The notes beneath the pieces were generated by a model. That model was given only the letters and a program-made list of their open reading frames with translations. It was not told the origin of the DNA and did no database searches. Both the position numbers and the translations under genes were made by a program. A stretch of DNA of 64,000 bases from Candidatus Nomurabacteria bacterium (GTDB lineage: Bacteria; Patescibacteriota; Minisyncoccia; Phycocordibacterales; UBA9973), in contig CP060230.1 in assembly GCA_023898605.1 (NCBI GenBank), positions 241,662-305,661 of the forward strand, in the 5' to 3' direction. Shown one piece after another: positions 1 through 64,000 of the stretch; positions within the stretch are counted from its first letter, which is position 1; the number at the start of each line of letters is the position of its first letter.

Positions 1-859
1 AGTCAAAGAACTAGAAGCACGAGGTATAGGTAGACCGTCTACATACGCATCTATTATGAAAACTCTAGAAGATAGAGGTTATGTAACAAAAGAAGGTAGA
101 ACGCTATTCCCTACAGATACTGGAGATGTCGTTTCTACATTTCTAGAAAACAACTTTACAGAATACATATCTGACACATTTACAGCAGAAATGGAAGACG
201 AATTAGACGAAATCGCAGACGGAAAAAGAGAGTACGAAAAAACCCTAGCAGACTTCTATGGTCCATTTACAAAAGAAATAAAAGAAAAAGACAAACTAGA
301 AAAAATCACAAACCTTGGTGACGCTCCAAAAGAGTTTCCTTGTCCAGAATGTAACGCTCCGATGATCATAAAACTCGGAAAAAATGGAAGATTCATGTCA
401 TGTTCCAGATTCCCTGACTGTGCCGGGGCCAGAACAATAGAAGGAAAAATAATGGAAGGACCAAAAGAGATAGGAGAACCTTGTCCGGAATGTGGAGAAA
501 AACATGGAGGAAAACTTGTAATAAGAGAAGGTAGATTCGGAATGTTTATTTCTTGTTCAAGATATCCAAAATGTAAATTCATAAAAGAAGACGAGGAAGA
601 AAAGAAAAAGAAAATGACAGGTGTAGAGTGTCCGGTTTGTAAAAAGGGTGAAATGATGGAACGACGCGGAAGATTTGGAGTATTTTATTCTTGTAGCAAT
701 TATCCAGATTGTAAAAACGCTATCAAGGCAAAGCCAACTGGAAACATATGTCCAATATGCAACTCGCTAATGATGCAAGGCACGAAAACGATTCCAGAAC
801 GTTGTAGTAATAACAAGTGTCCAAATCATCGTCCTGATAAATTAAACAAAGTTAATTAG
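1..859 (+). CDS. topA: DNA topoisomerase I, C-terminal part (5'-partial; gene begins upstream of window)
   Basis: Frame is open from position 2. Translation contains the GIGRPSTYASI TopA motif, followed by several Cys4 zinc-ribbon repeats (CPECNAPM...CSRFPDC, CPECGEKH...CSRYPKC, CPVCKKG...CSNYPDC, CPICNS). Confidence 0.85.
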   Translation, partial: VKELEARGIGRPSTYASIMKTLEDRGYVTKEGRTLFPTDTGDVVSTFLENNFTEYISDTFTAEMEDELDEIADGKREYEKTLADFYGPFTKEIKEKDKLEKITNLGDAPKEFPCPECNAPMIIKLGKNGRFMSCSRFPDCAGARTIEGKIMEGPKEIGEPCPECGEKHGGKLVIREGRFGMFISCSRYPKCKFIKEDEEEKKKKMTGVECPVCKKGEMMERRGRFGVFYSCSNYPDCKNAIKAKPTGNICPICNSLMMQGTKTIPERCSNNKCPNHRPDKLNKVN

Positions 860-903
860 TGCCGAAGTCCCGTATCAAATTGAATTATATTTAATATTCA
901 ATT

Positions 904-990
904 TTGGTACCGGGAGAAGGCACAAAGACTATTCCAGAAAGATGTAGCAACAAAGCATGCCCGATGCACAATCCTCACAAAATGAAAAAG
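904..990 (+). pseudogene. Diverged duplicate of the last ~25 codons of topA (GTKTIPERCSNKACPMHNPHK vs GTKTIPERCSNNKCPNHRPDK)
   Basis: About 70% nucleotide identity with 771-859. It lies directly 3' of the topA stop codon and ends in the terminator hairpin. Confidence 0.4.
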
Positions 991-1013
991 CCCGCAATGC
1001 GGCGGGCTTTTGG
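987..1013. terminator. Rho-independent terminator shared by convergent genes (gcccgc-aatgcg-gcgggc followed by a T-run)
   Basis: Perfect 6-bp GC stem plus U tract between topA (+) and the minus-strand ORF that ends at 1014. Confidence 0.6.
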
Positions 1014-1793
1014 TCAATCAATTTCGTACTCAACACCGAAAGTAAAACTTTCGCGATTGATTTTTCTTGAATATCTACCAAAAACAATATTTACGCATAG
1101 ATACTGTATATTATCGGTCGATACGTAAAGGTTGGTGCATGGCAAATCTCCAATGATGGTTATTATAACGACTTCCCCAATCCCGCGGATAGAAAGTGAT
1201 ATTTTGTCTATATCAGAAAGATCAGCAATCTTTTTCTCCATTGGTCTTTCTTTTATCTTAAACACATTGATAGCTTGCCTAACAATCCTTCCAGATGAAT
1301 CCAAGACTTCTACGTGTATATCTTCCTCAGGATGTAAAATTTTTAGAAACGATCGAAATCCTGGTCGATACAATAGATCTTTTGATTGATCATTTCCGTA
1401 AATCTTAATTATCTCTTTCAAAGATCTTTCATAGACAACAATGTGTCTATGAATATCGAGATTGTATGGCGGCCTGATTTCTTTTGACAAAAGATTCATT
1501 TCTATACCATCTCCATCTACAAAGGGTTCGTACACCAAAAAATCTGATTCTTTGACGAAGCCGTTTCTTGGAAATCCGTCTGGATTCTTGCCATAACACG
1601 GAAAGCAAACAAAACTTCCCCCTCTTTCTATACCATTCCCAAATTCAAAATAGGGGAAAAAAATATCAAAATTAGGAGCAGTACTCCAGTGCTCTATACA
1701 CCCCCCAACTTGTCTTACAAGAATCGAGGCCAAGCCATTTCTTATTTCCATGGTGCAATTTATTTTTCTTAAAATTACCACCAGACGTAACAA
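1014..1793 (-). CDS. hypothetical protein (possible true start at internal Met, MEIRNG, ~1752)
   Basis: Long ORF with no recognisable motif. Convergent with topA and sharing its terminator. Confidence 0.45.
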   Translation of the reverse strand: MLRLVVILRKINCTMEIRNGLASILVRQVGGCIEHWSTAPNFDIFFPYFEFGNGIERGGSFVCFPCYGKNPDGFPRNGFVKESDFLVYEPFVDGDGIEMNLLSKEIRPPYNLDIHRHIVVYERSLKEIIKIYGNDQSKDLLYRPGFRSFLKILHPEEDIHVEVLDSSGRIVRQAINVFKIKERPMEKKIADLSDIDKISLSIRGIGEVVIITIIGDLPCTNLYVSTDNIQYLCVNIVFGRYSRKINRESFTFGVEYEID

Positions 1794-1833
1794 AAATCAA
1801 CAAAAATCGTTTGTTTACTAAAAAACTCTTTTA

Positions 1834-3333
1834 GTGCATACTTTAGTTGTGAAAGAAAATTTCAATCCGCAGGTTGGTGATATATACAACCTGATGAAAG
1901 AAAAACCAAAAGGAGAAGAAAAAACCTTGATCAAAAAGGCTTTTGATTTCGCCGAAAGTGCTCACGAGGGACAGTTCAGGTCTTCTGGTGATCCTTATTT
2001 TGTACACGTTTTTGAAACTGCAAAAAACCTCGCACGATATGAAATGGACGCTACAACAATAGCAGCAGGACTACTCCACGACGTCATGGAAGATACAGAA
2101 ATATCGGCAAAAGAAATAGAAAAAGAGTTTGGAAAAGAAATTCTAGGACTACTAGAAGGCGTAACAAAACTTGGAAAAATAAAATACCGCGGAGAAGAAA
2201 GACACGTAGAGAGTTTAAGAAAGTTTTTCGTAGCTGTCGCCAAGGACTTCCGAGTTCTGGTTATAAAACTTGCAGACAGACTACACAATCTAAAAACACT
2301 AGAATATGTAAAACCAGAAAAACAACAACGCATAGCCCTAGAGTCACTGGAAGTCTATGCCCCGCTTGCCAACCGCTTTGGTATCGGAAAACTAAAAGGA
2401 GAGATAGAGGACGCAGCATTTCCTTTTGCATATCCAGAAGAATACAAAAAAACAGTAAAAATATTTGAAGAAAAATCTGCAACAAGCGAAAAGAGACTCA
2501 AAAAAATAGACCGTGATATCAAAAAGCTTCTTTCCGAAAACGATATCAAGTACCTCAAAATAGATTACAGAGTAAAACACAAATATTCTCTTTGGAAGAA
2601 AATAAAAAGATACAAGGGTGATGTAGAAAGAATTTACGACATCATGGCGCTCAGAGTCATTGTAGACAGCATAGAAGACTGTTATAGAGTCTTGGGCCTA
2701 GTTCATAGCAAGTGGACACCACTACCTGGAAGAATCAAGGATTATATTGCTCTCCCTAAACCAAACGGTTACCAGTCGCTACACACAACTATTTTTACAG
2801 GAGATGGAGAAATAGCCGAAATACAAATACGAACTCTAGAAATGCACGGTAGAGCAGAATACGGTATCGCATCACACTTCGCATACAAAGAAAGACAAAA
2901 TCTAAAAAAGAAGAGTCGGGAAAACAAATTCAATTGGGTCAAAGAAGTTGCAGAAAAAGACGAAGAAACAAAAAGTCACAAAGACTTCCTTTCTACAATC
3001 AAGATGGATGCTTTCAATGATAGAATATTCGTCTTTACTCCAAAAGGCTCTGTCATAGATCTGCCAGAAGGATCTTGTTCTATAGACTTTGCGTACGCTG
3101 TGCACTCAGACATAGGAGACAAAACTTCTAGCGCAAAAGTAAACGGAAAAATGATTTCTATATACGAACCTCTAAAATCTGGAGACATAGTAGAAATAAT
3201 CACAAACAAAAAATCTCACCCTACAAGTAAGTGGCTAGATCATGCAAAAACAACAATGGCAAAAAAGCACATAAACGCCTACCTCAAAGACAACTCTTTG
3301 CTACAAAAATTCCTAAGTTTTGGGAGAAAATAA
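1834..3333 (+). CDS. rel: bifunctional (p)ppGpp synthetase/hydrolase, short Rel/SpoT homolog (HD + RelA_SpoT + TGS; no ACT domain)
   Basis: HD motif (HEGQFRSSGDPYFVHV...LLHDVMEDT), synthetase region (YDIMALRVIV...YQSLHTTIF...IQIRTLEMH), TGS (RIFVFTPKGSVIDLPEGS). GTG start. Confidence 0.85.
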   Translation: MHTLVVKENFNPQVGDIYNLMKEKPKGEEKTLIKKAFDFAESAHEGQFRSSGDPYFVHVFETAKNLARYEMDATTIAAGLLHDVMEDTEISAKEIEKEFGKEILGLLEGVTKLGKIKYRGEERHVESLRKFFVAVAKDFRVLVIKLADRLHNLKTLEYVKPEKQQRIALESLEVYAPLANRFGIGKLKGEIEDAAFPFAYPEEYKKTVKIFEEKSATSEKRLKKIDRDIKKLLSENDIKYLKIDYRVKHKYSLWKKIKRYKGDVERIYDIMALRVIVDSIEDCYRVLGLVHSKWTPLPGRIKDYIALPKPNGYQSLHTTIFTGDGEIAEIQIRTLEMHGRAEYGIASHFAYKERQNLKKKSRENKFNWVKEVAEKDEETKSHKDFLSTIKMDAFNDRIFVFTPKGSVIDLPEGSCSIDFAYAVHSDIGDKTSSAKVNGKMISIYEPLKSGDIVEIITNKKSHPTSKWLDHAKTTMAKKHINAYLKDNSLLQKFLSFGRK

Positions 3334-3334
3334 A

Positions 3335-4390
3335 CTAAAGTGAAAAATTAGAAAGATCATAAAGATCTTGATCGTCTTCTTTTTTCTTTTCTTCTTCGGA
3401 TCGATCATCCATTTGCTCTATAGTTTCATCTTGTGTATTTTCGGAAACTTCTTCTTTTGGCTCATCTGTAACTTCCATCTTTTCTTCAAACTTTTTGAGC
3501 ATTTCATAAGGATCTTTTTTGTCTTTGGTCGAAAGCATTTCTAGAATCATAGACAAGTCTTCGTTGGTGAAGAAATCTATTTCTATCTTGCCACCATTGG
3601 CTCTTTTTTCTATATGAACTCTTGTGCCTAGAGCGTCTTGGAACTTTTGTTCCATTTCACCTATCTCCGGATCGATTATGTATTCTTTCTTTCTAACCTT
3701 GTCGTTGGCAACGCTTCTGGCAATTTTTTCAGCTTCTCTAACAGTTATCTTTTTGTAAATTATTTCTTTGAACAAAACAGTTTGCTCCTCTGGTCTATCA
3801 GAAAGCATAAGAAGGGGTCTTGTGTGACCTTCGGAGATCTTACCCTCAGAAAGCGCATCCAAGATTTCTTGTGGCATAGATAGAAGTCTGAGTGTATTGG
3901 AAACATAAACTCTACTTTTTCCAACCTTCTTCCCTATCTCTGCGTGAGTAAACTTGAACTCGTCTTGTAGTCGCAAAAACGCTCTCGCTCTATCTACTGG
4001 ATTTAGATCTTCTCTTTGTAAGTTCTCGATTATAGCCAGTTCGAGCTTCATCATACTGTCGTCTCCAACTCTTATGATTACTGGAACTTCTTGTAGTCCT
4101 GCTTTTTTAGAAGCTCTCAGTCTTCTTTCACCAGCAATTAGTTCATACTCTGTAACTAGTCCACCTTCTATCGTTTCCTTTTCTATTCTAGAAACAACAA
4201 GTGGCTGAAGCACACCGTATTGTCTTATAGAGTCTGCCAAATCTTCCAGAGCTTTTTCATCAAATTCTCTTCTTGGCTGATAAGGGTTAGGATAGATTTT
4301 GTTTACATCTATAAAAAATATTGAGTTCTCGTATTTTCCTTGCATAATTTTTTCTTGATAATACTGATTGTAGCAGAAAATGGCTCTCAA
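3335..4390 (-). CDS. parB: ParB/Spo0J-like partition protein with long acidic C-terminal tail
   Basis: ParB N-terminal domain (NPYQPR...GVLQPLVV...GERRLRA). True start may be the MQGKYEN Met (~4345). Confidence 0.8.
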   Translation of the reverse strand: MRAIFCYNQYYQEKIMQGKYENSIFFIDVNKIYPNPYQPRREFDEKALEDLADSIRQYGVLQPLVVSRIEKETIEGGLVTEYELIAGERRLRASKKAGLQEVPVIIRVGDDSMMKLELAIIENLQREDLNPVDRARAFLRLQDEFKFTHAEIGKKVGKSRVYVSNTLRLLSMPQEILDALSEGKISEGHTRPLLMLSDRPEEQTVLFKEIIYKKITVREAEKIARSVANDKVRKKEYIIDPEIGEMEQKFQDALGTRVHIEKRANGGKIEIDFFTNEDLSMILEMLSTKDKKDPYEMLKKFEEKMEVTDEPKEEVSENTQDETIEQMDDRSEEEKKKEDDQDLYDLSNFSL

Positions 4391-4439
4391 AAAAACTTTA
4401 ATTATTAACTAAATTGTGATATAAAAGTCATACCAAACG

Positions 4440-4510
4440 CCCGGGTGGCGGAACTTGCCCCGCCTGAAATAGGCGGGGTTAAGTAGACCGAAGAGACTCC
4501 CGCCCACCTT
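4440..4510 (+). pseudogene. tRNA-Leu-like 5' fragment (gcccgggtggcggaa) carrying a 21-nt hairpin insertion (ccccgcc-tgaaata-ggcgggg); not a foldable tRNA
   Basis: First 15 nt match the acceptor/D-arm start of the adjacent tRNA-Leu(CAA). The rest lacks anticodon and T arms. Confidence 0.4.
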
Positions 4511-4568
4511 GACTTTGTTGGTTATAAATATCAAATACATACAAGAAGTATTAAAATTAATTTGTGTT

Positions 4569-4650
4569 TGCCGCGGTGGCGGAATTGGTAGACGCGCACG
4601 ACTCAAAATCGTGTGAGGCAACTCATGAGGGTTCGATTCCCTCCCGCGGC
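4569..4650 (+). tRNA. tRNA-Leu(CAA)
   Basis: Acceptor gccgcgg/ccgcggc, D-arm GCGGAAUUGGUAGAC, anticodon loop cuCAAaa, long variable arm, T-arm gagggTTCGATTccctc. Confidence 0.85.
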
Positions 4651-4684
4651 ACAAATATAAAACAGTCAAGACAAAGTCGGGCAG

Positions 4685-4732
4685 GCAAAATCGTGTGAGG
4701 CAACTCATGAGGGTTCGATTCCCTCCCCGGGC
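4685..4732 (+). repeat. Direct duplicate of the 3' half of tRNA-Leu(CAA) (anticodon loop to acceptor end), with the acceptor changed to ccccgggc
   Basis: About 45 nt identical to 4607-4650, lying 35 nt downstream of the intact tRNA. Confidence 0.7.
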
Positions 4733-4738
4733 ACAAAA

Positions 4739-4762
4739 AAACAGCGCTTTTTAAGCGCTGCT
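4739..4762. terminator. Bidirectional terminator hairpin (cagcgc-tttttaa-gcgctg)
   Basis: Palindrome plus A/T tracts between the tRNA cluster (+) and the minus-strand ORF ending at 4751. Confidence 0.5.
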
Positions 4763-4990
4763 GTCATTTCCTTGTTTTTCACGATAACCATTCATCTCTT
4801 GTTCAAAGATGAGATCTATATCGGCCATACCAGAAACATTTGTCGCGAGTCTTTTCGCTAAACGAAAAGCAAGTTCTATTGCTTCAATTTCTTTTTCTCT
4901 GCCGGGTATCTGCGGAACACTGGCGACTCTGTGCTCTTTTATGGGATCAAGAAACGTATCAACTCGGAACTTATTGCCCTGATCAACCAT
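4751..4990 (-). CDS. hypothetical small protein (79 aa)
   Basis: ORF with clean flanks. No recognised motif. Confidence 0.4.
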   Translation of the reverse strand: MVDQGNKFRVDTFLDPIKEHRVASVPQIPGREKEIEAIELAFRLAKRLATNVSGMADIDLIFEQEMNGYREKQGNDSSA

Positions 4991-5075
4991 GTTTTTCGTT
5001 TTTTACGATACTACCTCAAAAATAGAATTTTAGCAAAACATAGAAAAAGATTTCTAGATATGCTTTACTACCCAT

Positions 5076-5909
5076 ATGAAAAAACCATTTGTTATATCAA
5101 TAGTTGGACCAACTTCTTCTGGAAAGACTGGTTTTTCTATAGAACTAGCAAAAAAACTAAAAAAGATAGGCATAAACTCCGAGATAGTTTCTGCTGACTC
5201 AAGACAAGTATACAAGGGTCTTGATTTACTTTCTGGTAAAGTCACAAAGAAAGAAATGTCTGGGGTCCCTCATCACATGCTAGATGTAGCAAATCCAAAA
5301 AAAACTTATTCTGTTTCGCTTTACAAAAAAGATGCTGAAAGAAAAATAAACGAAATTCTTTCAAGAGGAAACTTACCTATAATAGTAGGAGGAACAGGAT
5401 TTTATATAGACGCAATAACAAAAGGCGTGGTGCTACCTCAAGTAGCGCCAGACAAAAACTTGCGAGATAAGCTTTCTAATAAAACTGAAAAAGAGCTATT
5501 CTCTATGCTCAAAAAATTGGACAAAAACAGGGCAGAGACAATCGATTTCAAAAACAAAGTTAGACTAATAAGAGCCATAGAAATAGCAAACTCTATAGGC
5601 AAAGTTCCCAAGACAAAATCTAATCCGAGATACGAAGTAGAAACTATATATTTAGATTTAGAAGATGGTGTTTTGAAAGAAAAAATAAAACAAAGGATTA
5701 TTTCTAGAATAAAATCAGGAATGATAAAAGAAGCAGAAAACTTACACAAAAAAGGCCTTTCTTGGAAAAGGATGGAAGGGCTTGGTCTTGAGTGTAGGTT
5801 TGTTTCTCAATATCTACAAGGAAAAATATCAAAACAAGAAATGATAGAGTCCCTAGAAAAAGCTACTTGGCAATACGTCAAACGTCAAAGAACTTGGTTT
5901 AAGAGATAA
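5076..5909 (+). CDS. miaA: tRNA dimethylallyltransferase
   Basis: P-loop GPTSSGKT. SADSRQVYKGLDLLSGKVT motif typical of MiaA. Confidence 0.85.
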   Translation: MKKPFVISIVGPTSSGKTGFSIELAKKLKKIGINSEIVSADSRQVYKGLDLLSGKVTKKEMSGVPHHMLDVANPKKTYSVSLYKKDAERKINEILSRGNLPIIVGGTGFYIDAITKGVVLPQVAPDKNLRDKLSNKTEKELFSMLKKLDKNRAETIDFKNKVRLIRAIEIANSIGKVPKTKSNPRYEVETIYLDLEDGVLKEKIKQRIISRIKSGMIKEAENLHKKGLSWKRMEGLGLECRFVSQYLQGKISKQEMIESLEKATWQYVKRQRTWFKR

Positions 5910-5911
5910 AA

Positions 5912-6325
5912 TTATTTTGTGCAAAAATAAGATCCATATTCATGTATACACTCTTTAAATTTTTTCAAAGTGGAGTCTATTTCCTCCTTAGAATAATATG
6001 TATTTGAAACTTCATTAACTTTATCAATATATCTTTTATAACCATCACCTCTATTATAAGCATAATCAACGACTATAAAAACTGCAATCGCAGTAAGTGC
6101 TATAGCAATACCGGTCGTTAAATTAAGCATCTTATTACTATAGCCGTCCATTCTATTTTCAAAATTATTGTATCGCCTTTCAAGGTTATTATATTCATAT
6201 TCTAAGTTACTAAATTTTTCATTTAGTTCTTTGTTTGTATAATTAGCTTTCTTTATAACTACTTTATTAGACGATTGATTACTTAAATCATTTTTTATTT
6301 CTATTGTCATTTTATGATTTTTCAA
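5912..6325 (-). CDS. hypothetical coiled-coil protein with C-proximal transmembrane helix
   Basis: Asn/Glu-rich heptads and the TM segment GIAIALTAIAVFIVV. Confidence 0.45.
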   Translation of the reverse strand: MKNHKMTIEIKNDLSNQSSNKVVIKKANYTNKELNEKFSNLEYEYNNLERRYNNFENRMDGYSNKMLNLTTGIAIALTAIAVFIVVDYAYNRGDGYKRYIDKVNEVSNTYYSKEEIDSTLKKFKECIHEYGSYFCTK

Positions 6326-6692
6326 CTAAAGTAAGGTAGTTTTCTTCTTCCATTTGATAACCTCCAACTTTTATATTAATTTTATATTTTGTAAAATCTT
6401 CAAACTTAATATTATCAAAATAAGTTATTAGAATATTTCCGTCATCATTTTCAATAGAAATTTCAGATTTTGCTGTTCCAATAACTCTATTGTTTTTTGT
6501 GTTTTGTATCTCTATTTCTTCTATAAACTTTCCTTCTTTACTTGAGGTAATATGCGTTACAACAAAAAATGGTTTGTAGTTGATAGGAACTTCACTACTT
6601 GTTATTGTAGTAAAAATATTTATAAGACTATATTTTCCAGAATTGTCATGTATAAAGTTTTCACATACTTGTAAAGATTTTAATTTAAACAT
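6312..6692 (-). CDS. hypothetical protein
   Basis: ORF overlapping the downstream gene by 14 nt (operon-like). Confidence 0.4.
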   Translation of the reverse strand: MFKLKSLQVCENFIHDNSGKYSLINIFTTITSSEVPINYKPFFVVTHITSSKEGKFIEEIEIQNTKNNRVIGTAKSEISIENDDGNILITYFDNIKFEDFTKYKINIKVGGYQMEEENYLTLVEKS

Positions 6693-6736
6693 AAAAGTAA
6701 TATTATAAATTTTAATAAAGAAATAATTTATATTTC

Positions 6737-6809
6737 GGCGGGCGATGAAGGAATCGAACCCTCGCCAGCGGTTTTGGAGACCGCTGTTCTGCCACTAAAC
6801 TAATCGCCC
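6737..6809 (-). tRNA. tRNA-Trp(CCA)
   Basis: Reverse complement folds: acceptor gggcgau/aucgccc, anticodon loop cuCCAaa, T-arm gaggGTTCGATTcc. Confidence 0.85.
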
Positions 6810-6810
6810 T

Positions 6811-6910
6811 AAAACATTTTGTCTTACAAAATGTTCGGGCGACCTTTATTTATAAAGGTTTAGCCCGAACAATAAAGATACTATAGCAAAATAGCCCCGA
6901 TTGGGCTACT
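6811..6910 (-). promoter_or_regulatory. Three consecutive hairpins between rpmG and tRNA-Trp (aacattttg/caaaatgtt; nested gttcgggc...gcccgaac around acctttat/ataaaggt; tagccc/gggcta)
   Basis: Perfect inverted repeats read directly. Possible processing or termination signals in an rpmG-tRNA-Trp transcript. Confidence 0.3.
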
Positions 6911-6917
6911 TTTACTT

Positions 6918-7076
6918 TTATTTCTTTTGCTCTTTGTGAAGAGTGTTCTTATTACACCATTTACAGTACTTTTTCAGTTCAAGCTTATTTTGAAGTATTT
7001 TCTTGTTTTTGCTTGACCAGTAGTTTATTCTTTTGCAATCTCCGCAAGCAAGCTTAAATAATCTATCTTGTGACAT
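6918..7076 (-). CDS. rpmG: 50S ribosomal protein L33 (52 aa; absent from the ORF track because it is under 60 aa)
   Basis: Manual translation MSQDRLFKLACGDCKRINYWSSKNKKILQNKLELKKYCKWCNKNTLHKEQKK: Cys4 L33 fold (C..C...C..C) and conserved LELKKYC. Confidence 0.8.
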   Translation of the reverse strand: MSQDRLFKLACGDCKRINYWSSKNKKILQNKLELKKYCKWCNKNTLHKEQKK

Positions 7077-7116
7077 ATAGGGGCTATAATACCAGAATCT
7101 CGACCGATTGCAAGGG

Positions 7117-7656
7117 CTAATCCTTCCACTTTATATTCTTCTCTTCCCTAGCCTGGCAAACATTGTTCACAAACAAAACCCTTCCGGAACCCTCTTTGTA
7201 TAAGCCATATCTTACTGGATTTTTATCAGCATAGTTCTGGTGATAGTCTTCTGCTACATAAAAATATGCTTTTTTTAGTACCTCTGTTGCTATAGGCTTG
7301 TCGAAAAGTCTGCTTTCTTCTAACTCTTTTATAAGAGATTCTGCTATAAACTTTTCTTCGTCTCCATCATAGTATATAGCTGTTTTGTATGAGTCACCTC
7401 TATCAAAAAACTGTCCACCAGCATCTGTTGGGTCTATATGGTCTAGAAAAAACTGACATATTTTCTTGTAGGTCACTTTTTCTTCATCATATTCTACTCT
7501 TACAGCTTCTCTATACCCGTTGTGATTTTCATAAGTAGGTGAACCTTCTTTTTCTCCCGCATAACCAGGCATCACATCTATAACACCTTCTATTTTCCTG
7601 AGATCTGCCTCTGTACACCAAAAACATCCTCCTCCCAAAATTACTTCTTTCTTCAT
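7117..7656 (-). CDS. msrA: peptide methionine sulfoxide reductase A
   Basis: N-terminal GGGCFWC catalytic motif. Confidence 0.85.
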   Translation of the reverse strand: MKKEVILGGGCFWCTEADLRKIEGVIDVMPGYAGEKEGSPTYENHNGYREAVRVEYDEEKVTYKKICQFFLDHIDPTDAGGQFFDRGDSYKTAIYYDGDEEKFIAESLIKELEESRLFDKPIATEVLKKAYFYVAEDYHQNYADKNPVRYGLYKEGSGRVLFVNNVCQAREEKNIKWKD

Positions 7657-7807
7657 ATAAAGAGATTATATCAAGTATTTGATTTTTGGTGTAAAGTTGT
7701 TATACTGTCCCTACAAAATATGCGTCCCGCACCATAGGCGGGTAAAGGTGGCAGTCTGTCCTAGACAGATAAAAAGTATAAAAATACTAAAACACTTGCA
7801 TAAATAT

Positions 7808-7891
7808 GCGTCGGTGGCAGAGTGGTCAATTGCACTTGACTGTAAATCAAGCGCCCTTAGGGCTACGTAGGTTCAAATCCTACCCGGCGCA
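7808..7891 (+). tRNA. tRNA-Tyr(GUA)
   Basis: Acceptor gcgucgg/ccggcgc (one G-U), anticodon loop cuGUAaa, long variable arm, T-arm guaggTTCAAAUccuac. Confidence 0.85.
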
Positions 7892-8004
7892 CATTAAAAA
7901 AATTCCAAATTCTTTTGGGATTTTTTTAATGCACACCATAAAAGGAATATCCTACTGTGTCCGTCCGTAGTCTTCTACGGAGGAGGACCCGGCGCACAAA
8001 AACA

Positions 8005-8030
8005 AAAAATCCCCATGAGGGGATTTTTTG
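8005..8030. terminator. Bidirectional terminator (aaaaaatcccc-atga-ggggatttttt)
   Basis: Perfect hairpin flanked by A- and T-runs, between tRNA-Tyr (+) and clpB (-). Confidence 0.65.
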
Positions 8031-8031
8031 T

Positions 8032-10728
8032 TTATACTAGAACATCATCTTTTATTTTTTTCTTTGTTCTTTTTCCTCCAGTTTTTTTGTTTTCGATTAT
8101 TAGGTTTTCAGCCTTCTCATCTATCACAACTGTGTCGTTCTTTAGAAGTTCTCCTTTTATAATCATAGAAGCAACTGGTGAAAGAATTTTGTTTTGGATT
8201 ATTCTATTTAGTGGTCTTGCACCATAGTGCGGGTCATAACCCTCTTTTGCTAGATACTCTAGAGCACTGTTTGAGATCTCTACTTCTATACCTTTGTCTT
8301 TTAGTCTTTGGGTCATCTTCTCTAGTCTTATCTCTACGATTTCTCTTATCACTTCTTTTGACAAGATATCAAACACTATTGTTTCATCTACACGGTTTAG
8401 GAATTCTGGTCTAAAGAAGTCTTTTAGCGCACCATCTACTTTGTCTTTCATGTTTTTGTAATCCTGCTTTTCGGAATTGTTTGAGAATCCCATAGACTCC
8501 ATCTTGTCGATAAATTGTGATCCCAAGTTACTTGTCATGATTATGATTGTATTCTTGAAGTTTACAACTCTACCTTTTCCATCTGTTAGCCTTCCTTCAT
8601 CTAGTACCTGAAGAAGTATATTGAACACCTCTGGGTGCGCCTTCTCGATCTCATCAAACAAAACTACAGAGTATGGTCTATGTCTTACAGCTTCAGTAAA
8701 CTGTCCACTTTCATCATAACCAACATATCCAGGAGGCGAACCTACTAGTTTTGAAACACTGTGTCTTTCCATGTACTCTGACATATCTACTCTTATCAGT
8801 GCTTTTTCATCATTGAACATAAACTCTGCTAGAGTTTTAGTAAGCTCTGTTTTACCAACACCTGTTGGACCTAGGAAAATAAATGATCCTATTGGTTTGT
8901 TCGGGTCACTTATACCAGCACGAGAGCGTCTCACTACGTCTGCGATTTTCTCGATTGCCTCGTCTTGTCCAACAACACGTTTCTTCAGCTCGTCTTCCAT
9001 GCGAGAAAGCTTCTCTCTTTCTTCTTCTAGCATCTTCGACAGTGGTATCCCTGTCCAACGAGAAACAACTTCAGCTATATCTTCTTCGTTGATTTCTTCT
9101 TTCAAGATTCTTCTAGATTTCTGAAGTTTTTTTAGTCTGGTCATTTTCTGATCAAGTTCTTTTTCTAGAACTGGAATTTTTCCATATCTTATTTCTGCAG
9201 CTTTACCGAGATCGCTTCTAGCTTCAGCACTTTCTGCTTCTAGTCTTATAGACTCTAGTTCCTTCTTGATCTTTGATATAGCAGTAAGAAGTTCTTTTTC
9301 GTTCTTCCATCTGATCTCTATATCAGAAGTCTTTTCTTTCAGGTTTGCGATTTCTTTGTTGATTTCATCAATCCTTTCTTTTGTTTTTTTATTTGTTTCT
9401 CCACCAGATTTTTTCTTTGAATCTATTTCTTTCTTGAGGGCTTCTTTTTCTATCTCATATCTCATGATTTTTCTATGGGCGTCTTCTAGAACTTGGGGTT
9501 TATTCTCAAGAGCAATACGAAGTGACGAAGAAGCTTCGTCGATTAGATCGACTGCTTTGTCTGGTAGAAATCTGTTTGTTATATATCTTGTCGAAAAACT
9601 AACAGCCGCAACTATAGCGTCATCAGTTATACGAACTCCATGATAAAGCTCATACTTTTCTTTCAAACCTCTCAAGATTGCTACAGTGTCTTCTACACTT
9701 GGTTCATCTACAAACACAGGTTGAAAACGTCTAGCAAATGCTGGGTCTTTTTCTATGTGTTTTTGGTATTCTTTTAGAGTTGTTGCACCTATAGCTCTTA
9801 GTTCACCTCTAGCAAGAGCAGGTTTTAGCATGTTTGAAGCATCCATAGCTCCTTCTGCTGCACCAGCACCAACTATTGTGTGTATCTCGTCGATAAATAG
9901 GATTATAGTTCCATCTGCCTTTTCCATTTCTTTCATTACACCCTTTAGTCTTTCTTCGAACTCGCCCCTGTATTTTGTTCCAGCAAGAAGGGAACCGATG
10001 TCTAGAGAAACTATCTCTTTGTTTTTTAGAGATTCAGATACATCCCCTTTTGCTATCCTCTGGGCAAGACCTTCTACAGCAGCAGTTTTTCCTGTACCAG
10101 CTTCTCCGATAAGTATAGGATTGTTTTTTGTTCTACGAGAAAGAATCTGCATGATACGCATTATTTCTGTATCTCTTCCTATAACAGGATCTAGCTTGTC
10201 TTCACGAGCCATGTCTGTCAGGTTTCTTGTGTACTTTGAAAGAAGTCTAAATCTTTTTTCTTTTGGATTTGTATCTATCTTTCCGCTTCTTATATCTTCA
10301 AGTATTGTGAGAGCCTCGTCTTTTGATATTTTGAACTTCGCTAGAAAATCTCTTACATCATCTGAAGAATCTAGTATCGCGATAAAAAGGTGTTCTGTCG
10401 ATATAAACTCATCTTTCAAAAATCTTGCGACTTTTCCAGATTGATCGAGAACTTGTGCCAAGTCTGGTGTAACGTATATCTGAAAAGATGGAGAAAGAGT
10501 TTGTGATCTTTCTGGATCTTCTATTATGTCGATTACAGTTTCAGAAAGAAGTTCAACATCTACATTCATTTTTTCTAGTATAGAAATAACGATACTTTCT
10601 TCTTGCATCAAAAGAGCCGCCAACATGTGATATGTGTTTACATGGTTTTGACCACGCTCGACAGCTAGTTCATGAGAGCGCTTGATTGCTTCTTTTGCTT
10701 TTGTTGTGAAATTGTTGAATGGTTGCAT
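8032..10728 (-). CDS. clpB: ATP-dependent chaperone ClpB (Clp_N, two AAA+ modules, coiled-coil M domain)
   Basis: Two Walker A motifs (GEAGTGKTA, GPTGVGKTE), middle coiled coil, 898 aa. Confidence 0.9.
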   Translation of the reverse strand: MQPFNNFTTKAKEAIKRSHELAVERGQNHVNTYHMLAALLMQEESIVISILEKMNVDVELLSETVIDIIEDPERSQTLSPSFQIYVTPDLAQVLDQSGKVARFLKDEFISTEHLFIAILDSSDDVRDFLAKFKISKDEALTILEDIRSGKIDTNPKEKRFRLLSKYTRNLTDMAREDKLDPVIGRDTEIMRIMQILSRRTKNNPILIGEAGTGKTAAVEGLAQRIAKGDVSESLKNKEIVSLDIGSLLAGTKYRGEFEERLKGVMKEMEKADGTIILFIDEIHTIVGAGAAEGAMDASNMLKPALARGELRAIGATTLKEYQKHIEKDPAFARRFQPVFVDEPSVEDTVAILRGLKEKYELYHGVRITDDAIVAAVSFSTRYITNRFLPDKAVDLIDEASSSLRIALENKPQVLEDAHRKIMRYEIEKEALKKEIDSKKKSGGETNKKTKERIDEINKEIANLKEKTSDIEIRWKNEKELLTAISKIKKELESIRLEAESAEARSDLGKAAEIRYGKIPVLEKELDQKMTRLKKLQKSRRILKEEINEEDIAEVVSRWTGIPLSKMLEEEREKLSRMEDELKKRVVGQDEAIEKIADVVRRSRAGISDPNKPIGSFIFLGPTGVGKTELTKTLAEFMFNDEKALIRVDMSEYMERHSVSKLVGSPPGYVGYDESGQFTEAVRHRPYSVVLFDEIEKAHPEVFNILLQVLDEGRLTDGKGRVVNFKNTIIIMTSNLGSQFIDKMESMGFSNNSEKQDYKNMKDKVDGALKDFFRPEFLNRVDETIVFDILSKEVIREIVEIRLEKMTQRLKDKGIEVEISNSALEYLAKEGYDPHYGARPLNRIIQNKILSPVASMIIKGELLKNDTVVIDEKAENLIIENKKTGGKRTKKKIKDDVLV

Positions 10729-10772
10729 AATTCTTTTGTAACTACAACTATACCACTAATAAAGTGATTTGT

Positions 10773-11492
10773 CTATAGAGAGCTAGATCCGATGATTTTT
10801 AGAGATCCAGCGTCATCTCCTATAAATCCTACGATATTTGCCTCTAGATCGACAGCGATCGATCCTAGCCCAGAAACACTAGGTTTGCTAGACATTATGA
10901 TTTCTCTGGTGCCAGAATCTATTGTTTCTATACCAGAAACGTGTGTGCTTTCTAGAAGTAGATTTTCTGGGTTTATAAGCACGATTGTCTCCCCCGTTCT
11001 AGCATTGTCGTCTTTGGGTCCGACGTATTTGAAAGTATTGCCATCTTTTATCGAAGCGATTACTAGTCCGAAAACTTCACTTGTTTTCTCTAGTGGAGAA
11101 AAAGCATCTCCAAAGAAAACTCCGATTGCATCTCTGTCTAAACTATTTTTATAAACAAGATGTGTTTCGTCTATAGCAAAAGCATATCCAACTAGGGTTC
11201 CGTCTTTTGTTGAGATTGCGATTCTCTTATCTTTTGTTTCTTCGAAAACAGAAACCATCAGTTCACCTTCTCCGGGCTGAACAATAACTTGAGTTTTTGG
11301 TTTTGATTCTATATCTTCAGGAACCACTCTTTCTACTGTGTTTTGAACTATTTTATTTATTGTTTGCGTTGTCTGAAGTGGAGCTTCAGCCAAAAGAGAA
11401 GTTGTGATTATAGAAGTTGCGATAGCAGAAACAAAGCTGATCAAAATACAGAGAAGTATCAATTGTGTTTTTGTAAGATCCTCCATTGACAT
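10773..11492 (-). CDS. membrane-anchored trypsin-like (HtrA/S1C-like) domain protein, possibly catalytically degenerate
   Basis: N-terminal TM. The C-terminal region resembles the HtrA protease core, but the GNSGG serine motif is replaced by SGLGS. Confidence 0.4.
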   Translation of the reverse strand: MSMEDLTKTQLILLCILISFVSAIATSIITTSLLAEAPLQTTQTINKIVQNTVERVVPEDIESKPKTQVIVQPGEGELMVSVFEETKDKRIAISTKDGTLVGYAFAIDETHLVYKNSLDRDAIGVFFGDAFSPLEKTSEVFGLVIASIKDGNTFKYVGPKDDNARTGETIVLINPENLLLESTHVSGIETIDSGTREIIMSSKPSVSGLGSIAVDLEANIVGFIGDDAGSLKIIGSSSL

Positions 11493-11530
11493 AACAATAT
11501 TATATCAAAAAAATAAAAGTAAAAAAGGTT

Positions 11531-12769
11531 TTACGATATTTCGTACTTGTCCAAAATATCTAGAAAGTTTTCTACCAACACATCCACGTCTTTGTCAGTA
11601 TTTTCTCTTCCAAAAGATATGCGCACGAATCCGTCATCATGCTTTGGGTCTTTGCCTATAGCAGGAACTATTCTTGCAATCTCTTCTTCAGAAGATCTAC
11701 ACGCACTACCAGACGAAATACTTATTCCCCTCTCATCCATTTCTATAACCATAAGTTCGCTTTGTATCCCCTTTATAAAAATTCCAGAAATAGATGGCGA
11801 CCTAGAAAAGCCATCTTTTTTGCCTAGTATTTCTATTCTGTCAGAAGATTTTGTTTGTATTTCTTTCTCGAACCTGTCTCTTAGTTTAGAAATTTTTTCT
11901 ATATCACGAGTCATGTTTTTTCTTGTCTCATCTATTGCTACGGCAAAAGCGTGAACCAAGGATGGCGAAATAGTTCCAGGATACAAATCTTCTTCATCTT
12001 TGCCTCCCCAAACTATCGGGGTTATAGGTGTAGAATTTTTCACAAAAAGCATAGACGCGCCTGTTGGACCATAACACTTGGAGCTGTTTAGGATCATTCC
12101 ATCTACTCCCAAAGTTTTTGTATCCAGATCCATATAACAAGAAGCTTGGCACGCATCTACAAAAAACGCTGGGTAGTGAAAGTTTCTATCAAGTGTTTCA
12201 GAAAGTTTGCCACCTTCTTTTCTTTTCAAAGTTTCTTTTTTGAAGTTCCTGATTATTTTTGAAATTTCTTTTATATTCTGAACTGTTCCAATCTCGTTGC
12301 TTACATATGTAAAAGAAACCAATACAGTATTTTCTTTGAGAGTGTTTTTAAACTCTTCTTCGTTTATATAACCATACTCGTCACAAGACACTCTGGAAAC
12401 CTCTACTCCTTCTTTTTCAAAGGAATCGAAAATCCCACGAACAGAATCGTGTTCTATCATACTTACGATAACGTGTGGGTTTTGTATCCCACCCTTTTTT
12501 GCAGCAAGCACAACACCTCTTAGAAAAATATTTGATCCGAGTGTAGCAGAAGAAACAAAAAGTATTTCGTCAGAGTTTCCGCCTATGTTTTTGGCCATTA
12601 TGTCTTTGGCTTCTTTTATTATGTTTCTAGCCTCTATTCCGTTTTGATGAATAGAAGAAGAATTACCAAAATACCTTTCTTTCTGGACAAAGTCCTTCAA
12701 AGCCTCTTTTCTAATAGGTGTTCTAGAGGAATAGTCGAAATAAAGCCTGTTTTTTCTACTTTTGAACAT
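11531..12769 (-). CDS. cysteine desulfurase (class V aminotransferase; IscS/NifS-like)
   Basis: Start set at the MFKSRKN Met (12769) rather than the ORF-track start 13279. Motifs SSATLGSN, HK-like region and C-terminal GSACRS active-site Cys loop. Confidence 0.8.
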   Translation of the reverse strand: MFKSRKNRLYFDYSSRTPIRKEALKDFVQKERYFGNSSSIHQNGIEARNIIKEAKDIMAKNIGGNSDEILFVSSATLGSNIFLRGVVLAAKKGGIQNPHVIVSMIEHDSVRGIFDSFEKEGVEVSRVSCDEYGYINEEEFKNTLKENTVLVSFTYVSNEIGTVQNIKEISKIIRNFKKETLKRKEGGKLSETLDRNFHYPAFFVDACQASCYMDLDTKTLGVDGMILNSSKCYGPTGASMLFVKNSTPITPIVWGGKDEEDLYPGTISPSLVHAFAVAIDETRKNMTRDIEKISKLRDRFEKEIQTKSSDRIEILGKKDGFSRSPSISGIFIKGIQSELMVIEMDERGISISSGSACRSSEEEIARIVPAIGKDPKHDDGFVRISFGRENTDKDVDVLVENFLDILDKYEIS

Positions 12770-12824
12770 ACTCCGATTATATACCTTTTTTGCCTCAAAA
12801 GCATTTGGTATAATTTGGCTTATC

Positions 12825-13283
12825 ATGATGAACATAGAACTTTTTCTAGCGACACTTGGAACTCTGTTTGGGGCTTTTTCTATTTTTCTTATACTCAAAC
12901 AAAACAGAAAACTAAAGAAGTTTTTTGCTGGGAAAAATGCAGGTGATCTAGAATATGTTCTAGAAGATATAATCAAAGCACTAAAAACAGAAATACAAAA
13001 ACGAGAACACTCTGACACAAGGATAAAAGAACTCGAAGAAGAATCAGAAAAATCTTTGCGTGGACTTGGTATTGTTAGATACAACCCGTTTCCAGATGTT
13101 GGTGGCATGCAAAGCTTCTGCGTAGCTCTTCTAAACGAAAAAAGAGACGGTTTTGTCATCTCTTCTTTGTATGCAAGAGACAGAATGAGTCTTTTCTGTA
13201 AACCTATAAACAACCTATCTTCAGAGTTCGAACTTTCTACCGAAGAAAAGCAAGCCCTCGACAAAGCACTAAAAAACATATAA
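12825..13283 (+). CDS. DUF4446 family protein
   Basis: N-terminal TM plus YNPFPDVGGMQSFCVALLNEKRDGFVISSLYARD motif. TATAAT at 12810-12815 immediately upstream (leaderless-like). Confidence 0.6.
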   Translation: MMNIELFLATLGTLFGAFSIFLILKQNRKLKKFFAGKNAGDLEYVLEDIIKALKTEIQKREHSDTRIKELEEESEKSLRGLGIVRYNPFPDVGGMQSFCVALLNEKRDGFVISSLYARDRMSLFCKPINNLSSEFELSTEEKQALDKALKNI

Positions 13284-13358
13284 TATCTCTAAGTACAAGA
13301 AAACCAATGCGCCAAAAGCGTTTTTTGTCTTTTCTAACCCTAAATCCTTATTTTTACT

Positions 13359-14858
13359 ATGAAAAAAGCTGAAGAAAAAATAATAAAGAGGCCTCCGGTT
13401 GTGGTAGTTATGGGACACGTTGATCATGGAAAATCAACGCTTTTGGACTATATCAGAAGCTCAAACATAGTAGCGGGAGAAGCTGGTGGTATAACCCAGC
13501 ATCTTGGTGCATATGAAATAACTCACAAAACCTCTGAAGGAGATGAAAGAAAGATTACTTTTATCGACACACCAGGACACGAAGCTTTTTCTTCTATGAG
13601 GAGCAGAGGTGCAAATGTAGCCGATATAGGGATACTAATCATCGCAGCAGATGACGGTATAAAAAAACAAACTAAAGAAGCTTACGAGACTATCAAGACT
13701 GCTAACCTTCCATTTGTTGTAGCGATAAATAAAATAGACAAGCCAGATGCAAACGTAGACAGAATAAAAACAGAACTTATGGAAATGGGTGTTTTTCTAG
13801 AAGGATTTGGTGGAACAACACCATATGCAGAAATATCTGCAAAAACAGGTTCTGGAATAGACTCTCTCATGGATATGATAATCCTTACAGCAGATCTAGA
13901 AGACTGGAAGGGAGATCTCGGTAAAAAGGGCGAAGGAGTCGTCATAGAAACAAACCTAGATACCAAGAGGGGTATAACTGCTGTATTGGTTGTAAAAGAT
14001 GGAAAGATAGAAAAAGGTGACTATATAGTTGTAGGAGATGCTATAGCTCCTACAAGAATTTTTGAAGACACTAGCGGAAAGCAAATCAAAGAAGCTCGCT
14101 TCTCTACTCCAATAAAAATAACTGGTTTCGATAAAGAACCAGAAGCTGGAGAAATATTTGAAACATACGAAAACAAAAAAGACGCAGAAAAAGCCGCAAA
14201 AGAAAATGCAGAAAACCAAACCAAATCTGAAGGCTTTGAAGAAAAAGAAGGGCAATACGCTATCCCTATAGTTATAAAAACAGATGTTCGCGGAACATGC
14301 GAAGCTATAGAGAAAAAAATCAAAGAACTAGAGCAAGATACCGTTACTTATAAAATCGTTCATAGCGGAACAGGTTCTATAAACGAATCAGATATAAAAA
14401 GATTCCCTGCTGGAGAAGATGGCATAATCGTTGGCTTCAACTCAAAACTAGACAATGCTGCAAAAGAAGCACTCGAAGGAACAAAGATAGACGTTCAACT
14501 TTTCGATATAATCTACAAACTAACTGAATGGTTAGAGGAAGAAATGGAAAAAAGAAGACCAAGACAAGAAGTAGAGGAAATTGTCGGAAAAGTAAAAATC
14601 ATAAAAGTATTCAATCAGTCCAAAAACAAGCAAGTTGTTGGAGGAAAAGTCATAGAGGGCTATATAAAATCTAACTCAAAAATCAAAATAGATAGGAGAG
14701 AAAATATCTTGGGAATAGGAGAAATAGACAAACTAGAAGCGGCCAGAGCAAAAGTAGGCGAAGTCAAAGAAGGTACAGAGTGCGGTATGATGATCGACTC
14801 AAGAGTCGAGATTGCACCAGGAGACGTACTTGTAGTTACAGAAAGAAAAACTATATAA
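13359..14858 (+). CDS. infB: translation initiation factor IF-2 (short form lacking the N-terminal domains)
   Basis: G-domain motifs GHVDHGKST, DTPGH, NKID. Followed by rbfA. Confidence 0.9.
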   Translation: MKKAEEKIIKRPPVVVVMGHVDHGKSTLLDYIRSSNIVAGEAGGITQHLGAYEITHKTSEGDERKITFIDTPGHEAFSSMRSRGANVADIGILIIAADDGIKKQTKEAYETIKTANLPFVVAINKIDKPDANVDRIKTELMEMGVFLEGFGGTTPYAEISAKTGSGIDSLMDMIILTADLEDWKGDLGKKGEGVVIETNLDTKRGITAVLVVKDGKIEKGDYIVVGDAIAPTRIFEDTSGKQIKEARFSTPIKITGFDKEPEAGEIFETYENKKDAEKAAKENAENQTKSEGFEEKEGQYAIPIVIKTDVRGTCEAIEKKIKELEQDTVTYKIVHSGTGSINESDIKRFPAGEDGIIVGFNSKLDNAAKEALEGTKIDVQLFDIIYKLTEWLEEEMEKRRPRQEVEEIVGKVKIIKVFNQSKNKQVVGGKVIEGYIKSNSKIKIDRRENILGIGEIDKLEAARAKVGEVKEGTECGMMIDSRVEIAPGDVLVVTERKTI

Positions 14859-14862
14859 AACT

Positions 14863-15189
14863 ATGCAAGACAAAAAAGGCTACGAAGAAATAATAAGAGA
14901 GGTTGTTGCAAAATGGATCTCAAAAGAAGCGAGCAGTGCTTCGCTTATTACTGTGACTGGAGTATCTTATGAGAAAAAAGGAAACAAATGTTTCGTCCAT
15001 ATAACAGTAATGCCAGAAGAAAAAGAAAAAGCTGTTCTAGATTTTCTAAAAAGAAACGTTGTTGAACTCAGAAAGCATGTTGGTAGTGTTGTAAAAAATC
15101 ACAAAGTTCCTTTTATAGAAGTGCACTTAGACGCGGGTGAGAAAAATCGTTATCGAATAATAGAACTTCTAGAGCAAGACAAAGATTGA
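14863..15189 (+). CDS. rbfA: ribosome-binding factor A
   Basis: Size and position immediately after infB. KH-like RbfA pattern. Confidence 0.7.
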   Translation: MQDKKGYEEIIREVVAKWISKEASSASLITVTGVSYEKKGNKCFVHITVMPEEKEKAVLDFLKRNVVELRKHVGSVVKNHKVPFIEVHLDAGEKNRYRIIELLEQDKD

Positions 15190-15290
15190 GAATAAGGGTT
15201 TTATTTGCTATATTTTCTTTATTCTTCTTGTAAGATTTGGATAGAGTGGTGAAGATAAAAAAAGGATCTGCAACCCCACACAAACAAAGG

Positions 15291-15364
15291 AGGTGCAGGC
15301 CGGATTCGAACCGGCGCATAGCGGTTTTGCAGACCGCCGCGTTGACCATCTTCGCCACTGCACC
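15291..15364 (-). tRNA. tRNA-Cys(GCA)
   Basis: Reverse complement: acceptor ggugcag/cugcacc, anticodon loop cuGCAaa, T-arm ccgGTTCGAATCcgg. Confidence 0.85.
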
Positions 15365-15500
15365 ATAAAAACAATTAGGAGTTCACTATACCAAAATTGA
15401 AGTGATACTTCAAACCGTTTGTGAAGGGGCGAATCCAAGGACTCGCACCTCCCCACCTGCCCGAATAGACGACCTAGTTTAGGCGGGACTGCCCGGGTGA

Positions 15501-15534
15501 TGGAGTAGGTAGACATAGGGGACTTAAAATCCAT
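15501..15534 (+). repeat. Duplicated 5' half of tRNA-Leu(UAA) (acceptor replaced by gcccggg; D-arm and anticodon stem 5' side retained), directly abutting the intact gene
   Basis: gcccgggtgatggagtaggtagacataggggacttaaaatcca versus the gene gctgggatgatggaataggtagacataggggacttaaaatcccc. Confidence 0.7.
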
Positions 15535-15620
15535 GCTGGGATGATGGAATAGGTAGACATAGGGGACTTAAAATCCCCAGGCAATTAAATGCCGTGCGGG
15601 TTCGATTCCCGCTCCCAGCA
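15535..15620 (+). tRNA. tRNA-Leu(UAA)
   Basis: Acceptor gcuggga/ucccagc, anticodon loop cuUAAaa, long variable arm, T-arm gcgggTTCGATTcccgc. Confidence 0.85.
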
Positions 15621-15687
15621 CAAGATTTTTAGATTTGCGAGTTCCCTGTGTGCCGACATAAAACGCGTGCTTTTAAATTCTAACCTA

Positions 15688-16416
15688 ATGAAAATAATTA
15701 AAAACAAAAAGTGTTTGATATCAATAATAACCTTATTTATATTGGGGTCTATATTTTTTGCTATTGATCAATATAAGTCATACAAAAACACAAAAAGAAA
15801 CGTTGAGAAATCAGAAAGAGAATTTAATATAGAAAACAACAAGATAAATAATACTGACCCGGATGAGTCAAGTAACTCTATTGATACCAAAGAAAGTTCT
15901 GAACCCAAAAAATCAGTAGAAGACTTTGTGTTTGATACCAATTTTTTAGATGGAGACTGGAATATACAAGAAAATGATGGATCTCAGGAATACAAAGAAA
16001 TGACAAAAGTATATGAATCAAACTCTCATAATTACATAAACGACATAAAAGGAACTCTTTGGTTTACCCAAAAAGAAAACCTTGATTATCAAAAATCTAT
16101 TTCATATGAAAAAGAACTTTCCGAATATTATGATTTGTATTTAAAAGAATACGGCTGGGAAAAATACATATCAATCCCAGAGCAAAACTTGGAACTAGTG
16201 CCGTATTTATACGATTCGATAAATGTAACAGGTTATGGATATTTATCGATTGATAAAAATAACAATATAAGGATTTTGAATATTTCTATAGAGTCTTCTG
16301 GGATTATATCTCCTCAAGATAATTTCCCCCCAGAAATACTTCCCCCTTTCTACTTAGTAGTCAAAATCTTTATAAGCAACCCCTTGTCTATAAATGAAAT
16401 AATAAATGAAATCTAG
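15688..16416 (+). CDS. hypothetical membrane-anchored, Asn-rich secreted protein (start reset to MKIIKNKK; the ORF-track start overlaps the tRNA)
   Basis: N-terminal TM/signal anchor. Low-complexity ectodomain. Confidence 0.5.
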   Translation: MKIIKNKKCLISIITLFILGSIFFAIDQYKSYKNTKRNVEKSEREFNIENNKINNTDPDESSNSIDTKESSEPKKSVEDFVFDTNFLDGDWNIQENDGSQEYKEMTKVYESNSHNYINDIKGTLWFTQKENLDYQKSISYEKELSEYYDLYLKEYGWEKYISIPEQNLELVPYLYDSINVTGYGYLSIDKNNNIRILNISIESSGIISPQDNFPPEILPPFYLVVKIFISNPLSINEIINEI

Positions 16417-16446
16417 ATTGGGATAAAGAAACTTTATTTTATTAAT

Positions 16447-16474
16447 TTGACACCAAAAGTCTTTTTGCTATAAT
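16447..16474 (+). promoter_or_regulatory. Near-consensus sigma70-type promoter (TTGACA, 16-nt spacer, TATAAT)
   Basis: Read directly. A terminator at 16504-16536 follows only ~35 nt downstream. Confidence 0.4.
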
Positions 16475-16503
16475 TAAAGTACACAGTGGCTTAGGCCTCC
16501 GAG

Positions 16504-16536
16504 AAAGCCCCGCATTAGCGGGGCTTTCGATTTTCA
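16504..16536. terminator. Rho-independent terminator (agccccgc-atta-gcggggct plus T-run)
   Basis: Perfect 8-bp GC stem. The same stem sequence recurs at 45005-45033. Confidence 0.6.
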
Positions 16537-16559
16537 TAAAATTTCCTTAAATTTTAATC

Positions 16560-16915
16560 TCATTGGTTCAAATTCATCATTTGAGACCGTGCCTATTTTA
16601 CGAAGTAACCTCTTTGAGTCCAAAACTCTAGTTTGATCCAAAAGAGCAAAACCCTGAATATTATTATGGGTTATTTTAGATTGAAATTTTTCTAACTTTT
16701 TTTTTGGTAGATAAAGGTAGACAAATAAACGTATCTTGACTTAACTTTTTAAGAATTATTATTGGTCTTTCAAAATTATCACCTCTTCCGTCCTGTTCTC
16801 TTCCTATGTTTATACCAAAACACGCCCACCAAATTTCACGACGATGAAAAAGTTTTTTAGTGCCATTATTATTTATATTCTTTTTTTCCTTGATCCAAGA
16901 ATCAAAATTTTTCAT
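16560..16915 (-). pseudogene. mazF: MazF/PemK-family toxin gene interrupted by a frameshift in an A9/T9 homopolymer (16697-16705)
   Basis: N-terminal 79 aa (RREIWWACFGINIGREQDGRGDNFERPIIIL) is MazF-like. The C-terminal continuation (ITHNNIQGFALLDQTRVLDSKRLLRKIGTVSNDEFEP) is in another frame downstream of the poly-A tract. Confidence 0.6.
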
Positions 16916-17084
16916 TATTACTTATAATACCACTTTTATTTTATTTAGATATAAATTTAATATGATTTCGTAAATACATTTACATAACAAGTTGCTTGCA
17001 GTAATTCCCGCCCTGGGCACACAATAGATAACAAAAAGACCCATACGGGTCTTTTTGTTATGTGCTCGTACTGAGCTTATCGAA

Positions 17085-17104
17085 GTGCGCGGGAGAGGAC
17101 TTGG
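17085..17104 (-). repeat. Copy of the 3' end (T-arm 3' side plus acceptor 3' strand) of tRNA-Leu(UAG), ~160 nt downstream of the gene
   Basis: gtgcgcgggagaggacttgg is identical to 17262-17281. Confidence 0.6.
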
Positions 17105-17262
17105 TCAGGAGTTCCTTCGAAAAATCTCAGGACTCACGACCCTGGCTCGGTCACATCACTCACTTTGTTCGTGATGGCTTCGCAACCTCCGCCTTTCAAG
17201 TCCCCTCTCGTGGTAAAAAATAAATCACCCAATGCTTTCGCATTGGGTTCATTATTATTTTG

Positions 17263-17344
17263 TGCGCGGGAGAGGACTTGAACCTCCACGGATTGCTCCA
17301 CTAGTTCCTAAGACTAGCGCGTCTACCAATTTCGCCACCCGCGC
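17263..17344 (-). tRNA. tRNA-Leu(UAG)
   Basis: Reverse complement: acceptor gcgcggg/cccgcgc, anticodon loop cuUAGga, long variable arm, T-arm ggaggTTCAAGTccucu. Confidence 0.8.
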
Positions 17345-17522
17345 ATGTTTATTAAAAAATTTTAATTATTTTTGCATTTAATTTATACCACAAAACAAAT
17401 ATATTTGTGCGCCCATTCGTAGCTTTACCTTGTTCTTCGTAGCCTTGGCAAAGAAGAAGCGAAGGAGGGCCACCCGCGCATATAAAGTTTTCAAAACTTT
17501 ATTGGATTATACAAATCCAATG

Positions 17523-17596
17523 TCCGCCCACTTGGACTCGAACCAAGGACCAATCGCTTAAGAGGCGAGTGCTCTACCAGCTGAGCTATGGGCGGT
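17523..17596 (-). tRNA. tRNA-Lys(CUU)
   Basis: Reverse complement: acceptor ccgccca/ugggcgg, D-arm AGCUCAGCUGGUAGAGC, anticodon loop cuCUUaa (C-U mismatch at the top of the stem), T-arm cuuggTTCGAGTccaag. Confidence 0.75.
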
Positions 17597-17607
17597 AATT
17601 TCAAAAC

Positions 17608-17755
17608 CCATAGCGAAGCCAAAAGCTGCCTGTCCACCGTAGCCCGTCAGGGCGAAGGTGGAAGCTATGGGCGGATTTGTATCGTTCCATAGCGAAGCCA
17701 AAAGCTGCCTGTCCACCGTAGCCCGTCAGGGCGAAGGTGGAAGCTATGGGCGGAT
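17608..17755. repeat. Two tandem copies (period 79 nt) of a 68-nt hairpin unit whose end equals the first 12 nt of tRNA-Lys (ccgcccatagct)
   Basis: Units 17608-17675 and 17687-17755 are essentially identical. Each holds a nested hairpin (ccacc-gtagcccgtcagggcgaa-ggtgg) between ccatagc...gctatgg arms. Confidence 0.75.
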
Positions 17756-17893
17756 AGGTCCATATACTCGAAAAGTATCTGACGATAATAACCTTTTTTA
17801 TAAAAAAATTCAAGAGTATTAATATATAAAAATATAAAATACTTGACCTTTTATTATTTTATGTTAAAATACAAAAGAATAATAAAAGAAAAA

Positions 17894-18133
17894 ATGAAAA
17901 GACTGACCTTTGTATTACTGGTAAGTATTTTAATCTGTTCTTGTGGATCAACCATAACAGCTGTTGGAAACGGTGGTTTACCCAAGAACAAAAAGCGAGC
18001 TGCGCGAAAACAAATCAAATGCCCTCGTGTAGAGATGATCGACGCCATGAAATGGCGGACGGCGAGATACCTGCCGAAGCAGGATTTCGATCTCTTCGCA
18101 GAGGTGCCTTACGATTACGAATGGTATTACTAA
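17894..18133 (+). CDS. hypothetical lipoprotein
   Basis: Signal peptide with lipobox-like LICSCG. Terminator at 18154-18183. Confidence 0.5.
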   Translation: MKRLTFVLLVSILICSCGSTITAVGNGGLPKNKKRAARKQIKCPRVEMIDAMKWRTARYLPKQDFDLFAEVPYDYEWYY

Positions 18134-18248
18134 CCAGAACAACAAACCTAATAAAAGCCCTTGAAATCAGGGGCTTTTTTCTTTTCCCCCACCCTTGACT
18201 AATGACCATATTTCGTGTATAATATATAACGAAACAATTGAAAATTAA

Positions 18249-19709
18249 ATGAAACAGGAAATTGATTTTATAGGGATTTTTGCTTCCATTGAGGAGTACT
18301 TCCCTGTATTCATTCTAGTCCTTGCTGTTGCACTAATTATCGTTTTTCTGGTCAGAAAAAACTTCTTGAAAAGAAGTCCTGGTAACAGAAACCGGCAGCA
18401 AAGAAAAAAACTAAACTGGAAGAAAATTTTCTCCAGTATTTCAAAACCATTCCGGTATCTTTTACAAAAAGCCACGAGTGCAAAAAACACGGTCGGCAAA
18501 AAGCTCAAAAACTTTCGAATGAAGGTTAGAGAGTATTTCAAAAAGATACAGGAAAAAAAGAAAAAAAGGAGAAAAGAAATGAAAGAAAGATTTTCACAAG
18601 CTTACCAAAACCGTATGAGGTTTTGGTGGCAACTGGGAACATTGGCCTTTCTTTTGGCCATGGTTTTTCTGACTTACCTCTTCAATGCAAAAGAGGTCAT
18701 GTCCTACTTTGATCTTGGTCAATACCAGGATTGGTTTTTCACCGCCCTTTGTGCAATTGAAGTTGCAGTTCTTGCTGTATCTTTCAAACACGTAGGGGCT
18801 GAAGAAATCGGGGCGATATATTTCTTTGGAAAAGCTCTTGTTGAGCTTGATCGTGGCTACGGACTTGTTTTAGTAGTCCCGACATTCCAGTTATTAAAAG
18901 ACCCCGGAGGAATAATCCAACTTCAACTCCCTGGAGAGCCGGAAAATGTCTTCAAAGGAAGTGATGATGAACCATTACCTTCCGGTCTTGCTCCAAATGG
19001 AAAAGAGTGGGTTAGACCGATCAGAATCACAACAGCATCTCCTAAAACATCCGAAGGAGCAGATGACTCATACAAAAATGAAGATTTGCACCAACAGATG
19101 ACCATGCTTGCAAATGGTATTGTAAAATTCCGAATCAAAACCGGAAAATACCTATTCTTTAAGCAAAACATGGGCTCCATCGAAAAAGTCTCAAGACTTA
19201 TCAGAGATGATGCCGAGGCTGTTTGGTCAATCGAATTTGCAAAAATGACACCGGCCATGATTCTGAAAAAAAGAAAAGAAATCGATCAGAAACTCAAAAC
19301 CAAACTGGAGGAAACATTTTCCGTTCAGCCTGGTGAAGAGGACGATACTGACTCAGGGGTAGATATCCTTGAGTGTGTACTGCTCGAGCCAACGTTTCCA
19401 AAAAGAGTCTCCGAAGCACTTGCTAACAAAACACAAGCGACCATTGATAAACAAACAACGGTCACAAAGTCTGAAGGAGAAAGAGACGCCAGGAAAAACC
19501 AAGCAAAAGGTGACGCCGAATACGAAAGAAAAGTTGGTGAAGCCAAGAATGAGGTTTTAGAAAAGCAACTGGACATCGAAACCGGTGGAGACAAAACCAA
19601 AGCGGCAGAAGTAACTAAGGCAAAAGCTATCAGAGATTCTGATATCACAACCTTTGCCCCAGGTGGCGATGGTGGTGCAAGCATTTTAGTTGATAACCGT
19701 GGTAAATAA
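18249..19709 (+). CDS. SPFH/Band 7 domain membrane protein (flotillin/HflC-like) with charged coiled-coil tail
   Basis: N-terminal TM helices, then an SPFH-like core and an EA/K-rich C-terminus (EGERDARKNQAKGDAEYERKVGEAK). Confidence 0.6.
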   Translation: MKQEIDFIGIFASIEEYFPVFILVLAVALIIVFLVRKNFLKRSPGNRNRQQRKKLNWKKIFSSISKPFRYLLQKATSAKNTVGKKLKNFRMKVREYFKKIQEKKKKRRKEMKERFSQAYQNRMRFWWQLGTLAFLLAMVFLTYLFNAKEVMSYFDLGQYQDWFFTALCAIEVAVLAVSFKHVGAEEIGAIYFFGKALVELDRGYGLVLVVPTFQLLKDPGGIIQLQLPGEPENVFKGSDDEPLPSGLAPNGKEWVRPIRITTASPKTSEGADDSYKNEDLHQQMTMLANGIVKFRIKTGKYLFFKQNMGSIEKVSRLIRDDAEAVWSIEFAKMTPAMILKKRKEIDQKLKTKLEETFSVQPGEEDDTDSGVDILECVLLEPTFPKRVSEALANKTQATIDKQTTVTKSEGERDARKNQAKGDAEYERKVGEAKNEVLEKQLDIETGGDKTKAAEVTKAKAIRDSDITTFAPGGDGGASILVDNRGK

Positions 19710-19719
19710 GGAGGACTAA

Positions 19720-20247
19720 ATGGAAAATGTAATCAAGTTCATTCTGTTTTTCGTGGTTTTCTGGGTTGTCTACAGACGGCTCGTCAAAAAACCAATCTTC
19801 CCCTGGAAGATTGGTTCTGGATCGAGGTATTCAAGACCGAAGTTCAAGATTCCTGACATAACTGGAGGTATTATCATAGTGTTTGTCATCTTCTTTATCC
19901 TGTATGCTTTTATAAGCAGAGGACTCTCCACTATTGATAACGCAGTGAGCGTGAAAAGATCGGCCATAACTGAAATCAAGAAGCCAAAACCACCTTCTGT
20001 GGTGCCAGTAACGCTTAGTCCGAACACAAACCCGGTAGAAATCGAAATCGATGGAAATGGGTGGGAGTGTGATGGACATGGAAAGAGTTACGAAGTCTCA
20101 ACAGACGGTAGTGATTGGGTATCCCTACCAAAAGAAAGGTACCACGACTTCCCGAGAAAGGTTGAAAAAGTAAGGCTAATGCTGCCCGAAGGTGCAACAG
20201 AAACCATAACGGTTGATGTTACTATCTATGACGGGCCAAAGCCCTGA
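19720..20247 (+). CDS. small membrane protein downstream of the SPFH gene (NfeD-like partner?)
   Basis: Two TM helices then a beta-rich C-terminus. One of the few genes with a clear AAGGAGG SD. Confidence 0.45.
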   Translation: MENVIKFILFFVVFWVVYRRLVKKPIFPWKIGSGSRYSRPKFKIPDITGGIIIVFVIFFILYAFISRGLSTIDNAVSVKRSAITEIKKPKPPSVVPVTLSPNTNPVEIEIDGNGWECDGHGKSYEVSTDGSDWVSLPKERYHDFPRKVEKVRLMLPEGATETITVDVTIYDGPKP

Positions 20248-20337
20248 AAAAACCACAAAGGCGGTGCAAATGCACCGCCTTTTTTAATACTTGACTTCTT
20301 AGATAAAGTATGATATTATATAAAGAAATCGAAAGCT

Positions 20338-20715
20338 ATGAAAAATCTGATCTTTTTATTCACAATCTCTATTTTGGTGATTGTAGGAACGGGTTGTAAT
20401 GATTGCAATACCTGTAATCTTCCTCCCAAAAACGGGGATGGACAATATGGTGATCCAACCATTGGAATGGACCAAGTCCTCTACGGAAGACTATTTGCAG
20501 ATCCAGTGAGTCAAAGTTCCATATCGTTCACAGACCAATACAACAGGGTCTCAGTAGCGGAACACAACTCATACAATACATACCAAGATCTTCTGACCAG
20601 TTGCTACTACAACGGTTGGGAGAACGTGTCTATAACTGCAAGTCTGGTTGTACAAAGAGATCTGGACGGATTTGTAACAGACTACTATTACACTCTATCC
20701 GGAATATCACCGTAA
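20338..20715 (+). CDS. hypothetical lipoprotein
   Basis: Signal peptide ending in the VGTGC lipobox. Terminator at 20737-20771. Confidence 0.5.
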   Translation: MKNLIFLFTISILVIVGTGCNDCNTCNLPPKNGDGQYGDPTIGMDQVLYGRLFADPVSQSSISFTDQYNRVSVAEHNSYNTYQDLLTSCYYNGWENVSITASLVVQRDLDGFVTDYYYTLSGISP

Positions 20716-20819
20716 GATTGTGAATGCAAAATTTTGAAAGCCGAGCTCACAATTATTGAGTTCGGCTTTTTACATTGACATATACTATACTATATGATAT
20801 AATATAGAAAAACAACAAG

Positions 20820-21182
20820 ATGAAAAAAGTTCTTTTAGCAATCATTGCCCTTTTGTCATCAACAGTGATATTTGCCCAAAAAGCAGATTCTCTGTATCTT
20901 GGCGAAACAATCATCGGCTTTATAGATGCTGAAATCCTCACAAATAATAATATGAAAATTCCAATTTTCGTTGGGATAAGTGATGGAAGTATCAAAACAG
21001 TGCTCGCTCAAACGAGCATTGAGGGCCGAGATAAAATAAAAGAAAGAAGTAAAAATCTCGGATACGGAGAATATCTGGAGATCAGAGCTACGTGGAGTCA
21101 CGGATATCATTCATGGCTAACGGAAACCTGGATACCAGGAAAATATACGATATCAGTCGTAAAGCTCAAAAAAATTACTTGA
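20820..21182 (+). CDS. hypothetical secreted protein
   Basis: Cleavable signal peptide MKKVLLAIIALLSSTVIFAQ. Terminator at 21184-21214. Confidence 0.5.
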   Translation: MKKVLLAIIALLSSTVIFAQKADSLYLGETIIGFIDAEILTNNNMKIPIFVGISDGSIKTVLAQTSIEGRDKIKERSKNLGYGEYLEIRATWSHGYHSWLTETWIPGKYTISVVKLKKIT

Positions 21183-21221
21183 AAAAAGGCCGGAATAATC
21201 CGGCCTTTTCTTTTTTATTTC

Positions 21222-21521
21222 TTAGGGAATCTGAACGTCACTTCCAACTGTATTAGCTATTATACGAAGTATGGTGAATACAGAAACCATAATAAACATT
21301 CCTATTATTCCCCAAAGCATATGATTCTTACCGTTTTTTCTGGCTTGATCTGTCTTGATCGCTATAAACTCTATAACTCCATACAGGAAAACTATAAGAG
21401 CAACAGCAAACATAAGTATGATAAGCGGGTTTATGATATACGCGTTTATCTTGCCCACTATCTCTTTGACAACTGCGGGTGGTTCACCTGCAGCATATGC
21501 TTTTGGGATAAAATTAATCAT
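21222..21521 (-). CDS. T4SS-pilin-like (TrbC/VirB2-type) small membrane protein, paralog 1 of 5
   Basis: Two hydrophobic helices around a short basic loop (LYGVIEFIAIKTDQARKNGKNHMLWGIIGMFIM...ANTVG). Tandem with four similar genes. Confidence 0.55.
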   Translation of the reverse strand: MINFIPKAYAAGEPPAVVKEIVGKINAYIINPLIILMFAVALIVFLYGVIEFIAIKTDQARKNGKNHMLWGIIGMFIMVSVFTILRIIANTVGSDVQIP

Positions 21522-21531
21522 TCTTTAGAGA

Positions 21532-21891
21532 TTAAAGAGTTGGAATTTCTACTCCTGGGATATCACCTTCTATAATTGTTCCTCCTTGATCTATCTCAAA
21601 AGTATTTGAGATAACTCTTATAAGACCAAACACTGCAAGAATTACAAACAATCCGATGATACCAGAAATCATAACGTTTCTTCCCTTTTCTTTTGTACCG
21701 TCGTCTTTTGCGATAACGAACTGGATAACTCCCCAGATAAACACGATTATCGCTATTGTGATAAGAAACGGAATTATAGCACCAACAATTTCAGCTATAG
21801 TGTTAAATATATCTCCAGCGTCTGTTCCACCTGTTTGAGCAAAAGCCAAAAACGGTGTCAAAGCTATAGAGATTGGTAATATTTTTTTCAT
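21532..21891 (-). CDS. T4SS-pilin-like small membrane protein, paralog 2
   Basis: Signal peptide. FIWGVIQFVIAKDDGTKEKGRNVMISGIIGLFVILAVFGLIRVISNTF. Confidence 0.55.
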   Translation of the reverse strand: MKKILPISIALTPFLAFAQTGGTDAGDIFNTIAEIVGAIIPFLITIAIIVFIWGVIQFVIAKDDGTKEKGRNVMISGIIGLFVILAVFGLIRVISNTFEIDQGGTIIEGDIPGVEIPTL

Positions 21892-21976
21892 AATAATTTA
21901 TAAATTAAGAATTCTTATAAATAAACGAGTCTTATGAAAACTCTTGTTTACAAAGTGTATTATACCACAGTATGGG

Positions 21977-22447
21977 CTAGTATGTACCAGGGTCAGCTAC
22001 AGGGAGTTGTGGAATAGCGTTTTGCTGACCAAATGTGTTTGAGAGCACTGCTACAAGCCCCCACACAGAAAGCATGACGAAGAGTGCAAATATTCCCCAT
22101 AGTATATACTGAGCGCCCTCTTTTCTTTTTGAAGCGTTATCAGCATTTCTCATATACATAACAACTCCCCAGATAAACAATACTAGTGCAATAGCAAAAG
22201 CTAGAGGTACAAGAGCTTGAGTTATAAAACATATAACCCATATAACCAAACTTTTTAGATCTGTTAGTTCACTAGGACAAAAAGCGCTAGAAGAAGATTC
22301 TGAACCACTGGCTTCGAAAACAATATCTCCGGAGTCGCCAGATATGAAGATATCTGGACCAGGACCAGCAGCTAGAGCAAACGTCCCTACAAAAATTATG
22401 CTTAGCACCGCTATCGATATTAAGTTTTTATATATATTTCTTTTCAT
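21977..22447 (-). CDS. T4SS-pilin-like small membrane protein, paralog 3
   Basis: FIWGVVMYMRNADNASKRKEGAQYILWGIFALFVMLSVWGLVAVLSNTF. Confidence 0.55.
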   Translation of the reverse strand: MKRNIYKNLISIAVLSIIFVGTFALAAGPGPDIFISGDSGDIVFEASGSESSSSAFCPSELTDLKSLVIWVICFITQALVPLAFAIALVLFIWGVVMYMRNADNASKRKEGAQYILWGIFALFVMLSVWGLVAVLSNTFGQQNAIPQLPVADPGTY

Positions 22448-22450
22448 ATT

Positions 22451-22888
22451 TTAACAAGTTACACCGGGTTTTAGACAATCTATAGTTCCTCCCAGAACCT
22501 CAGCAAGTGTCCATGCGCCGAGTATTATAGCCGCACCGATAAGAGTCCACATAAGCGCTTTCTTCGCCTTTTCAAGCTCAGCAGGCTTTCCTCTGGCTAC
22601 CACAAACATAAATCCTGTGTAGATAACCATGAGTGTTATTATCGGAACCATTATAAATATAACAATATCCAGTATCTTGGATATAAGTACGGGTATAGAG
22701 TTTATCTCGTCTGAAAGTGGGTTGTTGAGTTGGAAATCTAGAGTTGCTGACTCTCCTGCACCAGAGGATCCTCCGTCTGGTCCACCACCAGACCCTCCAT
22801 CTTGTGCAAAAGAAACTCCAGACAAAATCAAAAACCATGTCATTGATATTAGAACTATTTTTTTCAAAGATTTTTTGTTCACATTCAT
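22451..22888 (-). CDS. T4SS-pilin-like small membrane protein, paralog 4 (Gly/Ser-rich N-terminal region)
   Basis: Same TM-loop-TM architecture (GFMFVVARGKPAELEKAKKALMWTLIGAAIILGAW). Confidence 0.5.
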   Translation of the reverse strand: MNVNKKSLKKIVLISMTWFLILSGVSFAQDGGSGGGPDGGSSGAGESATLDFQLNNPLSDEINSIPVLISKILDIVIFIMVPIITLMVIYTGFMFVVARGKPAELEKAKKALMWTLIGAAIILGAWTLAEVLGGTIDCLKPGVTC

Positions 22889-22897
22889 ATTATAGTA

Positions 22898-23320
22898 TTA
22901 CCCTTCTAGATAAATCAATTCTGGATCAACACCTAGCATAGTCATGAGCGTATATATAGCTAGCCAAGCAGCAAGAGCTATAACAAGTCCCCACAATACA
23001 TTCCAGAAAATCTTCTTGGCCTTCGAGACATTTCCAGGGTTTGACCCTGCTGTAAGGTATAGAAATCCGGCATACATAAACGCCAGCGCAGCAAGAGGCA
23101 TAGCAATAGTAAATAGAAGAAAATCTATAACATTCTCCATTGTTCCTATAACAAATTCAAAGTTGCACGGATATTCTGGATTGCCATCAGCTCCATAACC
23201 ACCGCAATGGACCAAGCCAACAGGCTCTGTTGTGTATGTTGTTTCTGCGTGAGCAAAACTACCAAAGAAAACGGTAGATATAACTGCCAACATTATAGAA
23301 AATAAAATTACTTTTTTCAT
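22898..23320 (-). CDS. T4SS-pilin-like small membrane protein, paralog 5
   Basis: Signal peptide. AGFLYLTAGSNPGNVSKAKKIFWNVLWGLVIALAAW. Confidence 0.5.
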   Translation of the reverse strand: MKKVILFSIMLAVISTVFFGSFAHAETTYTTEPVGLVHCGGYGADGNPEYPCNFEFVIGTMENVIDFLLFTIAMPLAALAFMYAGFLYLTAGSNPGNVSKAKKIFWNVLWGLVIALAAWLAIYTLMTMLGVDPELIYLEG

Positions 23321-23329
23321 ACTTATATT

Positions 23330-24643
23330 TTATCTCAAAAGATTATCCAGGGCATCATTTGCTCTCTTGAGTGCACCTTCTGGTGAATAAAATCCTGTTG
23401 TTACGTCTTTGATCATGTTTTGGAATATTCCACTTGTAGATGTCGGATTTGGATCATACCAACTTCTCGCCAAAAGCGCTGATTGATAGAAAGAGTTTAT
23501 ATACGGATCTGCTGGAAGCGATGAAAGTAGATCTCTTCTAACTGGTATTGTTTTCAAAAAACTAGACAAAAGTGCAACCGAGTCAGAAGAAGACAGGTCT
23601 TGTGCTATGTAGAAAGCAGCGGTTCTTTGTGCTGTGTTTCTTGTTGTTGTGATTCCATATACACGCCCAAAAGTAAGATCATTAGAAGAAGACTCTAGTT
23701 GTGGTATACGAGTTACATCAAAGTTTAGGTTTGGGTTCTTGGCTCTTATGTCATAAACTTCGCTCGCGTATCCTATATACATAGCCAAGTTCCCTGCTAT
23801 AAAATAATCTTTTGAATCAGGAAGAGATTTGCTCCAAGAAAAGTAATCGCTAGAAGGGTTAGAGAAGTCTGTATAGAACCTTATGATACTCGCTCCAGGA
23901 GATTCTCCGCCAGAAGTTGTAGCAGAAAGAGTACTGTAGTAACTACCGTCTGAATCACGAGTTACTATCTTGTTTCCTGTTTGTATAAAGAACATAGAAA
24001 GTATGTCCTTGGCATGAGTCACGTTGTCGTATTCTCCTAGAGATATAGCGCTTTTAGAAAGTATGCCTTGAGAAGTTTTTTCTGAAAGAGTTGGTACGAT
24101 CTTGTAAAGATCTCCCCAAGTAGCCGGCGGAGAAACAATACCCGCAGAATTGAACATGTCTCTATTCCAATAAAGAACCAACGGGTCGATAGTAAGCGGG
24201 AATGCCATAACACCGTCATTTCCTAGAAATAGTTCTGCGCCTTCTACAAACGTATTTCTATAAGTTCTAAGTGGGTATGTATCAAAAGATGTTGTAAACG
24301 ATTTGTTCAAATCTCGGAGAAGTGTATCGCTTGTAACCATAAACATATCTGGACCATTTCCCGAAGCAAGTGCCTCAGATAGATCTGCTCCAAATGTTGC
24401 GTAGTTTTTCTCTACATAAGAGATTGTCAGATTCTCGTACTTGGATTGTATAGGAGATATAACTTCCCTCATTGTAGAGCTTGGGAAAAATCCCCATATA
24501 ACAACTTTTCCAGAAAGTGTATCGGCTTGGTTTTTACTACCCAAGTTTATAGCACCAGAAAAAATCATCACAGCGATTATGATTATAAAACCAAACGCTA
24601 CAAGTAAAATTATTTGAAATGGTGATATTTTATTTGCTCCCAT
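23330..24643 (-). CDS. membrane-anchored extracellular solute-binding protein (ABC-transporter SBP family 1-like)
   Basis: N-terminal TM anchor and SBP-like fold. Immediately downstream (same strand) of the pilin-like array. Confidence 0.5.
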   Translation of the reverse strand: MGANKISPFQIILLVAFGFIIIIAVMIFSGAINLGSKNQADTLSGKVVIWGFFPSSTMREVISPIQSKYENLTISYVEKNYATFGADLSEALASGNGPDMFMVTSDTLLRDLNKSFTTSFDTYPLRTYRNTFVEGAELFLGNDGVMAFPLTIDPLVLYWNRDMFNSAGIVSPPATWGDLYKIVPTLSEKTSQGILSKSAISLGEYDNVTHAKDILSMFFIQTGNKIVTRDSDGSYYSTLSATTSGGESPGASIIRFYTDFSNPSSDYFSWSKSLPDSKDYFIAGNLAMYIGYASEVYDIRAKNPNLNFDVTRIPQLESSSNDLTFGRVYGITTTRNTAQRTAAFYIAQDLSSSDSVALLSSFLKTIPVRRDLLSSLPADPYINSFYQSALLARSWYDPNPTSTSGIFQNMIKDVTTGFYSPEGALKRANDALDNLLR

Positions 24644-24645
24644 AA

Positions 24646-25179
24646 TTATTGGCTTTTCAATATTATCCCATAGTGATGAGCACCTGCGTCAAACTCCTTT
24701 TCCACATTCATGCCAAATTTCATAAATAAATCTTTTGCATCTGTCTTTGTGAAAAGGTGATCCTTGTGTGGACCGATACCACCCCAAGAGTCTGTCCAAT
24801 CTATAACAACTATTCTTCCGCCCTTTTTTAGTGTTCTAGTAGCTTCTTTTATTGCACCAAACTTATCTTCTACAAGAAACAATGTGTTTGCAAAAAAAAC
24901 AAAATCTAGAAATCCATCGTTTATTTTTGTACCGTTTTTCTTCTCGATATCACCCCAGATAACTGTAGTGTTTTCGTATACACCTTCTTTGACTTCTTTC
25001 TCTAGCCTGTCACAAATACTTTTCTGCACATCGACAGCAAAAACTCTACCAGTAGTACCAACTATTGGTCCAAGAACTTTTGTAAAACCACCTGTCCCAC
25101 ATCCAAAGTCACCCACTTTGTGACCCTCGTGAACTTTTATTTCTTTCAACGCTTTTTTAGGATCTAGGAAATCTTGCAT
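24646..25179 (-). CDS. class I SAM-dependent methyltransferase
   Basis: DFGCGTG SAM-binding motif. Confidence 0.7.
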   Translation of the reverse strand: MQDFLDPKKALKEIKVHEGHKVGDFGCGTGGFTKVLGPIVGTTGRVFAVDVQKSICDRLEKEVKEGVYENTTVIWGDIEKKNGTKINDGFLDFVFFANTLFLVEDKFGAIKEATRTLKKGGRIVVIDWTDSWGGIGPHKDHLFTKTDAKDLFMKFGMNVEKEFDAGAHHYGIILKSQ

Positions 25180-25184
25180 AGTCT

Positions 25185-27665
25185 TTATATTGTAGTGACA
25201 GAAGCGATAGCGTCTCCTGCTCTTAGTTTCATAATAGAAACTCCTTGAGTTTGTCTACCTAGGCTAGGTACTGATTCTAGTTTTACTCTGATCACTTGAC
25301 CCTTTTTGCTCATAGCGATCATTTCTTCTTCATCTCTTACAACTCTACCTACAATTATCGGACCTGTTTTTTCTGTAACTTTTGCAGTTTTTACTCCTCC
25401 ACCTCCACGCTTTTGTGCTTTGTATTCTGTGATCTTTGTTTTCTTTCCAAGACCGTTTTTACTCATAACTAGAAGCTCTGCATCTTTTTCGTTCTTTTCA
25501 ACTACCACCGCACCGACAATCTCGTCTCCTTTCTTTAGACTCATGCCTTTTACTCCACCAGCTGCTCTACCCATTTCACGCAAATCTGTAGAACGGAATC
25601 TGATAGACATACCCTCGTGTGATACAAGTACGACGTCTTTGTCCTTGTCGACAGCTCTAACTGCAACTAGTTCATCGTCTTTTGCGAGTTTGATAGATAT
25701 GATTCCGCTTCTTCTTACATCTTTGAAACTTTCTGCGCTAACCTTTTTACCGACTCCATTTTTTGTAATCATAACGAGTTCTGTTATGGCATCCTTCTTT
25801 CCTTTTTCTATTGGAAGAATAGAAGTGACTCTTTCTTCTCCATCGAGTGACAAGAAGTTCATTATAGATTTACCTTTTGTTGCACGCTTTCCTTCTGGCA
25901 AATCATACATCTTGATCTGGTAAGCCTTACCTCTGTTGGTGAAGAATAGTAGATCACTGTGCGTACTTGCCTGAACAAGCATAGTTACGAAATCTTCCTC
26001 TTTTGTTTCGAGATCTATAACTCCAACGCCACCTCTTTTCTGTGAGCGGTATTCACTAGGATCAGTTCTTTTTACATAACCACCTTGTGTAAATACCAAA
26101 ACAGAATCTTTTTCTGGGATAAGATCTTCATCACTTATAGATTTGACTCCACCTTTTACAAGTTTTGTTCTTCTTTCGTCACCGTACTTTTCTTTTATTT
26201 CTACAAGTTCGTCTTCGATAGTTTTCAGAATCTTTTTTGGACTAGCCAAAAGCGCTTCGAGTTCTGCAATAAGTTTTTGTTTTTCTTTTAGTTCTTCTTC
26301 GACTTGCTTTCTTTCTAGACCTGCAAGCTTCTGAAGTCTCATATCTAAAATCGCGTCTGTTTGCAAATCTGAGAATTTGAATTCTTTCATCAACTTTACT
26401 TTTGCTTCAGATGCGTCTTTTGATCCTCGTATGATACTTATTATCTTGTCGATATGATCAAGAGCCTTCTTTAGTCCGAGAAGTATATGTTCTCTATCTT
26501 TTGCTTTCCTTAGATCAAACTCTGTTCTTCTTCTTACAACTTCTTTTCTGTGCTCTATGAAATTTTCAAGAAGTCCCTTTAGAGATAGAAGTTCTGGAGT
26601 ACCTTTGACAAGAGCAAGCATATTGAAGTTGAAGTTTTGTTCTAGCTGAGTGTGCTTGTATAGATAATTCAAAACTTTCTGTGGGTGTGCGCCGCTCTTG
26701 AGGTCTATCACCACCTTTATATCTTTTGTAGACAGGTCACGTATGTCTTTGATACCTTCTATCTTCTTTTGCTGAACCAAATCAGCAATAGAGGTTATAA
26801 GGTTTGATTTCTTAACCTGAAAAGGTATAGAAGTTATAACGATTTGGAATTGTCCGGTTTTTACTTCTACAACTTCTGCCACACCACGAGTCACAATACC
26901 GCCTCTTCCTGTTCTGTATGCCTGCTCTATCTCTTTCTTGCCATAGATTATTCCACCAACTGGAAAATCTGGACCCTGTATAAACTCACATAGATCCTCT
27001 ACGTTTGCATCTTTGTTATTTATGAGGTGAACTGTTGCATCTATAACTTCACTTAGATTGTGTGGTGGTATAGCAGTTGCCATACCCACAGCAATACCCA
27101 TAGTTCCGTTTAGAAGAAGTGCTGGAACAGCCGCTGGTAAAACAGCCGGTTCTTTTCTAGATGCGTCATAGTTTGGTCTCCAGTCTACGGTATCTTTATC
27201 GAGATCTTTGAGCATCAAAGTAGCGATCTTTGTCATTCTTGCTTCTGTATAACGCATAGCAGCTGCTCCGTCTCCGTCGATAGAACCGAAGTTACCTTGT
27301 CCAAGAACAAGCGGATATCTATAAGAAAAATCTTGTGCCATGTTCACCATCGAATCATAAACAGCAGTATCTCCATGAGGGTGATACTTTCCGAGAACGT
27401 CTCCAACTACTGCTGCAGACTTCTTGGGTTTAGATGTAGGAGAAAGACTCATCTCGTTCATAGCATATAGAATTCTTCTATGAACGGGCTTCAAACCATC
27501 TCTTACGTCTGGAAGAGCACGAGAAGTTATAACGCTCATAGCATAAGAAATATAAGACTCCTGCATCTCTTCTACTATAGACTTTGGCACTACTGAAGAA
27601 GCGAGAACTAGTCCCCCTTCATCTTTCTTGTTATCGTCGTTTTTCTCTACTTTTTTCTTTGGCAT
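25185..27665 (-). CDS. gyrA: DNA gyrase subunit A
   Basis: Active-site region [28 protein letters not shown]. GyrA box and C-terminal beta-pinwheel repeats. Confidence 0.9.
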
Positions 27666-27690
27666 ATATACTTACTCTTATTATATCAAA

Positions 27691-28077
27691 TTATTGTCCT
27701 CCTTCTGTATTGAGAGATCTCTGCTCTACAAAATCGTACTGACTAACTGTTCCTGTTTGTGTTGTGTCAGAAGCACTATCTATAGAGTTTGAACCTAGTG
27801 CGTCATAAACACTTTGCGAATCATCTTGCCCAGAAAGTGGTGTGCTCTTCAATATGTTTCCAACAACAGAACTTATCATCTTGAGTGGACCACTGCCTTC
27901 CTTTTCTGTTTTTGCAGTATAAGTCGATTCTTGCTTTTCTTTTGCATAAGTTCCAAAAGAAAGATCCAAAACCCAGCCCATAAACAGTAGTACGAAACAA
28001 ACTCCCATAACTATATAAGTTATACGCTGTTTTACGTGATCAGGTTTTGATCTAAGTTTTTGAACAAGCGATTTCAT
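27691..28077 (-). CDS. hypothetical membrane protein
   Basis: Single N-proximal TM helix. Confidence 0.4.
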   Translation of the reverse strand: MKSLVQKLRSKPDHVKQRITYIVMGVCFVLLFMGWVLDLSFGTYAKEKQESTYTAKTEKEGSGPLKMISSVVGNILKSTPLSGQDDSQSVYDALGSNSIDSASDTTQTGTVSQYDFVEQRSLNTEGGQ

Positions 28078-28081
28078 TTCT

Positions 28082-28705
28082 CTAAGACTTCTTTATAACT
28101 ATAATATCTCCCTTGCTTGCGTAGACATCCTTTTTCTTGATAGTTAGTTTGTCTACTGTCTCTTTTGGAGCTCCGATTTTTTTGACGAACTTTTCCAAAT
28201 CTTCTGGAGAATAATCTACCGGTACAACAATCGGTGGTTCTACTTGAAAATATATTTTTTCTGCTTCGTCTACACCATAACCATCTCCTCCAGAAAGTGG
28301 CAAGAATAATATATCGACTCCACCTAGAACTTCTCTAACTTTTGAAGTAAAAGATTCTTTGTCTATTGGTCCTAAAACTCCTAGATTTATATCTTCTACA
28401 ACAAATCTAAAGCAAGTATTCTTGTATCTTTTCTTGTCTATGTTAGTTATCGTGTGGGCTCCAACTATTTCTGTGCCGCCTATCTCGTATTCTCCAGCCG
28501 ATCTTATAACAAAAGGTTCTTTGTCCCCGTATACAGCTTCTTCTATACCATTGTAGTCTGGGTGTGGAGTTGTGCTTATAACTATATCTGAACCAAATTT
28601 TGAGCCAGAATTCTTGTCTCCTTTCTTGGAAACAGGGTCAACACAAATGACCAAATCACCATACTGAACCTTGAGGTTTTGCTTCCCAAAATAGCTTATT
28701 ATCAT
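28082..28705 (-). CDS. MBL-fold metal-dependent hydrolase (UPF0173-like)
   Basis: Length and pattern (DLVICVDP...HPDY...) resemble the small beta-lactamase-fold hydrolases. Confidence 0.45.
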   Translation of the reverse strand: MIISYFGKQNLKVQYGDLVICVDPVSKKGDKNSGSKFGSDIVISTTPHPDYNGIEEAVYGDKEPFVIRSAGEYEIGGTEIVGAHTITNIDKKRYKNTCFRFVVEDINLGVLGPIDKESFTSKVREVLGGVDILFLPLSGGDGYGVDEAEKIYFQVEPPIVVPVDYSPEDLEKFVKKIGAPKETVDKLTIKKKDVYASKGDIIVIKKS

Positions 28706-28891
28706 AAGGATAATATTACCATTTTTGGCCCAAAATACCTACTTGCAAGGCCACACATCTTGTGGTAATGTTGGGACATTATTAGTGTGTTACAAAAGCC
28801 ATACGGATAACCGTTTCTGAGCGACCAAAAACAAAAAATTAGCTCAAAACACCCGTAAGGAAGTAGCCGCAATAGCGGTATTTTTAATTTC

Positions 28892-29965
28892 ATGACAACA
28901 ATCGCAGAAGAAAAGACAATTTTTGTAGAAAAAGAAGCTCCATTTCCAGATGTAGATATGCTTGTTGAAGGACCAGTTATAGCTATAGAGAAAAATGCTC
29001 TTTATATAGATCTTGCTCCATTTGGAACAGGAGTTATATATGGTAGAGAGTTCAACAACGCAAAAGAGCTTATCAAGAAAGCAAACATTGGCGACAGTAT
29101 AAAAGTAAAAGTTATAGAGAAAGAAAACGAAGATGGTTACATCGAAGTTTCTCTAAAGGAAGCGAAACAAGCTCTAGTATGGAGCGAGGCAGAAAAAGCC
29201 ATAAAGAACAAAACAAAGTTCGATCTAGCTGTTACCGAAGCAAACAAAGGTGGACTTATAATCGACTGGCAAGGTATGCAAGGTTTCCTACCTGCTTCAC
29301 AACTTACTCCAGAAAATTATCCTAGAGTAGAAGATTCAGACAAAGACAAGATCTTCAAAGAATTGAAGAAGCTTGTGGGTCAGAAACTTTCTGTAAGCAT
29401 CATCTCTATCTCTCCAAAAGAAGGAAAACTTATATTCTCTGAAAAAGAAGATGGTGATGAAAAAAGAGAAGGTATGGTTTCAAAATACTCTGTTGGAGAC
29501 GAAGTAGAAACTACAGTTGCTGGAATCGTAGATTTCGGAGTATTCCTAAAACTAGAAGATAACCTAGAAGGTCTAGTACACATTTCTGAGATCGACTGGG
29601 GTCTAGTAGAAGATCCTCACCAGCTTTACAAGATTGGTGATAGCGTAAAAGCAAAAATAATCGAAATCAAAGATGGCAAAGTTTCTCTTTCTATCAAACA
29701 ACTAAAAGAAAACCCTTGGAAAGAATTTGAAGATAAGATCAAGAAAGGAGACATAATAAAGGGAGTTGTTATCAAGTTCAACAAACACGGTGCTCTTGTT
29801 TCTATAAAACCTGGAGTTGCAGGACTAGTCCACAACTCTATGTTTGGTAGCGAAGAAGCGCTAAGAGAAAAATTGGAACTTGGAAAAACATATCCATTCC
29901 AAATAACTCTGTTCGAACCAAAAGAACAAAAGATGACTCTTGCTTTCGTAGAAGACGCAAAGTAA
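28892..29965 (+). CDS. rpsA: 30S ribosomal protein S1 (four S1 domains)
   Basis: Repeated S1-domain pattern (G..V.G.V......G.FV). A hairpin plus U-tract sits immediately upstream of the start. Confidence 0.8.
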   Translation: MTTIAEEKTIFVEKEAPFPDVDMLVEGPVIAIEKNALYIDLAPFGTGVIYGREFNNAKELIKKANIGDSIKVKVIEKENEDGYIEVSLKEAKQALVWSEAEKAIKNKTKFDLAVTEANKGGLIIDWQGMQGFLPASQLTPENYPRVEDSDKDKIFKELKKLVGQKLSVSIISISPKEGKLIFSEKEDGDEKREGMVSKYSVGDEVETTVAGIVDFGVFLKLEDNLEGLVHISEIDWGLVEDPHQLYKIGDSVKAKIIEIKDGKVSLSIKQLKENPWKEFEDKIKKGDIIKGVVIKFNKHGALVSIKPGVAGLVHNSMFGSEEALREKLELGKTYPFQITLFEPKEQKMTLAFVEDAK

Positions 29966-29975
29966 TCACAAAAAT

Positions 29976-30010
29976 AAAAACCAGAGATTCAAATCTCTGG
30001 TTTTTATTTT
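29976..30010. terminator. Bidirectional terminator (aaaaaccagagattcaaatctctggtttttatttt)
   Basis: Perfect 9-bp stem between rpsA (+) and pth (-). Confidence 0.65.
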
Positions 30011-30597
30011 GCTGAGTTTAGTTCTGTAGTGGCGATCTCGGGACCTCGCTTTATAAACGTTTCTATTCCAGAAGAAATACGGTCAGTTATTTCTCCAGTT
30101 ACCTTCTTTCTACCGCCTAGAGAAAAATCTCCCAAAACGTGTCTCACTACTCTTTCTTTTCCAACAGGTTTTCTCATTTTGCCAAAGATATTTTTTGGAG
30201 AAATCCCAACTCTTATACGATAAAACTTCTGAGTTTTTATTTCGTCTTCGATAGACTTTATACCGTTGTGTCCACCACTACCTCGATCGAAAGAAAACTT
30301 AATCTCTCCAAAAGGTATGTCTAGATCGTCGTACACAACAATAAGCTTGTCGTTTTGTGGATCAAAATTTTTCGACAATGCTCTTCCAGAAGTATTCATA
30401 AACTCGTCATATATCAAAAAAGTTACATCACTGCCAGAAAAACTACCGCGGGATTCTTCGGCTTTTGTGTATTTGTTTTTTTTCCAAGAAGGAAAGTTCC
30501 ATTTTTGTCTGAGTGACTCTACAATCATGCGTCCAACATTGTGACGATTGTTTTTGTATTTCTCTCCGGTGTTACCAAGTCCAAAAATAAATATCAT
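30004..30597 (-). CDS. pth: peptidyl-tRNA hydrolase
   Basis: N-terminal GLGNTGEKYKNNRHNVG Pth signature. Confidence 0.85.
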   Translation of the reverse strand: MIFIFGLGNTGEKYKNNRHNVGRMIVESLRQKWNFPSWKKNKYTKAEESRGSFSGSDVTFLIYDEFMNTSGRALSKNFDPQNDKLIVVYDDLDIPFGEIKFSFDRGSGGHNGIKSIEDEIKTQKFYRIRVGISPKNIFGKMRKPVGKERVVRHVLGDFSLGGRKKVTGEITDRISSGIETFIKRGPEIATTELNSAK

Positions 30598-30677
30598 ACA
30601 AACAATTATATCAAAAGAGAAAATATATTCCAGATTGTGTCAATGGTCCGTGCGTGTTATTATATTACTTATAAATT

Positions 30678-31280
30678 ATGGATGAATACCAAAGAGAAGA
30701 TTTAACACCTAAAAAAAGAAAGAATCCTATTGCTTCTTTCTTTGAACTTTTTAGATATACACTTATTGCACTCGCAATAGTTTTCGTTGTGAGAACATAC
30801 ATCGCTCAACCGTTTATAGTAGATGGATCTTCTATGTACCCTACCTTCGAAGACAAGCAGTACCTTATCGTAGACGAGATAAGTTATAGATTTGAAGATC
30901 CACAAAGGGGTGATGTCATAATCTTCCGCTACCCAAAGAACCCTTCTGCTTTCTACATAAAAAGAGTTATAGGTCTTCCAGGAGAAACTGTAACAATTAT
31001 AAGTGGAAAAGTTATGATAAAGAATTCTGAATATCCAGATGGATTCTATATCGAAGAACCATACATAAACGAAATGGATCTAAACGACAACCTAACTCGT
31101 ATCTTGGAAGAAGATGAATATTTTGTTATGGGAGACAATAGAAACTTTAGTAGCGATTCAAGACATTGGGGCAATGTACCAAGAGAAAACATAGTTGGAA
31201 CACCATTATTTAGATTGTTCCCTGTCGACAGCATTTCGATAAAACCAGGAGATTATGAAGTATTAACATTAGAAAACTAA
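30678..31280 (+). CDS. lepB: signal peptidase I
   Basis: GSSMYPTF catalytic-Ser box and GDNRNFSSDSRHWG box E. Confidence 0.85.
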   Translation: MDEYQREDLTPKKRKNPIASFFELFRYTLIALAIVFVVRTYIAQPFIVDGSSMYPTFEDKQYLIVDEISYRFEDPQRGDVIIFRYPKNPSAFYIKRVIGLPGETVTIISGKVMIKNSEYPDGFYIEEPYINEMDLNDNLTRILEEDEYFVMGDNRNFSSDSRHWGNVPRENIVGTPLFRLFPVDSISIKPGDYEVLTLEN

Positions 31281-31281
31281 T

Positions 31282-32583
31282 ATGAGTCCAAAACAAAAAA
31301 CAGTCAAAGAAGCAAAATCACCAAAAGGAATGAGAGATTTGATCGGTGATGAATATTATAAGTTCCAAGGATTTTTTGAGAAAGCACAAGAAGTTGCAAT
31401 ATACTACGGCTTTTCTCCTATCGAAACTCCGATACTAGAAAACGAAGAAATATTTACAACAACAATAGGAGAAGGAACAGATATCATCGACAAAGAAATG
31501 TACACACTAAAAACAAAAGGTGGAACAAAGCTTGCGATGAGACCAGAAAAAACCGCTGGTGTCGTGCGTTCATATATAGAGAACGGCATGGGTGCAAAAC
31601 CGCAACCAGTTATGGTGTACCAATACGGGCCAAGCTTCAGACACGACAACCCACAAGCAGGAAGATGGAGACAGTTTTACCAATTTGATCTAGATGCAAT
31701 AGGAAGTGACAAAAGTATAATAGACGCTCTTATAATAAAAACTGTTTATACAATAATCAAAGAAGCTGGTGGAGAAGATATAAACATAGACATAAACTCA
31801 ATCGGTGACAAAGAATGTAGAAACCAATACGTAAAAGAGTTGACCTCTTATTATAGAAAGCATGTAAACGCTCTTCCTGCAGTAGACAGAGAAAGACTAA
31901 AGACAAATCCGCTCAGAATACTAGACTCAAAAGATCCAAAAACTATGGAGATAAACCAAAACGCTCCAGACGCAGTTTCTCACCTATGTAGCGCTTGTAA
32001 AAAACACTTCAAAGAAGTTCTAGAATATCTAGAAGAACTTGGTATTCCTTATAGAATAAACAAAAACCTAGTTAGAGGTTTGTCATACTACACAAGAACA
32101 GTTTTCGAAGTAACAGTTTCAGAAGAAAACGAACAAGGTGAAGTAACAGAGATCTCTATTGCTGGTGGTGGAAGATATGATTACCTTGCAAAAAATCTAG
32201 GTTCAAAAAAAGATGTTCCTGCTGTCGGTGCAGCAATAGGAGTAGATAGAGTTATAGCTCAACCTTGGTCCAAAGATCTTTCTCCTAGAAATGTTAAAAA
32301 ACCAAAAGTTTCATTTATCCAAATCGGAAACGATGCAAAACTAAAAGCACTAGTTGTGATAGAAATGCTAAGACAAGCAAAAGTTCCTGTTTATCAATCT
32401 ATCTCCAAAGATAGCTTGTCTACACAACTTGGTATAACAGAAAAAATGGGCATACCGTATGCTCTTATCCTCGGACAAAAAGAGGCGTTAGATGGAACAG
32501 TTATCGTAAGAAACATGGAAAACAGATCACAAGAAATAGTAAAACTAGATGATCTACCTTCACACATAAAAGCTCTAAAATAA
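31282..32583 (+). CDS. hisS: histidine--tRNA ligase
   Basis: Class II motifs (MRPEKTAGVVRSY...YQYGPSFRHDNPQAGRWRQFYQFDLDAIG) and C-terminal anticodon-binding domain. Confidence 0.85.
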   Translation: MSPKQKTVKEAKSPKGMRDLIGDEYYKFQGFFEKAQEVAIYYGFSPIETPILENEEIFTTTIGEGTDIIDKEMYTLKTKGGTKLAMRPEKTAGVVRSYIENGMGAKPQPVMVYQYGPSFRHDNPQAGRWRQFYQFDLDAIGSDKSIIDALIIKTVYTIIKEAGGEDINIDINSIGDKECRNQYVKELTSYYRKHVNALPAVDRERLKTNPLRILDSKDPKTMEINQNAPDAVSHLCSACKKHFKEVLEYLEELGIPYRINKNLVRGLSYYTRTVFEVTVSEENEQGEVTEISIAGGGRYDYLAKNLGSKKDVPAVGAAIGVDRVIAQPWSKDLSPRNVKKPKVSFIQIGNDAKLKALVVIEMLRQAKVPVYQSISKDSLSTQLGITEKMGIPYALILGQKEALDGTVIVRNMENRSQEIVKLDDLPSHIKALK

Positions 32584-32590
32584 TACTCTT

Positions 32591-33109
32591 ATGACAAAGA
32601 TAGTCCAAGAGCCACATAAAGTACTGAGAGAAAAAGCAGAAGAGGTCAAAAAAGATGAGTTCGGGAAAAAACCGCTTTTGAATCTTGTAGCAAAGATGAA
32701 AGACTCTCTGGCAGAAGAGTTTGATGGCGTCGGACTAGCAGCACCACAGATAGGCGTTTCAAAAAGGATTTTTATTGTTCCTGGATTTGCAGTCAAAGAA
32801 GACTCTGATCTAGTTTGTATCAACCCAAAAATAACAAAAAAATCCAAAGATAAAAAATGGATGGACGAGGGTTGCCTCTCTGTCAGATGGAAATATGGAA
32901 AAGTAGAAAGATACACCAAGGTAACTCTCGAAGCATATGACGAATACGGAAACAAATTCCAACGTGGTGCGAGTGGACTACTAGCCCATATATTCCAACA
33001 CGAAACAGACCACCTAAACGGAGTGTTGTTTGTAGACAAAGCAAAGGACGTAGAAGAAATGGATGAAAAACAAATAGAAGAATACAAAAAACTTCATGGA
33101 GTTAACTAA
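32591..33109 (+). CDS. def: peptide deformylase
   Basis: GVGLAAPQIG, EGCLSV and HETDHLNG motifs. Confidence 0.9.
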   Translation: MTKIVQEPHKVLREKAEEVKKDEFGKKPLLNLVAKMKDSLAEEFDGVGLAAPQIGVSKRIFIVPGFAVKEDSDLVCINPKITKKSKDKKWMDEGCLSVRWKYGKVERYTKVTLEAYDEYGNKFQRGASGLLAHIFQHETDHLNGVLFVDKAKDVEEMDEKQIEEYKKLHGVN

Positions 33110-33947
33110 AAAAATAATTTTCTGGGGTACACCAGAAATAGCAAAAAACACACTACAAAAACTAGTCGAGGAAGGATTCGACGTAGCACTTGTTATAACA
33201 GGATTAGACAAACCAGTTGGTAGAAAACAAATCATGACAGAATCTCCAGTCAAAACATATGCCCTATCCAAAAACATAAAAGTCTTGCAACCCGAAAAAA
33301 TAAATGACGCATTTCTGGAAGAGGTCCGTTCTATAGGAGAGTTTGACCTATCTATTGTCGTAGCTTACGGAAAAATAATCCCGCAATCTGCGATAGATCT
33401 ACCAAAACTCGGGACTATCAATGTTCACTATTCCCTGCTTCCACGCTGGAGAGGCGCCTCACCCGTCGAGGCTAGTATATTGGGAGGAGACGAAACGACT
33501 GGCGTCACAATACAAAAGATGGCTCTCAAGATGGACACCGGTGACATCATAAAAAAAGAAGAAGTAACTATAGGACAAAAAGAAAACAAAGTAGATCTAA
33601 AGAAAAGACTCGAAGAAATCGGTGCAGAAAAACTTGTCGAAATACTTCCTGACATATTTTCAGAAAAAATAACTCTAGAAAAACAAGATGAGGAACTCGC
33701 AACATATTGCAAAAAGATAAACAAAGAAGACGGAGATATAACACAAGAAACTAACGACGAAATAAAGTGGCGAAAATACAGAGCATTTATAGACTGGCCT
33801 AGAACATATTTCTTTGCCGAAAAAGGTGAAAGAAAAATCCGCGTTATTGTTACAAACGCGGACTTTGTAGACGGGAAATTTGTTATCAAAAATGTTTTAC
33901 CCGAAGGCAAGAAAGAAACTACTTGGGAAAACTTTTCTAAAAACTAG
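33096..33947 (+). CDS. fmt: methionyl-tRNA formyltransferase
   Basis: Overlaps the def stop codon (def-fmt operon). Formyltransferase motif INVHYSLLPRWRGASP. Confidence 0.85.
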   Translation: MELTKKIIFWGTPEIAKNTLQKLVEEGFDVALVITGLDKPVGRKQIMTESPVKTYALSKNIKVLQPEKINDAFLEEVRSIGEFDLSIVVAYGKIIPQSAIDLPKLGTINVHYSLLPRWRGASPVEASILGGDETTGVTIQKMALKMDTGDIIKKEEVTIGQKENKVDLKKRLEEIGAEKLVEILPDIFSEKITLEKQDEELATYCKKINKEDGDITQETNDEIKWRKYRAFIDWPRTYFFAEKGERKIRVIVTNADFVDGKFVIKNVLPEGKKETTWENFSKN

Positions 33948-34330
33948 TCTTCGTATTTGCTTGTCATCGGATTTCTCCTTGTAAGACCTTTCATCATTTT
34001 CTTTACACTTCTTGCTCCTCTTCGGAAAAGATTCTTGTCTCTTTCTTTTGATCTTTTTATTTCTCTTGTTAGGCTTGCTTCAGCTTCATCGATTGCAGAA
34101 TAAAGGTCTGGCTTTTCTGAAAAAGCGTAGAAACTTTTTCCAAAAACAAATGTTCTAAACTCTGCTCTAAAAACATCACCATCTTTGTGGTTATTCTTGG
34201 CAAGTTCTACAGCGACATCGATACTTTCTCCAGCGCTATATTTCTCTAGGCTGGATAGTTTTTTGTTTGTGTGATCTACAAGGTGTTCGACTAGTTCTAG
34301 ATTTGTAGCTTTGATGTTTGTATTTACCAT
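33944..34330 (-). CDS. hpf: ribosome hibernation promoting factor (RaiA/HPF family)
   Basis: Pattern MVNTNIKATNLELVEHLVDHTNKKLSSLEKY typical of HPF. Confidence 0.7.
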   Translation of the reverse strand: MVNTNIKATNLELVEHLVDHTNKKLSSLEKYSAGESIDVAVELAKNNHKDGDVFRAEFRTFVFGKSFYAFSEKPDLYSAIDEAEASLTREIKRSKERDKNLFRRGARSVKKMMKGLTRRNPMTSKYED

Positions 34331-34364
34331 AGAGAAAATATTTAGTTAGTTTTATATGACTCTA

Positions 34365-34601
34365 TTATAGCACACCTTGAATACCGTGAATTAACAGGGT
34401 TTTGCTCGTATCTTTGTGCCCTTTTACAATAATCACGTTCTTCTCCTCTACTCCATAATACTCCGAGAGTAGCTCTACAAGCCTCCTGTTGGCCCTGCCG
34501 CCCTCTCTTTTCTCCTTTATGGACACAACTAGCCTGCCGGTCTTTGTGACCTCTATAGACTCATTTTTGGAGCTAGAAATAACCTTTACTTTGACTTCCA
34601 T
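34365..34601 (-). CDS. DUF167 (YggU-like) family protein
   Basis: Pattern VKVISSSKNESIEV...GRANRRLVELLSEYYGV. Confidence 0.55.
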   Translation of the reverse strand: MEVKVKVISSSKNESIEVTKTGRLVVSIKEKREGGRANRRLVELLSEYYGVEEKNVIIVKGHKDTSKTLLIHGIQGVL

Positions 34602-34808
34602 AGAGATATTTTAGCATATTGCAAAATCTCATTTTTTTGGTACTATCTCTATACATCTATGAGAAAACACTTACCGATTGAAAGTGCATAGATTCATATT
34701 CCGCGGTACCCGCCAGAATGACTTCATGTCGGGCTGGGCTCAGCTTGCTGAGCGTACCGCGAGATAAAACATATTCCGCGGTAGCTCAGCGGTAGAGCAA
34801 CCGGCTGT

Positions 34809-35426
34809 GAAATACACTTACAAATCTTATATAATCAAAACATGGTTAAAAAAGATTTGAGGAAATATTCCGACCGTCGTGAGTACCTTATAAAGAAAGT
34901 GTCAGAAAGAAGAAAGCTTCTTTTAGACAAAACGATAGAATACAAAGGTGGCAAATGTATTGTTTGTAAACACAACAAATGCAAGCGCGCACTAGTTTTT
35001 CATCACTTGAACCCAAAAGAAAAATCTTTTGGTATTTCTTCAAAAGGTATAACGAGATCGTGGTCTAGTTTACAAAAAGAATTAGACAAATGCGTTCTCT
35101 TGTGTGCAAATTGTCACGCAGAAGTACATGACGGTATAACGCAGCTTCCTATCGAAAGATAGGTTGAAAACGAGGTGAATTCGGGGAAGCCCTTCGTGGG
35201 TAATCCCGAGCCAATCCTTCGCCTAAGGCTTCGGATTGCAAAGCAGGCCCTAAATTATTAGGAAGCATGCCTTGCCGTAGCTTTGTCGAAGGCAGGTGTA
35301 GAGACTATCCTTTATGGAGTAGCCCCAATCAAAAAAATATTTTGATCGGGTCGAAGCGCCTCGCACCCTAGTCATATTGACGGGTGATGATATAGTCCAT
35401 CCCTATTAGAAATTTTAGGATAAGTG
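34809..35426 (+). mobile_element. Group I intron (~618 nt) with an HNH homing-endonuclease ORF in its 5' part and the catalytic core in its 3' part
   Basis: 5' exon ends in U and the intron ends in G (omega-G). Conserved P7 elements: R-like gtagAGACTAtcc (35317-35329) and S-like gatgATATAGTCCatcc (35387-35403) forming GACUA/UAGUC. GC-rich paired segments in an AT-rich genome. Confidence 0.8.
34842..35162 (+). CDS. HNH homing endonuclease (intron-encoded)
   Basis: Motif CIVCKHNKCKRALVFHHLNPKEK...LLCANCHAEVHDG (Cys pairs, HH, N, terminal H). Confidence 0.8.
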   Translation: MVKKDLRKYSDRREYLIKKVSERRKLLLDKTIEYKGGKCIVCKHNKCKRALVFHHLNPKEKSFGISSKGITRSWSSLQKELDKCVLLCANCHAEVHDGITQLPIER

Positions 35427-35465
35427 TAACCGGTGGGTCGCAGGTTCGATCCCTGCCCGCGGAGC

Positions 35466-35527
35466 CCTTCCTCCCTTTGGTCGTCAGGGTCTTTGACCAT
35501 GACAAATATACTGAAGGAAGGCACTGA
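35466..35527 (+). repeat. 62-bp direct repeat, copy 1, beginning 2 nt after the tRNA-Asn 3' end
   Basis: ccttcctccctttggtcgtcagggtctttgaccatgacaaatatactgaaggaaggcactga, 61/62 identical to 36878-36939. Internal inverted repeats ccttcc/ggaagg and tggtc/gacca. Confidence 0.85.
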
Positions 35528-35577
35528 TGATACTGAGAGAGAATACATCGAAGTAGAAGAAGTGCTATGATGTAAAT

Positions 35578-35817
35578 ATGTATCATGTTTATATACTTGA
35601 ATGTAAAGATGGTTCTTTTTATGTCGGATCAACAAATAACCTAGAAAAAAGAATAAAAGAACATAATACTTCTAAAAATGGCGCCCACTATACAAAAATA
35701 CGCAGGCCAGTTATCTTAAAATATTCAGAAACATTTGAAACATTAAAAGAGGCTCGTAAAAGAGAGTCGGAAATAAAGGGCTGGAGAAGAGAAAAGAAAA
35801 TAAACTTATTTAAATAA
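35578..35817 (+). CDS. GIY-YIG nuclease domain protein (79 aa)
   Basis: YILECKDGSFYVGSTNNLEKRIKEHN matches GIY-YIG motifs (GIY..YVG, R, E, N). Confidence 0.75.
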   Translation: MYHVYILECKDGSFYVGSTNNLEKRIKEHNTSKNGAHYTKIRRPVILKYSETFETLKEARKRESEIKGWRREKKINLFK

Positions 35818-36020
35818 AAAATTGCTCTTTTTTCGCATGTTTCAGAACTTTCAAAGATTTCTTTTACTCTGCGAGCGACAGAAAGTACTGTAGCTACAGT
35901 GATTTGATACTCATAATCAGCATTTGTATGCTCTGATAATTCAATTTCCAAAAGTTGTATTTTGTCGTGATACTCTTGATGCTTTTTATTATAGATATCC
36001 TTAGTAATACACAAGTTCAT
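35688..36020 (-). CDS. hypothetical small protein; its 3' part is antisense to the GIY-YIG gene, so its extent is doubtful
   Basis: N-terminal ~65 codons (35825-36020) lie in otherwise unassigned sequence. The rest overlaps 35688-35817 on the opposite strand. Confidence 0.25.
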   Translation of the reverse strand: MNLCITKDIYNKKHQEYHDKIQLLEIELSEHTNADYEYQITVATVLSVARRVKEIFESSETCEKRAIFYLNKFIFFSLLQPFISDSLLRASFNVSNVSEYFKITGLRIFV

Positions 36021-36086
36021 CTTCGTGAGAAAAGTCTATCTTATTCATTACTTTAGTTTACATACCTATTATGATATAATCAACGT

Positions 36087-36257
36087 ATGGCTAAGAAAAC
36101 TCCACAATCACAAAAGGTTACTTTTACAGCAAAGAAGGTCGTCAAAGAGCCGACTGTGGTTTCTTTCAATACAAAACAAGGTCGAGTAAGTTTTACTGCT
36201 CGGGTAAATGTTGAGAAGCCAGTGCAAGTCAGCTTCAAGGCAAAGAATAAAAAATGA
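36087..36257 (+). CDS. small repeat-containing protein (56 aa), putative antitoxin-like partner of the PIN protein
   Basis: Manual translation MAKKTPQSQKVTFTAKKVVKEPTVVSFNTKQGRVSFTARVNVEKPVQVSFKAKNKK. Its TGA stop overlaps the ATG of the next gene (ATGA). TATAAT 8 nt upstream. Confidence 0.45.
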   Translation: MAKKTPQSQKVTFTAKKVVKEPTVVSFNTKQGRVSFTARVNVEKPVQVSFKAKNKK

Positions 36258-36808
36258 AACTCTACCTAGATACAAACGTTATTCGAGATTACCTCGAAAA
36301 TAGAAATACAAACTCTATACAGCTATTGGAGCTTGCCAGACATAAGGGGTGGGAGTGTGTTACGTCTGCCTTTACGATGATGGAAGTTGCGGACCTTGAA
36401 CAAGATAGTATCTTCTTTCAAAAAACGGTCATACGTAAAAAATGGGATGCTGATAAGTTCTTGCGAGAACGCAGACAAAAAGAACTTACAGATAGCGATT
36501 ATCAAGACCTTGAAGAATATCTGGACGTAGTACCTGTACGTCTACCTTTTTTGACTTTCTTCAACTTGAGCGAAGACGGTTGGCAAATAGCACAATATAT
36601 TGCTTCGCACTCTGTTTTATCGGCAGTTGATACCATACACCTAGCAACGGCATACTCTGCGAAAAGCGACATTGTAGTTACAAACGATAGTGGCTTCATA
36701 AAGCACGGAAATAAGATACTGGAAAAGAGTAAGCGAGCAGGACAGATAGCAATCTGTTTGCCAGAGAAGGTTGAAGAAACGGCACAAAAACTAGGCATGA
36801 CTACCTAG
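36254..36808 (+). CDS. PIN-domain protein (VapC-like nuclease fold, 184 aa)
   Basis: LYLDTNVI...D..HLA.A..........VTND acidic-residue pattern of PIN domains. Confidence 0.6.
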   Translation: MKLYLDTNVIRDYLENRNTNSIQLLELARHKGWECVTSAFTMMEVADLEQDSIFFQKTVIRKKWDADKFLRERRQKELTDSDYQDLEEYLDVVPVRLPFLTFFNLSEDGWQIAQYIASHSVLSAVDTIHLATAYSAKSDIVVTNDSGFIKHGNKILEKSKRAGQIAICLPEKVEETAQKLGMTT

Positions 36809-36877
36809 GGGTATGCCAACAAACTTGAGGCCCTGTAACATTTTGCCATTCTATAGTTCGGAATGCGTCCAGCGAGT

Positions 36878-36939
36878 CCTTCCTCCCTTTGGTCGTCAGG
36901 ATCTTTGACCATGACAAATATACTGAAGGAAGGCACTGA
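36878..36939 (+). repeat. 62-bp direct repeat, copy 2
   Basis: See copy 1. Together they delimit a ~1.35-kb cassette carrying the GIY-YIG and small-protein/PIN genes. Confidence 0.85.
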
Positions 36940-37139
36940 CATGTCTTTTGTCTCTTTTGCAAAAATTTAAATGGTACCTCGGAGCCCTTAATTTGACTTT
37001 TATACTATTTTATGTTATCATATAGGTATAGTGGTTCTTTAAGGTATTTGGTTATTTATTGCTGGTTTTGTTGAGTTTTCCCTGCTCCTTACGGGATTAG
37101 AGAGAACTCAATAATTTCTAAAAATTAAATAATCTAGAT

Positions 37140-37412
37140 ATGGGGGGAAAAAATTTTAATAAAAACCATCCTGAAAGATTGGATGATGAAGTTTTTATCA
37201 CAAACGCTACTGATAAGTTTGATTTTGAAGAACACAGATCAAGCTACGATGCTGTTGGCTGGAAAACCAAACGCAGAGGTGATGTATCCTACGACATAGA
37301 TGGTAAACCATTGGGACAAAGATGGCCTGGGTCATTCCCTGTTTTTGCGAAGATTGCTGAAATCGAAAAATCTGAAAACGGGAAAGAAATTCTGAAAAGA
37401 CTTCTTCCTTGA
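37140..37412 (+). CDS. hypothetical protein (90 aa)
   Basis: ORF followed by a terminator at 37435-37466. Confidence 0.45.
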   Translation: MGGKNFNKNHPERLDDEVFITNATDKFDFEEHRSSYDAVGWKTKRRGDVSYDIDGKPLGQRWPGSFPVFAKIAEIEKSENGKEILKRLLP

Positions 37413-37467
37413 CGAAACAATCCCGCCAGTACGGAAACCCGTCGCTGAGCGGGTTTTCTTTTTATTT

Positions 37468-37612
37468 AGTTTGAAGTGCCACTATCGGAAACACCTCAAA
37501 AATCTTAAAAACTTCCAATTCCCTTTTAATAGCATCCCAATTCAGAGTGGTGCCTGTCCGCCTCTGGCGGGAACCTGCCTTTGCCGGCATGCAGGCTTGT
37601 CTACTAGATGGA
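37468..37612 (+). repeat. Structured repeat family, copy A (~145 nt), ending in a GC-rich Y-shaped module at 37552-37595
   Basis: Aligns along its length with copies at 38149, 38936 and 39756. The Y module is gcctg-[ccgcc tct ggcgg]-aa-[cctgcc tttgcc ggcagg]-caggc. Confidence 0.8.
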
Positions 37613-37683
37613 GCTAGCTATTGACACTCAACAGAATATATTATAATGTAATACCAATTACGGTTATTTCACATTGTATTTGA

Positions 37684-38097
37684 TTGGTTTTCAGAGAAGA
37701 TTTTGTCTTTTGTGATAACCAATTAAATATAGAAGATATGAAAAGTTTAATTGATAAAATTAAAGGAACATTTATTTCGGCTCAAGAATTATTTGATACA
37801 TTCAAAGCTTTACAGCTTATGTCATCAGAAGATTTAATTGCCTTTTGGCAAACCATACAATTTACAATAGAGACCGAGGAAGCAAAATTAACATCCGATG
37901 ATAAAAAGAAAATCGGATACATTGAAAAAGTAATTGTGGAAAATATGGTAAATCTTTCCAAAGACGAACCTTCTCTTAAAGAAAAGTTTTATCAGATGGT
38001 TCTTGTAAGGGACAAGAAAAGAGACCCAATAGGAATGAGTAAATTGTTTGGAGCTAATTCAGACTACGAAAGTTCCTTAAGTGAAAAATTAAAATAA
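37684..38097 (+). CDS. hypothetical protein (possibly starting at MKSLIDK, 37738)
   Basis: ORF bounded by repeat A upstream and terminator plus repeat B downstream. Confidence 0.45.
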   Translation: MVFREDFVFCDNQLNIEDMKSLIDKIKGTFISAQELFDTFKALQLMSSEDLIAFWQTIQFTIETEEAKLTSDDKKKIGYIEKVIVENMVNLSKDEPSLKEKFYQMVLVRDKKRDPIGMSKLFGANSDYESSLSEKLK

Positions 38098-38148
38098 ATC
38101 CACTTTGTGGTAGAAACTTCTACCGCTTGGTGGATTTTTCTTTTTATT

Positions 38149-38255
38149 AGTTCTGAAGTGCCACCATCGGAAACATCTCAAAAATCTTAGAAAACTCTAA
38201 CTCTTTTTAATAGCAACCCGATTCAGGGTTCTGAACTCGTCCACTAGAGGAAGCC
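38149..38255 (+). repeat. Structured repeat family, copy B (5' two-thirds only; the GC-rich Y module is replaced by ggttctgaactcgtccactagagg)
   Basis: Over 80% identity to copy A across the first ~85 nt. Confidence 0.7.
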
Positions 38256-38354
38256 ATTAAAATCACTTTGTAAAACGAGGTGATTTTTTGATACCCAAAT
38301 AGGGTTCAGAACTTTTATAATAAAAAGAACACTTCTTGCGAAATGTTCTTATTA

Positions 38355-38900
38355 CTAATTTTTCAAATCACTACTAAGGTTGCTAGCAAAACGCCTTATG
38401 GCAGGTATTACATCGTGTCCAGTTAGATGTCGTAGTAGGTATAAAAAGTTTTGCGTATCTTTGTTGTTATCACAAAAACTTTCCAAACCATTTACAAGAG
38501 CATCTACTTTACGCGAAGTATCCCAAGCAGATAAGTTTACTTCTTTTATATCAACCGTAAGTGAAGGCATTAAAGTTTCAATACTCGCTATGTCTTCATA
38601 CTTTCTAATGAGCCTCTCAACACTGTTAAGATTTTCATCAGTGGCGGGCATTTTCAAAGATTGTAGATACATCCAACAAGTAATTTGCCAAAAAAGTTCT
38701 TTAATAAAGTTCTCAGAGTATTCGTACTCTTCGGGTGCTTCAACCGAACTTTTATAGAAAAGGTTTTCTTGTTTTCGTAATGCAAACAACCATTTTACAA
38801 ACTGTTCTGTAGATGTAACTACTGAAGTGTCTGTACCAAGTAGTAATTTTCGTATTTTTTCTCTCATAGAACAATGATTTATTAAAACATAATATATCAT
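38355..38900 (-). CDS. hypothetical protein (possible start at MREKIRK, 38867)
   Basis: ORF between repeat copies B and C. Confidence 0.45.
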   Translation of the reverse strand: MIYYVLINHCSMREKIRKLLLGTDTSVVTSTEQFVKWLFALRKQENLFYKSSVEAPEEYEYSENFIKELFWQITCWMYLQSLKMPATDENLNSVERLIRKYEDIASIETLMPSLTVDIKEVNLSAWDTSRKVDALVNGLESFCDNNKDTQNFLYLLRHLTGHDVIPAIRRFASNLSSDLKN

Positions 38901-38935
38901 AAATTATGTATTTGTAAATAGGTATATAAGTTGCG

Positions 38936-39083
38936 AGTTCTGAAGTGTTACCACCGGAACCACCTCAAAAATCTTAAAAATTCCAATTCCCTTTTAATTG
39001 CAGTCCAATTCAGAGTGGCGCCTGTCCGCCTCTGGCGGGAACCTGCCTTTGCCGGCAGGCAGGCTTGTACAACAGAGGGAGCC
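38936..39083 (+). repeat. Structured repeat family, copy C (full length; Y module at 39020-39064)
   Basis: Near-identical to copy A, including the Y module and the downstream gtacaacagagggag tail. Confidence 0.8.
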
Positions 39084-39218
39084 AAAAAAATATTCTATTT
39101 CTGCTATAATGTACTTACACAAGAATCCTTGCACAATTGTATAAGTAGGTGTATAATATGTCTATCACTATGAAAGAGACCCTTGTGTGGATTCGTCCAC
39201 ATTGGGGGCTTTTTCTTT

Positions 39219-39698
39219 TCAGGCTCTGGTAGAAAATTTATGGTACAAATCGTTTAGAAAAGTGATTTCTATATTCTTGTTTCGTATTAAAATAGAACAT
39301 TTATTTTCATCTGGAGACAAAACTCCGATGATAGCATTATTGTCTTTAAGAAATTCTACAAGACATCCAAAATCTCCGTCTCCTGTAATTAAAATACATT
39401 TATCAAAAGATTTAGTGTAGAAATCAGAGACCGTTTTCAGTACTAATTCTGCATCACAATTCCCTTTGATTTTCTCTCCTACTGACACCGTTTGTTTAAA
39501 GACCAAAATATAACCACAGCTTTGTAAATGTTCATAGAATTTAACTCTTTCTGGTACCAAGCCGATGAAAAGATAAACATTGCTAGCATTATATTTCTGT
39601 CTAAGCCATCCCCTCAATTTCTTGTAATCAAGATTAAAACCAAGTTCTTTAGCAGAGCGGTATAAATTATTACCATCTATATAAATATTGGTTTTCAT
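39219..39698 (-). CDS. NYN-domain (LabA/Zc3h12a-like PIN-fold) putative RNase
   Basis: IYIDGNNLYRSAKELG...GNCDAELVL...LITGDGDFGCLVEFL: NYN acidic-residue pattern. Confidence 0.6.
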   Translation of the reverse strand: MKTNIYIDGNNLYRSAKELGFNLDYKKLRGWLRQKYNASNVYLFIGLVPERVKFYEHLQSCGYILVFKQTVSVGEKIKGNCDAELVLKTVSDFYTKSFDKCILITGDGDFGCLVEFLKDNNAIIGVLSPDENKCSILIRNKNIEITFLNDLYHKFSTRA

Positions 39699-39755
39699 AA
39701 TTTATATAATACCACTTATATATTATTTTCTAAAACCACTTTCGAATATACTCTC

Positions 39756-39817
39756 GCGCCTGTCCGCCTCTGGCGGGAACCTGCCTTTGTCGGCAGGCAG
39801 GCTTGTCCAGTGGAAAG
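39756..39817 (+). repeat. Structured repeat family, copy D (Y module plus tail only)
   Basis: gcgcctgtccgcctctggcgggaacctgcctttgtcggcaggcaggcttgtccagtgg. Confidence 0.75.
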
Positions 39818-39980
39818 ATTTTAAAAATTAAAAATAGACAAAAAATATGCTATTATAAAAATAAGGTTGGACTTATGTACCGTAAAATAAAGCCAATAGT
39901 ACCAAGGTATCTACTGGACCCCTCAACCCGTCGCGCCGCAAGGCTACTAACGACGGGTTTTCTTCTGCTATAATACCCTC

Positions 39981-40187
39981 ATGCAAAAAATAGCCACAAA
40001 AATATTTATTTATTCATCTATCACTTTTGGTATAGTTGGCATAACTCTAGTTGCCATAGGTGGTATGGATGGTGAATCTACAGCATTTAGCGAGGTCCTG
40101 ATACGACTACTACAAGCCACTATATTTATCATCCTTCCCTCTTTTGCCCTCAGTCTCGCTGGCAAATACCTAAACGGGAAGATATAA
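39981..40187 (+). CDS. small two-helix membrane protein (68 aa)
   Basis: Two hydrophobic segments. Confidence 0.4.
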   Translation: MQKIATKIFIYSSITFGIVGITLVAIGGMDGESTAFSEVLIRLLQATIFIILPSFALSLAGKYLNGKI

Positions 40188-40282
40188 CGAGCGACAAATA
40201 GCGTTTTTATCTGTGTAGCAAAATAGATATAAATGTACTATACTAATTTAACGAAAAAAGATTAATATAATTCAAAAACAAT

Positions 40283-40408
40283 ATGGGAAAAAGACCAAAC
40301 TCACTTAGACCACACAAGAAGTCAAAAGGATCTCCAAAAACAAAAAAACGACTTGAAATAAAGAAAGAGATGCTTGCTTCTAGAAAAAAGAAAAGCGCGA
40401 AAAAATAA
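40283..40408 (+). CDS. small highly basic protein (41 aa), not in the ORF track
   Basis: Manual translation MGKRPNSLRPHKKSKGSPKTKKRLEIKKEMLASRKKKSAKK. TATAAT at 40266-40271 and a perfect terminator at 40412-40437. Confidence 0.4.
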   Translation: MGKRPNSLRPHKKSKGSPKTKKRLEIKKEMLASRKKKSAKK

Positions 40409-40477
40409 ACAAAAACCCCGCCACGGCGGGGTTTTTTCATGATATTATTAGATCAATTAGAATAATCACAAAAATTT

Positions 40478-40702
40478 ATGCAAAACAAACAAGCAGGTTT
40501 TATAAAAGTTTTTATATTTGCAATACTTGGTTTCTTACTGGTGGCACTACTAGTCAAAGACAAAGATGGCAATAATCTCATCAAGCAAGTGACAACGGGT
40601 GGCTTCTCTGCCAACAAAGACAAGGTGGACGAAAGCGTCCAAGGATACAAAGACCTCCAAGCACAAAGAGATCAACAGTTTCAAGACCTATTGGAAGAAT
40701 AA
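40478..40702 (+). CDS. small membrane protein (74 aa)
   Basis: N-terminal TM helix. Confidence 0.4.
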   Translation: MQNKQAGFIKVFIFAILGFLLVALLVKDKDGNNLIKQVTTGGFSANKDKVDESVQGYKDLQAQRDQQFQDLLEE

Positions 40703-40703
40703 A

Positions 40704-40982
40704 ATGAATATAGAAAAAAACGACATCGATATACTAAAGCATGTAGAATCTCTGACAGAAAAGATAAACGATTCTATGGAAAAACAAGGCAAGAAGGTTT
40801 TCGAAAGATATCCCGTGACCTTTGGGATACTCATACTCTCTGGAGTGATAATGGTTAGCGAGGGAGTAAAGATCATACTCGGAAACCTAGGTCTTTTCGA
40901 CAATAGCCCCTATGTTGTACTAGGTGTTGGCATACTTATACTTGTGATAACTGGAAGCTTGTATAGAAAGTTAAATAAATAA
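40704..40982 (+). CDS. small membrane protein (92 aa; start moved to MNIEKND, directly after the upstream stop)
   Basis: Two TM helices. Terminator at 40981-41008. Confidence 0.45.
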   Translation: MNIEKNDIDILKHVESLTEKINDSMEKQGKKVFERYPVTFGILILSGVIMVSEGVKIILGNLGLFDNSPYVVLGVGILILVITGSLYRKLNK

Positions 40983-41006
40983 AACAGCCCCCTAGTTGGG
41001 GGCTTT

Positions 41007-41687
41007 TTATTCGATACTTGCAGGTCCATATATACAAAAATTTCTTCCGGTATAAACTGCCCACATTCTGTCTCCATAACAATAATGCCACCATTCTCCC
41101 GGATACCAAACGAAACCTTGTGATTCCATTCTTTTGCGAAGAATTTTTCTATTTTTTCTTTGGTTTTTTGTAAGCAAACTAAAAAACAAAAAACTTTTTG
41201 GAAACATAGGGAACCTCGTCCTTTCTTCTTTTGTAGAATCTAAAGATGGATAAGGCGAACCCATGTCCAATAAATTTCCATTTTTGTCCGCTAAAGTTAC
41301 GTCTATAGCCCCACCACAGTTATGATTAGCAAGTAGATTTGGTCTTGCTATAACCATAGAAGTTTTTCTTTCTATCTCTTCGTTGCTCAATTTTGGAAAA
41401 AGTTTTTTTATATTATTGAAAGCAACTAACCAAGACTTTTGTTGATCTCCGACAGACCTATATCCCTCTATAACAACAAGCGAAAGATTATCTGGTAAAG
41501 ATTCGGAAACCTTGTATAGCTTATCTGCGATGGATTTTCTGACAAAAAACTTCTGTTCATATGATTTTTTGATAATACCCAGCTTCAGCTTTGGATTTTC
41601 TTCAAGAAGAACAAGTGTCTCACCATTTTCATATATTTTGACGCTGCTCCAAGCATCTCTAGATAAAACTTTTCTTATTTGTTTCAT
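41007..41687 (-). CDS. D-alanyl-D-alanine dipeptidase (VanX/DdpX family)
   Basis: VIEGYRS...HNCGGAIDVTL...GEWWHY zinc-dipeptidase motifs. Start moved to MKQIRKV. Confidence 0.7.
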   Translation of the reverse strand: MKQIRKVLSRDAWSSVKIYENGETLVLLEENPKLKLGIIKKSYEQKFFVRKSIADKLYKVSESLPDNLSLVVIEGYRSVGDQQKSWLVAFNNIKKLFPKLSNEEIERKTSMVIARPNLLANHNCGGAIDVTLADKNGNLLDMGSPYPSLDSTKEERTRFPMFPKSFLFFSLLTKNQRKNRKILRKRMESQGFVWYPGEWWHYCYGDRMWAVYTGRNFCIYGPASIE

Positions 41688-41791
41688 GATTTTTGTATTT
41701 TTGTTTATGTTACCAAAAAATATTATTAAATAATAGAATTTGACATTTGTCTTTTTGTGTAGTAATTTAAAATAAATTAAACAATCAAATA

Positions 41792-42127
41792 ATGTCAACG
41801 ACCAAGGAAGAAGCTCGTCTTAAAAAAGAACATGCTCGACTAAACAAACAGTATGAAAAATTCATTTTTAAACTTCGCTGGGATTTTTTTTCAAAACGAG
41901 AAAATAAAATACCTACGAGTGACAAGGTGGTAGAGATAATGACCCAGCAAGAGAGAGAGGACCTGAGAAGGTTGCAATCTGTTGCAATAAATAGATGGAA
42001 CGAGTACGTAACTCCAATAGCAGAAAAGTGGTGGAGAGACCGCGGCTGGGGAGTTATATGGCCAGATGATGACTCAAAGCCTATGCAAGCCTATAAACTT
42101 GATCCAGAAAAAGAAACAGCCCCCTAG
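41792..42127 (+). CDS. hypothetical protein
   Basis: ORF. Its terminator at 42114-42143 is identical in sequence to the one at 40981-41008. Confidence 0.4.
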   Translation: MSTTKEEARLKKEHARLNKQYEKFIFKLRWDFFSKRENKIPTSDKVVEIMTQQEREDLRRLQSVAINRWNEYVTPIAEKWWRDRGWGVIWPDDDSKPMQAYKLDPEKETAP

Positions 42128-42360
42128 TTGGGGGCTTTTTTTATGCATTCTTTTTTCTCACAGGAATAAATATTCCGAGAAACAACCAGCCGAGAATGAT
42201 GACAGCCGAACCAACAAGGGAGCAAGCTGTCAGAAAATCAAATATCTTTTGTGAATCCATGGTACTAGCTTTTTTCGCATATTAACCAAATATCTCTATA
42301 ATGTCAAAAATAAGTATTTTTCTGTTATAATCTAGTCACTTATAAACCAAGAAAAATATT

Positions 42361-42870
42361 ATGGAAATAACAGTAAAAGAACTAAAAGAAAAGATGTCTG
42401 ATCCAAACTGGAGAGAGGACAGTATACTAGTAGACGTCAGAGCTCCAGGTGAACACAAGGCAGAGAGAATCGCATCGAGTATCAATATCCCACTCGAAAA
42501 ACTAAAAGACTTCAAAGACGAGCTTTCAAAATACAAAAACGTATATCTACACTGCGAAACAGGCGGTAGAAGCACCGAGGCGTGTAGCAAACTCAAAGAA
42601 ATGAACTTGGAAAATTTCATAAACGTAGAAGGTGGAATAACCGAGTGGAAAGAAGAACACCTACCTATCCTGAAAAGTGGTGGAATGAATATACATAGAC
42701 AAGTTATGCTTACAGCTGGGATACTTGTTCTGGTTGGAGTTCTACTTTCTTTATATAGAACTGGTTTTATAGCGATAAGTATATTTGTAAGTATCGGGCT
42801 TATATTTGGAGGAGTGACAAACATATGCTTTATGGCAAGATTCTTGAGAAAAATGCCTTGGAATAGATAA
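42361..42870 (+). CDS. rhodanese-domain sulfurtransferase fused to a C-terminal membrane domain (DUF2892-like)
   Basis: Rhodanese active-site loop YLHCETGGRS, then two TM helices. Confidence 0.7.
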   Translation: MEITVKELKEKMSDPNWREDSILVDVRAPGEHKAERIASSINIPLEKLKDFKDELSKYKNVYLHCETGGRSTEACSKLKEMNLENFINVEGGITEWKEEHLPILKSGGMNIHRQVMLTAGILVLVGVLLSLYRTGFIAISIFVSIGLIFGGVTNICFMARFLRKMPWNR

Positions 42871-42903
42871 ATAAAAAAACCCGGTGTTCTGCCGGGTTTT
42901 TAG

Positions 42904-43194
42904 TTACATACCGCTGCCTTCATGGACGCTTTCCAAAGAATTGTTCCACACCCGTTCAAGAACATCGACTTTTCTGTCCCCTTCTTGAAAAGTGATTGAA
43001 CTTGCAACCTCTTTGAAGTGGCGTATCTTTGTCACCGCCTCGATCTGTTTTGCGGAAGACTTTGGACTATCCAGTATGCCTTGCATAAACTCCGGAAATT
43101 TTCCATGATCAAAGACAAACCTCAAAACATCTATGTAAGGAAGTTTTTCTTCTACGTCTAGATCCAGAGATTCGTAAGTTTTTCTAAAGTTCAT
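42904..43194 (-). CDS. hypothetical protein
   Basis: ORF only. Confidence 0.35.
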   Translation of the reverse strand: MNFRKTYESLDLDVEEKLPYIDVLRFVFDHGKFPEFMQGILDSPKSSAKQIEAVTKIRHFKEVASSITFQEGDRKVDVLERVWNNSLESVHEGSGM

Positions 43195-43286
43195 TTTTCA
43201 GGTTTTTTCTTATAGTACTTTTTATATTGACTCTAGTCAAACAAACAAAAAAGAGCGCTCATATGATACGCTCTTTTTTGGAAAAA

Positions 43287-43382
43287 TTATCTTTTCTTTG
43301 ACGCCTTTTTTGTTGCCTTTTTAGTTGCTTTTTTAGCTGCCTTCTTTGGAGCCTTTTTTGCAACTTTCTTCTTTGCTGCCAT
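43287..43382 (-). CDS. Lys/Ala-rich basic mini-protein (31 aa; histone H1-like), paralog of 55518-55658
   Basis: Manual translation MAAKKKVAKKAPKKAAKKATKKATKKASKKR, with a terminator just downstream (43240-43272). The ORF-track entry 43259-43465 is in another frame. Confidence 0.5.
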   Translation of the reverse strand: MAAKKKVAKKAPKKAAKKATKKATKKASKKR

Positions 43383-43589
43383 AAAAATATAGAATGAATT
43401 TTATATAAAAATTCGACCCGTGAAGGTCCTATATGGCTCTCATCGATTCCACTAGGTGTCATCACTCACTGAGAATTGTAGCAAGCCTATTAACTCTAGC
43501 AATATGTTTTTGAAACAAGAGGCTGTGGATTAAATCAAAATAAATTAATGATTGACAAAAGACTCGTATTGATTTAATCTCTTTGGAAA

Positions 43590-44610
43590 CCAAAACCCCT
43601 CCAGCTACCCCTCAAGCAGAACACATTGCTGTTCTTTATAGTACACACTAGGAATTCTAAAATCAATCACTTCTCTCGGTCGGTCATTGATGAAGGAAAG
43701 AATACTTTCAATTTCTTCATCAGTTACGGTACTAACGTCTCTCTTCTTGGGTACAAAACATCTAATCCATCTATTGGTATTCTCTACCAGCCCCTTCTCC
43801 CATGAATGATAGGGATGTGTGAAGTATATGTTAGTATTTAATTGCTCTTCAATCACTTTCCAGTGATTGAAAGCGATGTCATTGTCAGTGGTTATAGTTT
43901 TAAGAGATTGACCATTGAACATTTCAGAAAGCGCGTGATTGATAGTCACGTGTTTTCTGTTTGGGAGCCTCTTTATGAGAGTATGTTTAGTTAAGCGATC
44001 AGTCGCCACAAGAAGTGACCAGGTGCTTTTTTTAGAAACAATAAAATCTACCTCCCAGTGACCAACACCAACTAATACGGGCCTATTTTTAATATATTTT
44101 CTATTATCTTTAGGGTTATCATATTTATACCTCTTCCTTCCACTCTTTTTCTTGTTCCATGACCAAAACAGGTACCTTTCTAGACATCTAGAGTCAATAA
44201 ACTTATATATTGCTTTATCTGAACATGTTATTTCATGTTCTTTATCTAAATACCCACTTATTTGTTTAGGTGACCATTTTTCAATAAGTTTCTTCTCCAC
44301 AAACCCAACTAAGAATCTATCCATAGAGACTTTCAAGCACTGCCTCTTTGATCTCCATCTTTTAATATATGATCTATGTTGGGCTTTATCTGCTATATAT
44401 TCTCCATTTACTCTATTTCTGTTGACTTCACTACTTATAGTACTTGGGCTTCTACCTAATAGCATAGCTATATCTCTAATCTTTATGCTTCTACTCAATG
44501 ATTTTTCAATCACAAATCTTTCCTCAAAAGAAAGATGTTTATATTGTTTTTTCTTTTTCATATGACAATAAACTTAACTTATAAATTGTTCTGCTTCAAA
44601 GTTCGTTGGG
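43590..44610 (-). mobile_element. IS30-family insertion sequence (~1 kb), boundaries approximate
   Basis: DDE transposase ORF. Imperfect terminal inverted repeats sharing aagcagaaca near 43611-43622 and 44590-44601 (reverse complement). Confidence 0.6.
43605..44561 (-). CDS. IS30-family transposase (N-terminal HTH, DDE catalytic domain)
   Basis: HWEVDFI, TDNDIAF, PYHSWEKGLVENTN motifs typical of IS30 transposases. Confidence 0.85.
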   Translation of the reverse strand: MKKKKQYKHLSFEERFVIEKSLSRSIKIRDIAMLLGRSPSTISSEVNRNRVNGEYIADKAQHRSYIKRWRSKRQCLKVSMDRFLVGFVEKKLIEKWSPKQISGYLDKEHEITCSDKAIYKFIDSRCLERYLFWSWNKKKSGRKRYKYDNPKDNRKYIKNRPVLVGVGHWEVDFIVSKKSTWSLLVATDRLTKHTLIKRLPNRKHVTINHALSEMFNGQSLKTITTDNDIAFNHWKVIEEQLNTNIYFTHPYHSWEKGLVENTNRWIRCFVPKKRDVSTVTDEEIESILSFINDRPREVIDFRIPSVYYKEQQCVLLEG

Positions 44611-44626
44611 GGACCGTTATTTTATT

Positions 44627-45001
44627 ATGACAACAACAGCACTGCAAACAGGAGTATTCCAGAAGATTGAAATTAGTGAAATAATTCAATCACTACAGGG
44701 AGGATTTGAGGCTCAAAGAGACCGCGACCTGCCCTCAGCTATCCGATTCGGATTCAGAGAAACTCACTCTCTTTGGCCTAAAAGTAGCCCCGGTGTAAAC
44801 ATCGGCTATGGCAAAGATGGCAGCAGAGAAAAAATTCACGTTGAAAGGCCAAGCGGTTTTATGACCCTTGAGTTCCGAAACGGAAAACTGGTGACATCCG
44901 ATGGCCAGCAAGGCCATGTAAGGTATTTGGGTTCCTACAACAGAGAATCCCAAGCTGCAGAAGAATTACTTTTCCAAGTAAGAGAAGTGGCTAACACCTA
45001 A
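44627..45001 (+). CDS. hypothetical protein (start at MTTTALQ)
   Basis: ORF. Terminator at 45005-45033. Confidence 0.4.
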   Translation: MTTTALQTGVFQKIEISEIIQSLQGGFEAQRDRDLPSAIRFGFRETHSLWPKSSPGVNIGYGKDGSREKIHVERPSGFMTLEFRNGKLVTSDGQQGHVRYLGSYNRESQAAEELLFQVREVANT

Positions 45002-45031
45002 ACCAAAGCCCCGCATACCGCGGGGCTTTTT

Positions 45032-45574
45032 TTATCCATGATGCATCAGTTTATGAAAGTCTATATGTTTATCGAATCGCAAGAATCCTACAAATACTGA
45101 CGCAAGTAAAAGTGCGTTATTTATTATCGCTGGTATAGATCCTACTATTATAGAGTATATAAGCCATAGAGTTACTCCGCCCAAAGAAAACTCTCTTATC
45201 AAGTTTGATTTATCGTTCCACCTAGCATAAGTTCCAACGACTGTTCCGCAAAGTGGCAATAAACTAAACCATCCTTCCCATGCAAAAAACAAAGTTAATG
45301 CTACAAGTAGAATCATAAAGAAAAACATCCATATCTTGTGATTGGCCCAACTTTCTTTTGTCTTTTCATAAAAAACCGCGTTTCTAGCTGCAATAACCGC
45401 ACTTATCGTCGCTCCAGAAAAAGCTCCTATCAAGAAAAAGTGCACTGCAAAAAATATAGCCCCTATCCCCTGTCGAAAAAGTATTTTTGACCGATCATTG
45501 GCCTGAAAAGAAAAAAGCTGGAACAAAAGTCCGAAGAATCCTAGGCCTTGGATAAGAAGCTGATTGTCTAACAT
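45032..45574 (-). CDS. YgjV-like inner-membrane protein
   Basis: Multiple TM helices. Size and pattern resemble the YgjV family. Confidence 0.45.
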   Translation of the reverse strand: MLDNQLLIQGLGFFGLLFQLFSFQANDRSKILFRQGIGAIFFAVHFFLIGAFSGATISAVIAARNAVFYEKTKESWANHKIWMFFFMILLVALTLFFAWEGWFSLLPLCGTVVGTYARWNDKSNLIREFSLGGVTLWLIYSIIVGSIPAIINNALLLASVFVGFLRFDKHIDFHKLMHHG

Positions 45575-45686
45575 AGGCTTATAATACCACGCTTTTATGC
45601 GATTATGAAAAATCTGTGCTTCTGTTATAATAGTTGTGTCCGAAACCTTATCGGTCTTAGTAGTTCAATTAAAATCAAAGTAAATT

Positions 45687-46340
45687 ATGAAAAAGTTTTT
45701 AGCTTTTGTTGTCTTGGCTCTTGCTATAGTAGTAATCATAGTAATCTCAGACAAGAAAGACGATGTAGATACAGATGAAAATCTATCTACACAAATGCCT
45801 GCTTCACTTGTTGAAGAGGAAAATGCTGTTATCCTAGCTGATCAAAAGCCAGGTATGGCTGCAACAGTTAGCTATGCAAAGCTAGCACAACCAGGTTTCA
45901 TCATCATATACAAAACTGATACTGAAACAAATACAAAAAAAGTAGTTGGTACAAGTGCCCTACTTCCAGCTGGAGAAAACTTCAATGTTGAAGTTACTCT
46001 AACAGAAGAAACAACTTCTGGAGACTCTATCTCAGCAGAACTTACAGCTGACGACGGAGACGGAGAATACAGCGAGGAAACTGATACTCCTGTTCTAGAT
46101 GGCGAAGAAGCTGTCTCAAGCGATGGAGAAATCAGCGAAGACGCACCAGCTATAGAAGAGATAGTAGTATCTGATCTTGTAGAAGAAGAAGGATACACTC
46201 TTGTAGAAGAAACAGTAGTCGAAGAAGAGGTCATGACAGATGACGAATCTTCTGACGAAGAAGTTATGACAGAGGGAGAAACAGAAGAAGGAGAAGTCAT
46301 GACAGATGAAACTACAGACGAAGAATCAACAAATCAATAA
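45687..46340 (+). CDS. secreted, highly acidic, repeat-containing protein
   Basis: Signal anchor, then a D/E/T-rich low-complexity region with EEVMTD-like repeats. Terminator at 46364-46392. Confidence 0.45.
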   Translation: MKKFLAFVVLALAIVVIIVISDKKDDVDTDENLSTQMPASLVEEENAVILADQKPGMAATVSYAKLAQPGFIIIYKTDTETNTKKVVGTSALLPAGENFNVEVTLTEETTSGDSISAELTADDGDGEYSEETDTPVLDGEEAVSSDGEISEDAPAIEEIVVSDLVEEEGYTLVEETVVEEEVMTDDESSDEEVMTEGETEEGEVMTDETTDEESTNQ

Positions 46341-46402
46341 TTTGTTTTTCTAAATCAAAATACAAAAAACCCCGATAATCGGGGTTTTTTGTTGTTAGAA
46401 GA

Positions 46403-46723
46403 TTAGAATCTTCTATCTTGAGAATGACAGTCTCTACATTTTAGAGAATCAACTCTTGCTGGGTCTGGCTGGAACGGAAGTTCTGTTATAGCCTTACCAC
46501 AAGATGCACATGACCAGTCACCACTGAACATTTGTCTAGGACCTCTGTCTCTAGAACCTGAACCTCTTCTGTCTCCTCCCTTATTCTTTGAGAAACAATC
46601 TCTACATTTTAGAGAATCAACTCTCTCAGGATCTGGTTGGAATGGAAGCTGTGTTATAGCTCCACCGCAAGAAGAACATGACCAGTTACCACTGAACATT
46701 TGTCTGTCGCCTTGATTTTGCAT
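46403..46723 (-). CDS. tandem-duplicated zinc-ribbon protein with an Arg/Gly-rich linker
   Basis: Two copies of RQMFSG-WSC-SCG-AIT-LPFQPDP-RVDSLKCRDC joined by KNKGGDRRGSGSRDRGP. Confidence 0.55.
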   Translation of the reverse strand: MQNQGDRQMFSGNWSCSSCGGAITQLPFQPDPERVDSLKCRDCFSKNKGGDRRGSGSRDRGPRQMFSGDWSCASCGKAITELPFQPDPARVDSLKCRDCHSQDRRF

Positions 46724-46854
46724 AGCAAATTTATCTTTACAATTCTACTAATTGAGCCAAAACGTTATAGTTAATTGTATCGACAAAACTTTTACTATAC
46801 CTAAGACTCCTATATATAAGAATACACTAAAAACAAGTTCTTGTCAAAGAAAAC

Positions 46855-47256
46855 CTAACCGATAAAAACTTGGTGTAAATAAAACGTACATACAGAAACA
46901 GCCCCAGAAAGGAAGATCCCCCAAACTATATCTATGGGGACTATACCGATAGGCCAGCCCTTGATAAGAGAATAGTTTGTAAACTCATATGTCATATAGG
47001 AGAAAAACCCAAACATAGCGCCCAAGAAAAGAGCTTTTTGTGCGGAACCAGAAACTATAGCGGGTTGTATGGCAAAAATAACTAGTCCCAAAATAAATAG
47101 TAAATAAAACGCGATGGCAAAACCCCACCTTGGAGACTCAAGAAGCATGTGTCCCAAAAACTTCTGATATATAGGCTTTGCTATAACTCCAAGCCACAGA
47201 AGGTCTATGATAAAAAACACCGGCAGTGCTATAAAATATGTTGCTATGTAATTCAT
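46855..47256 (-). CDS. DUF2177-like small membrane protein
   Basis: Four hydrophobic helices with a DLLWLGVIAKPIY start. Confidence 0.45.
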   Translation of the reverse strand: MNYIATYFIALPVFFIIDLLWLGVIAKPIYQKFLGHMLLESPRWGFAIAFYLLFILGLVIFAIQPAIVSGSAQKALFLGAMFGFFSYMTYEFTNYSLIKGWPIGIVPIDIVWGIFLSGAVSVCTFYLHQVFIG

Positions 47257-47491
47257 ATATTTATATTATAAAAGTATATGAGTATAACTACAATAATTTT
47301 TATAGTACTCTTGGTCGATGCAATTTCTGCAAATATAGTTTTCTATTTTGGAAGAAATTGGTACATAAGACATTTCAGGATATTTTCTAGATTCTTCCCT
47401 CCAGAAAAAGGTTGGTCTATGTGGTATCTTGTGCTTGTTTTGTATATCGGATACTTGTCTATATAAATAAGGAAATAAAAAAGTAGCTCGA

Positions 47492-48457
47492 CTAAAGCGA
47501 GCTGCGTTGTGTTTGATTCTTTTGGACTATTTCGATTTCGGCAAAGGCCTTTTTCAAAGCTTCTTCCGAAATAACAGACGAACCTATCATGGTGGTTACA
47601 TGTAGGTGTGCTGGCACTCCTCCACTATTTCCAGAAAGAGCTATCGGTTGGCCACTTTTTACTGTGTCTCCTACTGCCACCAAGCTTTTTGATGTGTGAA
47701 GATATTTCGTACAAATACCAAGACCGTGATCTAGTATAAGCGAATTCCCTCCACCGTCTTCTAGATCGGTGTAGCTTCTTACTACCCCATCGTACTCGGC
47801 AAAAACACGAGTTCCATAAGCCGCCCTCATGTCTACACCACTATGCCTATACCAAACCAGAGTATCTCCTCTCCCGTCACACCTAGAAATATACTTTCTG
47901 TACCTTCCAAGTGGACAAGTAACATAGATACTTTTGAGTGGCGGTGAATAAGCAAAGTCAGTAAATAGAGCATCTCCAGACAGGCTTCTTATCGAGTCTT
48001 TGTAATTTCTGGCGTAGTAGATTTTTGCAGAGTCTGCGATCCGAACCCCCATGTTTCTAACCTCTTGGTTTCCACCGGGTTTTACATAAACCGGAAGCAT
48101 ATACCATTCACCATAAATTGTAGCCTTGATAAACATCTTTCCTGTGTCGGTTTCTATGTCGATAGGAACCAAGAAAAGCATAGTGTCACCAATCAAGAAA
48201 CATGGAGAAGTTTCTCCGTTTATAACGACAGACTCAGTTAGTGGCGCCGCCTTTACGACGAGCACATCTCCTTGAGCCACAGTGTCTAGTTTTTCAAAAA
48301 AAACTTTCTTTACTGGAGCTGGGTTGGAGGTAAAAGCAGAATCTGTCTTTTGGTTATCCATTTTCTTGAAACCCCAAAAAGAATAAATTTCAAGATAACC
48401 AAAGACTAAAAACAAACAAATCCAAACGAATCTGTAAAATTTGTATCTTTTTTTCAT
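47492..48457 (-). CDS. M23 family metallopeptidase (LytM-like) with N-terminal membrane anchor
   Basis: HSGVDMRAAYGT...GGGNSLILDHGLGICTKYLH...SGNSGGVPAHLH. Confidence 0.75.
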   Translation of the reverse strand: MKKRYKFYRFVWICLFLVFGYLEIYSFWGFKKMDNQKTDSAFTSNPAPVKKVFFEKLDTVAQGDVLVVKAAPLTESVVINGETSPCFLIGDTMLFLVPIDIETDTGKMFIKATIYGEWYMLPVYVKPGGNQEVRNMGVRIADSAKIYYARNYKDSIRSLSGDALFTDFAYSPPLKSIYVTCPLGRYRKYISRCDGRGDTLVWYRHSGVDMRAAYGTRVFAEYDGVVRSYTDLEDGGGNSLILDHGLGICTKYLHTSKSLVAVGDTVKSGQPIALSGNSGGVPAHLHVTTMIGSSVISEEALKKAFAEIEIVQKNQTQRSSL

Positions 48458-48622
48458 AGATCAATGGTTTCTTTTTATTTTACCCAAGGTTGAAGTAATA
48501 GTCCAAAAAATATATAATAAGACCACATGATAGAAATTAGAAAAGACATAGCTTTTCTAGCAATGATTTCGTCCTTTGTTTTGGGCGCTATTTTGGGATT
48601 TTTTGTCATATAAATTTACTAT

Positions 48623-49678
48623 ATGGATAATATACACATATCAAAAAAGGTATTTTTTCTAACACTGGCCGGGTTTCTAATACTTGGGGTAATTTTTGGT
48701 ATATGTATAAAAAACGCAAAACCAAGCAAAAACAAACAAAACAAAAATAATGTTTTCGACAAAATAACAAACCAGACAACAAACCAAAACGAAGATCAAA
48801 ACTCTGAAGATACACAAAACGACACTAACGATACAAACCAAAACAATGACAACAACAATACAGGAAACTCTGGACCAACAAAAACAAATGGTCAGTACGC
48901 CTCACAAACAATAACTTATGGAAGTACTGGTTCTAGCTCACTCAAGTTTGATTTGAATATCCCAAAAGGTTCTAGTAATCCTCCAGTTATAGTTTGGATA
49001 CATGGCGGAGCGTTTGGACCAGGTGGACTAAATGCAGCCGATGGATACATAGATGACTTTGCAAAAGAGGGTTACGCCATAGCAGAAGTTGCATATAGAA
49101 GCGTTCTAGATGGACTTTTCCCTTCTCAGATACAAGACGTAAAAGGTGCAGTGAGATATCTACGTGCCAATGCTTCATCTCTAGGGATAGACGGGGGTAA
49201 CATATTTGCACTAGGAACTTCTTCTGGTGGTATGACAGTTTCACTTCTCGGAACATCTTGTGGTGTAGCCGAACTCGAAGGAACAACTGGAGGAAACACA
49301 GGCTACTCTTCTTGTGTAGACGGTGTAGTAAACCTATTTGGATCTCTAACGGTGAGCCAGATAACAGACATAAGCGATAGCGTTCTACCAAACCTATACG
49401 GGCTATTTGGATGTGCAGTTGGATCTAGTTGTCCTGACATGGTCAAGACATCTTCTGCTTACTACCTAGATGCTGGCGACCCACCATTTCTTATAATCCA
49501 CGGTGATGCTGACCAAACTGTACCAATAGAACAAAGCCAAGAACTATATAGCCTCATGACTGCCGCTGGAATAGACGTAACTTTTATCACAGCTCCTGGT
49601 GCTGGTCACGACAAAGATACAATCATAACAAATTACTTCGACGAAATAATAAGTTTCCTAAACAATAATTACAACTAA
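48623..49678 (+). CDS. membrane-anchored alpha/beta-hydrolase (esterase/lipase-like) with N/Q-rich linker
   Basis: IVWIHGGAFGPGG oxyanion-hole motif and GTSSGG nucleophile elbow. Confidence 0.65.
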   Translation: MDNIHISKKVFFLTLAGFLILGVIFGICIKNAKPSKNKQNKNNVFDKITNQTTNQNEDQNSEDTQNDTNDTNQNNDNNNTGNSGPTKTNGQYASQTITYGSTGSSSLKFDLNIPKGSSNPPVIVWIHGGAFGPGGLNAADGYIDDFAKEGYAIAEVAYRSVLDGLFPSQIQDVKGAVRYLRANASSLGIDGGNIFALGTSSGGMTVSLLGTSCGVAELEGTTGGNTGYSSCVDGVVNLFGSLTVSQITDISDSVLPNLYGLFGCAVGSSCPDMVKTSSAYYLDAGDPPFLIIHGDADQTVPIEQSQELYSLMTAAGIDVTFITAPGAGHDKDTIITNYFDEIISFLNNNYN

Positions 49679-49679
49679 T

Positions 49680-50456
49680 ATGAACTTTTTTGATAGCGTT
49701 GTTTTGGGTGTAGTAGAAGGCTTTACAGAGTTTCTACCTGTTTCGTCTACTGCCCACCTACTTTTTGCAGAAAAACTTCTAAATATAGGAAGTAGTGAGT
49801 TTGCAAAAACTTTTGCCATAGCAGTACAGTCTGGAGCTATACTTGCTGTTGTTTTTGTTTACTACAAAAGATTCTTCAAACAAAAAGATTTGTTTCTAAA
49901 GCTAGTTGTTGGTTTTATCCCGACAATGATTGGAGGACTCCTGCTTTACAAAATAATAAAGAACGTATTTTTCGAAAGCATGCTTCTTATACTTTCGGCA
50001 CTTTTTGTTGGAGGAATAGTAATGATCCTAGTTGAACATTTCAAAAAAGAAAAACCTGACCAAGAACTAGTTTCAGTCGAAAACATAACTTACAAAAACG
50101 CTATTCTTCTCGGACTATACCAAGTTCTCGCTATGATTCCTGGGGTTTCTAGAAGTGGCGCGACAATAATAGGAGGAAGGCTTTCTGGAATACCAAAAAA
50201 GCAGATAGTGGAATTCTCATTTCTACTTGCCATACCAACAATACTTGGAGCAACTTTTGTAGAACTTCTAAAAGACGGAGTCTCTATCTCTAGCCAAGAA
50301 ATCTGGCTTCTAATCGTAGGGATAGTAGTTTCTTTTGTAACAGCAATTTTAGGTATACGATTTTTCTTAAACTTCATACAAAAAAACTCTTTCAAAATAT
50401 TTGGAGTATATAGAATACTTGTAGCAATAGTTTTGTACTTTGTTTTTATAAAATAA
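49680..50456 (+). CDS. uppP: undecaprenyl-diphosphatase
   Basis: GFTEFLPVSSTAHL and SRSGATI motifs. Confidence 0.85.
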   Translation: MNFFDSVVLGVVEGFTEFLPVSSTAHLLFAEKLLNIGSSEFAKTFAIAVQSGAILAVVFVYYKRFFKQKDLFLKLVVGFIPTMIGGLLLYKIIKNVFFESMLLILSALFVGGIVMILVEHFKKEKPDQELVSVENITYKNAILLGLYQVLAMIPGVSRSGATIIGGRLSGIPKKQIVEFSFLLAIPTILGATFVELLKDGVSISSQEIWLLIVGIVVSFVTAILGIRFFLNFIQKNSFKIFGVYRILVAIVLYFVFIK

Positions 50457-50499
50457 AAAAAGCGGACGCATGCGTCCGCTTTTTGTTTGTCTTTGCACC

Positions 50500-51018
50500 C
50501 TACTTACCGATTTTATTTCCCTTGAGGACTTTTACATCCTCTTGGTCAACTCTTTTGTAAAGGAGGTGCGAACTCTTGCCGGAAATGATCCGGAAATTCT
50601 TTCCTCCATAGGTCAGCTCTCCGCTCGGATTATCGTTGATCTCATTTTCAAGAAGCTTGAATGTATCAGACTTCTCGTCATAAATAAACGGAATAGTCCG
50701 ATCATCGTTGGGGTCAAAACTCACCTCGATAACGAGGTCAGCAGATTTTGCAATGCCGGGAGTTTTTTCCTTAATGACAATCTTTTCAGTAGTATTTACC
50801 ACCTTGCCAGATTCATCTATTTCGGCGGTCGGATCAACTTTGTCCTTCGCAGATGATCTTTCGATCACTATCTCCGAAGAAACATAAAGTTGAAGTGAAT
50901 TCGGATACTCTTCTTCCGAGATACCCTCGTTCTCCAGCTTATTTTTCATAAGCTTTTCAGGTGCGGTACATCCGGCGAATGTCGCCAGAATAACCATAAA
51001 ATATAAGACTTTTTTCAT
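50500..51018 (-). CDS. hypothetical lipoprotein
   Basis: Signal peptide with lipobox TFAGC. Confidence 0.5.
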   Translation of the reverse strand: MKKVLYFMVILATFAGCTAPEKLMKNKLENEGISEEEYPNSLQLYVSSEIVIERSSAKDKVDPTAEIDESGKVVNTTEKIVIKEKTPGIAKSADLVIEVSFDPNDDRTIPFIYDEKSDTFKLLENEINDNPSGELTYGGKNFRIISGKSSHLLYKRVDQEDVKVLKGNKIGK

Positions 51019-51116
51019 CGTGCTGCTTCTTTGATTTGGCTTGATTATATACTATTTGAGAGATATGTCAAGTAGTGTTTGACAGATTGTTTTATAAGTA
51101 ATATAATGCAAAAAAA

Positions 51117-51578
51117 TTGATAAAGATGACCAAACAGAGACCTTATTGGCAAGAAATGAGCCAATCTTTCCTGAAGAGGTACTACGAAAAAATAGAGGCC
51201 CTCGCCAAGGCCTTATCGAAGCAAAGTAAGAAAGAGAGACAATTGGAGAAATATTACAAATCTGCCTTCGAAAAGATTTACAAGGAGTTCAAAATCAAAA
51301 AAATTTTTCATATCGAAAAATATGAATTCCTCGAAAAACTCAGGAAATACGAAGAAGATGTTGTTAAAAAAGCAGTTGAAGAAACTTTGCACGTAGAACT
51401 TCTTCCAGGAGATCATCCGGATGGTGTACAGCTCAATCTACAAGGAGAAATAGAAATGCCATTTTCACAAATATCTTTCAATGAAGATAAAGAATTTAAA
51501 AATTGGCAAAAATCTGCTCCCTGGAGACAAGAATGGTTAAACGGAGAAATCGGAGGATGCTACGGATTTTATCACTGA
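51117..51578 (+). CDS. hypothetical protein
   Basis: ORF only. Confidence 0.4.
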   Translation: MIKMTKQRPYWQEMSQSFLKRYYEKIEALAKALSKQSKKERQLEKYYKSAFEKIYKEFKIKKIFHIEKYEFLEKLRKYEEDVVKKAVEETLHVELLPGDHPDGVQLNLQGEIEMPFSQISFNEDKEFKNWQKSAPWRQEWLNGEIGGCYGFYH

Positions 51579-51661
51579 AACAAATCGGACCTATAATGGG
51601 TCCGATTTTTTTACCTCTATATACAAAAGAAAAAACACGCTTATAAGCGTGGTTTTTCTTT

Positions 51662-52339
51662 TTAAGCTTCGAAAGAAATTATTCCCTTCTCAGCAGTTTC
51701 GACTTGTGTATTTTCGATAACATCCATGATTGCCATAACTTGGTACGCGTATTTCGGTACGATAGTTGGCGGGTTGTAAGCTTTCAGAATTCCTTCTGTG
51801 TCTTTACCACTATAGTGGTAAGCAGTGTTAGGATTGTTTCCACCTAGGTTTTTAGCCACGATGGCGATAGCTTCTTCCGGAGAAGAAAAGTTTATCTTAC
51901 ATGATCCCCAACCCATGAAGCTGTGTGTCGCTTTCTTACATGCATGTTTTCCTCCAGTAGATTCACGAACTGATATGGCAGCAAGTAGTCGCCAATCGAG
52001 ACCGTTCTTTTCTGCTTCTGTCACAAAGACAAGTCCGTATCCAGCTAGGGGCATCGAACGCTCACTAAAGTATGCGTCGATCTTCGCAGCCTTGATCAGA
52101 GTTTCTGTATCACTCTTTTCAAAGTCGGAATTAGTGTTAATTGTTGCTTCTTCTATGATAGAAGAAACGGGGGTATAGTCAGTCATTATTGTCCCGAGAC
52201 CTCCACCTGTAGAAACTACTGATAGAAACGGAAGCATAATGAGTGATCTAAGGTATATATGTTTTGTAATTTGCATAACTAGCAGTGTTTGCTCTGCAAA
52301 ACTCCATGGTAGTAAGGGTCCAAGGACCCACGTATCCAA
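51662..52339 (-). CDS. hypothetical secreted protein, possible glucosaminidase/muramidase-like domain
   Basis: Signal-like N-terminus. AISVRESTGGKHACKKATHSFMGWGS weakly resembles FlgJ/glucosaminidase cores. Confidence 0.3.
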   Translation of the reverse strand: MDTWVLGPLLPWSFAEQTLLVMQITKHIYLRSLIMLPFLSVVSTGGGLGTIMTDYTPVSSIIEEATINTNSDFEKSDTETLIKAAKIDAYFSERSMPLAGYGLVFVTEAEKNGLDWRLLAAISVRESTGGKHACKKATHSFMGWGSCKINFSSPEEAIAIVAKNLGGNNPNTAYHYSGKDTEGILKAYNPPTIVPKYAYQVMAIMDVIENTQVETAEKGIISFEA

Positions 52340-52481
52340 TAAAAAAACCCGTTGTTACGGGAAGGATACTTCCCTAATAGTAGCATATTCAGTCAAAAAA
52401 GTCAATAACTAGACAATAAATACTATTCTGTGTCAATAGTAAAAAGCCTTACAAAATAAGGCTTTTTTACGAAATTAACAC

Positions 52482-54953
52482 TTAATTTGCCCCGTGGCAT
52501 TTCTTGTACTTTTTGCCACTTCCACACGGACATGGGTCATTTCTACCGACTTTACTAAAATCGATGTTTGGGTCAGTAGGCTGAGGTATATTTTCTGGTT
52601 CTTTTTGCGTATTTTGACCCTGATTTACTATATTTCTAGTATCTATCTTGGAAATAAGGTCCAGAACATACTCTTTGAGCGATGCTTCCATCTGATTGTA
52701 TAATCTCAAACCTTCCCTTTTGTACTCAACAATAGGCTCTCTTTGCCCATAAGCTCTTAGATTCACAGAAGATCGAAGGTAATCCATGGTTTCTAGGTGT
52801 TCAGTCCACAAAACATCTGTCGCATACAAAATAATCCTTCTAGCCAAATCTAGGAATTTTTCTTCACCTATTTCTTGCCTTTTTTCAGTTATAACCTTTT
52901 CAGCATCGTTTCCAAGCTCCGAAGTTAGGTTTTTCAAGAACTCTTCTACGCCATTTTCGTCAGAAAGAAGCATTTCTCTTCTTCTTTTGTATACAGATGT
53001 TCTTTGGTGATTAAGAACGTTGTCATACTCTAGAACGTGCTTTCTTGCATCATAGTTTAGACCCTCTATTTTTGTTTGGGCAGTTTTTAAAGCTCGTGTA
53101 ATAAAGCTGTTCTGTATAGGCTCATCTTCCGGAACCCCAAATCTTCCCATCATGCTTTTGACTCTATCCGAACCAAATATCCTCATAAGGTCATCGTCTA
53201 GTGATACAAAAAACTGTGTTTCTCCCGGATCACCCTGTCTACCAGATCTACCTCGAAGCTGATCGTCGATACGCCTAGCTTCGTGTCTTTCTGTACCTAG
53301 AACATATAATCCTCCTAAAGATTTTATTTCTTCATATTCTTCGTGGCTAGAAAGCGCACCACCAAGTCTGATGTCGATACCACGACCCGCCATGTTTGTA
53401 GCTATAGTAACCGCGCCTTTTTTACCAGCGTCGGCAATTATTTCACCTTCTTTTTCGTGATTTTTTGCGTTTAGGATTGTATGCCTTACTCCTTCACCTT
53501 TCAAGAAGTCAGAAAGAAGTTCGCTTCTCTCGATAGATATCGTACCGATCAAAACTGGTTGGCCAGCCTTGTTTACTTCCTTGACTCTTCTTGCGATTGC
53601 TTTCCATTTACCTATCTCGTTTTGGAATATAAGATCATTGTTGTCTTTTCTCTGGATGGGTTTGTTTGTAGGGATAGAAATAACATCCATTCCATATACT
53701 TCGAAAAACTCTTCTTTTGAAGTCTTGGCGGTACCCGTCATACCAGAAAGCTTGTCGTACATCCTGAAGTAGTTTTGGTAAGTAATAGAAGCAGCAGTCT
53801 TGGACTCTTTCTTTATAGAAACACCTTCTTTGGCCTCTATGGCTTGGTGGATACCCTCTGAGTATCTTCTACCTGGCTGAAGTCTTCCTGTAAACTGATC
53901 AACTATTACAACTTCTCCGTTTCTAACTACATATTCTTTGTCTTTGTGGAACAAAGATTTTGCTCTAACCGCAATTTCAAGATGATGAACATACTTGATA
54001 CCTTTTTCTGAATATATGTCTTTTATATTGAGAGCCTTCTCTGCTTTTTCGATACCAGCGTCTGTCATATGTATGGCTCTTTGTTTTTCGTCTACAGTAT
54101 AGTCTTCTCCCTCTATCATAGAAGAAGAAATTCTTGCAAAAATCTCATATAGATTTTCAGAATCAAGGCTTGGCATAGACATAATAAGTGGAGTTCTGGA
54201 TTCGTCTATAAGTATAGAGTCCACTTCGTCTATAAGAGCAAAGTTGTGCCCTCTCTGTACAAGTATTTCTTTATCCTGAGCTACGTTGTCTCTCAGGTAA
54301 TCGAAGCCGAACTCGCTGTTTGTTCCGTATGTTATATCACAGTTGTAAGCTTCTTTTTTTGTAGCTGGTCTTAGGAAATCATAAGAGACCTTGAAAGAAC
54401 CTGTTTCGTCTCTTTCTTCATCTTTTACTTCCTCTTCTTCTTTTGAAGAAAAGTGGTTTGGGTCATATATATATGATGTGTTTTGTGAATTCAAAACACC
54501 GACAGAAAGTCCGAGGAAGTTATATACTTGTCCCATCCAACTTGCATCACGACTAGAAAGATAATCGTTGACGGTTACTACGTGTACACCTTTTCCCGTT
54601 AGTGCGTTGAGAAAAACTGGCAATGTCGCAACGAGAGTTTTTCCTTCTCCTGTTCTCATTTCTGCAATACCACTTTTGTGAAGAACTATTCCTCCAATTA
54701 ATTGAACGTCGTAGTGTCTCATGTTCAAAGTACGTTTTGAAGCTTCTCTAACAAGTGCAAAAGCTGGAGCTAGTATATCGTCCGTTTTTTCTCCATCAGA
54801 AATTCTTTGCTTTAGATTATTAGTCTCTTTTTTTAGATCTTCATCACTAAACTTTTCGTACTTACTTTCCAGACTATTTATTTCTGAAACAATCTTTCCG
54901 TATTTCTTGATTTTAGAATCTTCACTTTCTTTGAAAATCTTCCCCATCTTCAT
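52482..54953 (-). CDS. secA: preprotein translocase ATPase SecA
   Basis: DEAD motor motifs ([22 protein letters not shown]) and C-terminal zinc finger [14 protein letters not shown]. Start set at MKMGKIFKE. Confidence 0.9.
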
Positions 54954-55026
54954 AAGTAAGCATTTTAGCACAAAAAGGGCTTTTTTGATACCCAAAAATA
55001 TATTGAAAAATAAGGACTTTTAGGGG

Positions 55027-55055
55027 TTGACATATGGAGTCTAATCTGCTAAAAT
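55027..55055 (+). promoter_or_regulatory. Consensus-like promoter (TTGACA, 17-nt spacer, TAAAAT) driving a ~75-nt transcript that ends at a terminator
   Basis: Read directly. Divergent from secA. Defines a candidate small RNA of ~55062-55136. Confidence 0.4.
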
Positions 55056-55104
55056 AGGGCCGTGAGTGACAAACTCTAATAGTTATTAAAAACAATACCC
55101 TGGC

Positions 55105-55136
55105 AAAACCCCTCGAAAGAGGGGTTTTGTCTTTGT
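55105..55136 (+). terminator. Rho-independent terminator (aaaacccctc-gaaa-gaggggtttt)
   Basis: Perfect 6-bp GC stem, GAAA tetraloop, U-run. Confidence 0.6.
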
Positions 55137-55185
55137 ATAGAAAAAAACTACAGAAATTGCTATAATTGGTTTGTGCGATAATGCT

Positions 55186-55315
55186 TGCCTTTTGTAGGCC
55201 GGCGGCGCACTCACATAGGGTATTGTGTTGGAGTTCTGCCCCGCTGGCCTACAGCAGGCACGCAAAAAACACAAAATAAAAACAGTTAGATTTTTTTCTA
55301 GCTGTTTTTATTTTT
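55186..55315 (+). ncRNA. Candidate structured small RNA (GC-rich long helix tgtaggcc...ggcctaca containing AGCAG; ends with a terminator at 55281-55315); possibly SRP RNA-like, unresolved
   Basis: High GC (ggccggcggcgcac) in an AT-rich intergenic region. GCTATAAT -10 at 55170-55177. Antisense ORF 55086-55274 looks spurious. Confidence 0.25.
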
Positions 55316-55517
55316 AATAAAAATTATTTTTTTATAATAAAAAAAGTTTTTTGAAAAAAATAAAAATAAAAAATAAAAAGTTTTCCACATAAAAAATAAA
55401 AAAAATATTGTTTATACTTTTCTTTCGTAAGATAATTAATACAGAGGTGATGTAATATTTTATGTTTCATTACATGAGGTCGTGCATCACACATTATTAG
55501 TAACTAGTTACATTAAC

Positions 55518-55658
55518 ATGGCAGCAAAGAAGAAAGTGGCAAGAAAAGCTTCTAAGAAGAGAGCAGCTCCAAAGAAGAGAACTGCAAAAAAAGCTTCTAA
55601 GAAGAGAGCAGCTCCAAAGAAGAGAGCAGCTAAAAAAACTTCTAAAAGAAGAAAGTAA
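55518..55658 (+). CDS. Lys/Ala-rich basic mini-protein (46 aa; histone H1-like), paralog of 43287-43382
   Basis: Manual translation MAAKKKVARKASKKRAAPKKRTAKKASKKRAAPKKRAAKKTSKRRK. Two hairpin terminators follow (55690-55715, 55716-55747). Confidence 0.5.
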   Translation: MAAKKKVARKASKKRAAPKKRTAKKASKKRAAPKKRAAKKTSKRRK

Positions 55659-55756
55659 AGACCACAAAAAAACGAAAGCCTTCTCCTATCAAGAGGGTTT
55701 TTGTTTTGGCAAAAGAAAAACCTCTGCCATAAGCAGAGGTTTTTCATATTGATTGC

Positions 55757-56310
55757 CCATATCTATAAGCCGAATTCTGTATCCAAACCAAAACGGTTTA
55801 GGACGGCAACTATTTATCTAGCCCTTCAATTGCTATCAGGGTCAAGCGACTCAGAGTGTACACATGTGTACACAATACGGTCTTGCACAGTGGTAAGGAT
55901 TTTGCCGTTTCACTAAACTGATTTACAAAAAGTAGATCAGCCGTGCGGCCATAAAAATGGCTTAGCACCCATGTTACCATGGTATTCACCCCAAGAAGAT
56001 TACTCTTCTCAGGCTGTCTTTTGTTTTTCAACAAATAGACGTCACTGCTCGCACCTCTACCAATACCTTTCTCTAAAAGAGCCAAGGCACTGATGACGGG
56101 GGTTACCTTCACACTTTCATGTGAATTCTATTTATATAAATAGAACGCTACCATCTTCCTTTGGAATCGGGAAAGGTGCACACCTTATATATACCCCTTC
56201 TTTATAGCAGCAAAGAAGAAAGAGGCATGCACCTTTCCCAACCCAAAGGCTGTGTTCGGACTTTCCTCATCCACACAAAGGTGGACGCAGCTGCCCGATA
56301 CAGGCAAGAA
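55757..56310 (-). ncRNA. rnpB: RNase P RNA (bacterial type), approximate ends; unusually long (~550 nt)
   Basis: Minus strand carries the P4 signatures GAGGAAAGUCCGAACACAG (56257-56268 region) and ACAGAAUUCGGCUUAUAG (55764-55781), with a GGAAAGGUGCA...UGCACCUUUCC long helix. Confidence 0.7.
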
Positions 56311-56370
56311 GATATTATCACAAAATAGACTATTTGACAAATAGAAAATATGTCTTATAAACAAAGACTT

Positions 56371-56988
56371 TTAGGAAATTACAAAAAAACCAAGTCCTAC
56401 AGCCACAAGGTTCAAAATGGCATGAGACACGCTAACCAAAAAAAGATTGGGTATATATGTGTATATAACTGAAAAATAAAGTCCGGAAATAAAAGCCAGT
56501 GGAAGCATAAATAGTGGCAGTGGGTAGATAATATGAAGCACGGTAAAAAGAGCAGAGTTTATAAGTACTATGGTCATCCTCTCATGAAATACAGACGATA
56601 GCATCTTCATCATAAATCCTCTGTACAAAAACTCTTGGAAAAAAGAAATCGGTATAAATGACAAAAGTAAATACGGATTGATAGAAAAAGAAGGCACACT
56701 TCCCTTGTTAACTAAAAAACTATAGTAAACCAATCCCAGAAAACCAATTGCCGTAAAAGATGCATAATAAAAAAGTCCGCTACCGAACTTGTTTAAGTGG
56801 ATTCCCATATCTTCTAGTTTCCACTTCTCTCTTTTGATTATAAGAAACACGGAAAGGACAACTAAAACAAGTAGTGGTAAACGTTGAGTATGACTTATGA
56901 CTCCATAATAAATCAAAAGAACAGGGAGTAGAAAAATAAGCAATGTTTCGGTCGCAAACTTTTGATCGTTGTCTATATAGAGTTTCAT
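56371..56988 (-). CDS. CPBP-family intramembrane metalloprotease (CAAX protease/Abi)
   Basis: EFLYRGFMMKML and FTVLHIIYPLPL motifs in a polytopic protein. Confidence 0.7.
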   Translation of the reverse strand: MKLYIDNDQKFATETLLIFLLPVLLIYYGVISHTQRLPLLVLVVLSVFLIIKREKWKLEDMGIHLNKFGSGLFYYASFTAIGFLGLVYYSFLVNKGSVPSFSINPYLLLSFIPISFFQEFLYRGFMMKMLSSVFHERMTIVLINSALFTVLHIIYPLPLFMLPLAFISGLYFSVIYTYIPNLFLVSVSHAILNLVAVGLGFFVIS

Positions 56989-57061
56989 AAGTTAAATTAT
57001 AGCATGATAAAAATATCTAAAGACCCAAACAAAAAACCGGCCGATTGGCCGGTTTTTATTT

Positions 57062-58786
57062 TTATCCTTCGCAACTTACACAAACACTATCCCCTGCTAC
57101 GTACATTACTTTTGGTTTCTTTGAATCCATTTCTTGGAGTTTCTTTCTTCCGAACTGTTGTGCAGCATTCATACTGTGTTGGTAATAAAGAGTCTTTACT
57201 CCCTTCTCCCATGCATATAGATATAGTGAGTTTAGTTCTTTTACTGGCATGTTTGGATCTATCATTATATTTAGTGATTGAGCTTGGTCTATGTATTTTT
57301 GTCTTGTAGCTGCCTGATCTACGATAACTTTTTGGTCTATTTCACTAAATGTTCTAAATACTGTTTTCTCGTGATCTGAAAGAAAATCTAGGTGTTGAAC
57401 TGAACCATCGTTATCTCTTATGCTATCCCAGATTTCTTTTGTATTCTTTCCTTTCTTTTCTAGAAGTTTTTCTAGAATAGGATTTCTTATAGTTACCTTC
57501 ATCTTGTCTACGTCTTTTACAAAAGTATTGGACATAAGTGGCTCTATACTTTGAGAAACTTGTCCCAATATAAACGCAGAAGAAGTAGTAGGTGCAATAG
57601 CCATAAGTGTTGTGTTTCTTCTACCGTATCCTTTCAAAACTTCTGGTTCTCCATATTCTTTTGCAAGGTCTTCTGAAGCTTTGTAAGATCTTTCTTTTAT
57701 AAACTTGAATATTTCTTCGTTTAACTTAGCTGCTTCTTCACTTTCAAAAGGAATATTGTTCTCTTGTAAAAATGTGTGCCATCCAAGAACTCCTAGTCCT
57801 AGTGCTCTGTGTTCTTTTGCAAACTTGTGAGCACGCTTCATGAAATAAAATGCAGATTCTTTGTGTGAGTCTCCGCTATCTCTATAATCTTCTAGTCTGT
57901 TTATAAAATCAGTAAGAACAGAATCAAGAAAAGTAACTAGAGTCTCTACTGCATCTGTATCTTTCCATTCGTTGTAATGTCTGAGGTTCATAGAAGAAAG
58001 GCAACAAACGAAAGAAACTTCGTCGTTAGAAGGAAGACATATTTCAGAACAAAGATTGCTTCCATGTATTGTCATTTTTTTGTCTTTGTATACATCTACA
58101 GTGTTGTTGTTTACATTGTCACTAAATAGTATGTATGGGTAACCTATTTCTGTTCTTCTTTGTATTATTTTTGCCCAAACTTTTCTCTTATCTTCGTCTC
58201 CATCTACCATTTCTTTTAGCCACTTGTCGCCTACAGTAACAGCGTATGTAGATTCTTGTATAGGGTGACCTTCCTTTCCTATATTTAGATACTCTTCAAT
58301 ATCGGGGTGTTCTACTGGTAGGTATGGCGCAACGTGTCCACGTCTAACAGAACCTTGACTAACTATATTGATAAGGTTATCGAAAAGCTCCATAAAATGA
58401 ACAGAACCGGAAGAATGACCATTGCCTGATATTTCTGTACCACGAGGACGAAGACCACCAAAGAATACAGATGTACCACCACCATATTTTGTCATCATTC
58501 CCACCTCGGCATGTGTATATAGAATCCTAGACATGTCATCTTCTGTATAACTTCCGAAGCAACTTATCGGCAATCCTCTAGAAAGTCCGTAGTTTGCCCA
58601 TATCGGTGTGGCCAAAGAGTAGAAACCTCGAGACATATAATCATAAAACTTATCTGCAAACCCTGGTTTGCCGAGATACTTTTCTGCAGTCTCTGCTATA
58701 GCACGAATACGGTCTTCGGCTTCCATGCCTTTTGAGACGTATCCTTTTGATAAAAATTTTCTACTGTTTTCGTTTAGCCAATACAT
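57062..58786 (-). CDS. nrdA: ribonucleotide reductase catalytic (alpha) subunit lacking an N-terminal ATP-cone
   Basis: HGSNLCSEICLPS active-site motif. C-terminal Cys pair (CVSCEG). 574 aa. Confidence 0.75.
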   Translation of the reverse strand: MYWLNENSRKFLSKGYVSKGMEAEDRIRAIAETAEKYLGKPGFADKFYDYMSRGFYSLATPIWANYGLSRGLPISCFGSYTEDDMSRILYTHAEVGMMTKYGGGTSVFFGGLRPRGTEISGNGHSSGSVHFMELFDNLINIVSQGSVRRGHVAPYLPVEHPDIEEYLNIGKEGHPIQESTYAVTVGDKWLKEMVDGDEDKRKVWAKIIQRRTEIGYPYILFSDNVNNNTVDVYKDKKMTIHGSNLCSEICLPSNDEVSFVCCLSSMNLRHYNEWKDTDAVETLVTFLDSVLTDFINRLEDYRDSGDSHKESAFYFMKRAHKFAKEHRALGLGVLGWHTFLQENNIPFESEEAAKLNEEIFKFIKERSYKASEDLAKEYGEPEVLKGYGRRNTTLMAIAPTTSSAFILGQVSQSIEPLMSNTFVKDVDKMKVTIRNPILEKLLEKKGKNTKEIWDSIRDNDGSVQHLDFLSDHEKTVFRTFSEIDQKVIVDQAATRQKYIDQAQSLNIMIDPNMPVKELNSLYLYAWEKGVKTLYYQHSMNAAQQFGRKKLQEMDSKKPKVMYVAGDSVCVSCEG

Positions 58787-58825
58787 ATTATTTTGGTGGT
58801 TAAATTAGTTCTAATAATTGATGAT

Positions 58826-60100
58826 TTAAAATAAATCATCACTGGTAATACTTTTACTCTTTTTATTATAATTGATTGATTTCTTATTGAAAAAGTCCCC
58901 GTGTTTTGTCGCTATAACCTCATCGTAGAACCAGTCAGAATCCTTTAGGAGATTTTCGTCTGTTTCAAAGATTTTCTTTATTCCTATACTATCTAGAGAC
59001 TTGTTGAATCTATCTTTTATGAACTCTATAACAACTGCTTTTGGCAGAAAATCTAGTTCTCCTTTTTCAAATATCCACTCGACTACCTGCTTCTCTGACT
59101 CAAAGGCGTCATTACACATATCGATAACTGCGTCTTCAAATTCTTTGTCGAACCATTCTGGATGTTCTTTCTTGATTATGTTTATAAGATCGATTCCAAA
59201 AAGTCCGTGGATCTGCTCTTCTTTTGAAGTTGCCTCAACAGCGTTGGAGATTCCCTTGAAAAGATTTCTATATTTGTTAAACGACATTATCACCAAGAAC
59301 TGTGAGAAAAGTGATACGTGTTCTATAAATAGAGAGAACAAAAGTATAGACTGGCTGTATTCTTGATTATCTTCACTTCTAGAATTTGCAAGTGATCTTT
59401 CTAGATATTGAACTCTTTTTGTAAGAGCTGGTATATCATTTATTTTTTTGAAAACTTCGTTTAGTCCGAGAATTTCTAGAAGGTGTGCATAAGCGTCTGT
59501 ATGTCTAACTTCACTTTCTGCAAAAGTAGAGCCAACAGCACCAACTTCTGGCTTTGGTATCTTTTTGTATATGTCACCCCAAAAAGTTTTTACTGCAACT
59601 TCGATTTGTGCAATCGCAATCATTGCGTTTCTTATAACATTTCTTTCTTGTTCGTTGACATTGACTTTGAAATCTTGAACGTCACCAACAAAATTGAATT
59701 CTGTGTGTATCCAATATGAGTGTCTTATTGCACTAACGTATTCATAAAGTTCTGGATACTCGTAAGGTTTGAGTGAAAGTCTTTTTTTGAACAAATCTCT
59801 CTTTCTTTCTTTATTTCTTTGTTCTCTATATAGTATGTATGCTTTAGCAACTTCAAAATCACCCTTCTTTGCAATCTCTTGCTCTACAATATTTTGTATA
59901 GATTCAACATCTGGAACATGATCTTTGTCAGAAAACTGATCTTCTACACGCAAAAGGACATGATCAACCAAATAAGTAAGATTGATATCTTCAATAGGAG
60001 TATCAGTAGCTTGGTAAGCCTTCGATATAGCTGCTTCTATTCTCTTTCTATCAAAATCAACTATAGATCCATTTCTTTTTTGGACAAGCTGTATTGTCAT
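58826..60100 (-). CDS. nrdB: ribonucleotide reductase radical-generating (beta) subunit with an N-terminal ATP-cone
   Basis: N-terminal ATP-cone (VQKRNGSIVDFDRKRIEAAISKA), then ferritin-like di-iron motifs (FAESEVRHTDAYAHLLE, EEQIHGLFG). Confidence 0.75.
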   Translation of the reverse strand: MTIQLVQKRNGSIVDFDRKRIEAAISKAYQATDTPIEDINLTYLVDHVLLRVEDQFSDKDHVPDVESIQNIVEQEIAKKGDFEVAKAYILYREQRNKERKRDLFKKRLSLKPYEYPELYEYVSAIRHSYWIHTEFNFVGDVQDFKVNVNEQERNVIRNAMIAIAQIEVAVKTFWGDIYKKIPKPEVGAVGSTFAESEVRHTDAYAHLLEILGLNEVFKKINDIPALTKRVQYLERSLANSRSEDNQEYSQSILLFSLFIEHVSLFSQFLVIMSFNKYRNLFKGISNAVEATSKEEQIHGLFGIDLINIIKKEHPEWFDKEFEDAVIDMCNDAFESEKQVVEWIFEKGELDFLPKAVVIEFIKDRFNKSLDSIGIKKIFETDENLLKDSDWFYDEVIATKHGDFFNKKSINYNKKSKSITSDDLF

Positions 60101-60289
60101 AGGGGTATATATTGATGCTTAAACTATTAATGAGTGTGTAAATACATTGTACCCCACTTGGCGAAGTGCTCGCTACTGTTGAAAACCTCTAAAAAAATAT
60201 TTTTTCTAGTATGTAAAGAATATTTTTTGTCAATAAAAAATTTAGTCCTAAAAAATATACCTTATTTCAGATTCCACAAAAAAGTATTT

Positions 60290-60724
60290 CTAAAAAACCT
60301 CTAGCTTATCAGAAATAGAGCATTTGTTCAGCTCAAAGAAGCCCGAATTTGCCTCCAAAACATACTTTATCGGAACCCCAGAATAGAAAACTTTTGGAAA
60401 AGTTTCTGGAGAAACCTCTCTTTCTACTCCGACGATTTCCATGTCTTCATTTATCCAAATTATGTCTATCGGAAATAGCATGTCTTTCATCCAAAACCCT
60501 GCAATCTGTGGTCTCTCAAACATAAAAAGCATACCTTCGGACTCTCCCATGTATTCTCTGCCTGACAAACCTTGTTTTCTTTCAAGAGTACTGTCAGAAA
60601 TATCGACATAAAGGTTTCTACCACAAATATTTATCTTCGTATCGCTCCTAGAATCAACTTTGTAAATCAAAAAACCTAAACAAAAAAGAAGAGCGAAAGA
60701 AATAAATATATTTTTGTATTTCAT
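60290..60724 (-). CDS. DUF192 domain protein with signal anchor
   Basis: GMLFMFERPQIAGFWMKDMLFPIDIIW pattern of DUF192. Confidence 0.6.
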   Translation of the reverse strand: MKYKNIFISFALLFCLGFLIYKVDSRSDTKINICGRNLYVDISDSTLERKQGLSGREYMGESEGMLFMFERPQIAGFWMKDMLFPIDIIWINEDMEIVGVEREVSPETFPKVFYSGVPIKYVLEANSGFFELNKCSISDKLEVF

Positions 60725-60904
60725 GTGTGTCTATTATAACGAAAAAACTCTTCCAAAAATAGAAGAGTTTTTTCGTAGTACAGATATTCTTTCTTTTGTT
60801 CCACTCTGAAGGTCTTTCCCTATCTTGCCAAAATGTTTTTAGGTCACTCTCATTTATAGACCACTTTATAAAATAAAGTATCGACAACTGGTAAATTTTA
60901 CTTT

Positions 60905-62465
<1,561 letters not shown>

Positions 62466-62692
62466 AGAGTGGAACAAAAGAAAAAATATCTTATGTCCTG
62501 TGTTATATATTGATCTTGCACAAATAAATTCTGTACGATTTTCTGTTTTTACTGAACTAGTTTTTAGAATTATTTGTCATTAAGGCCGATAAGCTCCTTA
62601 AAACAAAACACCTCTCCTAAAACAAAGGTGCAGGAACGATTATAGTCTCTCGGGGCTTATATGTCAAGCGATATAGAAAATAAAAAAAAGCC

Positions 62693-62986
62693 TTATGGTG
62701 TAAGGCTTTTCTGAAGATCTTTACGAAGCTTTTTTCTGAAGTATCTCATATATGTTTTTGGTAGGTTTCCGGTGCCAAAAAATAAAACGAAAAACTCAAG
62801 ATTTTTGTCTTCGATCACCTCAACAATTAAGGGGTGATCTACACCGTACCAGTTTCTAAAAAGATCTATTATTCTGTTTTGTCGTTCTAGGCTATATTTG
62901 CCATTTGCGCGACAAGCAAAAACGAGACCTGGCTTCAAAACTTCTATTATGTCTTCTTTTTTTATTTCTACCGTACTTGTAGACAT
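62693..62986 (-). CDS. stand-alone KH-like domain protein resembling the C-terminal domain of GTPase Der/EngA (start at MSTSTVEI)
   Basis: ...EFFVLFFGTGNLPKTYMRYFRKKLRKDL resembles Der C-terminal ...LPDSYKRYLMNYFRKSL. Terminator hairpin 62684-62711 overlaps the stop codon. Confidence 0.35.
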   Translation of the reverse strand: MSTSTVEIKKEDIIEVLKPGLVFACRANGKYSLERQNRIIDLFRNWYGVDHPLIVEVIEDKNLEFFVLFFGTGNLPKTYMRYFRKKLRKDLQKSLTP

Positions 62987-63087
62987 ATCATTCAAGTATC
63001 TTTTGTTCAAAGTAAATACTATATGAAATAAAAATAAAATAAAGACCCATTGCCGAAAAAATACTTGTATGCTATTATCGTAGCCGT

Positions 63088-63315
63088 ATGACAAATCTCG
63101 CGGCAGTACTGCCGTACATACAGATAATTATCGCCACTCTTATGGTGATTTCCATACTCATGCAAAGATCAGCATCTGGTCTTGGTGCTTTGGGTGGTGG
63201 AGACGATGGAGTCTTCTTCAGGAAGAAGAGGGGTTTTGAAAAATTCCTTTTTAACTTCACAATAGTGTTAGCAATCCTCTTTGCATTGTCTGCTCTATTG
63301 TCTATACTATATTAG
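63088..63315 (+). CDS. secG: preprotein translocase subunit SecG
   Basis: Two TM helices around the Gly-rich SASGLGALGGGDDGVFF loop. Confidence 0.7.
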   Translation: MTNLAAVLPYIQIIIATLMVISILMQRSASGLGALGGGDDGVFFRKKRGFEKFLFNFTIVLAILFALSALLSILY

Positions 63316-63363
63316 ACGAAACATTCTGACTTTCTCGTAATTGTCTTCTTAATATTTTTATTT

Positions 63364-64000
63364 ATGCAAATAAAAAAATTATTCGGTGTAAATTGGCCGA
63401 CTAGAGATGAAATAAGACTCTTGGAAAAAAACTTGAGCGTAAAGGACAATTTGTTCCTTGTTTTTTTCTCTGTGCTTTTCATAATCGGTTTTGGAGGAAT
63501 AGCTTCTAGAGTAAACAATAACTTCTTGGTTTCTATACCACTTCACGGTGGATCACATAGCGAAGGAGTTTTGGGAAGCCCTAGAACAATAAACCCCGTG
63601 TTCGCCTCTTCTGATGCAGATAGAGATATGACACAACTTATATATACCGGACTAATGAGATTTGACGACGAGGGTAATGTACAAAAAGACCTTGCTGAAG
63701 ATTACAGCATAAGCGAAGACGGTCTTGTGTACACTTTTACACTCAAAAAAGGTCTAAAATTCCACGATGGAAAAGACTTAACAACTGAAGATGTTCTGTT
63801 CACAATAAAAACAGTTCAAAACCCTCTGGCAAAAAGTCCAAAGAGAATAAACTGGGAAGGTGTAAGTATAGAAGTAATAGATGAAAGAACTATTTCTTTC
63901 GTTCTAGAAAAACCATATGGTGCATTTATAGAAAACACTACTATAGGAATAATACCGAAACACATCTGGGAAGATATCGCTGTAGAAGATATGTCTTTGT
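63364..64000 (+). CDS. ABC-transporter substrate-binding protein, family 5 (peptide/nickel type), 3'-partial
   Basis: Manual translation MQIKKLFGVNWPTRDEIRLLEKNLSVKDNLFLVFFSVLFIIGFGG... then GLMRFDDEGNVQKDLAEDYSISEDGLVYTFTLKKGLKFHDGKDLTTEDVLFT. Runs off the window. Confidence 0.6.
   Translation, partial: MQIKKLFGVNWPTRDEIRLLEKNLSVKDNLFLVFFSVLFIIGFGGIASRVNNNFLVSIPLHGGSHSEGVLGSPRTINPVFASSDADRDMTQLIYTGLMRFDDEGNVQKDLAEDYSISEDGLVYTFTLKKGLKFHDGKDLTTEDVLFTIKTVQNPLAKSPKRINWEGVSIEVIDERTISFVLEKPYGAFIENTTIGIIPKHIWEDIAVEDMSL

Follow-up and report, generated by a model that had tools for sequence, protein, structure and literature searches.

Partial tRNA gene copies and a family of hairpin elements at tRNA gene ends in Candidatus Nomurabacteria and its relatives

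tRNA genes and copies of their ends in the window

The window analysed here is a stretch of 64,000 nucleotides of a Candidatus Nomurabacteria genome (contig CP060230.1) in which several tRNA genes lie beside partial copies of their own ends. All the fragments listed in a preliminary description of the window were confirmed in the sequence, with small coordinate errors. Exact matches of at least 11 nt number seven within about 7 kb of own-flank space and seven within about 570 kb elsewhere, and matches to a window tRNA are about 80-fold more frequent in its own flanks than in the rest. The fragments are of two linked sorts, namely displaced tRNA gene ends and ends paired with an inverted copy of themselves. 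A displaced end usually pairs with such an inverted copy to form the stem of a three-way-junction hairpin.

An assembly artefact, with collapsed or chimeric repeats posing as duplications, is an explanation of negligible probability. The contigs of other samples do break at the tRNA cluster and at the tandem units beside tRNA-Lys, as such an artefact would have it, and assemblies break within the repeat-rich stretch 15336-17725, which is why it is not spanned by any independent contig. Exact-protein look-ups across the tRNA cluster in other strains likewise led to contigs that end at repeats. Against an artefact, window positions 1-6336 including the tRNA-Leu(CAA) region are reproduced gap-free in four independent assemblies (99.5-99.9%), and the same architecture recurs at about 150 loci in unrelated assemblies. 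Positions 13425-15335 and 17726-20345 are reproduced at 100% by other assemblies.

The tRNA-Leu(CAA) locus contains:
4439..4508, plus strand: displaced 5' portion of an old tRNA-Leu(CAA), covering gene positions 1-34 (fold z -3.3)
4570..4652, plus strand: intact tRNA-Leu(CAA), nested between both parts of the older gene
4686..4775, plus strand: displaced 3' part of the older tRNA-Leu(CAA) (47/49 identical) and a terminator-like hairpin

The tRNA-Leu(UAA) region contains:
15430..15452, plus strand: interrupted tRNA-Cys 3'-end copy CGAATCC..GCACCTCC, inverted relative to its gene and upstream of it (weak; fold z -0.9)
15491..15533, plus strand: displaced 5' half of an older tRNA-Leu(UAA) (34/35 over the core)
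15535..15621, plus strand: intact tRNA-Leu(UAA) with acceptor stem GCUGGGA/UCCCAGC
15622..17002, plus strand: 1.4-kb islet from the new Leu(UAA) gene to the old 3' end
15688-16416: hypothetical membrane protein in the islet
16676-16915, minus strand: truncated PemK-like ORF in the islet
17003..17062, plus strand: old tRNA-Leu(UAA) 3' end ATTCCCGCCCTGGGCAC, from the T loop onward, then a terminator

At both loci an old gene is split around a new, intact copy, with compensatory differences between the acceptor stems of the two genes; at Leu(UAA) the insert includes the 1.4-kb islet. The 5' fragment of the old Leu(CAA) gene starts as GCCCGGGTGGCGGAA (4439-4453), 116 nt upstream of the gene, is interrupted by a GC hairpin (4458-4478) and resumes as TAGACCGAAGAGACTC up to 4499. 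CCGCCCACC (4500-4508) complements fragment positions 6-13 and closes the fragment into a hairpin that ends at 4508. It is this hairpin that lies 61 nt upstream of the gene, close to the 60 nt given earlier for the fragment itself. The old 3' part (4686-4734) runs from the anticodon to the 3' end, measures 49 nt rather than the 48 first described, lies 33 rather than 35 nt downstream of the intact gene and is followed by an intrinsic-terminator-like hairpin. The GCCCGGG acceptor strand of the 5' fragment pairs with CCCGGGC of this 3' part; the acceptor strands of the intact gene, GCCGCGG/CCGCGGC, do not pair with the displaced 5' fragment.

At Leu(UAA), the tandem 5'-half duplicate placed earlier at 15501-15534 was found at 15491-15533, and the additional Leu-like 3' fragment exists at 17003-17024 instead of about 16990-17012. 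The acceptor strand of the old 3' end at 17003 pairs with the fragment at 15491, which has GCCCGGG as its own acceptor strand, the form that relatives commonly have. The two old fragments do not abut, with roughly positions 43 to 57 missing, and ATTCCCGC is common to the old 3' end and the new gene.

The tRNA-Tyr locus contains:
7716..7754, plus strand: leader and first 13 nt of tRNA-Tyr, the copy interrupted by the 20-nt hairpin CCGCACCATAGGCGGGTAAA
7808..7892, plus strand: tRNA-Tyr(GUA)
7893..8038, plus strand: decayed 3'-type element composed of terminator 1, a distal Tyr 3'-end copy and terminator 2

The direct repeat AAATATGCGTC at the 5' boundary occupies 7716-7726 and 7802-7812. It had been reported with a first coordinate 10 nt too high; the corrected insert length is 75 bp instead of 65. 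Because GGTGGCAG at 7747-7754 continues the repeat, the 5' copy amounts to 19 nt split by the 20-nt hairpin. The distal 3'-end copy consists of ATCCTAC (7949-7955), a 32-nt hairpin insert and CCCGGCGCAC (7988-7997), the last matching the acceptor-end copy noted earlier at about 7988-7998. Comparison with orthologous tRNA loci, as suggested in the preliminary description, yielded an empty Tyr site in one relative (L034), whose tRNA 3' end and terminator are 87% identical to window 7987-8038, that is to the distal copy and terminator 2; the window site has about 102 extra nt. This is a single empty-versus-filled comparison, between species about 25-30% diverged. In two other relatives (L021 and L023) the proximal terminator looks ancestral, unlike the distal-copy polarity at the window Tyr locus. 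The comparison of L021 with L023 was rejected as a clean insertion because homology does not resume downstream.

The tRNA-Leu(UAG) and tRNA-Lys neighbourhood contains:
17082..17215, minus strand: type-1 tRNA-end hairpin element downstream of tRNA-Leu(UAG) (covariance model R2, 52.8 bits, E 6e-12; fold z -3.4)
17262..17344, minus strand: tRNA-Leu(UAG)
17405..17480, minus strand: upstream mini-element with the first 11 nt of Leu(UAG), a hairpin and GCGCAC from its 3' end (weak fold, z -1.5)
17522..17595, minus strand: tRNA-Lys(CUU)
17604..17755, minus strand: two tandem 79-nt units, each a three-way-junction hairpin (z -4.1 and -2.7)

The element at 17082..17215 comprises an inverted arm, two inner hairpins and a direct 19-nt copy of the Leu(UAG) 3' end (17085-17103, 19/19). 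Its R2 score is not independent, since the sequence is among the 15 used to build that model. Both end copies claimed for Leu(UAG) thus exist, the 5' copy lying at 17469-17479 (11/11) and not at about 17446-17460. The 5' arm of each Lys unit is the first 12 nt of tRNA-Lys. Two units are present as described, their identical stretches (17608-17676 and 17687-17755) being 69 nt long and 79 nt being the period.

The tRNA-Asn locus contains:
34695..34769, plus strand: 5'-type three-way-junction hairpin (z -5.0)
34775..35464, plus strand: tRNA-Asn(GUU), split by an intron

The 14-bp direct repeat CATATTCCGCGGTA was confirmed at 34695 and 34770. The 5' arm of the hairpin consists of leader and the first 9 nt of tRNA-Asn, and the 3' arm is its complement. 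The gene also holds a 618-nt group I intron (34809-35426; RF00028, 62 bits) at the 35/36 site, with an HNH ORF (34842-35162) in which a CxxC..CANCH motif is visible and for which Pfam did not call the domain. Group I introns at this site of Patescibacteria tRNA-Asn are a known class (PMC13011429). Among the ORFs of the Leu(UAA) and Asn islets, Pfam scans revealed no integrase, transposase or recombinase.

The preliminary description had proposed either integration scars at tRNA att sites or a small hairpin-forming element that generates target duplications. Insertions at tRNA genes and a hairpin family tied to tRNA ends are both borne out. Att-like features are that repeats start in the anticodon loop (Leu(CAA)) or the T loop (Leu(UAG), Leu(UAA) and Tyr) and run to the gene 3' end, that distal copies keep an original-looking terminator, and that a 1.4-kb islet lies at Leu(UAA). 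A classical MITE with fixed terminal inverted repeats and target-site duplication at tRNA boundaries would account for the direct repeats around the hairpin inserts at Tyr and Asn. It is very improbable and already contradicted: the arms are locus-specific tRNA copies lacking shared terminal repeats, the direct repeats are of no fixed length (11, 12, 14, 19, 35 and 49 nt), and target duplication does not yield an arm that copies the target in inverted orientation. The suspected common family among the window inserts was not found either, as only 2 of 21 pairwise comparisons reach p ~0.005. Both are caused by a small CCGC..ATAGGCGG hairpin that occurs twice in these 64 kb of the genome, and the other window hairpins are mostly unrelated.

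The tRNA-end element family in relatives and metagenomes

The element after tRNA-Leu(UAG) belongs to a family that we modelled in relatives and metagenomes, and it is the one intact member in the window; the Tyr, Lys, Asn and upstream Leu(UAG) elements are decayed or idiosyncratic members, and Leu(CAA) and Leu(UAA) would be two nested gene replacements. The window hairpins other than 17082-17215 match neither covariance model, R1 or R2. The family comprises about 150 copies next to 31 tRNA types, all of them oriented like the adjacent tRNA gene and almost all immediately downstream. R1 gave 32 matches in relatives (E up to 0.002) and 88 in metagenome contigs; R2, whose 15 source sequences include window 17082..17215, gave 38, and 34 of these follow a tRNA of the same orientation. 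Compared with the nearest tRNA, 61 elements share its strand and none has the opposite one, and the metagenome set is co-oriented throughout (63/63), adjoining 31 isoacceptors. In 80 ClpB loci of relatives, matches of at least 12 nt between a tRNA and its own flank are about 48 times denser than elsewhere, and those of at least 16 nt number 27 versus 4. Copies of a tRNA's own 5' start lie upstream of 26 of 362 tRNAs, against about two expected (5'-type). Rfam 15 E-value scans of the window and of three relatives' loci (L021, L045 and L062) returned no match on the elements, and we found no published description of this family.

Going downstream from the tRNA, the parts are a terminator or short motif, the acceptor 3' strand in inverted copy, the P0 hairpin, the T-stem 3' strand plus T loop (also inverted), a pair of inner hairpins and last the direct copy. 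The direct arm begins at position 56/57, in the T loop, in 29 of 37 elements and ends 0 to 2 nt beyond the called gene end in 21 of 37; in a sub-variant it is split by an extra hairpin. Paired cells reach 95.5%, compared with 67% in shuffles and 33-49% in slid controls, and compensatory changes occur in 11 of 12 pairs. An invariant G.U pair (15/15) identifies the sense strand as the folding strand. The arms copy the local tRNA and hence differ at every locus, while cores are common to different tRNAs: they are identical at Lys and Leu(UAA) in one relative's locus (L052), 98% identical at Arg and Glu on different contigs, and their similarity does not vary with tRNA type. A single tRNA can be trailed by an array of different core types.

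Neutral debris, produced by local duplication and hairpin-mediated template switching at tRNA hot spots and then decaying, would involve no family and no function. The direct-inverted-direct order and the long perfect terminator-centred palindromes do resemble template-switch products, tRNA cluster order and orientation vary among relatives, and the lack of kinship among most window hairpins fits such an origin. For elements of types 1 and 2 it is already largely refuted by conserved cores with compensatory changes across 31 tRNA types and many species, by the fixed junction positions and by near-identical cores at different tRNAs, and we consider it improbable overall.

Several narrower readings were tried and dropped. 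A retro-origin from mature tRNA, of the primer-binding-site kind, does not fit distal copies that lack CCA unless it is gene-encoded and homology that can enter the trailer. Hammerhead or other known small ribozymes were set aside since the CUGA/GAAA-like junctions misfit the consensus and Rfam gave no match. An inverted arm derived from duplicated tRNA 5' strands, as in a deleted tRNA copy, is excluded because, at positions where the tRNA has G.U pairs, the arm complements the 3' strand by Watson-Crick pairing, and because it holds the reverse-complemented T loop. GCGAAGC mini-hairpins are enriched only about 2-fold, and breakage at TTCGAA restriction sites fails because T loops without the site have the same junction position. 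The 14 pattern matches on viral contigs are chance, none of them scoring with the model.

Origin and possible roles of the elements

Any account has to fit the observed anatomy, lineage-wide distribution, polarity, boundaries, covarying helices and core sharing of the elements, together with one empty-versus-filled site. The reading that we prefer, and consider about evenly balanced between right and wrong, regards the partial tRNA copies as belonging to small non-coding cassettes, and in two cases to larger inserts, whose arms they form and which recombination would have carried into tRNA genes. The points of entry would be the T loop, the anticodon loop or the 5' end. With the insert would come a substitute for the displaced portion or an entire new tRNA gene, and the old end would therefore stay on the far side of the insert, a downstream one keeping the terminator after it and an upstream one the leader before it. 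An inverted copy of the displaced end sits between the gene and that end, so that the tRNA-sense strand can fold into a three-way-junction hairpin whose basal stem reproduces the T stem and acceptor strand of the tRNA. How the elements spread and what they do we infer: recombination would move them as folded single strands or small circles, by an enzyme that is likewise presumed. Against this reading, no recombinase, transposase or integrase was found in the islets of the window, the proximal terminator looks ancestral in L021 and L023, and excised or circular forms of the element were not seen. Because a reciprocal crossover in the T loop would ruin another tRNA, the model does not explain how cassettes with matching arms came to 31 isoacceptors, and the GNRA-type loops and tandem G.A motifs of the elements count against cassettes in that they suit an RNA role as well.

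A second account, which we hold only tentatively, is an element that tailors itself to its site. A shared structured core (P0, P2 and P3, or the A and B hairpins) would move among tRNA genes, gain direct and inverted arms from the local tRNA terminus, and spread as a selfish cassette or as an RNA device for each tRNA. The folded strand would imitate the acceptor/T helix of its neighbour. In its selfish form it could be a rod-like single strand or circle of perhaps ~200 nt, and in its RNA form a decoy or a processing or quality-control signal in these ultra-small Patescibacteria.

A third account, possible but in our view doubtful, sees in the elements functional cis-acting RNAs that are inherited vertically within the trailers and leaders of tRNAs. 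Pairing selection and gene conversion with the adjacent tRNA would hold the arms identical to it, and gene conversion among loci would homogenise the cores. Possible functions are those of an insulator, of a signal for processing or termination, or of a decoy for factors that bind the acceptor/T helix. The strong covariation, the conserved loops, the G.U pair on the sense strand and the co-orientation with the tRNA in all scored cases agree with this account, as do arms that follow T-stem differences among orthologous Tyr genes. About one third of the elements have no terminator between them and the tRNA and are therefore probably transcribed as part of the trailer; against this, a strong bidirectional terminator often intervenes and leaves no room for a promoter. 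Most tRNAs of element-bearing contigs have an element (72/110, and 4/4 in both L118 and L155), a proportion drawn from contigs chosen for holding one; in an unbiased sample it is 16%. The distribution is patchy even among orthologous genes (12 of 54 Tyr genes, for example), the arms of many copies have decayed, orphan copies occur at a great distance from tRNA genes, and the copies in the window are mostly degenerate, all of which speaks against inherited cis-acting RNAs.

tRNA genes are classic landing sites for mobile DNA, the usual footprint being a single direct repeat and an integrase-encoding island. In this streamlined bacterial lineage, gene-less, strongly structured cassettes stand at up to most tRNA genes of some contigs, and the family marks tRNA genes as sites of repeated insertion. 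If the elements are mobile, they would represent a recombination route, perhaps via folded single strands, with no integrase gene in the element, and would account for how Patescibacteria tRNA clusters have been rearranged and their genes replaced. Should they be RNAs, they would form a large unannotated family tied to the maturation of tRNAs in organisms with very little-known RNA biology. In practical terms the elements break assemblies and yield pseudo-tRNA calls, and masking or annotation is advisable.

Comparison with known systems

Islands and prophages with tyrosine integrases leave att duplications in tRNA genes, with sublocations in the T loop and the anticodon loop. The elements resemble these in the direct repeat of a tRNA 3' part, from T loop or anticodon loop to the gene 3' end, in a distal copy that is the original and in arrays at one tRNA. 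They differ in their size of about 100-250 nt, in carrying no ORF and no integrase, in their structured common cores and in an inverted repeat copy that is always present. In the tRNA-dependent lysogeny of mycobacteriophages, insertion disrupts a host tRNA gene and does not restore it, the sequences have only a short core in common, and a replacement tRNA of the same isotype arrives with the phage (PMC10865867). The old and new Leu(UAA) genes sharing ATTCCCGC and the old and new Leu(CAA) genes are similar to this arrangement. In contrast, the examined islets hold no phage genes or tyrosine integrase, the inserts measure 0.2 and 1.4 kb, and the old Leu(UAA) fragments do not abut.

Integron attC sites and the attP of CTX phage are folded single-strand recombination sites. 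Shared with the elements are an imperfect inverted repeat around a variable centre, a strand-specific fold and arrays of short cassettes beside a fixed site, whereas the arms of the elements copy a tRNA. R''/R' boxes (RYYYAAC / GTTRRRY) are absent by eye from the aligned arms, and we know of no integron integrase here. REP/REPIN and MITE-type repeats and the GC-cluster or double-hairpin elements of mitochondria are likewise small, GC-rich, hairpin-forming and dispersed in AT-rich genomes, often behind genes. Their ends are constant and they are not linked to a single class of genes, while the elements have locus-specific arms and occur only at tRNA gene ends. Plant mitochondrial t-elements and the E. 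coli 3'ETS-leuZ sponge are tRNA-like signals or functional trailers that do not copy a neighbouring tRNA. Like the elements, they are structured RNAs next to a tRNA that mimic the acceptor/T helix or lie in the trailer. The elements differ from them in copying the sequence of the neighbouring tRNA, and their stem is not a canonical tRNA 3' end because the discriminator base is paired.

tRNA fragments and nested tRNA-Leu genes in the window

Exact matches of at least 11 nt between tRNAs and their own 400-nt flanks number 7 in ~7 kb, compared with 7 in ~570 kb elsewhere. The tRNA fragments listed in the preliminary description are all present in the sequence, with minor corrections. The Tyr repeat exists but its first copy is located at 7716-7726 instead of 7726-7736, and the Tyr 5' copy continues to GGTGGCAG (7747-7754) beyond a 20-nt hairpin. 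Likewise, the 5' fragment of Leu(CAA) is real, with its start corrected to 4439, and resumes past the hairpin insert to the anticodon loop (4499), while the further Leu-like fragment lies at 17003-17024. This pattern is not an assembly artefact: window positions 1-6336 were recovered gap-free at 99.5-99.9% identity in four independent metagenome assemblies, and 13425-15335 and 17726-20345 in further independent assemblies. No independent contig spanning 15336-17725 was found. Strain-level rearrangements are present beside the tRNA cluster, with 44472-44613 fused directly to 17885, just past the Lys units, in contigs of two other samples and 20361-21179 absent from another contig.

At Leu(CAA), the 5' fragment starting at 4439 (acceptor GCCCGGG) pairs with the 3' half at 4686-4734 (CCCGGGC), and the intact gene (acceptor GCCGCGG/CCGCGGC) pairs with neither displaced fragment. 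The two fragments are one older Leu(CAA) gene, split in the anticodon loop, and a ~185 bp segment with the new gene sits inside it. The old 3' half retains its terminator. Remnants of an older gene are also found for Leu(UAA):

15491-15533, 5' half of the old Leu(UAA) gene, acceptor GCCCGGG, the form common in relatives
17003-17022, 3' end of the old Leu(UAA) gene, CCCTGGGC, followed by a terminator

These bracket the new Leu(UAA) gene and a 1.4-kb islet containing a hypothetical membrane protein and a truncated PemK-like ORF. Only ATTCCCGC is common to the old and new 3' ends. In tRNA-dependent lysogeny, a host tRNA is disrupted and a same-isotype replacement is carried in (PMC10865867). Both nested Leu genes show this combination of disrupted host tRNA and same-isotype replacement, but phage genes are absent at the two loci.

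The window is a bacterial chromosome segment (~37% G+C) encoding ParB, MiaA, MsrA, ClpB, RbfA and a 16S rRNA gene, and, judged by ClpB, its nearest relatives (65-75% identical) are without exception MAGs of Patescibacteria, labeled Paceibacteria, Parcubacteria, Nomurabacteria or "Saccharibacteria". ARAGORN detects seven of the eight tRNA genes. The eighth, tRNA-Asn, was missed by ARAGORN and by the Rfam gathering run and is interrupted by a group I intron of a class recently described for Patescibacteria (PMC13011429):

34775-35464, tRNA-Asn(GUU), carrying a 618-nt group I intron (RF00028, 62 bits) at anticodon position 35/36
34842-35162, HNH-type ORF inside the tRNA-Asn intron

A 66-nt direct repeat (35462-35527 and 36874-36939, 97% identical) begins at the last bases of tRNA-Asn, and the intervening 1.4 kb contains a PIN-domain ORF (36254-36808) and an opposite-strand 110-aa ORF. 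The segment 35462-36939 looks like an att-flanked toxin-antitoxin islet. Further along the window, the 16S rRNA gene is bracketed by a 26-nt inverted repeat (60782-60807 and 62466-62491, 96% complementary), probably a processing stem, with no adjoining 23S gene within the window. A minus-strand match to class B RNase P RNA (55761-56302) scores 55 bits against a gathering score of 97 and covers 542 nt for a model of 365 positions, probably representing a divergent or insert-bearing RNase P RNA. Four small ORFs lie in tandem at 21532-23320 (minus strand), their counterparts in a near-identical contig giving weak T4SS-pilin/TrbC Pfam matches. At 37467-39820, 116-nt and 81-nt direct repeats (three copies each, 61-87% identical) are interspersed with short ORFs, close to an NYN-domain ORF (39219-39698, minus strand).

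Architecture and distribution of the hairpin elements

The element after Leu(UAG) folds as a three-way junction, as do the 5' fragment of Leu(CAA), the Lys units and the Asn unit (z -2.7 to -5.0), and the basal stem of each includes a copy of the tRNA terminus. Upstream elements follow the order direct copy, inner hairpins, complement and gene, whereas downstream elements follow the order gene, terminator, complement, inner hairpins and direct copy; in both, the tRNA-identical copy occupies the gene-distal side. The window contains exactly two copies of a small hairpin, CCGC..ATAGGCGG (4460-4476 and 7727-7741; none expected by chance). Both are on the tRNA strand within displaced 5' fragments of tRNAs, and the hairpin is rare among relatives' loci. 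tRNA-Trp is the sole window tRNA without copies of its own ends in its flanks, and upstream of it lies a strongly folding nested hairpin without a tRNA copy (6810-6880, minus strand; z -5.7).

Synteny is kept around ClpB, so the same tRNA genes are found in the 80 species-level ClpB loci sampled from relatives. Once other tRNAs were masked, exact matches of at least 12 nt between tRNAs and their own flanks are ~48 times denser than elsewhere in these loci, and matches of at least 16 nt number 27 in own flanks versus 4 elsewhere. They fall into three classes: downstream direct 3'-end copies, downstream inverted 3'-end copies nearer the gene, and upstream direct 5'-end copies. Reading examples in relatives revealed two core types and a recurrent architecture. 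On the tRNA strand, a trailer with a bidirectional terminator, or a GAACGAAGUGAGG-like motif in its place, is followed by the complement of the acceptor 3' strand, the P0 hairpin with its conserved loop AACUGCUU, the complement of the T-stem 3' strand and T loop, P2, the linker UACC(U/C)G, P3 (GUAA loop) and the direct copy. In 29 of 37 cases this direct arm begins at T-loop position 56/57, and in 21 of 37 it ends 0 to 2 nt beyond the called end of the gene; it reaches past that only in tandem arrays.

The displaced terminus pairs with an inverted copy, and compensatory change conserves the sense-strand fold. Across 112 sequences, 95.5% of cells are paired, compared with 67% for shuffled and 33-49% for slid controls, in an alignment fitted to the model and thus favouring structure; in the same model-fitted alignment, 11 of 12 pairs show compensatory changes. 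In type 1 elements, one pair is G.U in all 15 sequences and a second one divides 8:7 between G-C and G.U, indicating that the tRNA-sense strand is the folding strand.

Covariance models of type 2 (R1) and type 1 (R2) elements, whose E-values are approximate, extended the family. R1 identified 32 copies in relatives (E up to 0.002) and 88 in 80 metagenome contigs chosen by pre-scanning with a 20-base core pattern. A tRNA lies at most 450 nt upstream of 63 of these 88 copies, on the same strand in all 63 and representing 31 different isoacceptors; 10 of the other 25 are at a contig edge. Of the 38 copies found with R2, 34 lie downstream of a tRNA in the same orientation; the copies include window positions 17094-17207, which also served as a building sequence of that model. 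In the ClpB sample, unselected for elements, an element is present at 40 of 247 tRNAs and in 25 of 67 loci. Compared with the nearest tRNA, 61 elements are on its strand and 0 on the opposite one. The corresponding 72 of 110 tRNAs in contigs picked for holding an element is a selection-biased figure; all 4 tRNAs carry one in each of two loci (L118 and L155). No Rfam 15 family matches the elements, a full-text literature search found no description of the family, and the Patescibacteria tRNA-intron paper (PMC13011429) mentions no repeats or hairpins.

At the 5' side, a direct copy of at least 9 nt of the tRNA's own 5' start lies at most 300 nt upstream of 26 of 362 tRNAs (~2 estimated by chance). 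Some 5'-type units contain promoter-like sequence (locus L050), and some share the P0 loop and a GAACAAAGUGAGG motif with 3'-type elements (L039); the site is empty in L033, a relative of L039. In five species, tRNA-Cys pseudo-5' halves end at anticodon position 35.

Local arms and shared cores

The arms match the adjacent tRNA even at orthologous Tyr genes with differing T stems (GAAGG, GUAGG, GUUGG, GCAGG). An origin of the inverted arm as a copy of the tRNA's own 5' strands was ruled out, the arm being the Watson-Crick complement of the direct arm. Core identity is independent of tRNA type (median 0.64 for the same tRNA versus 0.65 for different tRNAs). Lys and Leu(UAA) cores are identical in one locus (L052), Arg and Glu elements on different contigs are 98% identical, and a single tRNA can precede an array of differing core types. 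Orphan Tyr-type copies lie 3-8 kb from the Tyr gene in L064 (11997-12079) and L073 (16127-16219), both at the same gene end. At ~8160-8300 of L020, the conserved-site tRNA-Tyr is internally deleted ahead of its element, with GCGTCGGTGGTAGAG joined to ACCCGGCGCAC.

Cores move or are exchanged among tRNA loci. That the elements are mobile cassettes spread by recombination at tRNA gene ends is a reading to which we give about even chances. The main rival, that they are vertically inherited functional trailer or leader RNAs with arms and cores homogenised by gene conversion, appears rather unlikely to us.

Insertion at tRNA ends and comparison with known systems

DNA insertions at the ends of tRNA genes have duplicated the terminus. 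In L034, the tRNA-Tyr 3' end and terminator match the distal copy and terminator 2 of the window (7987-8038) at 87%, and the window has ~102 extra nt between gene and distal copy, which together identify the distal Tyr copy of the window as ancestral. Distal-copy ancestry is not a universal rule, since L021 and L023 have their ancestral-looking terminator in the proximal position.

Mobile cassettes could spread by recombining within the T loop or at the 5' end. The direct repeat would then serve as an att-type identity block that has to reach the tRNA 3' end because the gene must not be broken. The active form may be the folded strand, by analogy with integron attC and CTX attP sites, or an RNA instead. 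Arms for a new tRNA could arise by gene conversion from the adjacent gene combined with selection for pairing, or by a copying step at insertion.

The preliminary description had proposed att scars or a MITE-like hairpin element. The elements lack the defining features of a MITE: the ends are not constant, the target duplication is not fixed and the window inserts are dissimilar. In their behaviour the direct repeats resemble integrase att duplications, but the inserts contain no genes and an inverted arm is always present. There is a substantial chance that the elements represent something more unusual than a variant of known systems.

Follow-up and report, generated by a model that had tools for sequence, protein, structure and literature searches.

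A substantial part of bacterial diversity belongs to the Patescibacteria, whose way of life is attachment to other microbes. VirB4 is encoded by 80% of Patescibacteria genomes (PMC12102498). In the published VirB4 phylogeny, the Patescibacterial T4SS falls within MPF-FATA, a class that includes the conjugative elements of Tenericutes. VirB2-like pilins occur in these bacteria in tandem arrays: 441 arrays of 2-11 genes have been counted in 383 assemblies, and the survey found them most abundant in Microgenomatia and Saccharimonadia (PMC12102498). Among the 1,948 assemblies with both VirB4 and pilins, pilins lie near virB4 and other T4SS genes in 1,135, and no pilin gene lies near virB4 in 813, i.e., proximity is typical, not obligatory (PMC12102498). 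In Southlakia epibionticum (S. epibionticum), an array of six pilins (SEML1_0014-0019) has been studied by Tn-seq and all six were scored essential (PMC10633639). The T4SS and the pilin array are both essential in this sole genetically tractable Patescibacterium, and recent reviews call their role completely unknown. For Patescibacteria, the literature has already speculated about a non-conjugative surface filament that would serve host attachment.

The array described here, found in a window of 64,000 nucleotides (the whole stretch of DNA that was analysed), is another example of this published kind of Patescibacterial pilin array. A first-pass annotation of the window had raised the array as a possible novelty, and its suggestion of a non-conjugative surface filament, for example for attachment to a host cell, is in line with the speculation in the literature; such arrays had already been published (PMC10633639, PMC12102498), and the insight is incremental and not the description of a new system. 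Common to the window array and the known Patescibacterial arrays are membership of PF18895, a signal peptide followed by a helical hairpin, tandem paralogues with about 25% identity, a chromosomal location and the lack of a relaxase context. The array of S. epibionticum has six genes and lies inside a T4SS cluster with an adjoining VirB6-like gene, whereas that of the window consists of five genes behind gyrA, a methyltransferase gene and the gene for a solute-binding protein (SBP), with any T4SS gene more than 20 kb away. What is added here is a fixed order of five orthogroups, an SBP-linked gyrA block, and the fusions and fn3-bearing variants found among relatives.

The five-gene cassette and its proteins

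The first-pass annotation had delineated five consecutive minus-strand genes of 99-156 aa at 21222-23320, and the ORFs are indeed there, in tandem. It had placed the array upstream of the SBP gene; as transcribed, the order is the reverse, with the cassette downstream (3') of the SBP gene and the SBP stop codon 9 nt ahead of the p5 start. The features of the region are as follows:

21184-21209, no strand assigned: GC-rich hairpin with T-runs on both strands, putative bidirectional terminator
21222-21521, minus strand: p1, 99 aa, last gene; PF18895 28.8 bits
21532-21891, minus strand: p2, 119 aa; PF18895 30.8 bits
21892-21976, minus strand: p3-p2 intergenic gap, 85 nt, the sole long gap of the cassette
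21977-22447, minus strand: p3, 156 aa; PF18895 28.0 bits
22451-22888, minus strand: p4, 145 aa, best-conserved and most VirB2-like member; PF18895 40.6 bits, PF04956 TrbC 36.6 bits
22898-23320, minus strand: p5, 140 aa, first pilin gene of the cassette; PF18895 31.6 bits
23330-24643, minus strand: SBP gene, membrane-anchored, sugar-type SBP_bac_1/8
24646-25179, minus strand: small class-I SAM methyltransferase; Pfam Methyltransf_31/11/25
25185-27665, minus strand: gyrA; Pfam DNA_topoisoIV and DNA_gyraseA_C on the identical ORF of an independent metagenome contig

With some gene callers, the start of p5 is placed nine codons further in and the protein has 131 aa. The attribution of the array to the CPR was right: p4 is 100% identical to NCBI H6791_01475, a protein from a Ca. 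Nomurabacteria (Paceibacteria) MAG. The surroundings of the cassette in the window are a housekeeping region, in which all ORFs of at least 400 aa are housekeeping. A profile built from p1-p5 found no sixth copy in the window, and an Rfam scan found no RNA family in or beside the array.

The products of the five genes belong to the Patescibacterial T4SS_pilin family, which is related to VirB2/TrbC. The gathering score of PF18895 (T4SS_pilin) is 26.6 bits and was exceeded in HMMER by all five proteins (scores above), in agreement with the suggestion of the first-pass annotation. Its second suggestion, PF04956 (TrbC/VirB2, threshold 27.9 bits), was borne out for p4 only; p5 (19.3 bits) and p2 (13.2 bits) fell below the threshold, and p1 and p3 had no match to PF04956 in the Pfam profile search. 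When the sequences of p1-p5 were reversed, there were no matches to PF18895 or PF04956 at E<=1, and the best matches (11-19 bits) were to other families, and a compositional artefact as the source of the Pfam matches was rejected on this basis. Precomputed annotation of independent metagenome contigs concurs with the assignment to the pilin family. All five proteins also align across nearly the whole 80-position model of NCBIfam NF045849 (Mbov_0395, Mycoplasma ICE pilin-like), with E values of 6e-6 to 2e-3 and scores of 17.9-25.8 bits, well below the curated cut-off of 40; the relation indicated by these alignments is distant homology, not equivalog membership. As for the other traits of the PF18895 family, the host is a Patescibacterium, the genes are tandem divergent paralogues (15-43% identity), and the products are small proteins with a leader (canonical in four of the five), two helices and a short basic loop; the trait of being encoded near virB4 is lacking in the 64-kb window and within 10 kb in relatives. 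Identity as type IV pilins (T4P/T2SS) was rejected, as the class III signal motif is absent: the N-terminal prepilin motif G↓F/M-x-x-x-E (arrow, cleavage) does not occur in the first 45 residues of any of the five, which have zero Pfam matches to N_methyl or T2SSG.

Hydropathy and segment analysis predict Sec-type signal peptides on p2-p5, with the cleavage motifs AFA, ALA, SFA and AHA (p2 AFA↓Q, p3 ALA↓A, p4 SFA↓Q, p5 AHA↓E). Each protein has two hydrophobic helices around a loop of 12-14 residues with 3-5 Lys/Arg. Both tails, N- and C-terminal, are acidic (0-2 K/R, up to 7 D/E); they are predicted to be exposed and are the most variable regions of the pilins. The shared architecture proposed in the first-pass annotation thus stands with regard to the two helices, the Lys/Arg-rich loop and the signal peptides of p2-p5; p1 has no canonical signal peptide by segment analysis. 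The motifs it proposed fared less well, as [FIM]-x-[WYTA]-G sits within helix 1 and not at its end, and SNTF is restricted to p2 and p3. There are further features of individual members: two conserved Cys before helix 1 in p5 (orthogroup consensus GLVPCG...C.F), an invariant NPL motif ahead of helix 1 in p4, an acidic N-terminal tail rich in Ser and Gly plus a C-terminal NTF...IPQLP motif in p3, an acidic C-terminal tail in p2, and an IINPLI motif where helix 1 of p1 starts. The AF2 model of p4 consists of a signal helix and a helical hairpin (65-97 and 102-139). Taken together, the AXA cleavage sites, the Lys/Arg loops, the acidic tails and the p4 hairpin point to a topology with the loop inside and the termini outside. 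VirB2/TraA propilins have their loop inside and their termini outside. A profile search of PDB chain sequences gave zero matches at E<=10, and structure searches identified the fold as a generic helical hairpin: thousands of unrelated hairpins were returned, and VirB2/TraA were not singled out.

Gene order and neighbourhood among relatives

Comparison with relatives (loci from GTDB representatives, the best at 55% identity) shows p1-p5 to be five ancient orthogroups in a fixed order. Of 79 species-level loci from relatives, 39 have exactly the order p5>p4>p3>p2>p1; the rest are mostly truncated at contig ends or have extra copies of p2 or p3. By BLASTP, p1, p2 and p3 are 36-43% identical to each other (p2 is 41-43% identical to p1 and p3), p4 is 34% identical to p5, and identity across these two groups is 15-25%. 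Core identity inside orthogroups is 41-54%, compared with 15-43% between the paralogues of the window; orthologues from different species are more alike than paralogues from the same genome. Profile-profile comparison of the five orthogroups (hhalign) gave homology probabilities of 95-99.9% and so, with BLASTP, upholds the earlier claim that the genes are paralogous. There are no DNA-level repeats >35 nt in the array, and the possibility of a recent tandem duplication or gene-conversion cassette was rejected on that ground.

Fusions and extensions occur in several relatives. A single reading frame joins p4 to p3 in two loci, and the p3 position is taken by a fusion of a p2-like module with p3 in 10 relatives. 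Some orthologues at the p5 position have N-terminal extensions of 250-500 aa, fn3-like where scanned, and some p1 orthologues have C-terminal extensions of ~240-680 aa, with zero Pfam matches in the two that were scanned. The T4SS_pilin family also includes single polypeptides of 2-17 concatenated modules (up to 34 transmembrane helices per chain). The arrays detected in relatives have 2-9 copies, the lowest counts belonging mostly to arrays cut at contig ends. Four-gene arrays lacking an SBP were seen in loci L043, L054, L067 and L078, none of which has a large, ATPase-sized ORF near the array; in the first three, the array is flanked by co-directional genes, the sizes of which suggest a putative ribosomal-protein cluster.

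The linkage between the SBP gene and the cassette is tight and conserved. In 66 of 75 loci from relatives, the gene immediately ahead of the cassette is that of the SBP, with gaps mostly of -4 to +11 nt. The SBP exceeds the thresholds of PF13416 (73.0 bits) and PF01547 (56.3 bits), and its closest solved structure is 4r9f MBP1 (E=2.7e-11, query residues 18-428, full length). Its identity among relatives is ~37%, compared with ~67% for GyrA. No cognate ABC permease or ATPase was found: there is no BPD_transp or ABC_tran among the scanned ORFs of the window, and in loci L087 and L088 permease and ATPase genes are absent next to the SBP gene. The methyltransferase gene, separated by 2 nt from the SBP gene that follows it and by 5 nt from gyrA ahead of it, is kept in 70 of 79 loci, often with an overlap of 4 or 8 nt with the SBP start; gyrA lies upstream in 63 of 79 loci and heads a conserved co-directional block. 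The block of gyrA, methyltransferase, SBP and pilin genes is conserved and lies far from virB4.

Putative signals for transcription were recognised at two positions. The p3-p2 gap contains an extended -10-like element, TGgTATAAT, at 21967-21959. The median length of this gap in 39 relatives is 113 nt, compared with 9-18 nt at the other junctions, and TGnTAnAAT occurs in 27 of 40 p3-p2 gaps (39 relatives and the window); the gap may hold a putative internal promoter for p2-p1. At 21184-21209, the minus strand reads GGCCGG..CCGGCC followed by TTTTTTC, a hairpin that is likely to end both the operon and the convergent plus-strand gene. No Shine-Dalgarno motif was recognisable upstream of any gene in the block, so a comparison of such motifs gave no pointer to a major pilin.

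No T4SS gene was found near the cassette. The Pfam scan of the window, 64 kb of a 619-kb contig, covered 47 ORFs outside the cassette (96-898 aa, including all ORFs of at least 400 aa) and gave zero T4SS matches, in accord with the earlier statement that VirB4 and VirD4 are absent from the window; VirB4, TrsD, PrgI/VirB3, VirB6 and a coupling protein are absent over 21 kb on one side and 40 kb on the other. In 80 related loci, ORFs of at least 350 aa were clustered in a search for T4SS core genes, and none recurred within 10 kb of the cassette. A Walker-A protein encoded 65 nt downstream of the array in locus L025, the only one directly flanking an array, is UvrA. No maturation gene (cyclase or TraF-type) was recognised adjoining the array. 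The S26 signal peptidase encoded at 30678-31280 resembles the housekeeping LepB. Five of the draft genomes with a cassette were traced in the census of PMC12102498, and the accessible part of that census lists VirB4 for two of them; the three drafts for which it lists none are of 408, 548 and 658 kb. The T4SS clusters of Paceibacteria have a pilin of their own two genes from virB4.

What the cassette may do

We give about an even chance to the reading that the products of the cassette form a hetero-oligomeric pilin assembly on the cell surface, with the SBP as a dedicated partner and probably in concert with a T4SS whose genes lie elsewhere. Each pilin would take its place in the cytoplasmic membrane in the form of a helical hairpin, its Lys/Arg-rich loop on the cytoplasmic side and both acidic termini outside; four of the five would do so by way of a cleavable Sec signal peptide. 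At the cell envelope the hairpins would then join in a single hetero-oligomeric polymer, either a filament resembling a pilus or a conduit wall. The polymer would most likely work with the core of the Patescibacterial T4SS (VirB4/TrsD/VirB3/VirB6), encoded at another chromosomal site. The SBP, translated just ahead of the pilins, would be a dedicated partner, which may recognise or capture host-derived glycans where the assembly sits. Transcription would read through the block from gyrA, with a possible second promoter before p2-p1, and would stop at the bidirectional terminator. Among these steps, we infer polymerisation outside the membrane, the dependence on the T4SS and the role of the SBP.

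Non-redundancy and co-assembly of the five pilins are suggested by the fixed order, the identities inside orthogroups, the absence of DNA repeats, the fusions and the essential pilins of S. epibionticum. The fn3-like domains ahead of the pilin module in p5-position orthologues suggest that the N-terminus is exposed at the surface. Partnership with the SBP is suggested by its position directly upstream of the cassette in most loci, although it has diverged so far in sequence; in small, slowly rearranging genomes, however, synteny need not imply functional coupling. A sugar-binding surface protein that is an orphan and is nearly always translated just before the pilins can be seen as the clue of an import-type receptor, and the link could open the speculation that this machine takes things up from the host to experiment. 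Against the link to a T4SS stand the lack of T4SS genes near the cassette and the VirB4 entries for just two of the five matched drafts in the accessible part of the census. Against a filament counts the literature, in which no pilus attributable to T4SS_pilin proteins has been observed in any Patescibacterium. The generic hairpin fold and the lack of a PDB sequence match also count against a pilus, and chains of 2-17 modules fit a hairpin array embedded in the membrane more naturally than a filament of free monomers.

An alternative that we consider unlikely is a membrane complex independent of any T4SS. Within the cytoplasmic membrane, the five hairpins would sit next to one another and make up a hetero-oligomeric ring or pore with ten helices per set; together with the orphan SBP this would form a new uptake or sensing device, and the resemblance to VirB2 would reflect common ancestry only. 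The linkage to the SBP is tighter and more conserved than that to T4SS genes, the window lacks an ABC permease or ATPase for the SBP, VirB4 is missing from the accessible census entries of three of the five drafts, up to 34 transmembrane helices can be covalently joined in a chain, and the T4SS clusters of Paceibacteria have their own pilin, all of which favours such a complex. However, no transporter or sensor is known that consists of two-helix subunits and an SBP, and the drafts with no listed VirB4 may be merely incomplete. Moreover, in S. epibionticum the homologous array is located within the T4SS cluster and is, like the latter, essential, the big fn3-bearing N-terminal domains of p5 orthologues suggest display off the membrane, and p4 matches VirB2/TrbC above the curated threshold. 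Quite unlikely, in our estimation, is that the SBP and the five pilins are a self-contained module that left the T4SS and has no need of VirB4; we are equally doubtful that, as such a module, a VirB2-type hairpin channel or filament and a glycan-binding protein take material from the host surface. If this were true, pilin modules would for the first time be seen to build an SBP-dependent device for uptake or sensing, and the cassette would give a concrete handle on how bacteria without most biosynthesis feed on their hosts.

It is very unlikely that the five proteins are interchangeable major-pilin variants, with which the surface of a T4SS pilus is varied for different host strains or for escape from recognition. 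This idea has been suggested for Patescibacteria in PMC12102498, and has been proposed for multi-copy virB2 in Bartonella and Anaplasma. It would suit the divergence within the array, which is like the 25% average of Patescibacterial arrays, the variability of the exposed tails, and the range of copy numbers among relatives, the smallest being mostly contig-end cuts. It does not suit five separate orthogroups that keep the same order over many species and have invariant motifs of their own, nor the lack of DNA repeats as substrates for recombination or gene conversion, nor the fusions between members in some species; the six pilins of S. epibionticum are all essential, too, though polar effects are possible there. 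The pilins of Paceibacteria are fixed, non-interchangeable and sometimes fused, which argues against the published idea of alternatives for different hosts. Least probable by far, and already disfavoured, is that these are generic two-helix membrane proteins (holin- or immunity-like) that match pilins through hydrophobic composition and have an accidental neighbourhood, as might be thought from the margin of 1-5 bits over the PF18895 threshold for p1, p2, p3 and p5, from weak sub-threshold matches of the five to unrelated membrane families and from the thousands of unrelated hairpins in the fold searches: the reversed sequences match neither pilin family even though composition and hydrophobic pattern are preserved in them, hhalign relates the others to p4, which is itself well over both thresholds, all five match the NF045849 model over nearly its full length, and order and neighbourhood are conserved in at least 66 species loci, which is not accidental.

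Comparison with known systems

The preferred reading, a hetero-oligomeric pilin assembly with an SBP as partner, can be compared with several known systems. Within the Patescibacteria, the accessible part of the survey lists two isolated VirB2 matches for GCA_000994705.1, as against the five-gene cassette seen here in L059. The TrbC/VirB2/TraA pilins (PF04956, with p4 above threshold) have in common with the window proteins a leader, two hydrophobic helices, a basic loop and the predicted topology. Those systems have one major pilin and VirB5, whereas the window has five distinct paralogues in a monoderm host; unlike them, the window has no identified T4SS neighbours, cyclase or TraF-type gene, and p1, p2, p3 and p5 are under the PF04956 threshold.

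The archaeal Ced and Ted systems are reportedly conjugation-derived DNA-import machines with VirB2-like hairpin pilins in single-membrane cells, as Beltran et al. are said to have described in 2023. The likeness is in the kind of machine and in the direction of import, which is the direction an associated SBP would suggest; the difference is that their pilin genes lie beside a VirB4-like ATPase and there is no SBP. The VirB4s of Ced and Ted appear in Table S2 of PMC12102498.

Tandem divergent VirB2 paralogues in a host-associated bacterium are also found in Bartonella and Anaplasma, where the virB2 genes are regarded as alternatives that serve to vary antigens or host range (PMC12102498). In contrast, the fixed orthogroups, their order and the fusions between members suggest that the pilins of the window are used jointly. 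Mbov_0395 and MMCAP2_0565 of the Mycoplasma ICE are likewise VirB2-like proteins from a wall-less monoderm lineage (Mollicutes/Tenericutes), but as a single gene in an ICE, compared with a chromosomal cassette of five.

For the SBP, the closest parallels are in function. PrgZ (pCF10) and ChvE (Agrobacterium) are SBPs that serve a T4SS by binding a signal derived from the partner or the host. PrgZ, a peptide-binding protein of the OppA type, is encoded with the transfer genes and has no permease of its own; ChvE is of the galactose-binding type and acts through VirA. Unlike both, and without a known sensor kinase or permease as partner, the SBP of the window is of the SBP_bac_1/8 oligosaccharide type.

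The pilin cassette and its setting

The cassette comprises five consecutive minus-strand genes at 21222-23320 (p5 to p1, in the direction of transcription), and the open reading frames (ORFs) agree with the number, strand and lengths proposed in the first-pass annotation. The genes for GyrA, a methyltransferase and a solute-binding protein (SBP) lie directly 5′ of p5 in the direction of transcription. The array had been described as upstream of the SBP gene, but it is downstream.

25185-27665, minus: gyrA, 5-nt gap to the next gene
24646-25179, minus: small class-I SAM methyltransferase, 177 aa, 2-nt gap to the next gene
23330-24643, minus: SBP, 437 aa, 9-nt gap to the cassette
22898-23320, minus: p5, 140 aa
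22451-22888, minus: p4, 145 aa
21977-22447, minus: p3, 156 aa
21532-21891, minus: p2, 119 aa
21222-21521, minus: p1, 99 aa
21184-21209: GC-rich hairpin with T-runs on both strands, past p1

The cassette genes are separated by 9, 3, 85 and 10 nt (p5-p4, p4-p3, p3-p2 and p2-p1, respectively), and a profile built from the five paralogues found no sixth copy in the window. The hairpin is likely to be a bidirectional terminator common to the cassette and a convergent plus-strand gene.

The window is ordinary chromosome, encoding ParB, RelA/SpoT, ClpB, IF-2, GyrA, HisRS, SecA and ribonucleotide reductase, together with a 16S rRNA gene and seven tRNAs; p4 is 100% identical to NCBI protein H6791_01475, encoded on a 619-kb contig of a ‘Candidatus Nomurabacteria bacterium’ MAG. 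Among the 47 non-cassette ORFs scanned (96-898 aa, with every window ORF of at least 400 aa accounted for), there was no VirB4, coupling protein, VirB6, VirB3/PrgI or relaxase, so the earlier statement that the window lacks VirB4/VirD4 ATPases holds. The same ORFs included no ABC permease or ATPase, and the SBP is therefore an orphan within the window.

The sole hints of mobile or toxin-antitoxin-like elements in this housekeeping window are a 318-aa ORF with an HTH_38 domain (43605-44561), presumably of the kind known from some transposases, and PIN-domain and NYN-domain proteins (36254-36808 and 39219-39698), about 15-20 kb from the array. In ribonucleotide reductase, the small subunit (58826-60100) has an N-terminal ATP-cone domain, and none was detected in the large subunit (57062-58786, 574 aa); ATP-cones on the subunit that generates the radical are known but uncommon.

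Family membership and architecture of the five proteins

All five proteins score above the gathering threshold of PF18895 (T4SS_pilin; 26.6 bits), at 28.8 (p1), 30.8 (p2), 28.0 (p3), 40.6 (p4) and 31.6 bits (p5), and p4 is also above that of PF04956 (TrbC/VirB2), with 36.6 against 27.9 bits. These HMMER results confirm the T4SS-pilin-like (TrbC/VirB2-type) identity first read from the sequence. Because four of the scores are few bits over the threshold and the proteins are very hydrophobic, the five reversed sequences were run as a control: none matched PF18895 or PF04956 at E ≤ 1 and their top scores (11-19 bits) were to unrelated membrane families, rendering a compositional artefact highly improbable. 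Identity by BLASTP is 36-43% among p1, p2 and p3, 34% for the p4-p5 pair, and 15-25% when the two groups are compared; alignments of the orthologues of each gene are mutually homologous at 95-99.9% probability (hhalign). All five also match the NCBIfam model for the Mbov_0395 pilin-like conjugal transfer protein weakly over nearly its full length (18-26 bits, cut-off 40), which indicates distant kinship with this protein of the Mycoplasma ICE, without membership. The class III signal motif is absent from p1-p5, and a type IV pilin identity was rejected.

Sec signal peptides end at AFA|Q in p2, ALA|A in p3, SFA|Q in p4 and AHA|E in p5; no canonical signal peptide was found in p1. Each protein has two long hydrophobic helices linked by a loop of 12-14 residues with 3-5 Lys/Arg, and the tails N-terminal to helix 1 and C-terminal to helix 2 have 0-2 Lys/Arg and as many as 7 Asp/Glu. 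The positive-inside rule predicts a cytoplasmic loop and external termini, as is established for the VirB2 and TraA propilins. In an AlphaFold2 model of p4 (14-sequence alignment, mean pLDDT 64), a signal helix is followed by a disordered linker and then by a hairpin (residues 65-97 and 102-139).

Conservation of the gene set and its neighbours

One genome per GTDB species was scanned with an alignment of p4 homologues, giving 80 loci (designated L with a number). Exactly five pilin ORFs are present in 45 of 79 loci and, when each ORF is assigned to the best-matching window paralogue, the order p5>p4>p3>p2>p1 is identical in 39; in most of the remainder, the array is cut by a contig end or has extra p2- or p3-type copies. 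Core identity within an orthogroup (the orthologues of one cassette gene) is 41-54% across species, a value inflated for p4, which was the search key, and exceeds the identity between paralogues in the window. Invariant motifs are specific to each orthogroup, such as NPL ahead of helix 1 for p4, a pair of Cys for p5, a C-terminal IPQLP for p3 and IINPLI for p1. The array has no DNA repeats longer than 35 nt. Thus, the orthology, the fixed order, the motifs and the lack of repeats rule out a recent expansion and identify the five genes as ancient, individually maintained components.

L010, L012, L018, L022, L023 and about 20 other loci, from TPA metagenome-assembled records titled ‘uncultured Candidatus Saccharibacteria bacterium’, have the gyrA, SBP and pilin genes arranged as in Paceibacteria. 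GyrA from these loci shares 59-72% identity (mean 67%) with that of the window, the same range as in Paceibacteria-labelled loci, and the label therefore looks wrong or very coarse.

The p3-p2 junction (21892-21976; the equivalent gap was compared in loci L009-L083) is the sole long gap in the cassette, and in 39 relatives its median length is 113 nt, compared with 9-18 nt at the other junctions. An extended -10-like element (TGnTAnAAT) is present in 27 of 40 cases (the window and 39 relatives), and in 25 of 40 the pentamer GGTCG follows 14-74 nt (mostly 34-54 nt) beyond it, flanked in several loci by short covarying stems (CCTGC/GCAGG, CTAC/GTAG, ACAAT/ATTGT). The pentamer is absent from the gap in the window and in its nearest relative, L007. 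Judged from these sequence features, the gap may hold an internal promoter and a 5′-UTR element for p2-p1.

Two pilin modules share one reading frame in 12 loci (10 p2-like-p3, two p4-p3). Some orthologues at the p5 position reach 363-617 aa, with an N-terminal region of several hundred residues before the pilin module, fn3-like where Pfam matches; some at the p1 position have C-terminal extensions of about 240-680 aa, two of which were scanned without a Pfam match. Examples of such end genes are L025:4177-5982, L035:8128-9981, L023:8067-9776, L042:11218-13488 and L058:11232-13556. The ends of the cassette seem to be sites where extra extracellular domains attach. A profile of the five paralogues matched 51,467 proteins at E ≤ 0.001 (HMMER, 1.84 billion cluster representatives), many with 2-17 pilin modules per chain joined by short Cys-containing linkers (e.g. 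P0138-P0145, P0173, P0225). The protein P0141 (1,775 aa) has 17 modules and 34 predicted transmembrane helices, without internal signal peptides. Any pilus model for this family must accommodate such covalent concatemers.

The SBP has an N-terminal membrane anchor and is of the sugar or oligosaccharide type (SBP_bac_8, 73 bits; SBP_bac_1, 56 bits), its closest solved relative being 4r9f MBP1 (E=2.7e-11, over the full length). In relatives the block order is (MBL-fold protein)-gyrA-methyltransferase-SBP-pilins, with SBP present in 71, the methyltransferase in 70 and GyrA in 63 of 79 loci, and the genes 3′ of the array differ among these loci. Of the 75 loci whose upstream sequence spans 1.5 kb or more, 66 have the end of the SBP gene directly abutting the first pilin gene (gaps mostly -4 to +11 nt); in three others the deviation seems to come only from longest-ORF starts that run into the SBP gene. 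The same arrangement is seen in the precomputed annotation of two metagenome contigs to which SBP homologues led independently. Identity across loci is about 37% for SBP and 67% for GyrA, yet the position of SBP is kept. The position of the methyltransferase is kept equally well, and in many relatives the end of its gene and the start of the SBP gene overlap by 4 or 8 nt.

The linkage is not universal, since a four-gene variant (p4>p3>p2>p1, no p5) occurs without gyrA, methyltransferase or SBP genes in L043, L054 and L067 (Lloydbacteria/Parcubacteria group), adjoining a co-directional run whose gene sizes suggest a putative ribosomal-protein cluster. Just downstream of the cassette in L088, on the opposite strand (13905-15062, minus), a 385-aa protein with a weak match to PF18896 (SLT_3, lysozyme-like) is a possible VirB1-like wall hydrolase; the array in the window has no such neighbour.

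Possible function and relation to known systems

The fixed set, the orthogroup-specific conservation and the fusions between members point to joint use of the five pilins in one hetero-oligomeric assembly, as does individual essentiality in Southlakia epibionticum, where the T4SS cluster encodes six PF18895 pilins (SEML1_0014-0019), all of which score as essential in Tn-seq (Wang et al. 2023, PMC10633639). The hairpins would be inserted into the membrane by Sec/YidC, four of the five would be trimmed by signal peptidase, and they would polymerise into a pilus-like filament or the wall of a conduit, most probably through a Patescibacterial T4SS core encoded elsewhere. The predicted topology and the bulky extracellular domains on some p5 orthologues would place the variable parts outside, and the co-translated SBP might be a surface receptor for a host-derived glycan at the pilin structure. 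We give this reading as a whole about an even chance.

The main rival, a T4SS-independent membrane complex working with the SBP, is unlikely. In its favour, the accessible tables of a survey of 3,035 Patescibacteria genomes (Quinonero-Coronel et al. 2025, PMC12102498) show that T4SS clusters of Paceibacteria already include a pilin gene, two genes away from virB4 (VirB2-x-VirB4-TrsD-VirB3). Of five cassette-bearing genomes matched to them by name, VirB4 is listed for L070 and L030 and not for L059 (548 kb), L079 (408 kb) or L054 (658 kb), against a background of 80% VirB4-positive genomes; as these are drafts, the absences are weak evidence. The polyproteins built solely from pilin modules, with up to 34 transmembrane helices, would suit an array of hairpins embedded in the membrane no less well than a filament assembled from free subunits. 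In the related loci, VirB4-like ATPases do not recur within 10 kb of the cassette, and UvrA is the one Walker-A protein encoded right beside an array. That the pilins are interchangeable variants is quite improbable, given the orthology and the inter-member fusions, although multiple copies have been suggested to aid adaptation to different host strains (PMC12102498).

In the same survey, 2,417 genomes encoded VirB4, and 1,948 of the VirB4-containing assemblies had VirB2-like pilins as well, located near virB4 in 1,135 of them. For L059 (GCA_000994705.1, Nomurabacteria GW2011_GWB1_40_7), its Table S3, as far as accessible, lists two non-adjacent VirB2 hits only; at 8170-11777 this locus has an SBP gene and, after it, five pilin ORFs, of which four exceed the current threshold of PF18895. 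On the basis of this one genome, the cassette type may have been under-counted. According to reviews published in 2024-2025, a pilus has yet to be demonstrated and the function of the system is unknown; speculation mostly favours a conduit through which material is exchanged with the host or taken up from it. Three features appear to be undescribed so far: the fixed composition of five orthogroups, the inter-member fusions and the near-universal linkage with an orphan sugar-type SBP, in a gyrA-led block far from virB4 (the literature searched contained no mention of an SBP-pilin link). They modestly sharpen this open question. The S. epibionticum array has six genes inside a T4SS cluster, whereas the array described here has five, with no T4SS gene in the window; it is one more example of the published kind of array.

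Follow-up and report, generated by a model that had tools for sequence, protein, structure and literature searches.

An IA-like group I intron with an HNH endonuclease gene in its P1 loop interrupts a tRNA-Asn(GUU) gene of a Candidatus Nomurabacteria bacterium

In a 64-kb stretch of a Candidatus Nomurabacteria genome (hereafter the window, meaning all 64,000 nucleotides that were analyzed), the two halves of a tRNA gene lie on either side of 618 nt that contain a small ORF. This arrangement raises the questions of which tRNA is encoded, where the intervening sequence begins and ends, how it would be removed from the transcript, and what the encoded protein does. The analysis described below makes it highly probable that a tRNA-Asn(GUU) gene contains, at position 35/36, a self-splicing IA-type intron of 618 nt whose P1 loop carries the gene of an HNH endonuclease, most likely a homing enzyme.

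Results

The split gene and its predicted product

The exons and the intron are located as follows.

34775 to 34808, plus strand: tRNA-Asn 5′ exon, TCCGCGGTAGCTCAGCGGTAGAGCAACCGGCTGT
34809 to 35426, plus strand: group I intron, 618 nt, IA-like, at position 35/36, with ωG at 35426 (RF00028, covariation, and homology)
35427 to 35464, plus strand: tRNA-Asn 3′ exon, TAACCGGTGGGTCGCAGGTTCGATCCCTGCCCGCGGAG

Both exons were read directly from the sequence. The 5′ exon comprises tRNA nucleotides 1–35, that is, the 5′ strand of the acceptor stem (TCCGCGG), the D arm (GCTC-AGCGGTA-GAGC), the 5′ strand of the anticodon stem (ACCGG), and C32, U33, G34, and U35 of the anticodon loop (CTGT). The 3′ exon supplies U36, A37, and A38 (TAA), the 3′ strand of the anticodon stem (CCGGT), the variable loop (GGGTC), the T arm (GCAGG-TTCGATC-CCTGC), the 3′ strand of the acceptor stem (CCGCGGA), and the discriminator base G73. 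When joined, the exons fold into a cloverleaf of 72 nt, in which the acceptor, D, anticodon, and T stems are paired throughout. It has an anticodon loop CUGUUAA, a U1–A72 pair, and G73, and ARAGORN identifies it as tRNA-Asn(gtt). This perfect cloverleaf bears out the preliminary description of the locus, in which a tRNA-Asn(GUU) gene had been proposed to be split in the anticodon loop, with the 5′ half ending at 34808 and the 3′ half starting at 35427. CCA is not encoded, as G73 is directly followed by CCCTTCC in the window. The predicted spliced tRNA is like an experimentally sequenced tRNA-Asn from Patescibacteria (GCA_016700035.1) at 59 of 72 positions.

In default mode, ARAGORN reported nothing at the split locus, and there is no tRNA-Asn among the seven tRNAs that it called in the 64-kb window. 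Searches of the window for a second copy of the 3′ half and for an uninterrupted anticodon arm likewise found none. An uninterrupted tRNA-Asn elsewhere, together with signs that the split locus is a decayed pseudogene, had been named beforehand as evidence against the proposal; no such intact gene lies within the 64-kb window, and the claim that the only visible tRNA-Asn depends on splicing holds for this stretch.

Position of the splice junction

The same nucleotides can also be read as a tRNA-Thr(UGU) gene with an intron at position 33/34, in which case the 5′ exon ends at 34806 and the intron at G35424. ARAGORN in intron mode makes exactly this call, Thr(tgt) i(34,618), with both boundaries 2 nt upstream of those in the Asn reading. 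In the Thr reading, too, U precedes the intron and G is its last nucleotide. Homologous loci, however, distinguish between the two. The Asn boundaries (CUGU before the intron, G at its end, and UAA after it) fit 69 of 69 loci, whereas the Thr boundaries fit 37 of 69, namely those in which the intron starts with GU and ends with GUG. Moreover, the invariant guide sequence GCAGCU sets the G of the wobble pair opposite U35, not U33, and the U1–A72 pair and G73 are typical for bacterial tRNA-Asn rather than tRNA-Thr. A published homologue has the same 2-nt ambiguity, and sequencing of its product after in vitro splicing placed the junction at 35/36 (PMC13011429). According to Nakagawa et al., ARAGORN and tFind make the same Thr miscall (PMC13011429). 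We regard the tRNA-Thr reading as extremely improbable; the data support a position of the window intron between positions 35 and 36 of tRNA-Asn(GUU).

Identification and fold of the intron

A local scan of the region with Rfam model RF00028 yielded a match at 35094–35419 with 62.1 bits, compared with a gathering score of 50 (E = 3.7e-15). When all 64 kb were scanned with default gathering settings, RF00028 was not reported. Given the local score, this miss is a false negative, most likely caused by speed filters. A routine pipeline would thus have wrongly indicated that there is no covariance-model match, a result that the preliminary description, which had suggested the Rfam scan, took as evidence against a group I intron. 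The intron is preceded by U34808 and ends with G35426, and the U at −1 and the ωG at the 3′ end are both found in 69 of 69 homologous loci.

Helices were assigned as listed here.

34803 to 34809, plus strand: P1 5′ strand, exon GGCUGU plus intron G+1, with U35 (34808) as the splice-site U; pairs with 35140–35146
35140 to 35146, plus strand: internal guide sequence and P1 3′ strand, cGCAGCU; GCAGC invariant in 39 of 39 homologues
35148 to 35163, plus strand: P2 hairpin CCUAUC-GAAA-GAUAGG, which includes the ORF stop codon (35160–35162); compensatory changes in 5 of 6 pairs, 97% paired
35171 to 35177, plus strand: P3 5′ strand CGAGGUG, partner 35357–35363; compensatory changes in 3 of 7 pairs, 96% paired
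35181 to 35209, plus strand: P4 (35181–86/35204–09) around P5 (35189–92/35198–201); 7 pairs changed on both sides
35210 to 35297, plus strand: P6 (GCC 35210–12/GGU 35295–97) and P6a (CCUUCG 35216–21/CGAAGG 35287–92); P6a covaries in 6 of 6 pairs
35303 to 35307, plus strand: P7 5′ strand GACUA, guanosine-binding helix, partner 35393–35397; invariant in 39 of 39
35308 to 35352, plus strand: P7.1 (35308–10/35316–18) and the P7.2 hairpin (about 35322–35352), the latter assigned by eye in the window
35357 to 35363, plus strand: P3 3′ strand CGCCUCG (covariation count)
35364 to 35386, plus strand: P8 CACCC/GGGUG with an inner GUCA/UGAC stem; compensatory changes in 4 of 5 pairs
35393 to 35397, plus strand: P7 3′ strand UAGUC, invariant in the alignment
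35400 to 35420, plus strand: P9 hairpin; weaker alignment, 61% paired, double changes in 4 of 5 pairs

This structure was written from the window sequence, and its pairs were then counted on an alignment of 39 ribozyme cores, drawn from the best 80 of the loci at which at least 581 species-representative genomes encode relatives of the ORF. Standard pairs occupied 90.5% of the cells of the core helices, compared with 33–44% when the 3′ partners were slid by one to three columns, and in 30 of 50 pairs both partners had changed. Covariation was scored at 0.45, compared with 0.06–0.12 for the slid versions, and none of 500 shuffles reached 0.45. Covariation was seen in P2, P3, P4, P5, P6/P6a, and P8, whereas P7 (GACUA/UAGUC) was invariant. 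The 618-nt group I intron of the preliminary description, with a U before it and a G at its end, thus stands on both the RF00028 score and covariation in 39 homologues, and the conserved P7 elements that had been noticed there are indeed present and pair with each other.

Most homologues have two hairpins between P7 and the 3′ strand of P3. These P7.1/P7.2 hairpins are a hallmark of subgroup IA, and the window intron is IA-like. The P6/P6a region carries a 65-nt peripheral extension, which recurs in two homologous loci (L046 and L079).

Rfam places P1 and P2 at 35094–35128, inside the ORF. We rejected this placing in favor of P1 at 34803–34809/35140–35146 because the splice-site U35 (U34808) forms a U·G wobble pair with G35141 there, because GCAGC is invariant, and because ORF-less homologues have a P1 loop of only 5–8 nt between CUGU and GCAGC. 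A second candidate guide, GCAGAA at 35119–35124, allows 4 base pairs only. For P10 (the 3′ exon paired with sequence 5′ of the guide), neither convincing pairing nor covariation was found. With the ORF inside it, the P1 loop spans approximately 330 nt, a length that could slow folding.

The HNH ORF in the P1 loop

Two further features lie within the P1 loop.

34830 to 34835, plus strand: TATAAT, a hexamer resembling a −10 element, 6 nt upstream of the HNH ATG (consensus scan, 10 of 12 matches)
34842 to 35162, plus strand: HNH endonuclease ORF, 106 aa (conserved residues and PF01844 matches of homologues)

As had been described, an intact ORF for a 106-aa HNH protein occupies the 5′ portion of the intron. 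The protein has the motif CxxC...HH...N...CxxCH, and 30 sequences without exception keep its catalytic and zinc-binding residues (C39, C42, H54, H55, C88, N90, C91, and H92). The profile check suggested earlier gave a divided result: the window protein itself scores 16.7 bits against PF01844, which is under the gathering cutoff of 21.4, whereas 26 of 30 close homologues match the profile at E ≤ 0.01 (best E = 3.2e-6). An AlphaFold2 model (pLDDT 87.6) has strand–strand–helix elements at residues 51–55, 84–88, and 89–96. Foldseek searches of the PDB returned HNH nucleases at the top (Gme HNH, Cap5, the Cas9 HNH domain, and T4 endonuclease VII) at non-significant scores (best E = 0.15), and a sequence profile search of the PDB gave weak matches to HNH domains only, in a group II intron maturase and in McrA. 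A Candidatus Nomurabacteria MAG (locus tag H6791_01550) has an identical protein, which its annotation lists as hypothetical.

The 3′ end of the ORF doubles as ribozyme sequence. Its last eight codons (ACG CAG CTT CCT ATC GAA AGA TAG) overlap the guide sequence (35140–35146) and P2 (35148–35163), and this overlap accounts for the conserved C-terminal TQLP of the intron-encoded proteins. P2 covaries freely despite the overlap. The TATAAT hexamer upstream may act as an internal promoter for a near-leaderless HNH mRNA, a possibility suggested by its position; the arrangement TATAAT-N6-ATGG recurs at 36074–36098.

One could argue that the intron splices while the HNH protein no longer promotes homing, and that the protein is retained as a splicing helper or solely for the guide and P2 sequences at the 3′ end of its gene. 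The ORF does overlap essential parts of the ribozyme (35139–35162), the Pfam score of the window protein is weak, and a single copy in a haploid genome leaves no intron-less target. A spacer role, however, would not need the metal-binding and catalytic residues that are invariant over 30 diverse homologues, and ORF-less homologues splice without protein (PMC13011429). The distribution of the family, which occupies the same tRNA site in many species genomes and also stands free by phage tRNA genes (see below), fits active mobility. We therefore consider loss of homing unlikely and favor a functional homing endonuclease.

Spread of the HNH family

The HNH family is encoded in at least 581 species genomes, nearly all of them Patescibacteria among the matches listed. 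We inspected the best 80 of these at least 581 loci. In 64, the ORF lies inside a split tRNA-Asn; in seven, it is free-standing by the 5′ end of a tRNA-Asn; the other nine were undecided, the ARAGORN call being absent or wrong and some loci lying at a contig edge. Two of the free-standing genes (L057 and L069) are found beside a tRNA-Asn without an intron, and five (L023, L027, L062, L073, and L039) beside a tRNA-Asn with an ORF-less intron. The Gln-Leu (QL) that the guide core CAGCU encodes is absent from the C-terminal end in 7 of 7 free-standing homologues.

Among phages, 460 records match the family. Phage homologues of the window protein are 47–59% identical to it and are located between tRNA genes; in 9 of 10 phage loci inspected, the HNH gene lies within a tRNA gene cluster. 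It directly adjoins tRNA-Asn in six of these ten (Bastille, Yen9-04, S-H38, CR3, Lak-A1, and LAh_6) and abuts tRNA-Ile or tRNA-Tyr in others. In phage Bastille, a tRNA-Asn 3′ half that begins at the anticodon loop directly follows the HNH ORF, and a comparable 3′ tRNA-Asn fragment is present at L069.

This pattern would fit an enzyme that recognizes tRNA-Asn DNA around the anticodon loop, and it would also fit the invasion of an intron by a free-standing nuclease, for which a route is known. Bonocora and Shub reportedly described a pathway of this kind as “collaborative homing.” We tentatively suggest, with somewhat more reserve than conviction, that the intron-encoded HNH protein belongs to a widespread homing family that targets tRNA genes, with its closest members acting on tRNA-Asn, and that this family occurs at every stage of the Bonocora–Shub pathway: beside an intron-less tRNA-Asn, beside an ORF-less intron, and inside the P1 loop with the C-terminal codons serving as guide and P2. 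If so, HNH-bearing tRNA introns in Patescibacteria would be far commoner than the four reported from complete genomes, and the tRNA-Asn copies broken at the anticodon loop (L069 and Bastille), as well as the partial copy at 34695–34766 in the window, would be scars of nuclease events.

Local context of the locus

Two independent metagenome contigs (L001 and L002) share the exons, the intron, and the ORF with the window at 100% identity. Over 34667–35527, all differences between these contigs and the window are confined to an upstream hairpin element at 34695–34766, the first 14 nt of which exactly repeat the leader and the start of the tRNA. A low-threshold Rfam scan of this element gave no matches. 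Downstream, the window contains a 1,412-bp insertion that is absent from both contigs. Direct repeats of 66 bp flank it, and it contains genes for GIY-YIG and PIN proteins. The insertion is unrelated to the intron. The GIY-YIG ORF (35578–35817) was considered as a second intron-associated nuclease and rejected, as it lies inside this insertion, which close relatives lack. The 66-nt repeat was also considered as a structured RNA and rejected, its fold being no better than that of shuffled sequence (z = −0.85).

These data bear on the possibility of a relic, decaying or inactive, whose intron has ceased to splice while an intact tRNA-Asn gene at another site in the genome supplies the tRNA. The tRNA-Asn search covered 64 kb of a genome of approximately 619 kb, and the incomplete duplicate of the 5′ end of the tRNA just upstream (34695–34766) implies that the locus has been rearranged, both of which would be compatible with a relic. 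Against this, all core helices are intact and in line with the covariation of the family, the ORF is complete with every conserved residue kept, and the exons, intron, and ORF have stayed identical in two other assemblies while the flanking element changed. A relic is thus very unlikely. We retain the reading of an active intron; by homology to a relative tested in vitro, self-splicing of the window copy is very likely.

Discussion

Proposed mechanism

The structural data suggest the following course of events. In the folded pre-tRNA, the exon segment GGCUGU (34803–34808) would pair with the guide GCAGCU (35141–35146), which places U35 in the U·G wobble pair. Free guanosine bound in P7 would then attack after U35. 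Next, ωG (35426) would take the site of the free guanosine, and exon ligation would create the loop CUGUUAA. The tRNA would be completed by RNase P and the CCA-adding enzyme. The most likely substrate of the HNH enzyme, in turn, is the DNA of an intron-less tRNA-Asn gene, cut close to the anticodon loop, and repair of the break would copy the intron in (homing). A target in tRNA-Asn DNA fits the location of HNH homologues beside tRNA-Asn in phages and in other Patescibacteria.

Implications for annotation and decoding

The split tRNA-Asn is missed by ARAGORN in default mode and by the whole-window Rfam scan, and intron-aware ARAGORN labels it as tRNA-Thr. Genomes in which such a gene is missed or mislabeled seem to have no tRNA-Asn, which distorts completeness estimates. 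If the gene is the sole tRNA-Asn gene of the genome, as checked over the 64-kb window, Asn decoding in a minimal genome would hang on a ribozyme. Both messages, on annotation and on ribozyme dependence, are already those of Nakagawa et al. 2026 (PMC13011429). The present analysis may extend that paper in two respects: how widespread the HNH-bearing form is, considering the at least 581 species genomes that encode the family, and its kinship with free-standing nucleases by tRNA-Asn in phages and other Patescibacteria.

Comparison with known systems

Williams 2020 (bioRxiv, 10.1101/2020.01.27.920355) raised the number of interrupted bacterial tRNA types from 4 to 21. According to Nakagawa et al., “Asn.4Ug” is among the classes of that work (10.1101/2020.01.27.920355; PMC13011429). 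Nakagawa et al. (mSystems 2026, PMC13011429; preprint 10.1101/2025.07.03.662931) found 22 tRNA group I introns in 95 complete Patescibacteria genomes. Fifteen of these 22 are located in tRNA-Asn(GUU) at 35/36, the commonest tRNA intron site in Patescibacteria, nearly all of these introns belong to subgroup IA (25 of 28 introns at 35/36 were classed as IA), and four introns carry HNH (PF01844) genes (PMC13011429). The view in the preliminary description that a tRNA-Asn host with an HNH ORF is unusual is outdated in light of these numbers. The tRNA-Asn intron of GCA_016700035.1 was spliced precisely in vitro, and mutation of its ωG to C blocked exon ligation (PMC13011429). Among the Table S3 entries of this study that were searched, none matched the exact sequence of the window (PMC13011429).

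The window intron shares with this class the host tRNA, the insertion site, the phylum, an IA-type core with P7.1/P7.2, the guide ACGCAGCUUCC followed by P2, and the ARAGORN miscall as Thr(UGU). In 228 aligned columns, its ribozyme core is 79% identical to that of GCA_016699245.1 (ORF-less, Paceibacteria) and 70% identical to that of GCA_016700035.1, the intron spliced in vitro. The latter is ORF-less and comes from Saccharimonadia, whereas the window intron has an ORF. Based on this homology and the published in vitro splicing, the window locus adds one more member to a class that has been described and validated by experiment. An HNH ORF in the P1 loop is common to the window and GCA_023898525.1, GCA_016699425.1, GCA_000503835.1, and GCA_001029735.1. 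IA introns with HNH genes at position 35/36 of tRNA-Asn in Patescibacteria, and the splicing of an ORF-less homologue, are thus already known; what goes beyond the published account is that at least 581 species genomes encode the HNH family and that free-standing kin occur by tRNA-Asn, in some Patescibacteria and in phage tRNA clusters. At 618 nt, the window intron is slightly longer than the four HNH-bearing introns of Nakagawa et al. (568–606 nt), mainly because of the P6 extension.

The classical bacterial tRNA introns are those of cyanobacterial tRNA-Leu(UAA), tRNA-fMet, Azoarcus tRNA-Ile, and Agrobacterium tRNA-Arg. They resemble the window intron in self-splicing, which is predicted for the latter, in their location in the anticodon loop, and in having a U at −1 and an ωG at the 3′ end. 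They differ in that they belong to subgroup IC3, are inserted at 33/34, 34/35, or 36/37, and are usually ORF-less, whereas the window intron is IA-like, sits at 35/36, and contains an HNH gene.

Phage IA introns with homing endonuclease genes, such as T4 td with I-TevI and SPO1 with I-HmuI, have the same IA architecture, an endonuclease ORF in a peripheral loop, and related free-standing endonucleases beside the target gene. Their hosts are phage protein-coding genes, whereas the window intron resides in a chromosomal tRNA gene and its P1-loop ORF overlaps the guide.

The HNH enzymes F-Tfl of phage T5 are free-standing homing endonucleases in a phage tRNA gene cluster. Another is SegB of phage T4 (PMC2330249), which is of the GIY-YIG family, whereas the window protein is of the HNH type. 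Such phage enzymes are encoded between tRNA genes, like the phage homologues of the window HNH protein, and outside introns, unlike the window HNH protein itself.

Sequence elements flanking tRNA-Asn

The split tRNA-Asn(GUU) gene is directly preceded by a structured element (34695–34766), which begins with 14 nt that exactly duplicate the leader and tRNA nucleotides 1–9 (CATATTCCGCGGTA). This copy is followed by a CCCGCC...GGGCTGG hairpin and then by tRNA nucleotides 10–16 and the inverted complement of nucleotides 10–16. The predicted fold has a free energy of −34.8 kcal/mol (z = −4.0). Comparison of 34667–35527 with two independent metagenome contigs (L001 and L002; 99.5% identical) showed that all four differences are located inside the element. 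Three of these are substitutions, which leave the closing stem paired or make it stronger. Similar copies of the tRNA 5′ end were found in at least 10 of 81 loci, one of which (L079) has two.

The region 3′ of tRNA-Asn contains two insertions.

First insertion (1,412-bp segment)
35462–35527 and 36874–36939: 66-bp direct repeats, 97% identical
35578–35817: GIY-YIG protein gene
36254–36808: PIN-domain protein gene

Second insertion (approximately 1.47 kb relative to L001)
37467–39083: insertion with its bordering repeats
37467–37614 and 38936–39083: bordering direct repeat of approximately 148 nt
37684–38097, + strand: ORF
38355–38900, − strand: ORF

The 66-bp repeats enclose the first segment, which also holds small ORFs and is lacking in the close relatives L001 and L002. 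The first repeat starts with the last 3 nt of tRNA-Asn (35462), and the segment looks like a cassette inserted beside this gene. Neither ORF in the second insertion gave a Pfam match.

Putative promoter motif of the HNH ORF

The motif ATATAATCAA..ATGG is present twice in the window, at 34829–34853, preceding the ORF for the intron-encoded HNH endonuclease, and at 36074–36098, preceding a small ORF at 36087. Both copies have a −10-like TATAAT 6 nt ahead of the ATG start codon. The repeated TATAAT-N6-ATG arrangement suggests that this bacterium may use leaderless or near-leaderless transcripts.

Detection and labeling of the introns

The group I intron was missed when the whole window (1–64000) was scanned with Rfam at the default gathering threshold; in a search limited to 1 kb, it scored 62.1 bits, which is above the cutoff. 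Default filters in whole-genome surveys may lead to undercounting of these introns.

The Patescibacteria-type tRNA-Asn intron with HNH also occurs on some contigs labeled as Burkholderiales, Gammaproteobacteria, Simkania, or Blastocatellia MAGs (L005, L024, L038, L043, L056, L060, and L071), which may be mis-binned or mislabeled.

HNH homologs adjoining tRNA-Asn

Seven loci carry a free-standing member of the same HNH family immediately adjoining tRNA-Asn (L027, L039, L062, and the four listed here).

Free-standing HNH gene with tRNA-Asn
L057: 1480–1898
L069: 1489–1960
L023: 1387–2139
L073: 1453–2146

The adjoining tRNA-Asn is intact and intronless in L057 and L069, and it has an ORF-less intron of 216–317 nt at position 35/36 in L023, L027, L062, and L073. 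In L039, the ORF-less intron is 344 nt long, and the tRNA-Asn is on the strand opposite to HNH. The HNH stop codon of L062 falls within the first 10 nt of tRNA-Asn. In L069, fragments of the tRNA-Asn 5′ and 3′ parts, broken at the anticodon loop, lie on either side of the HNH gene and its intact tRNA.

The HNH family matched 460 phage records in all. In six phages, namely Bacillus phage Bastille (L083), Yersinia phage fHe-Yen9-04 (L084), Synechococcus phage S-H38 (L085), Cronobacter phage CR3 (L087), Prevotella phage Lak-A1 (L090), and Aeromonas phage LAh_6 (L091), the homolog (39–59% identity) lies in a tRNA gene cluster and directly adjoins tRNA-Asn; in two other phages (L086 and L089), it adjoins tRNA-Ile or tRNA-Tyr instead. 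In Bastille, a tRNA-Asn 3′ half beginning with GGCTGTTAACC directly follows the HNH stop codon.
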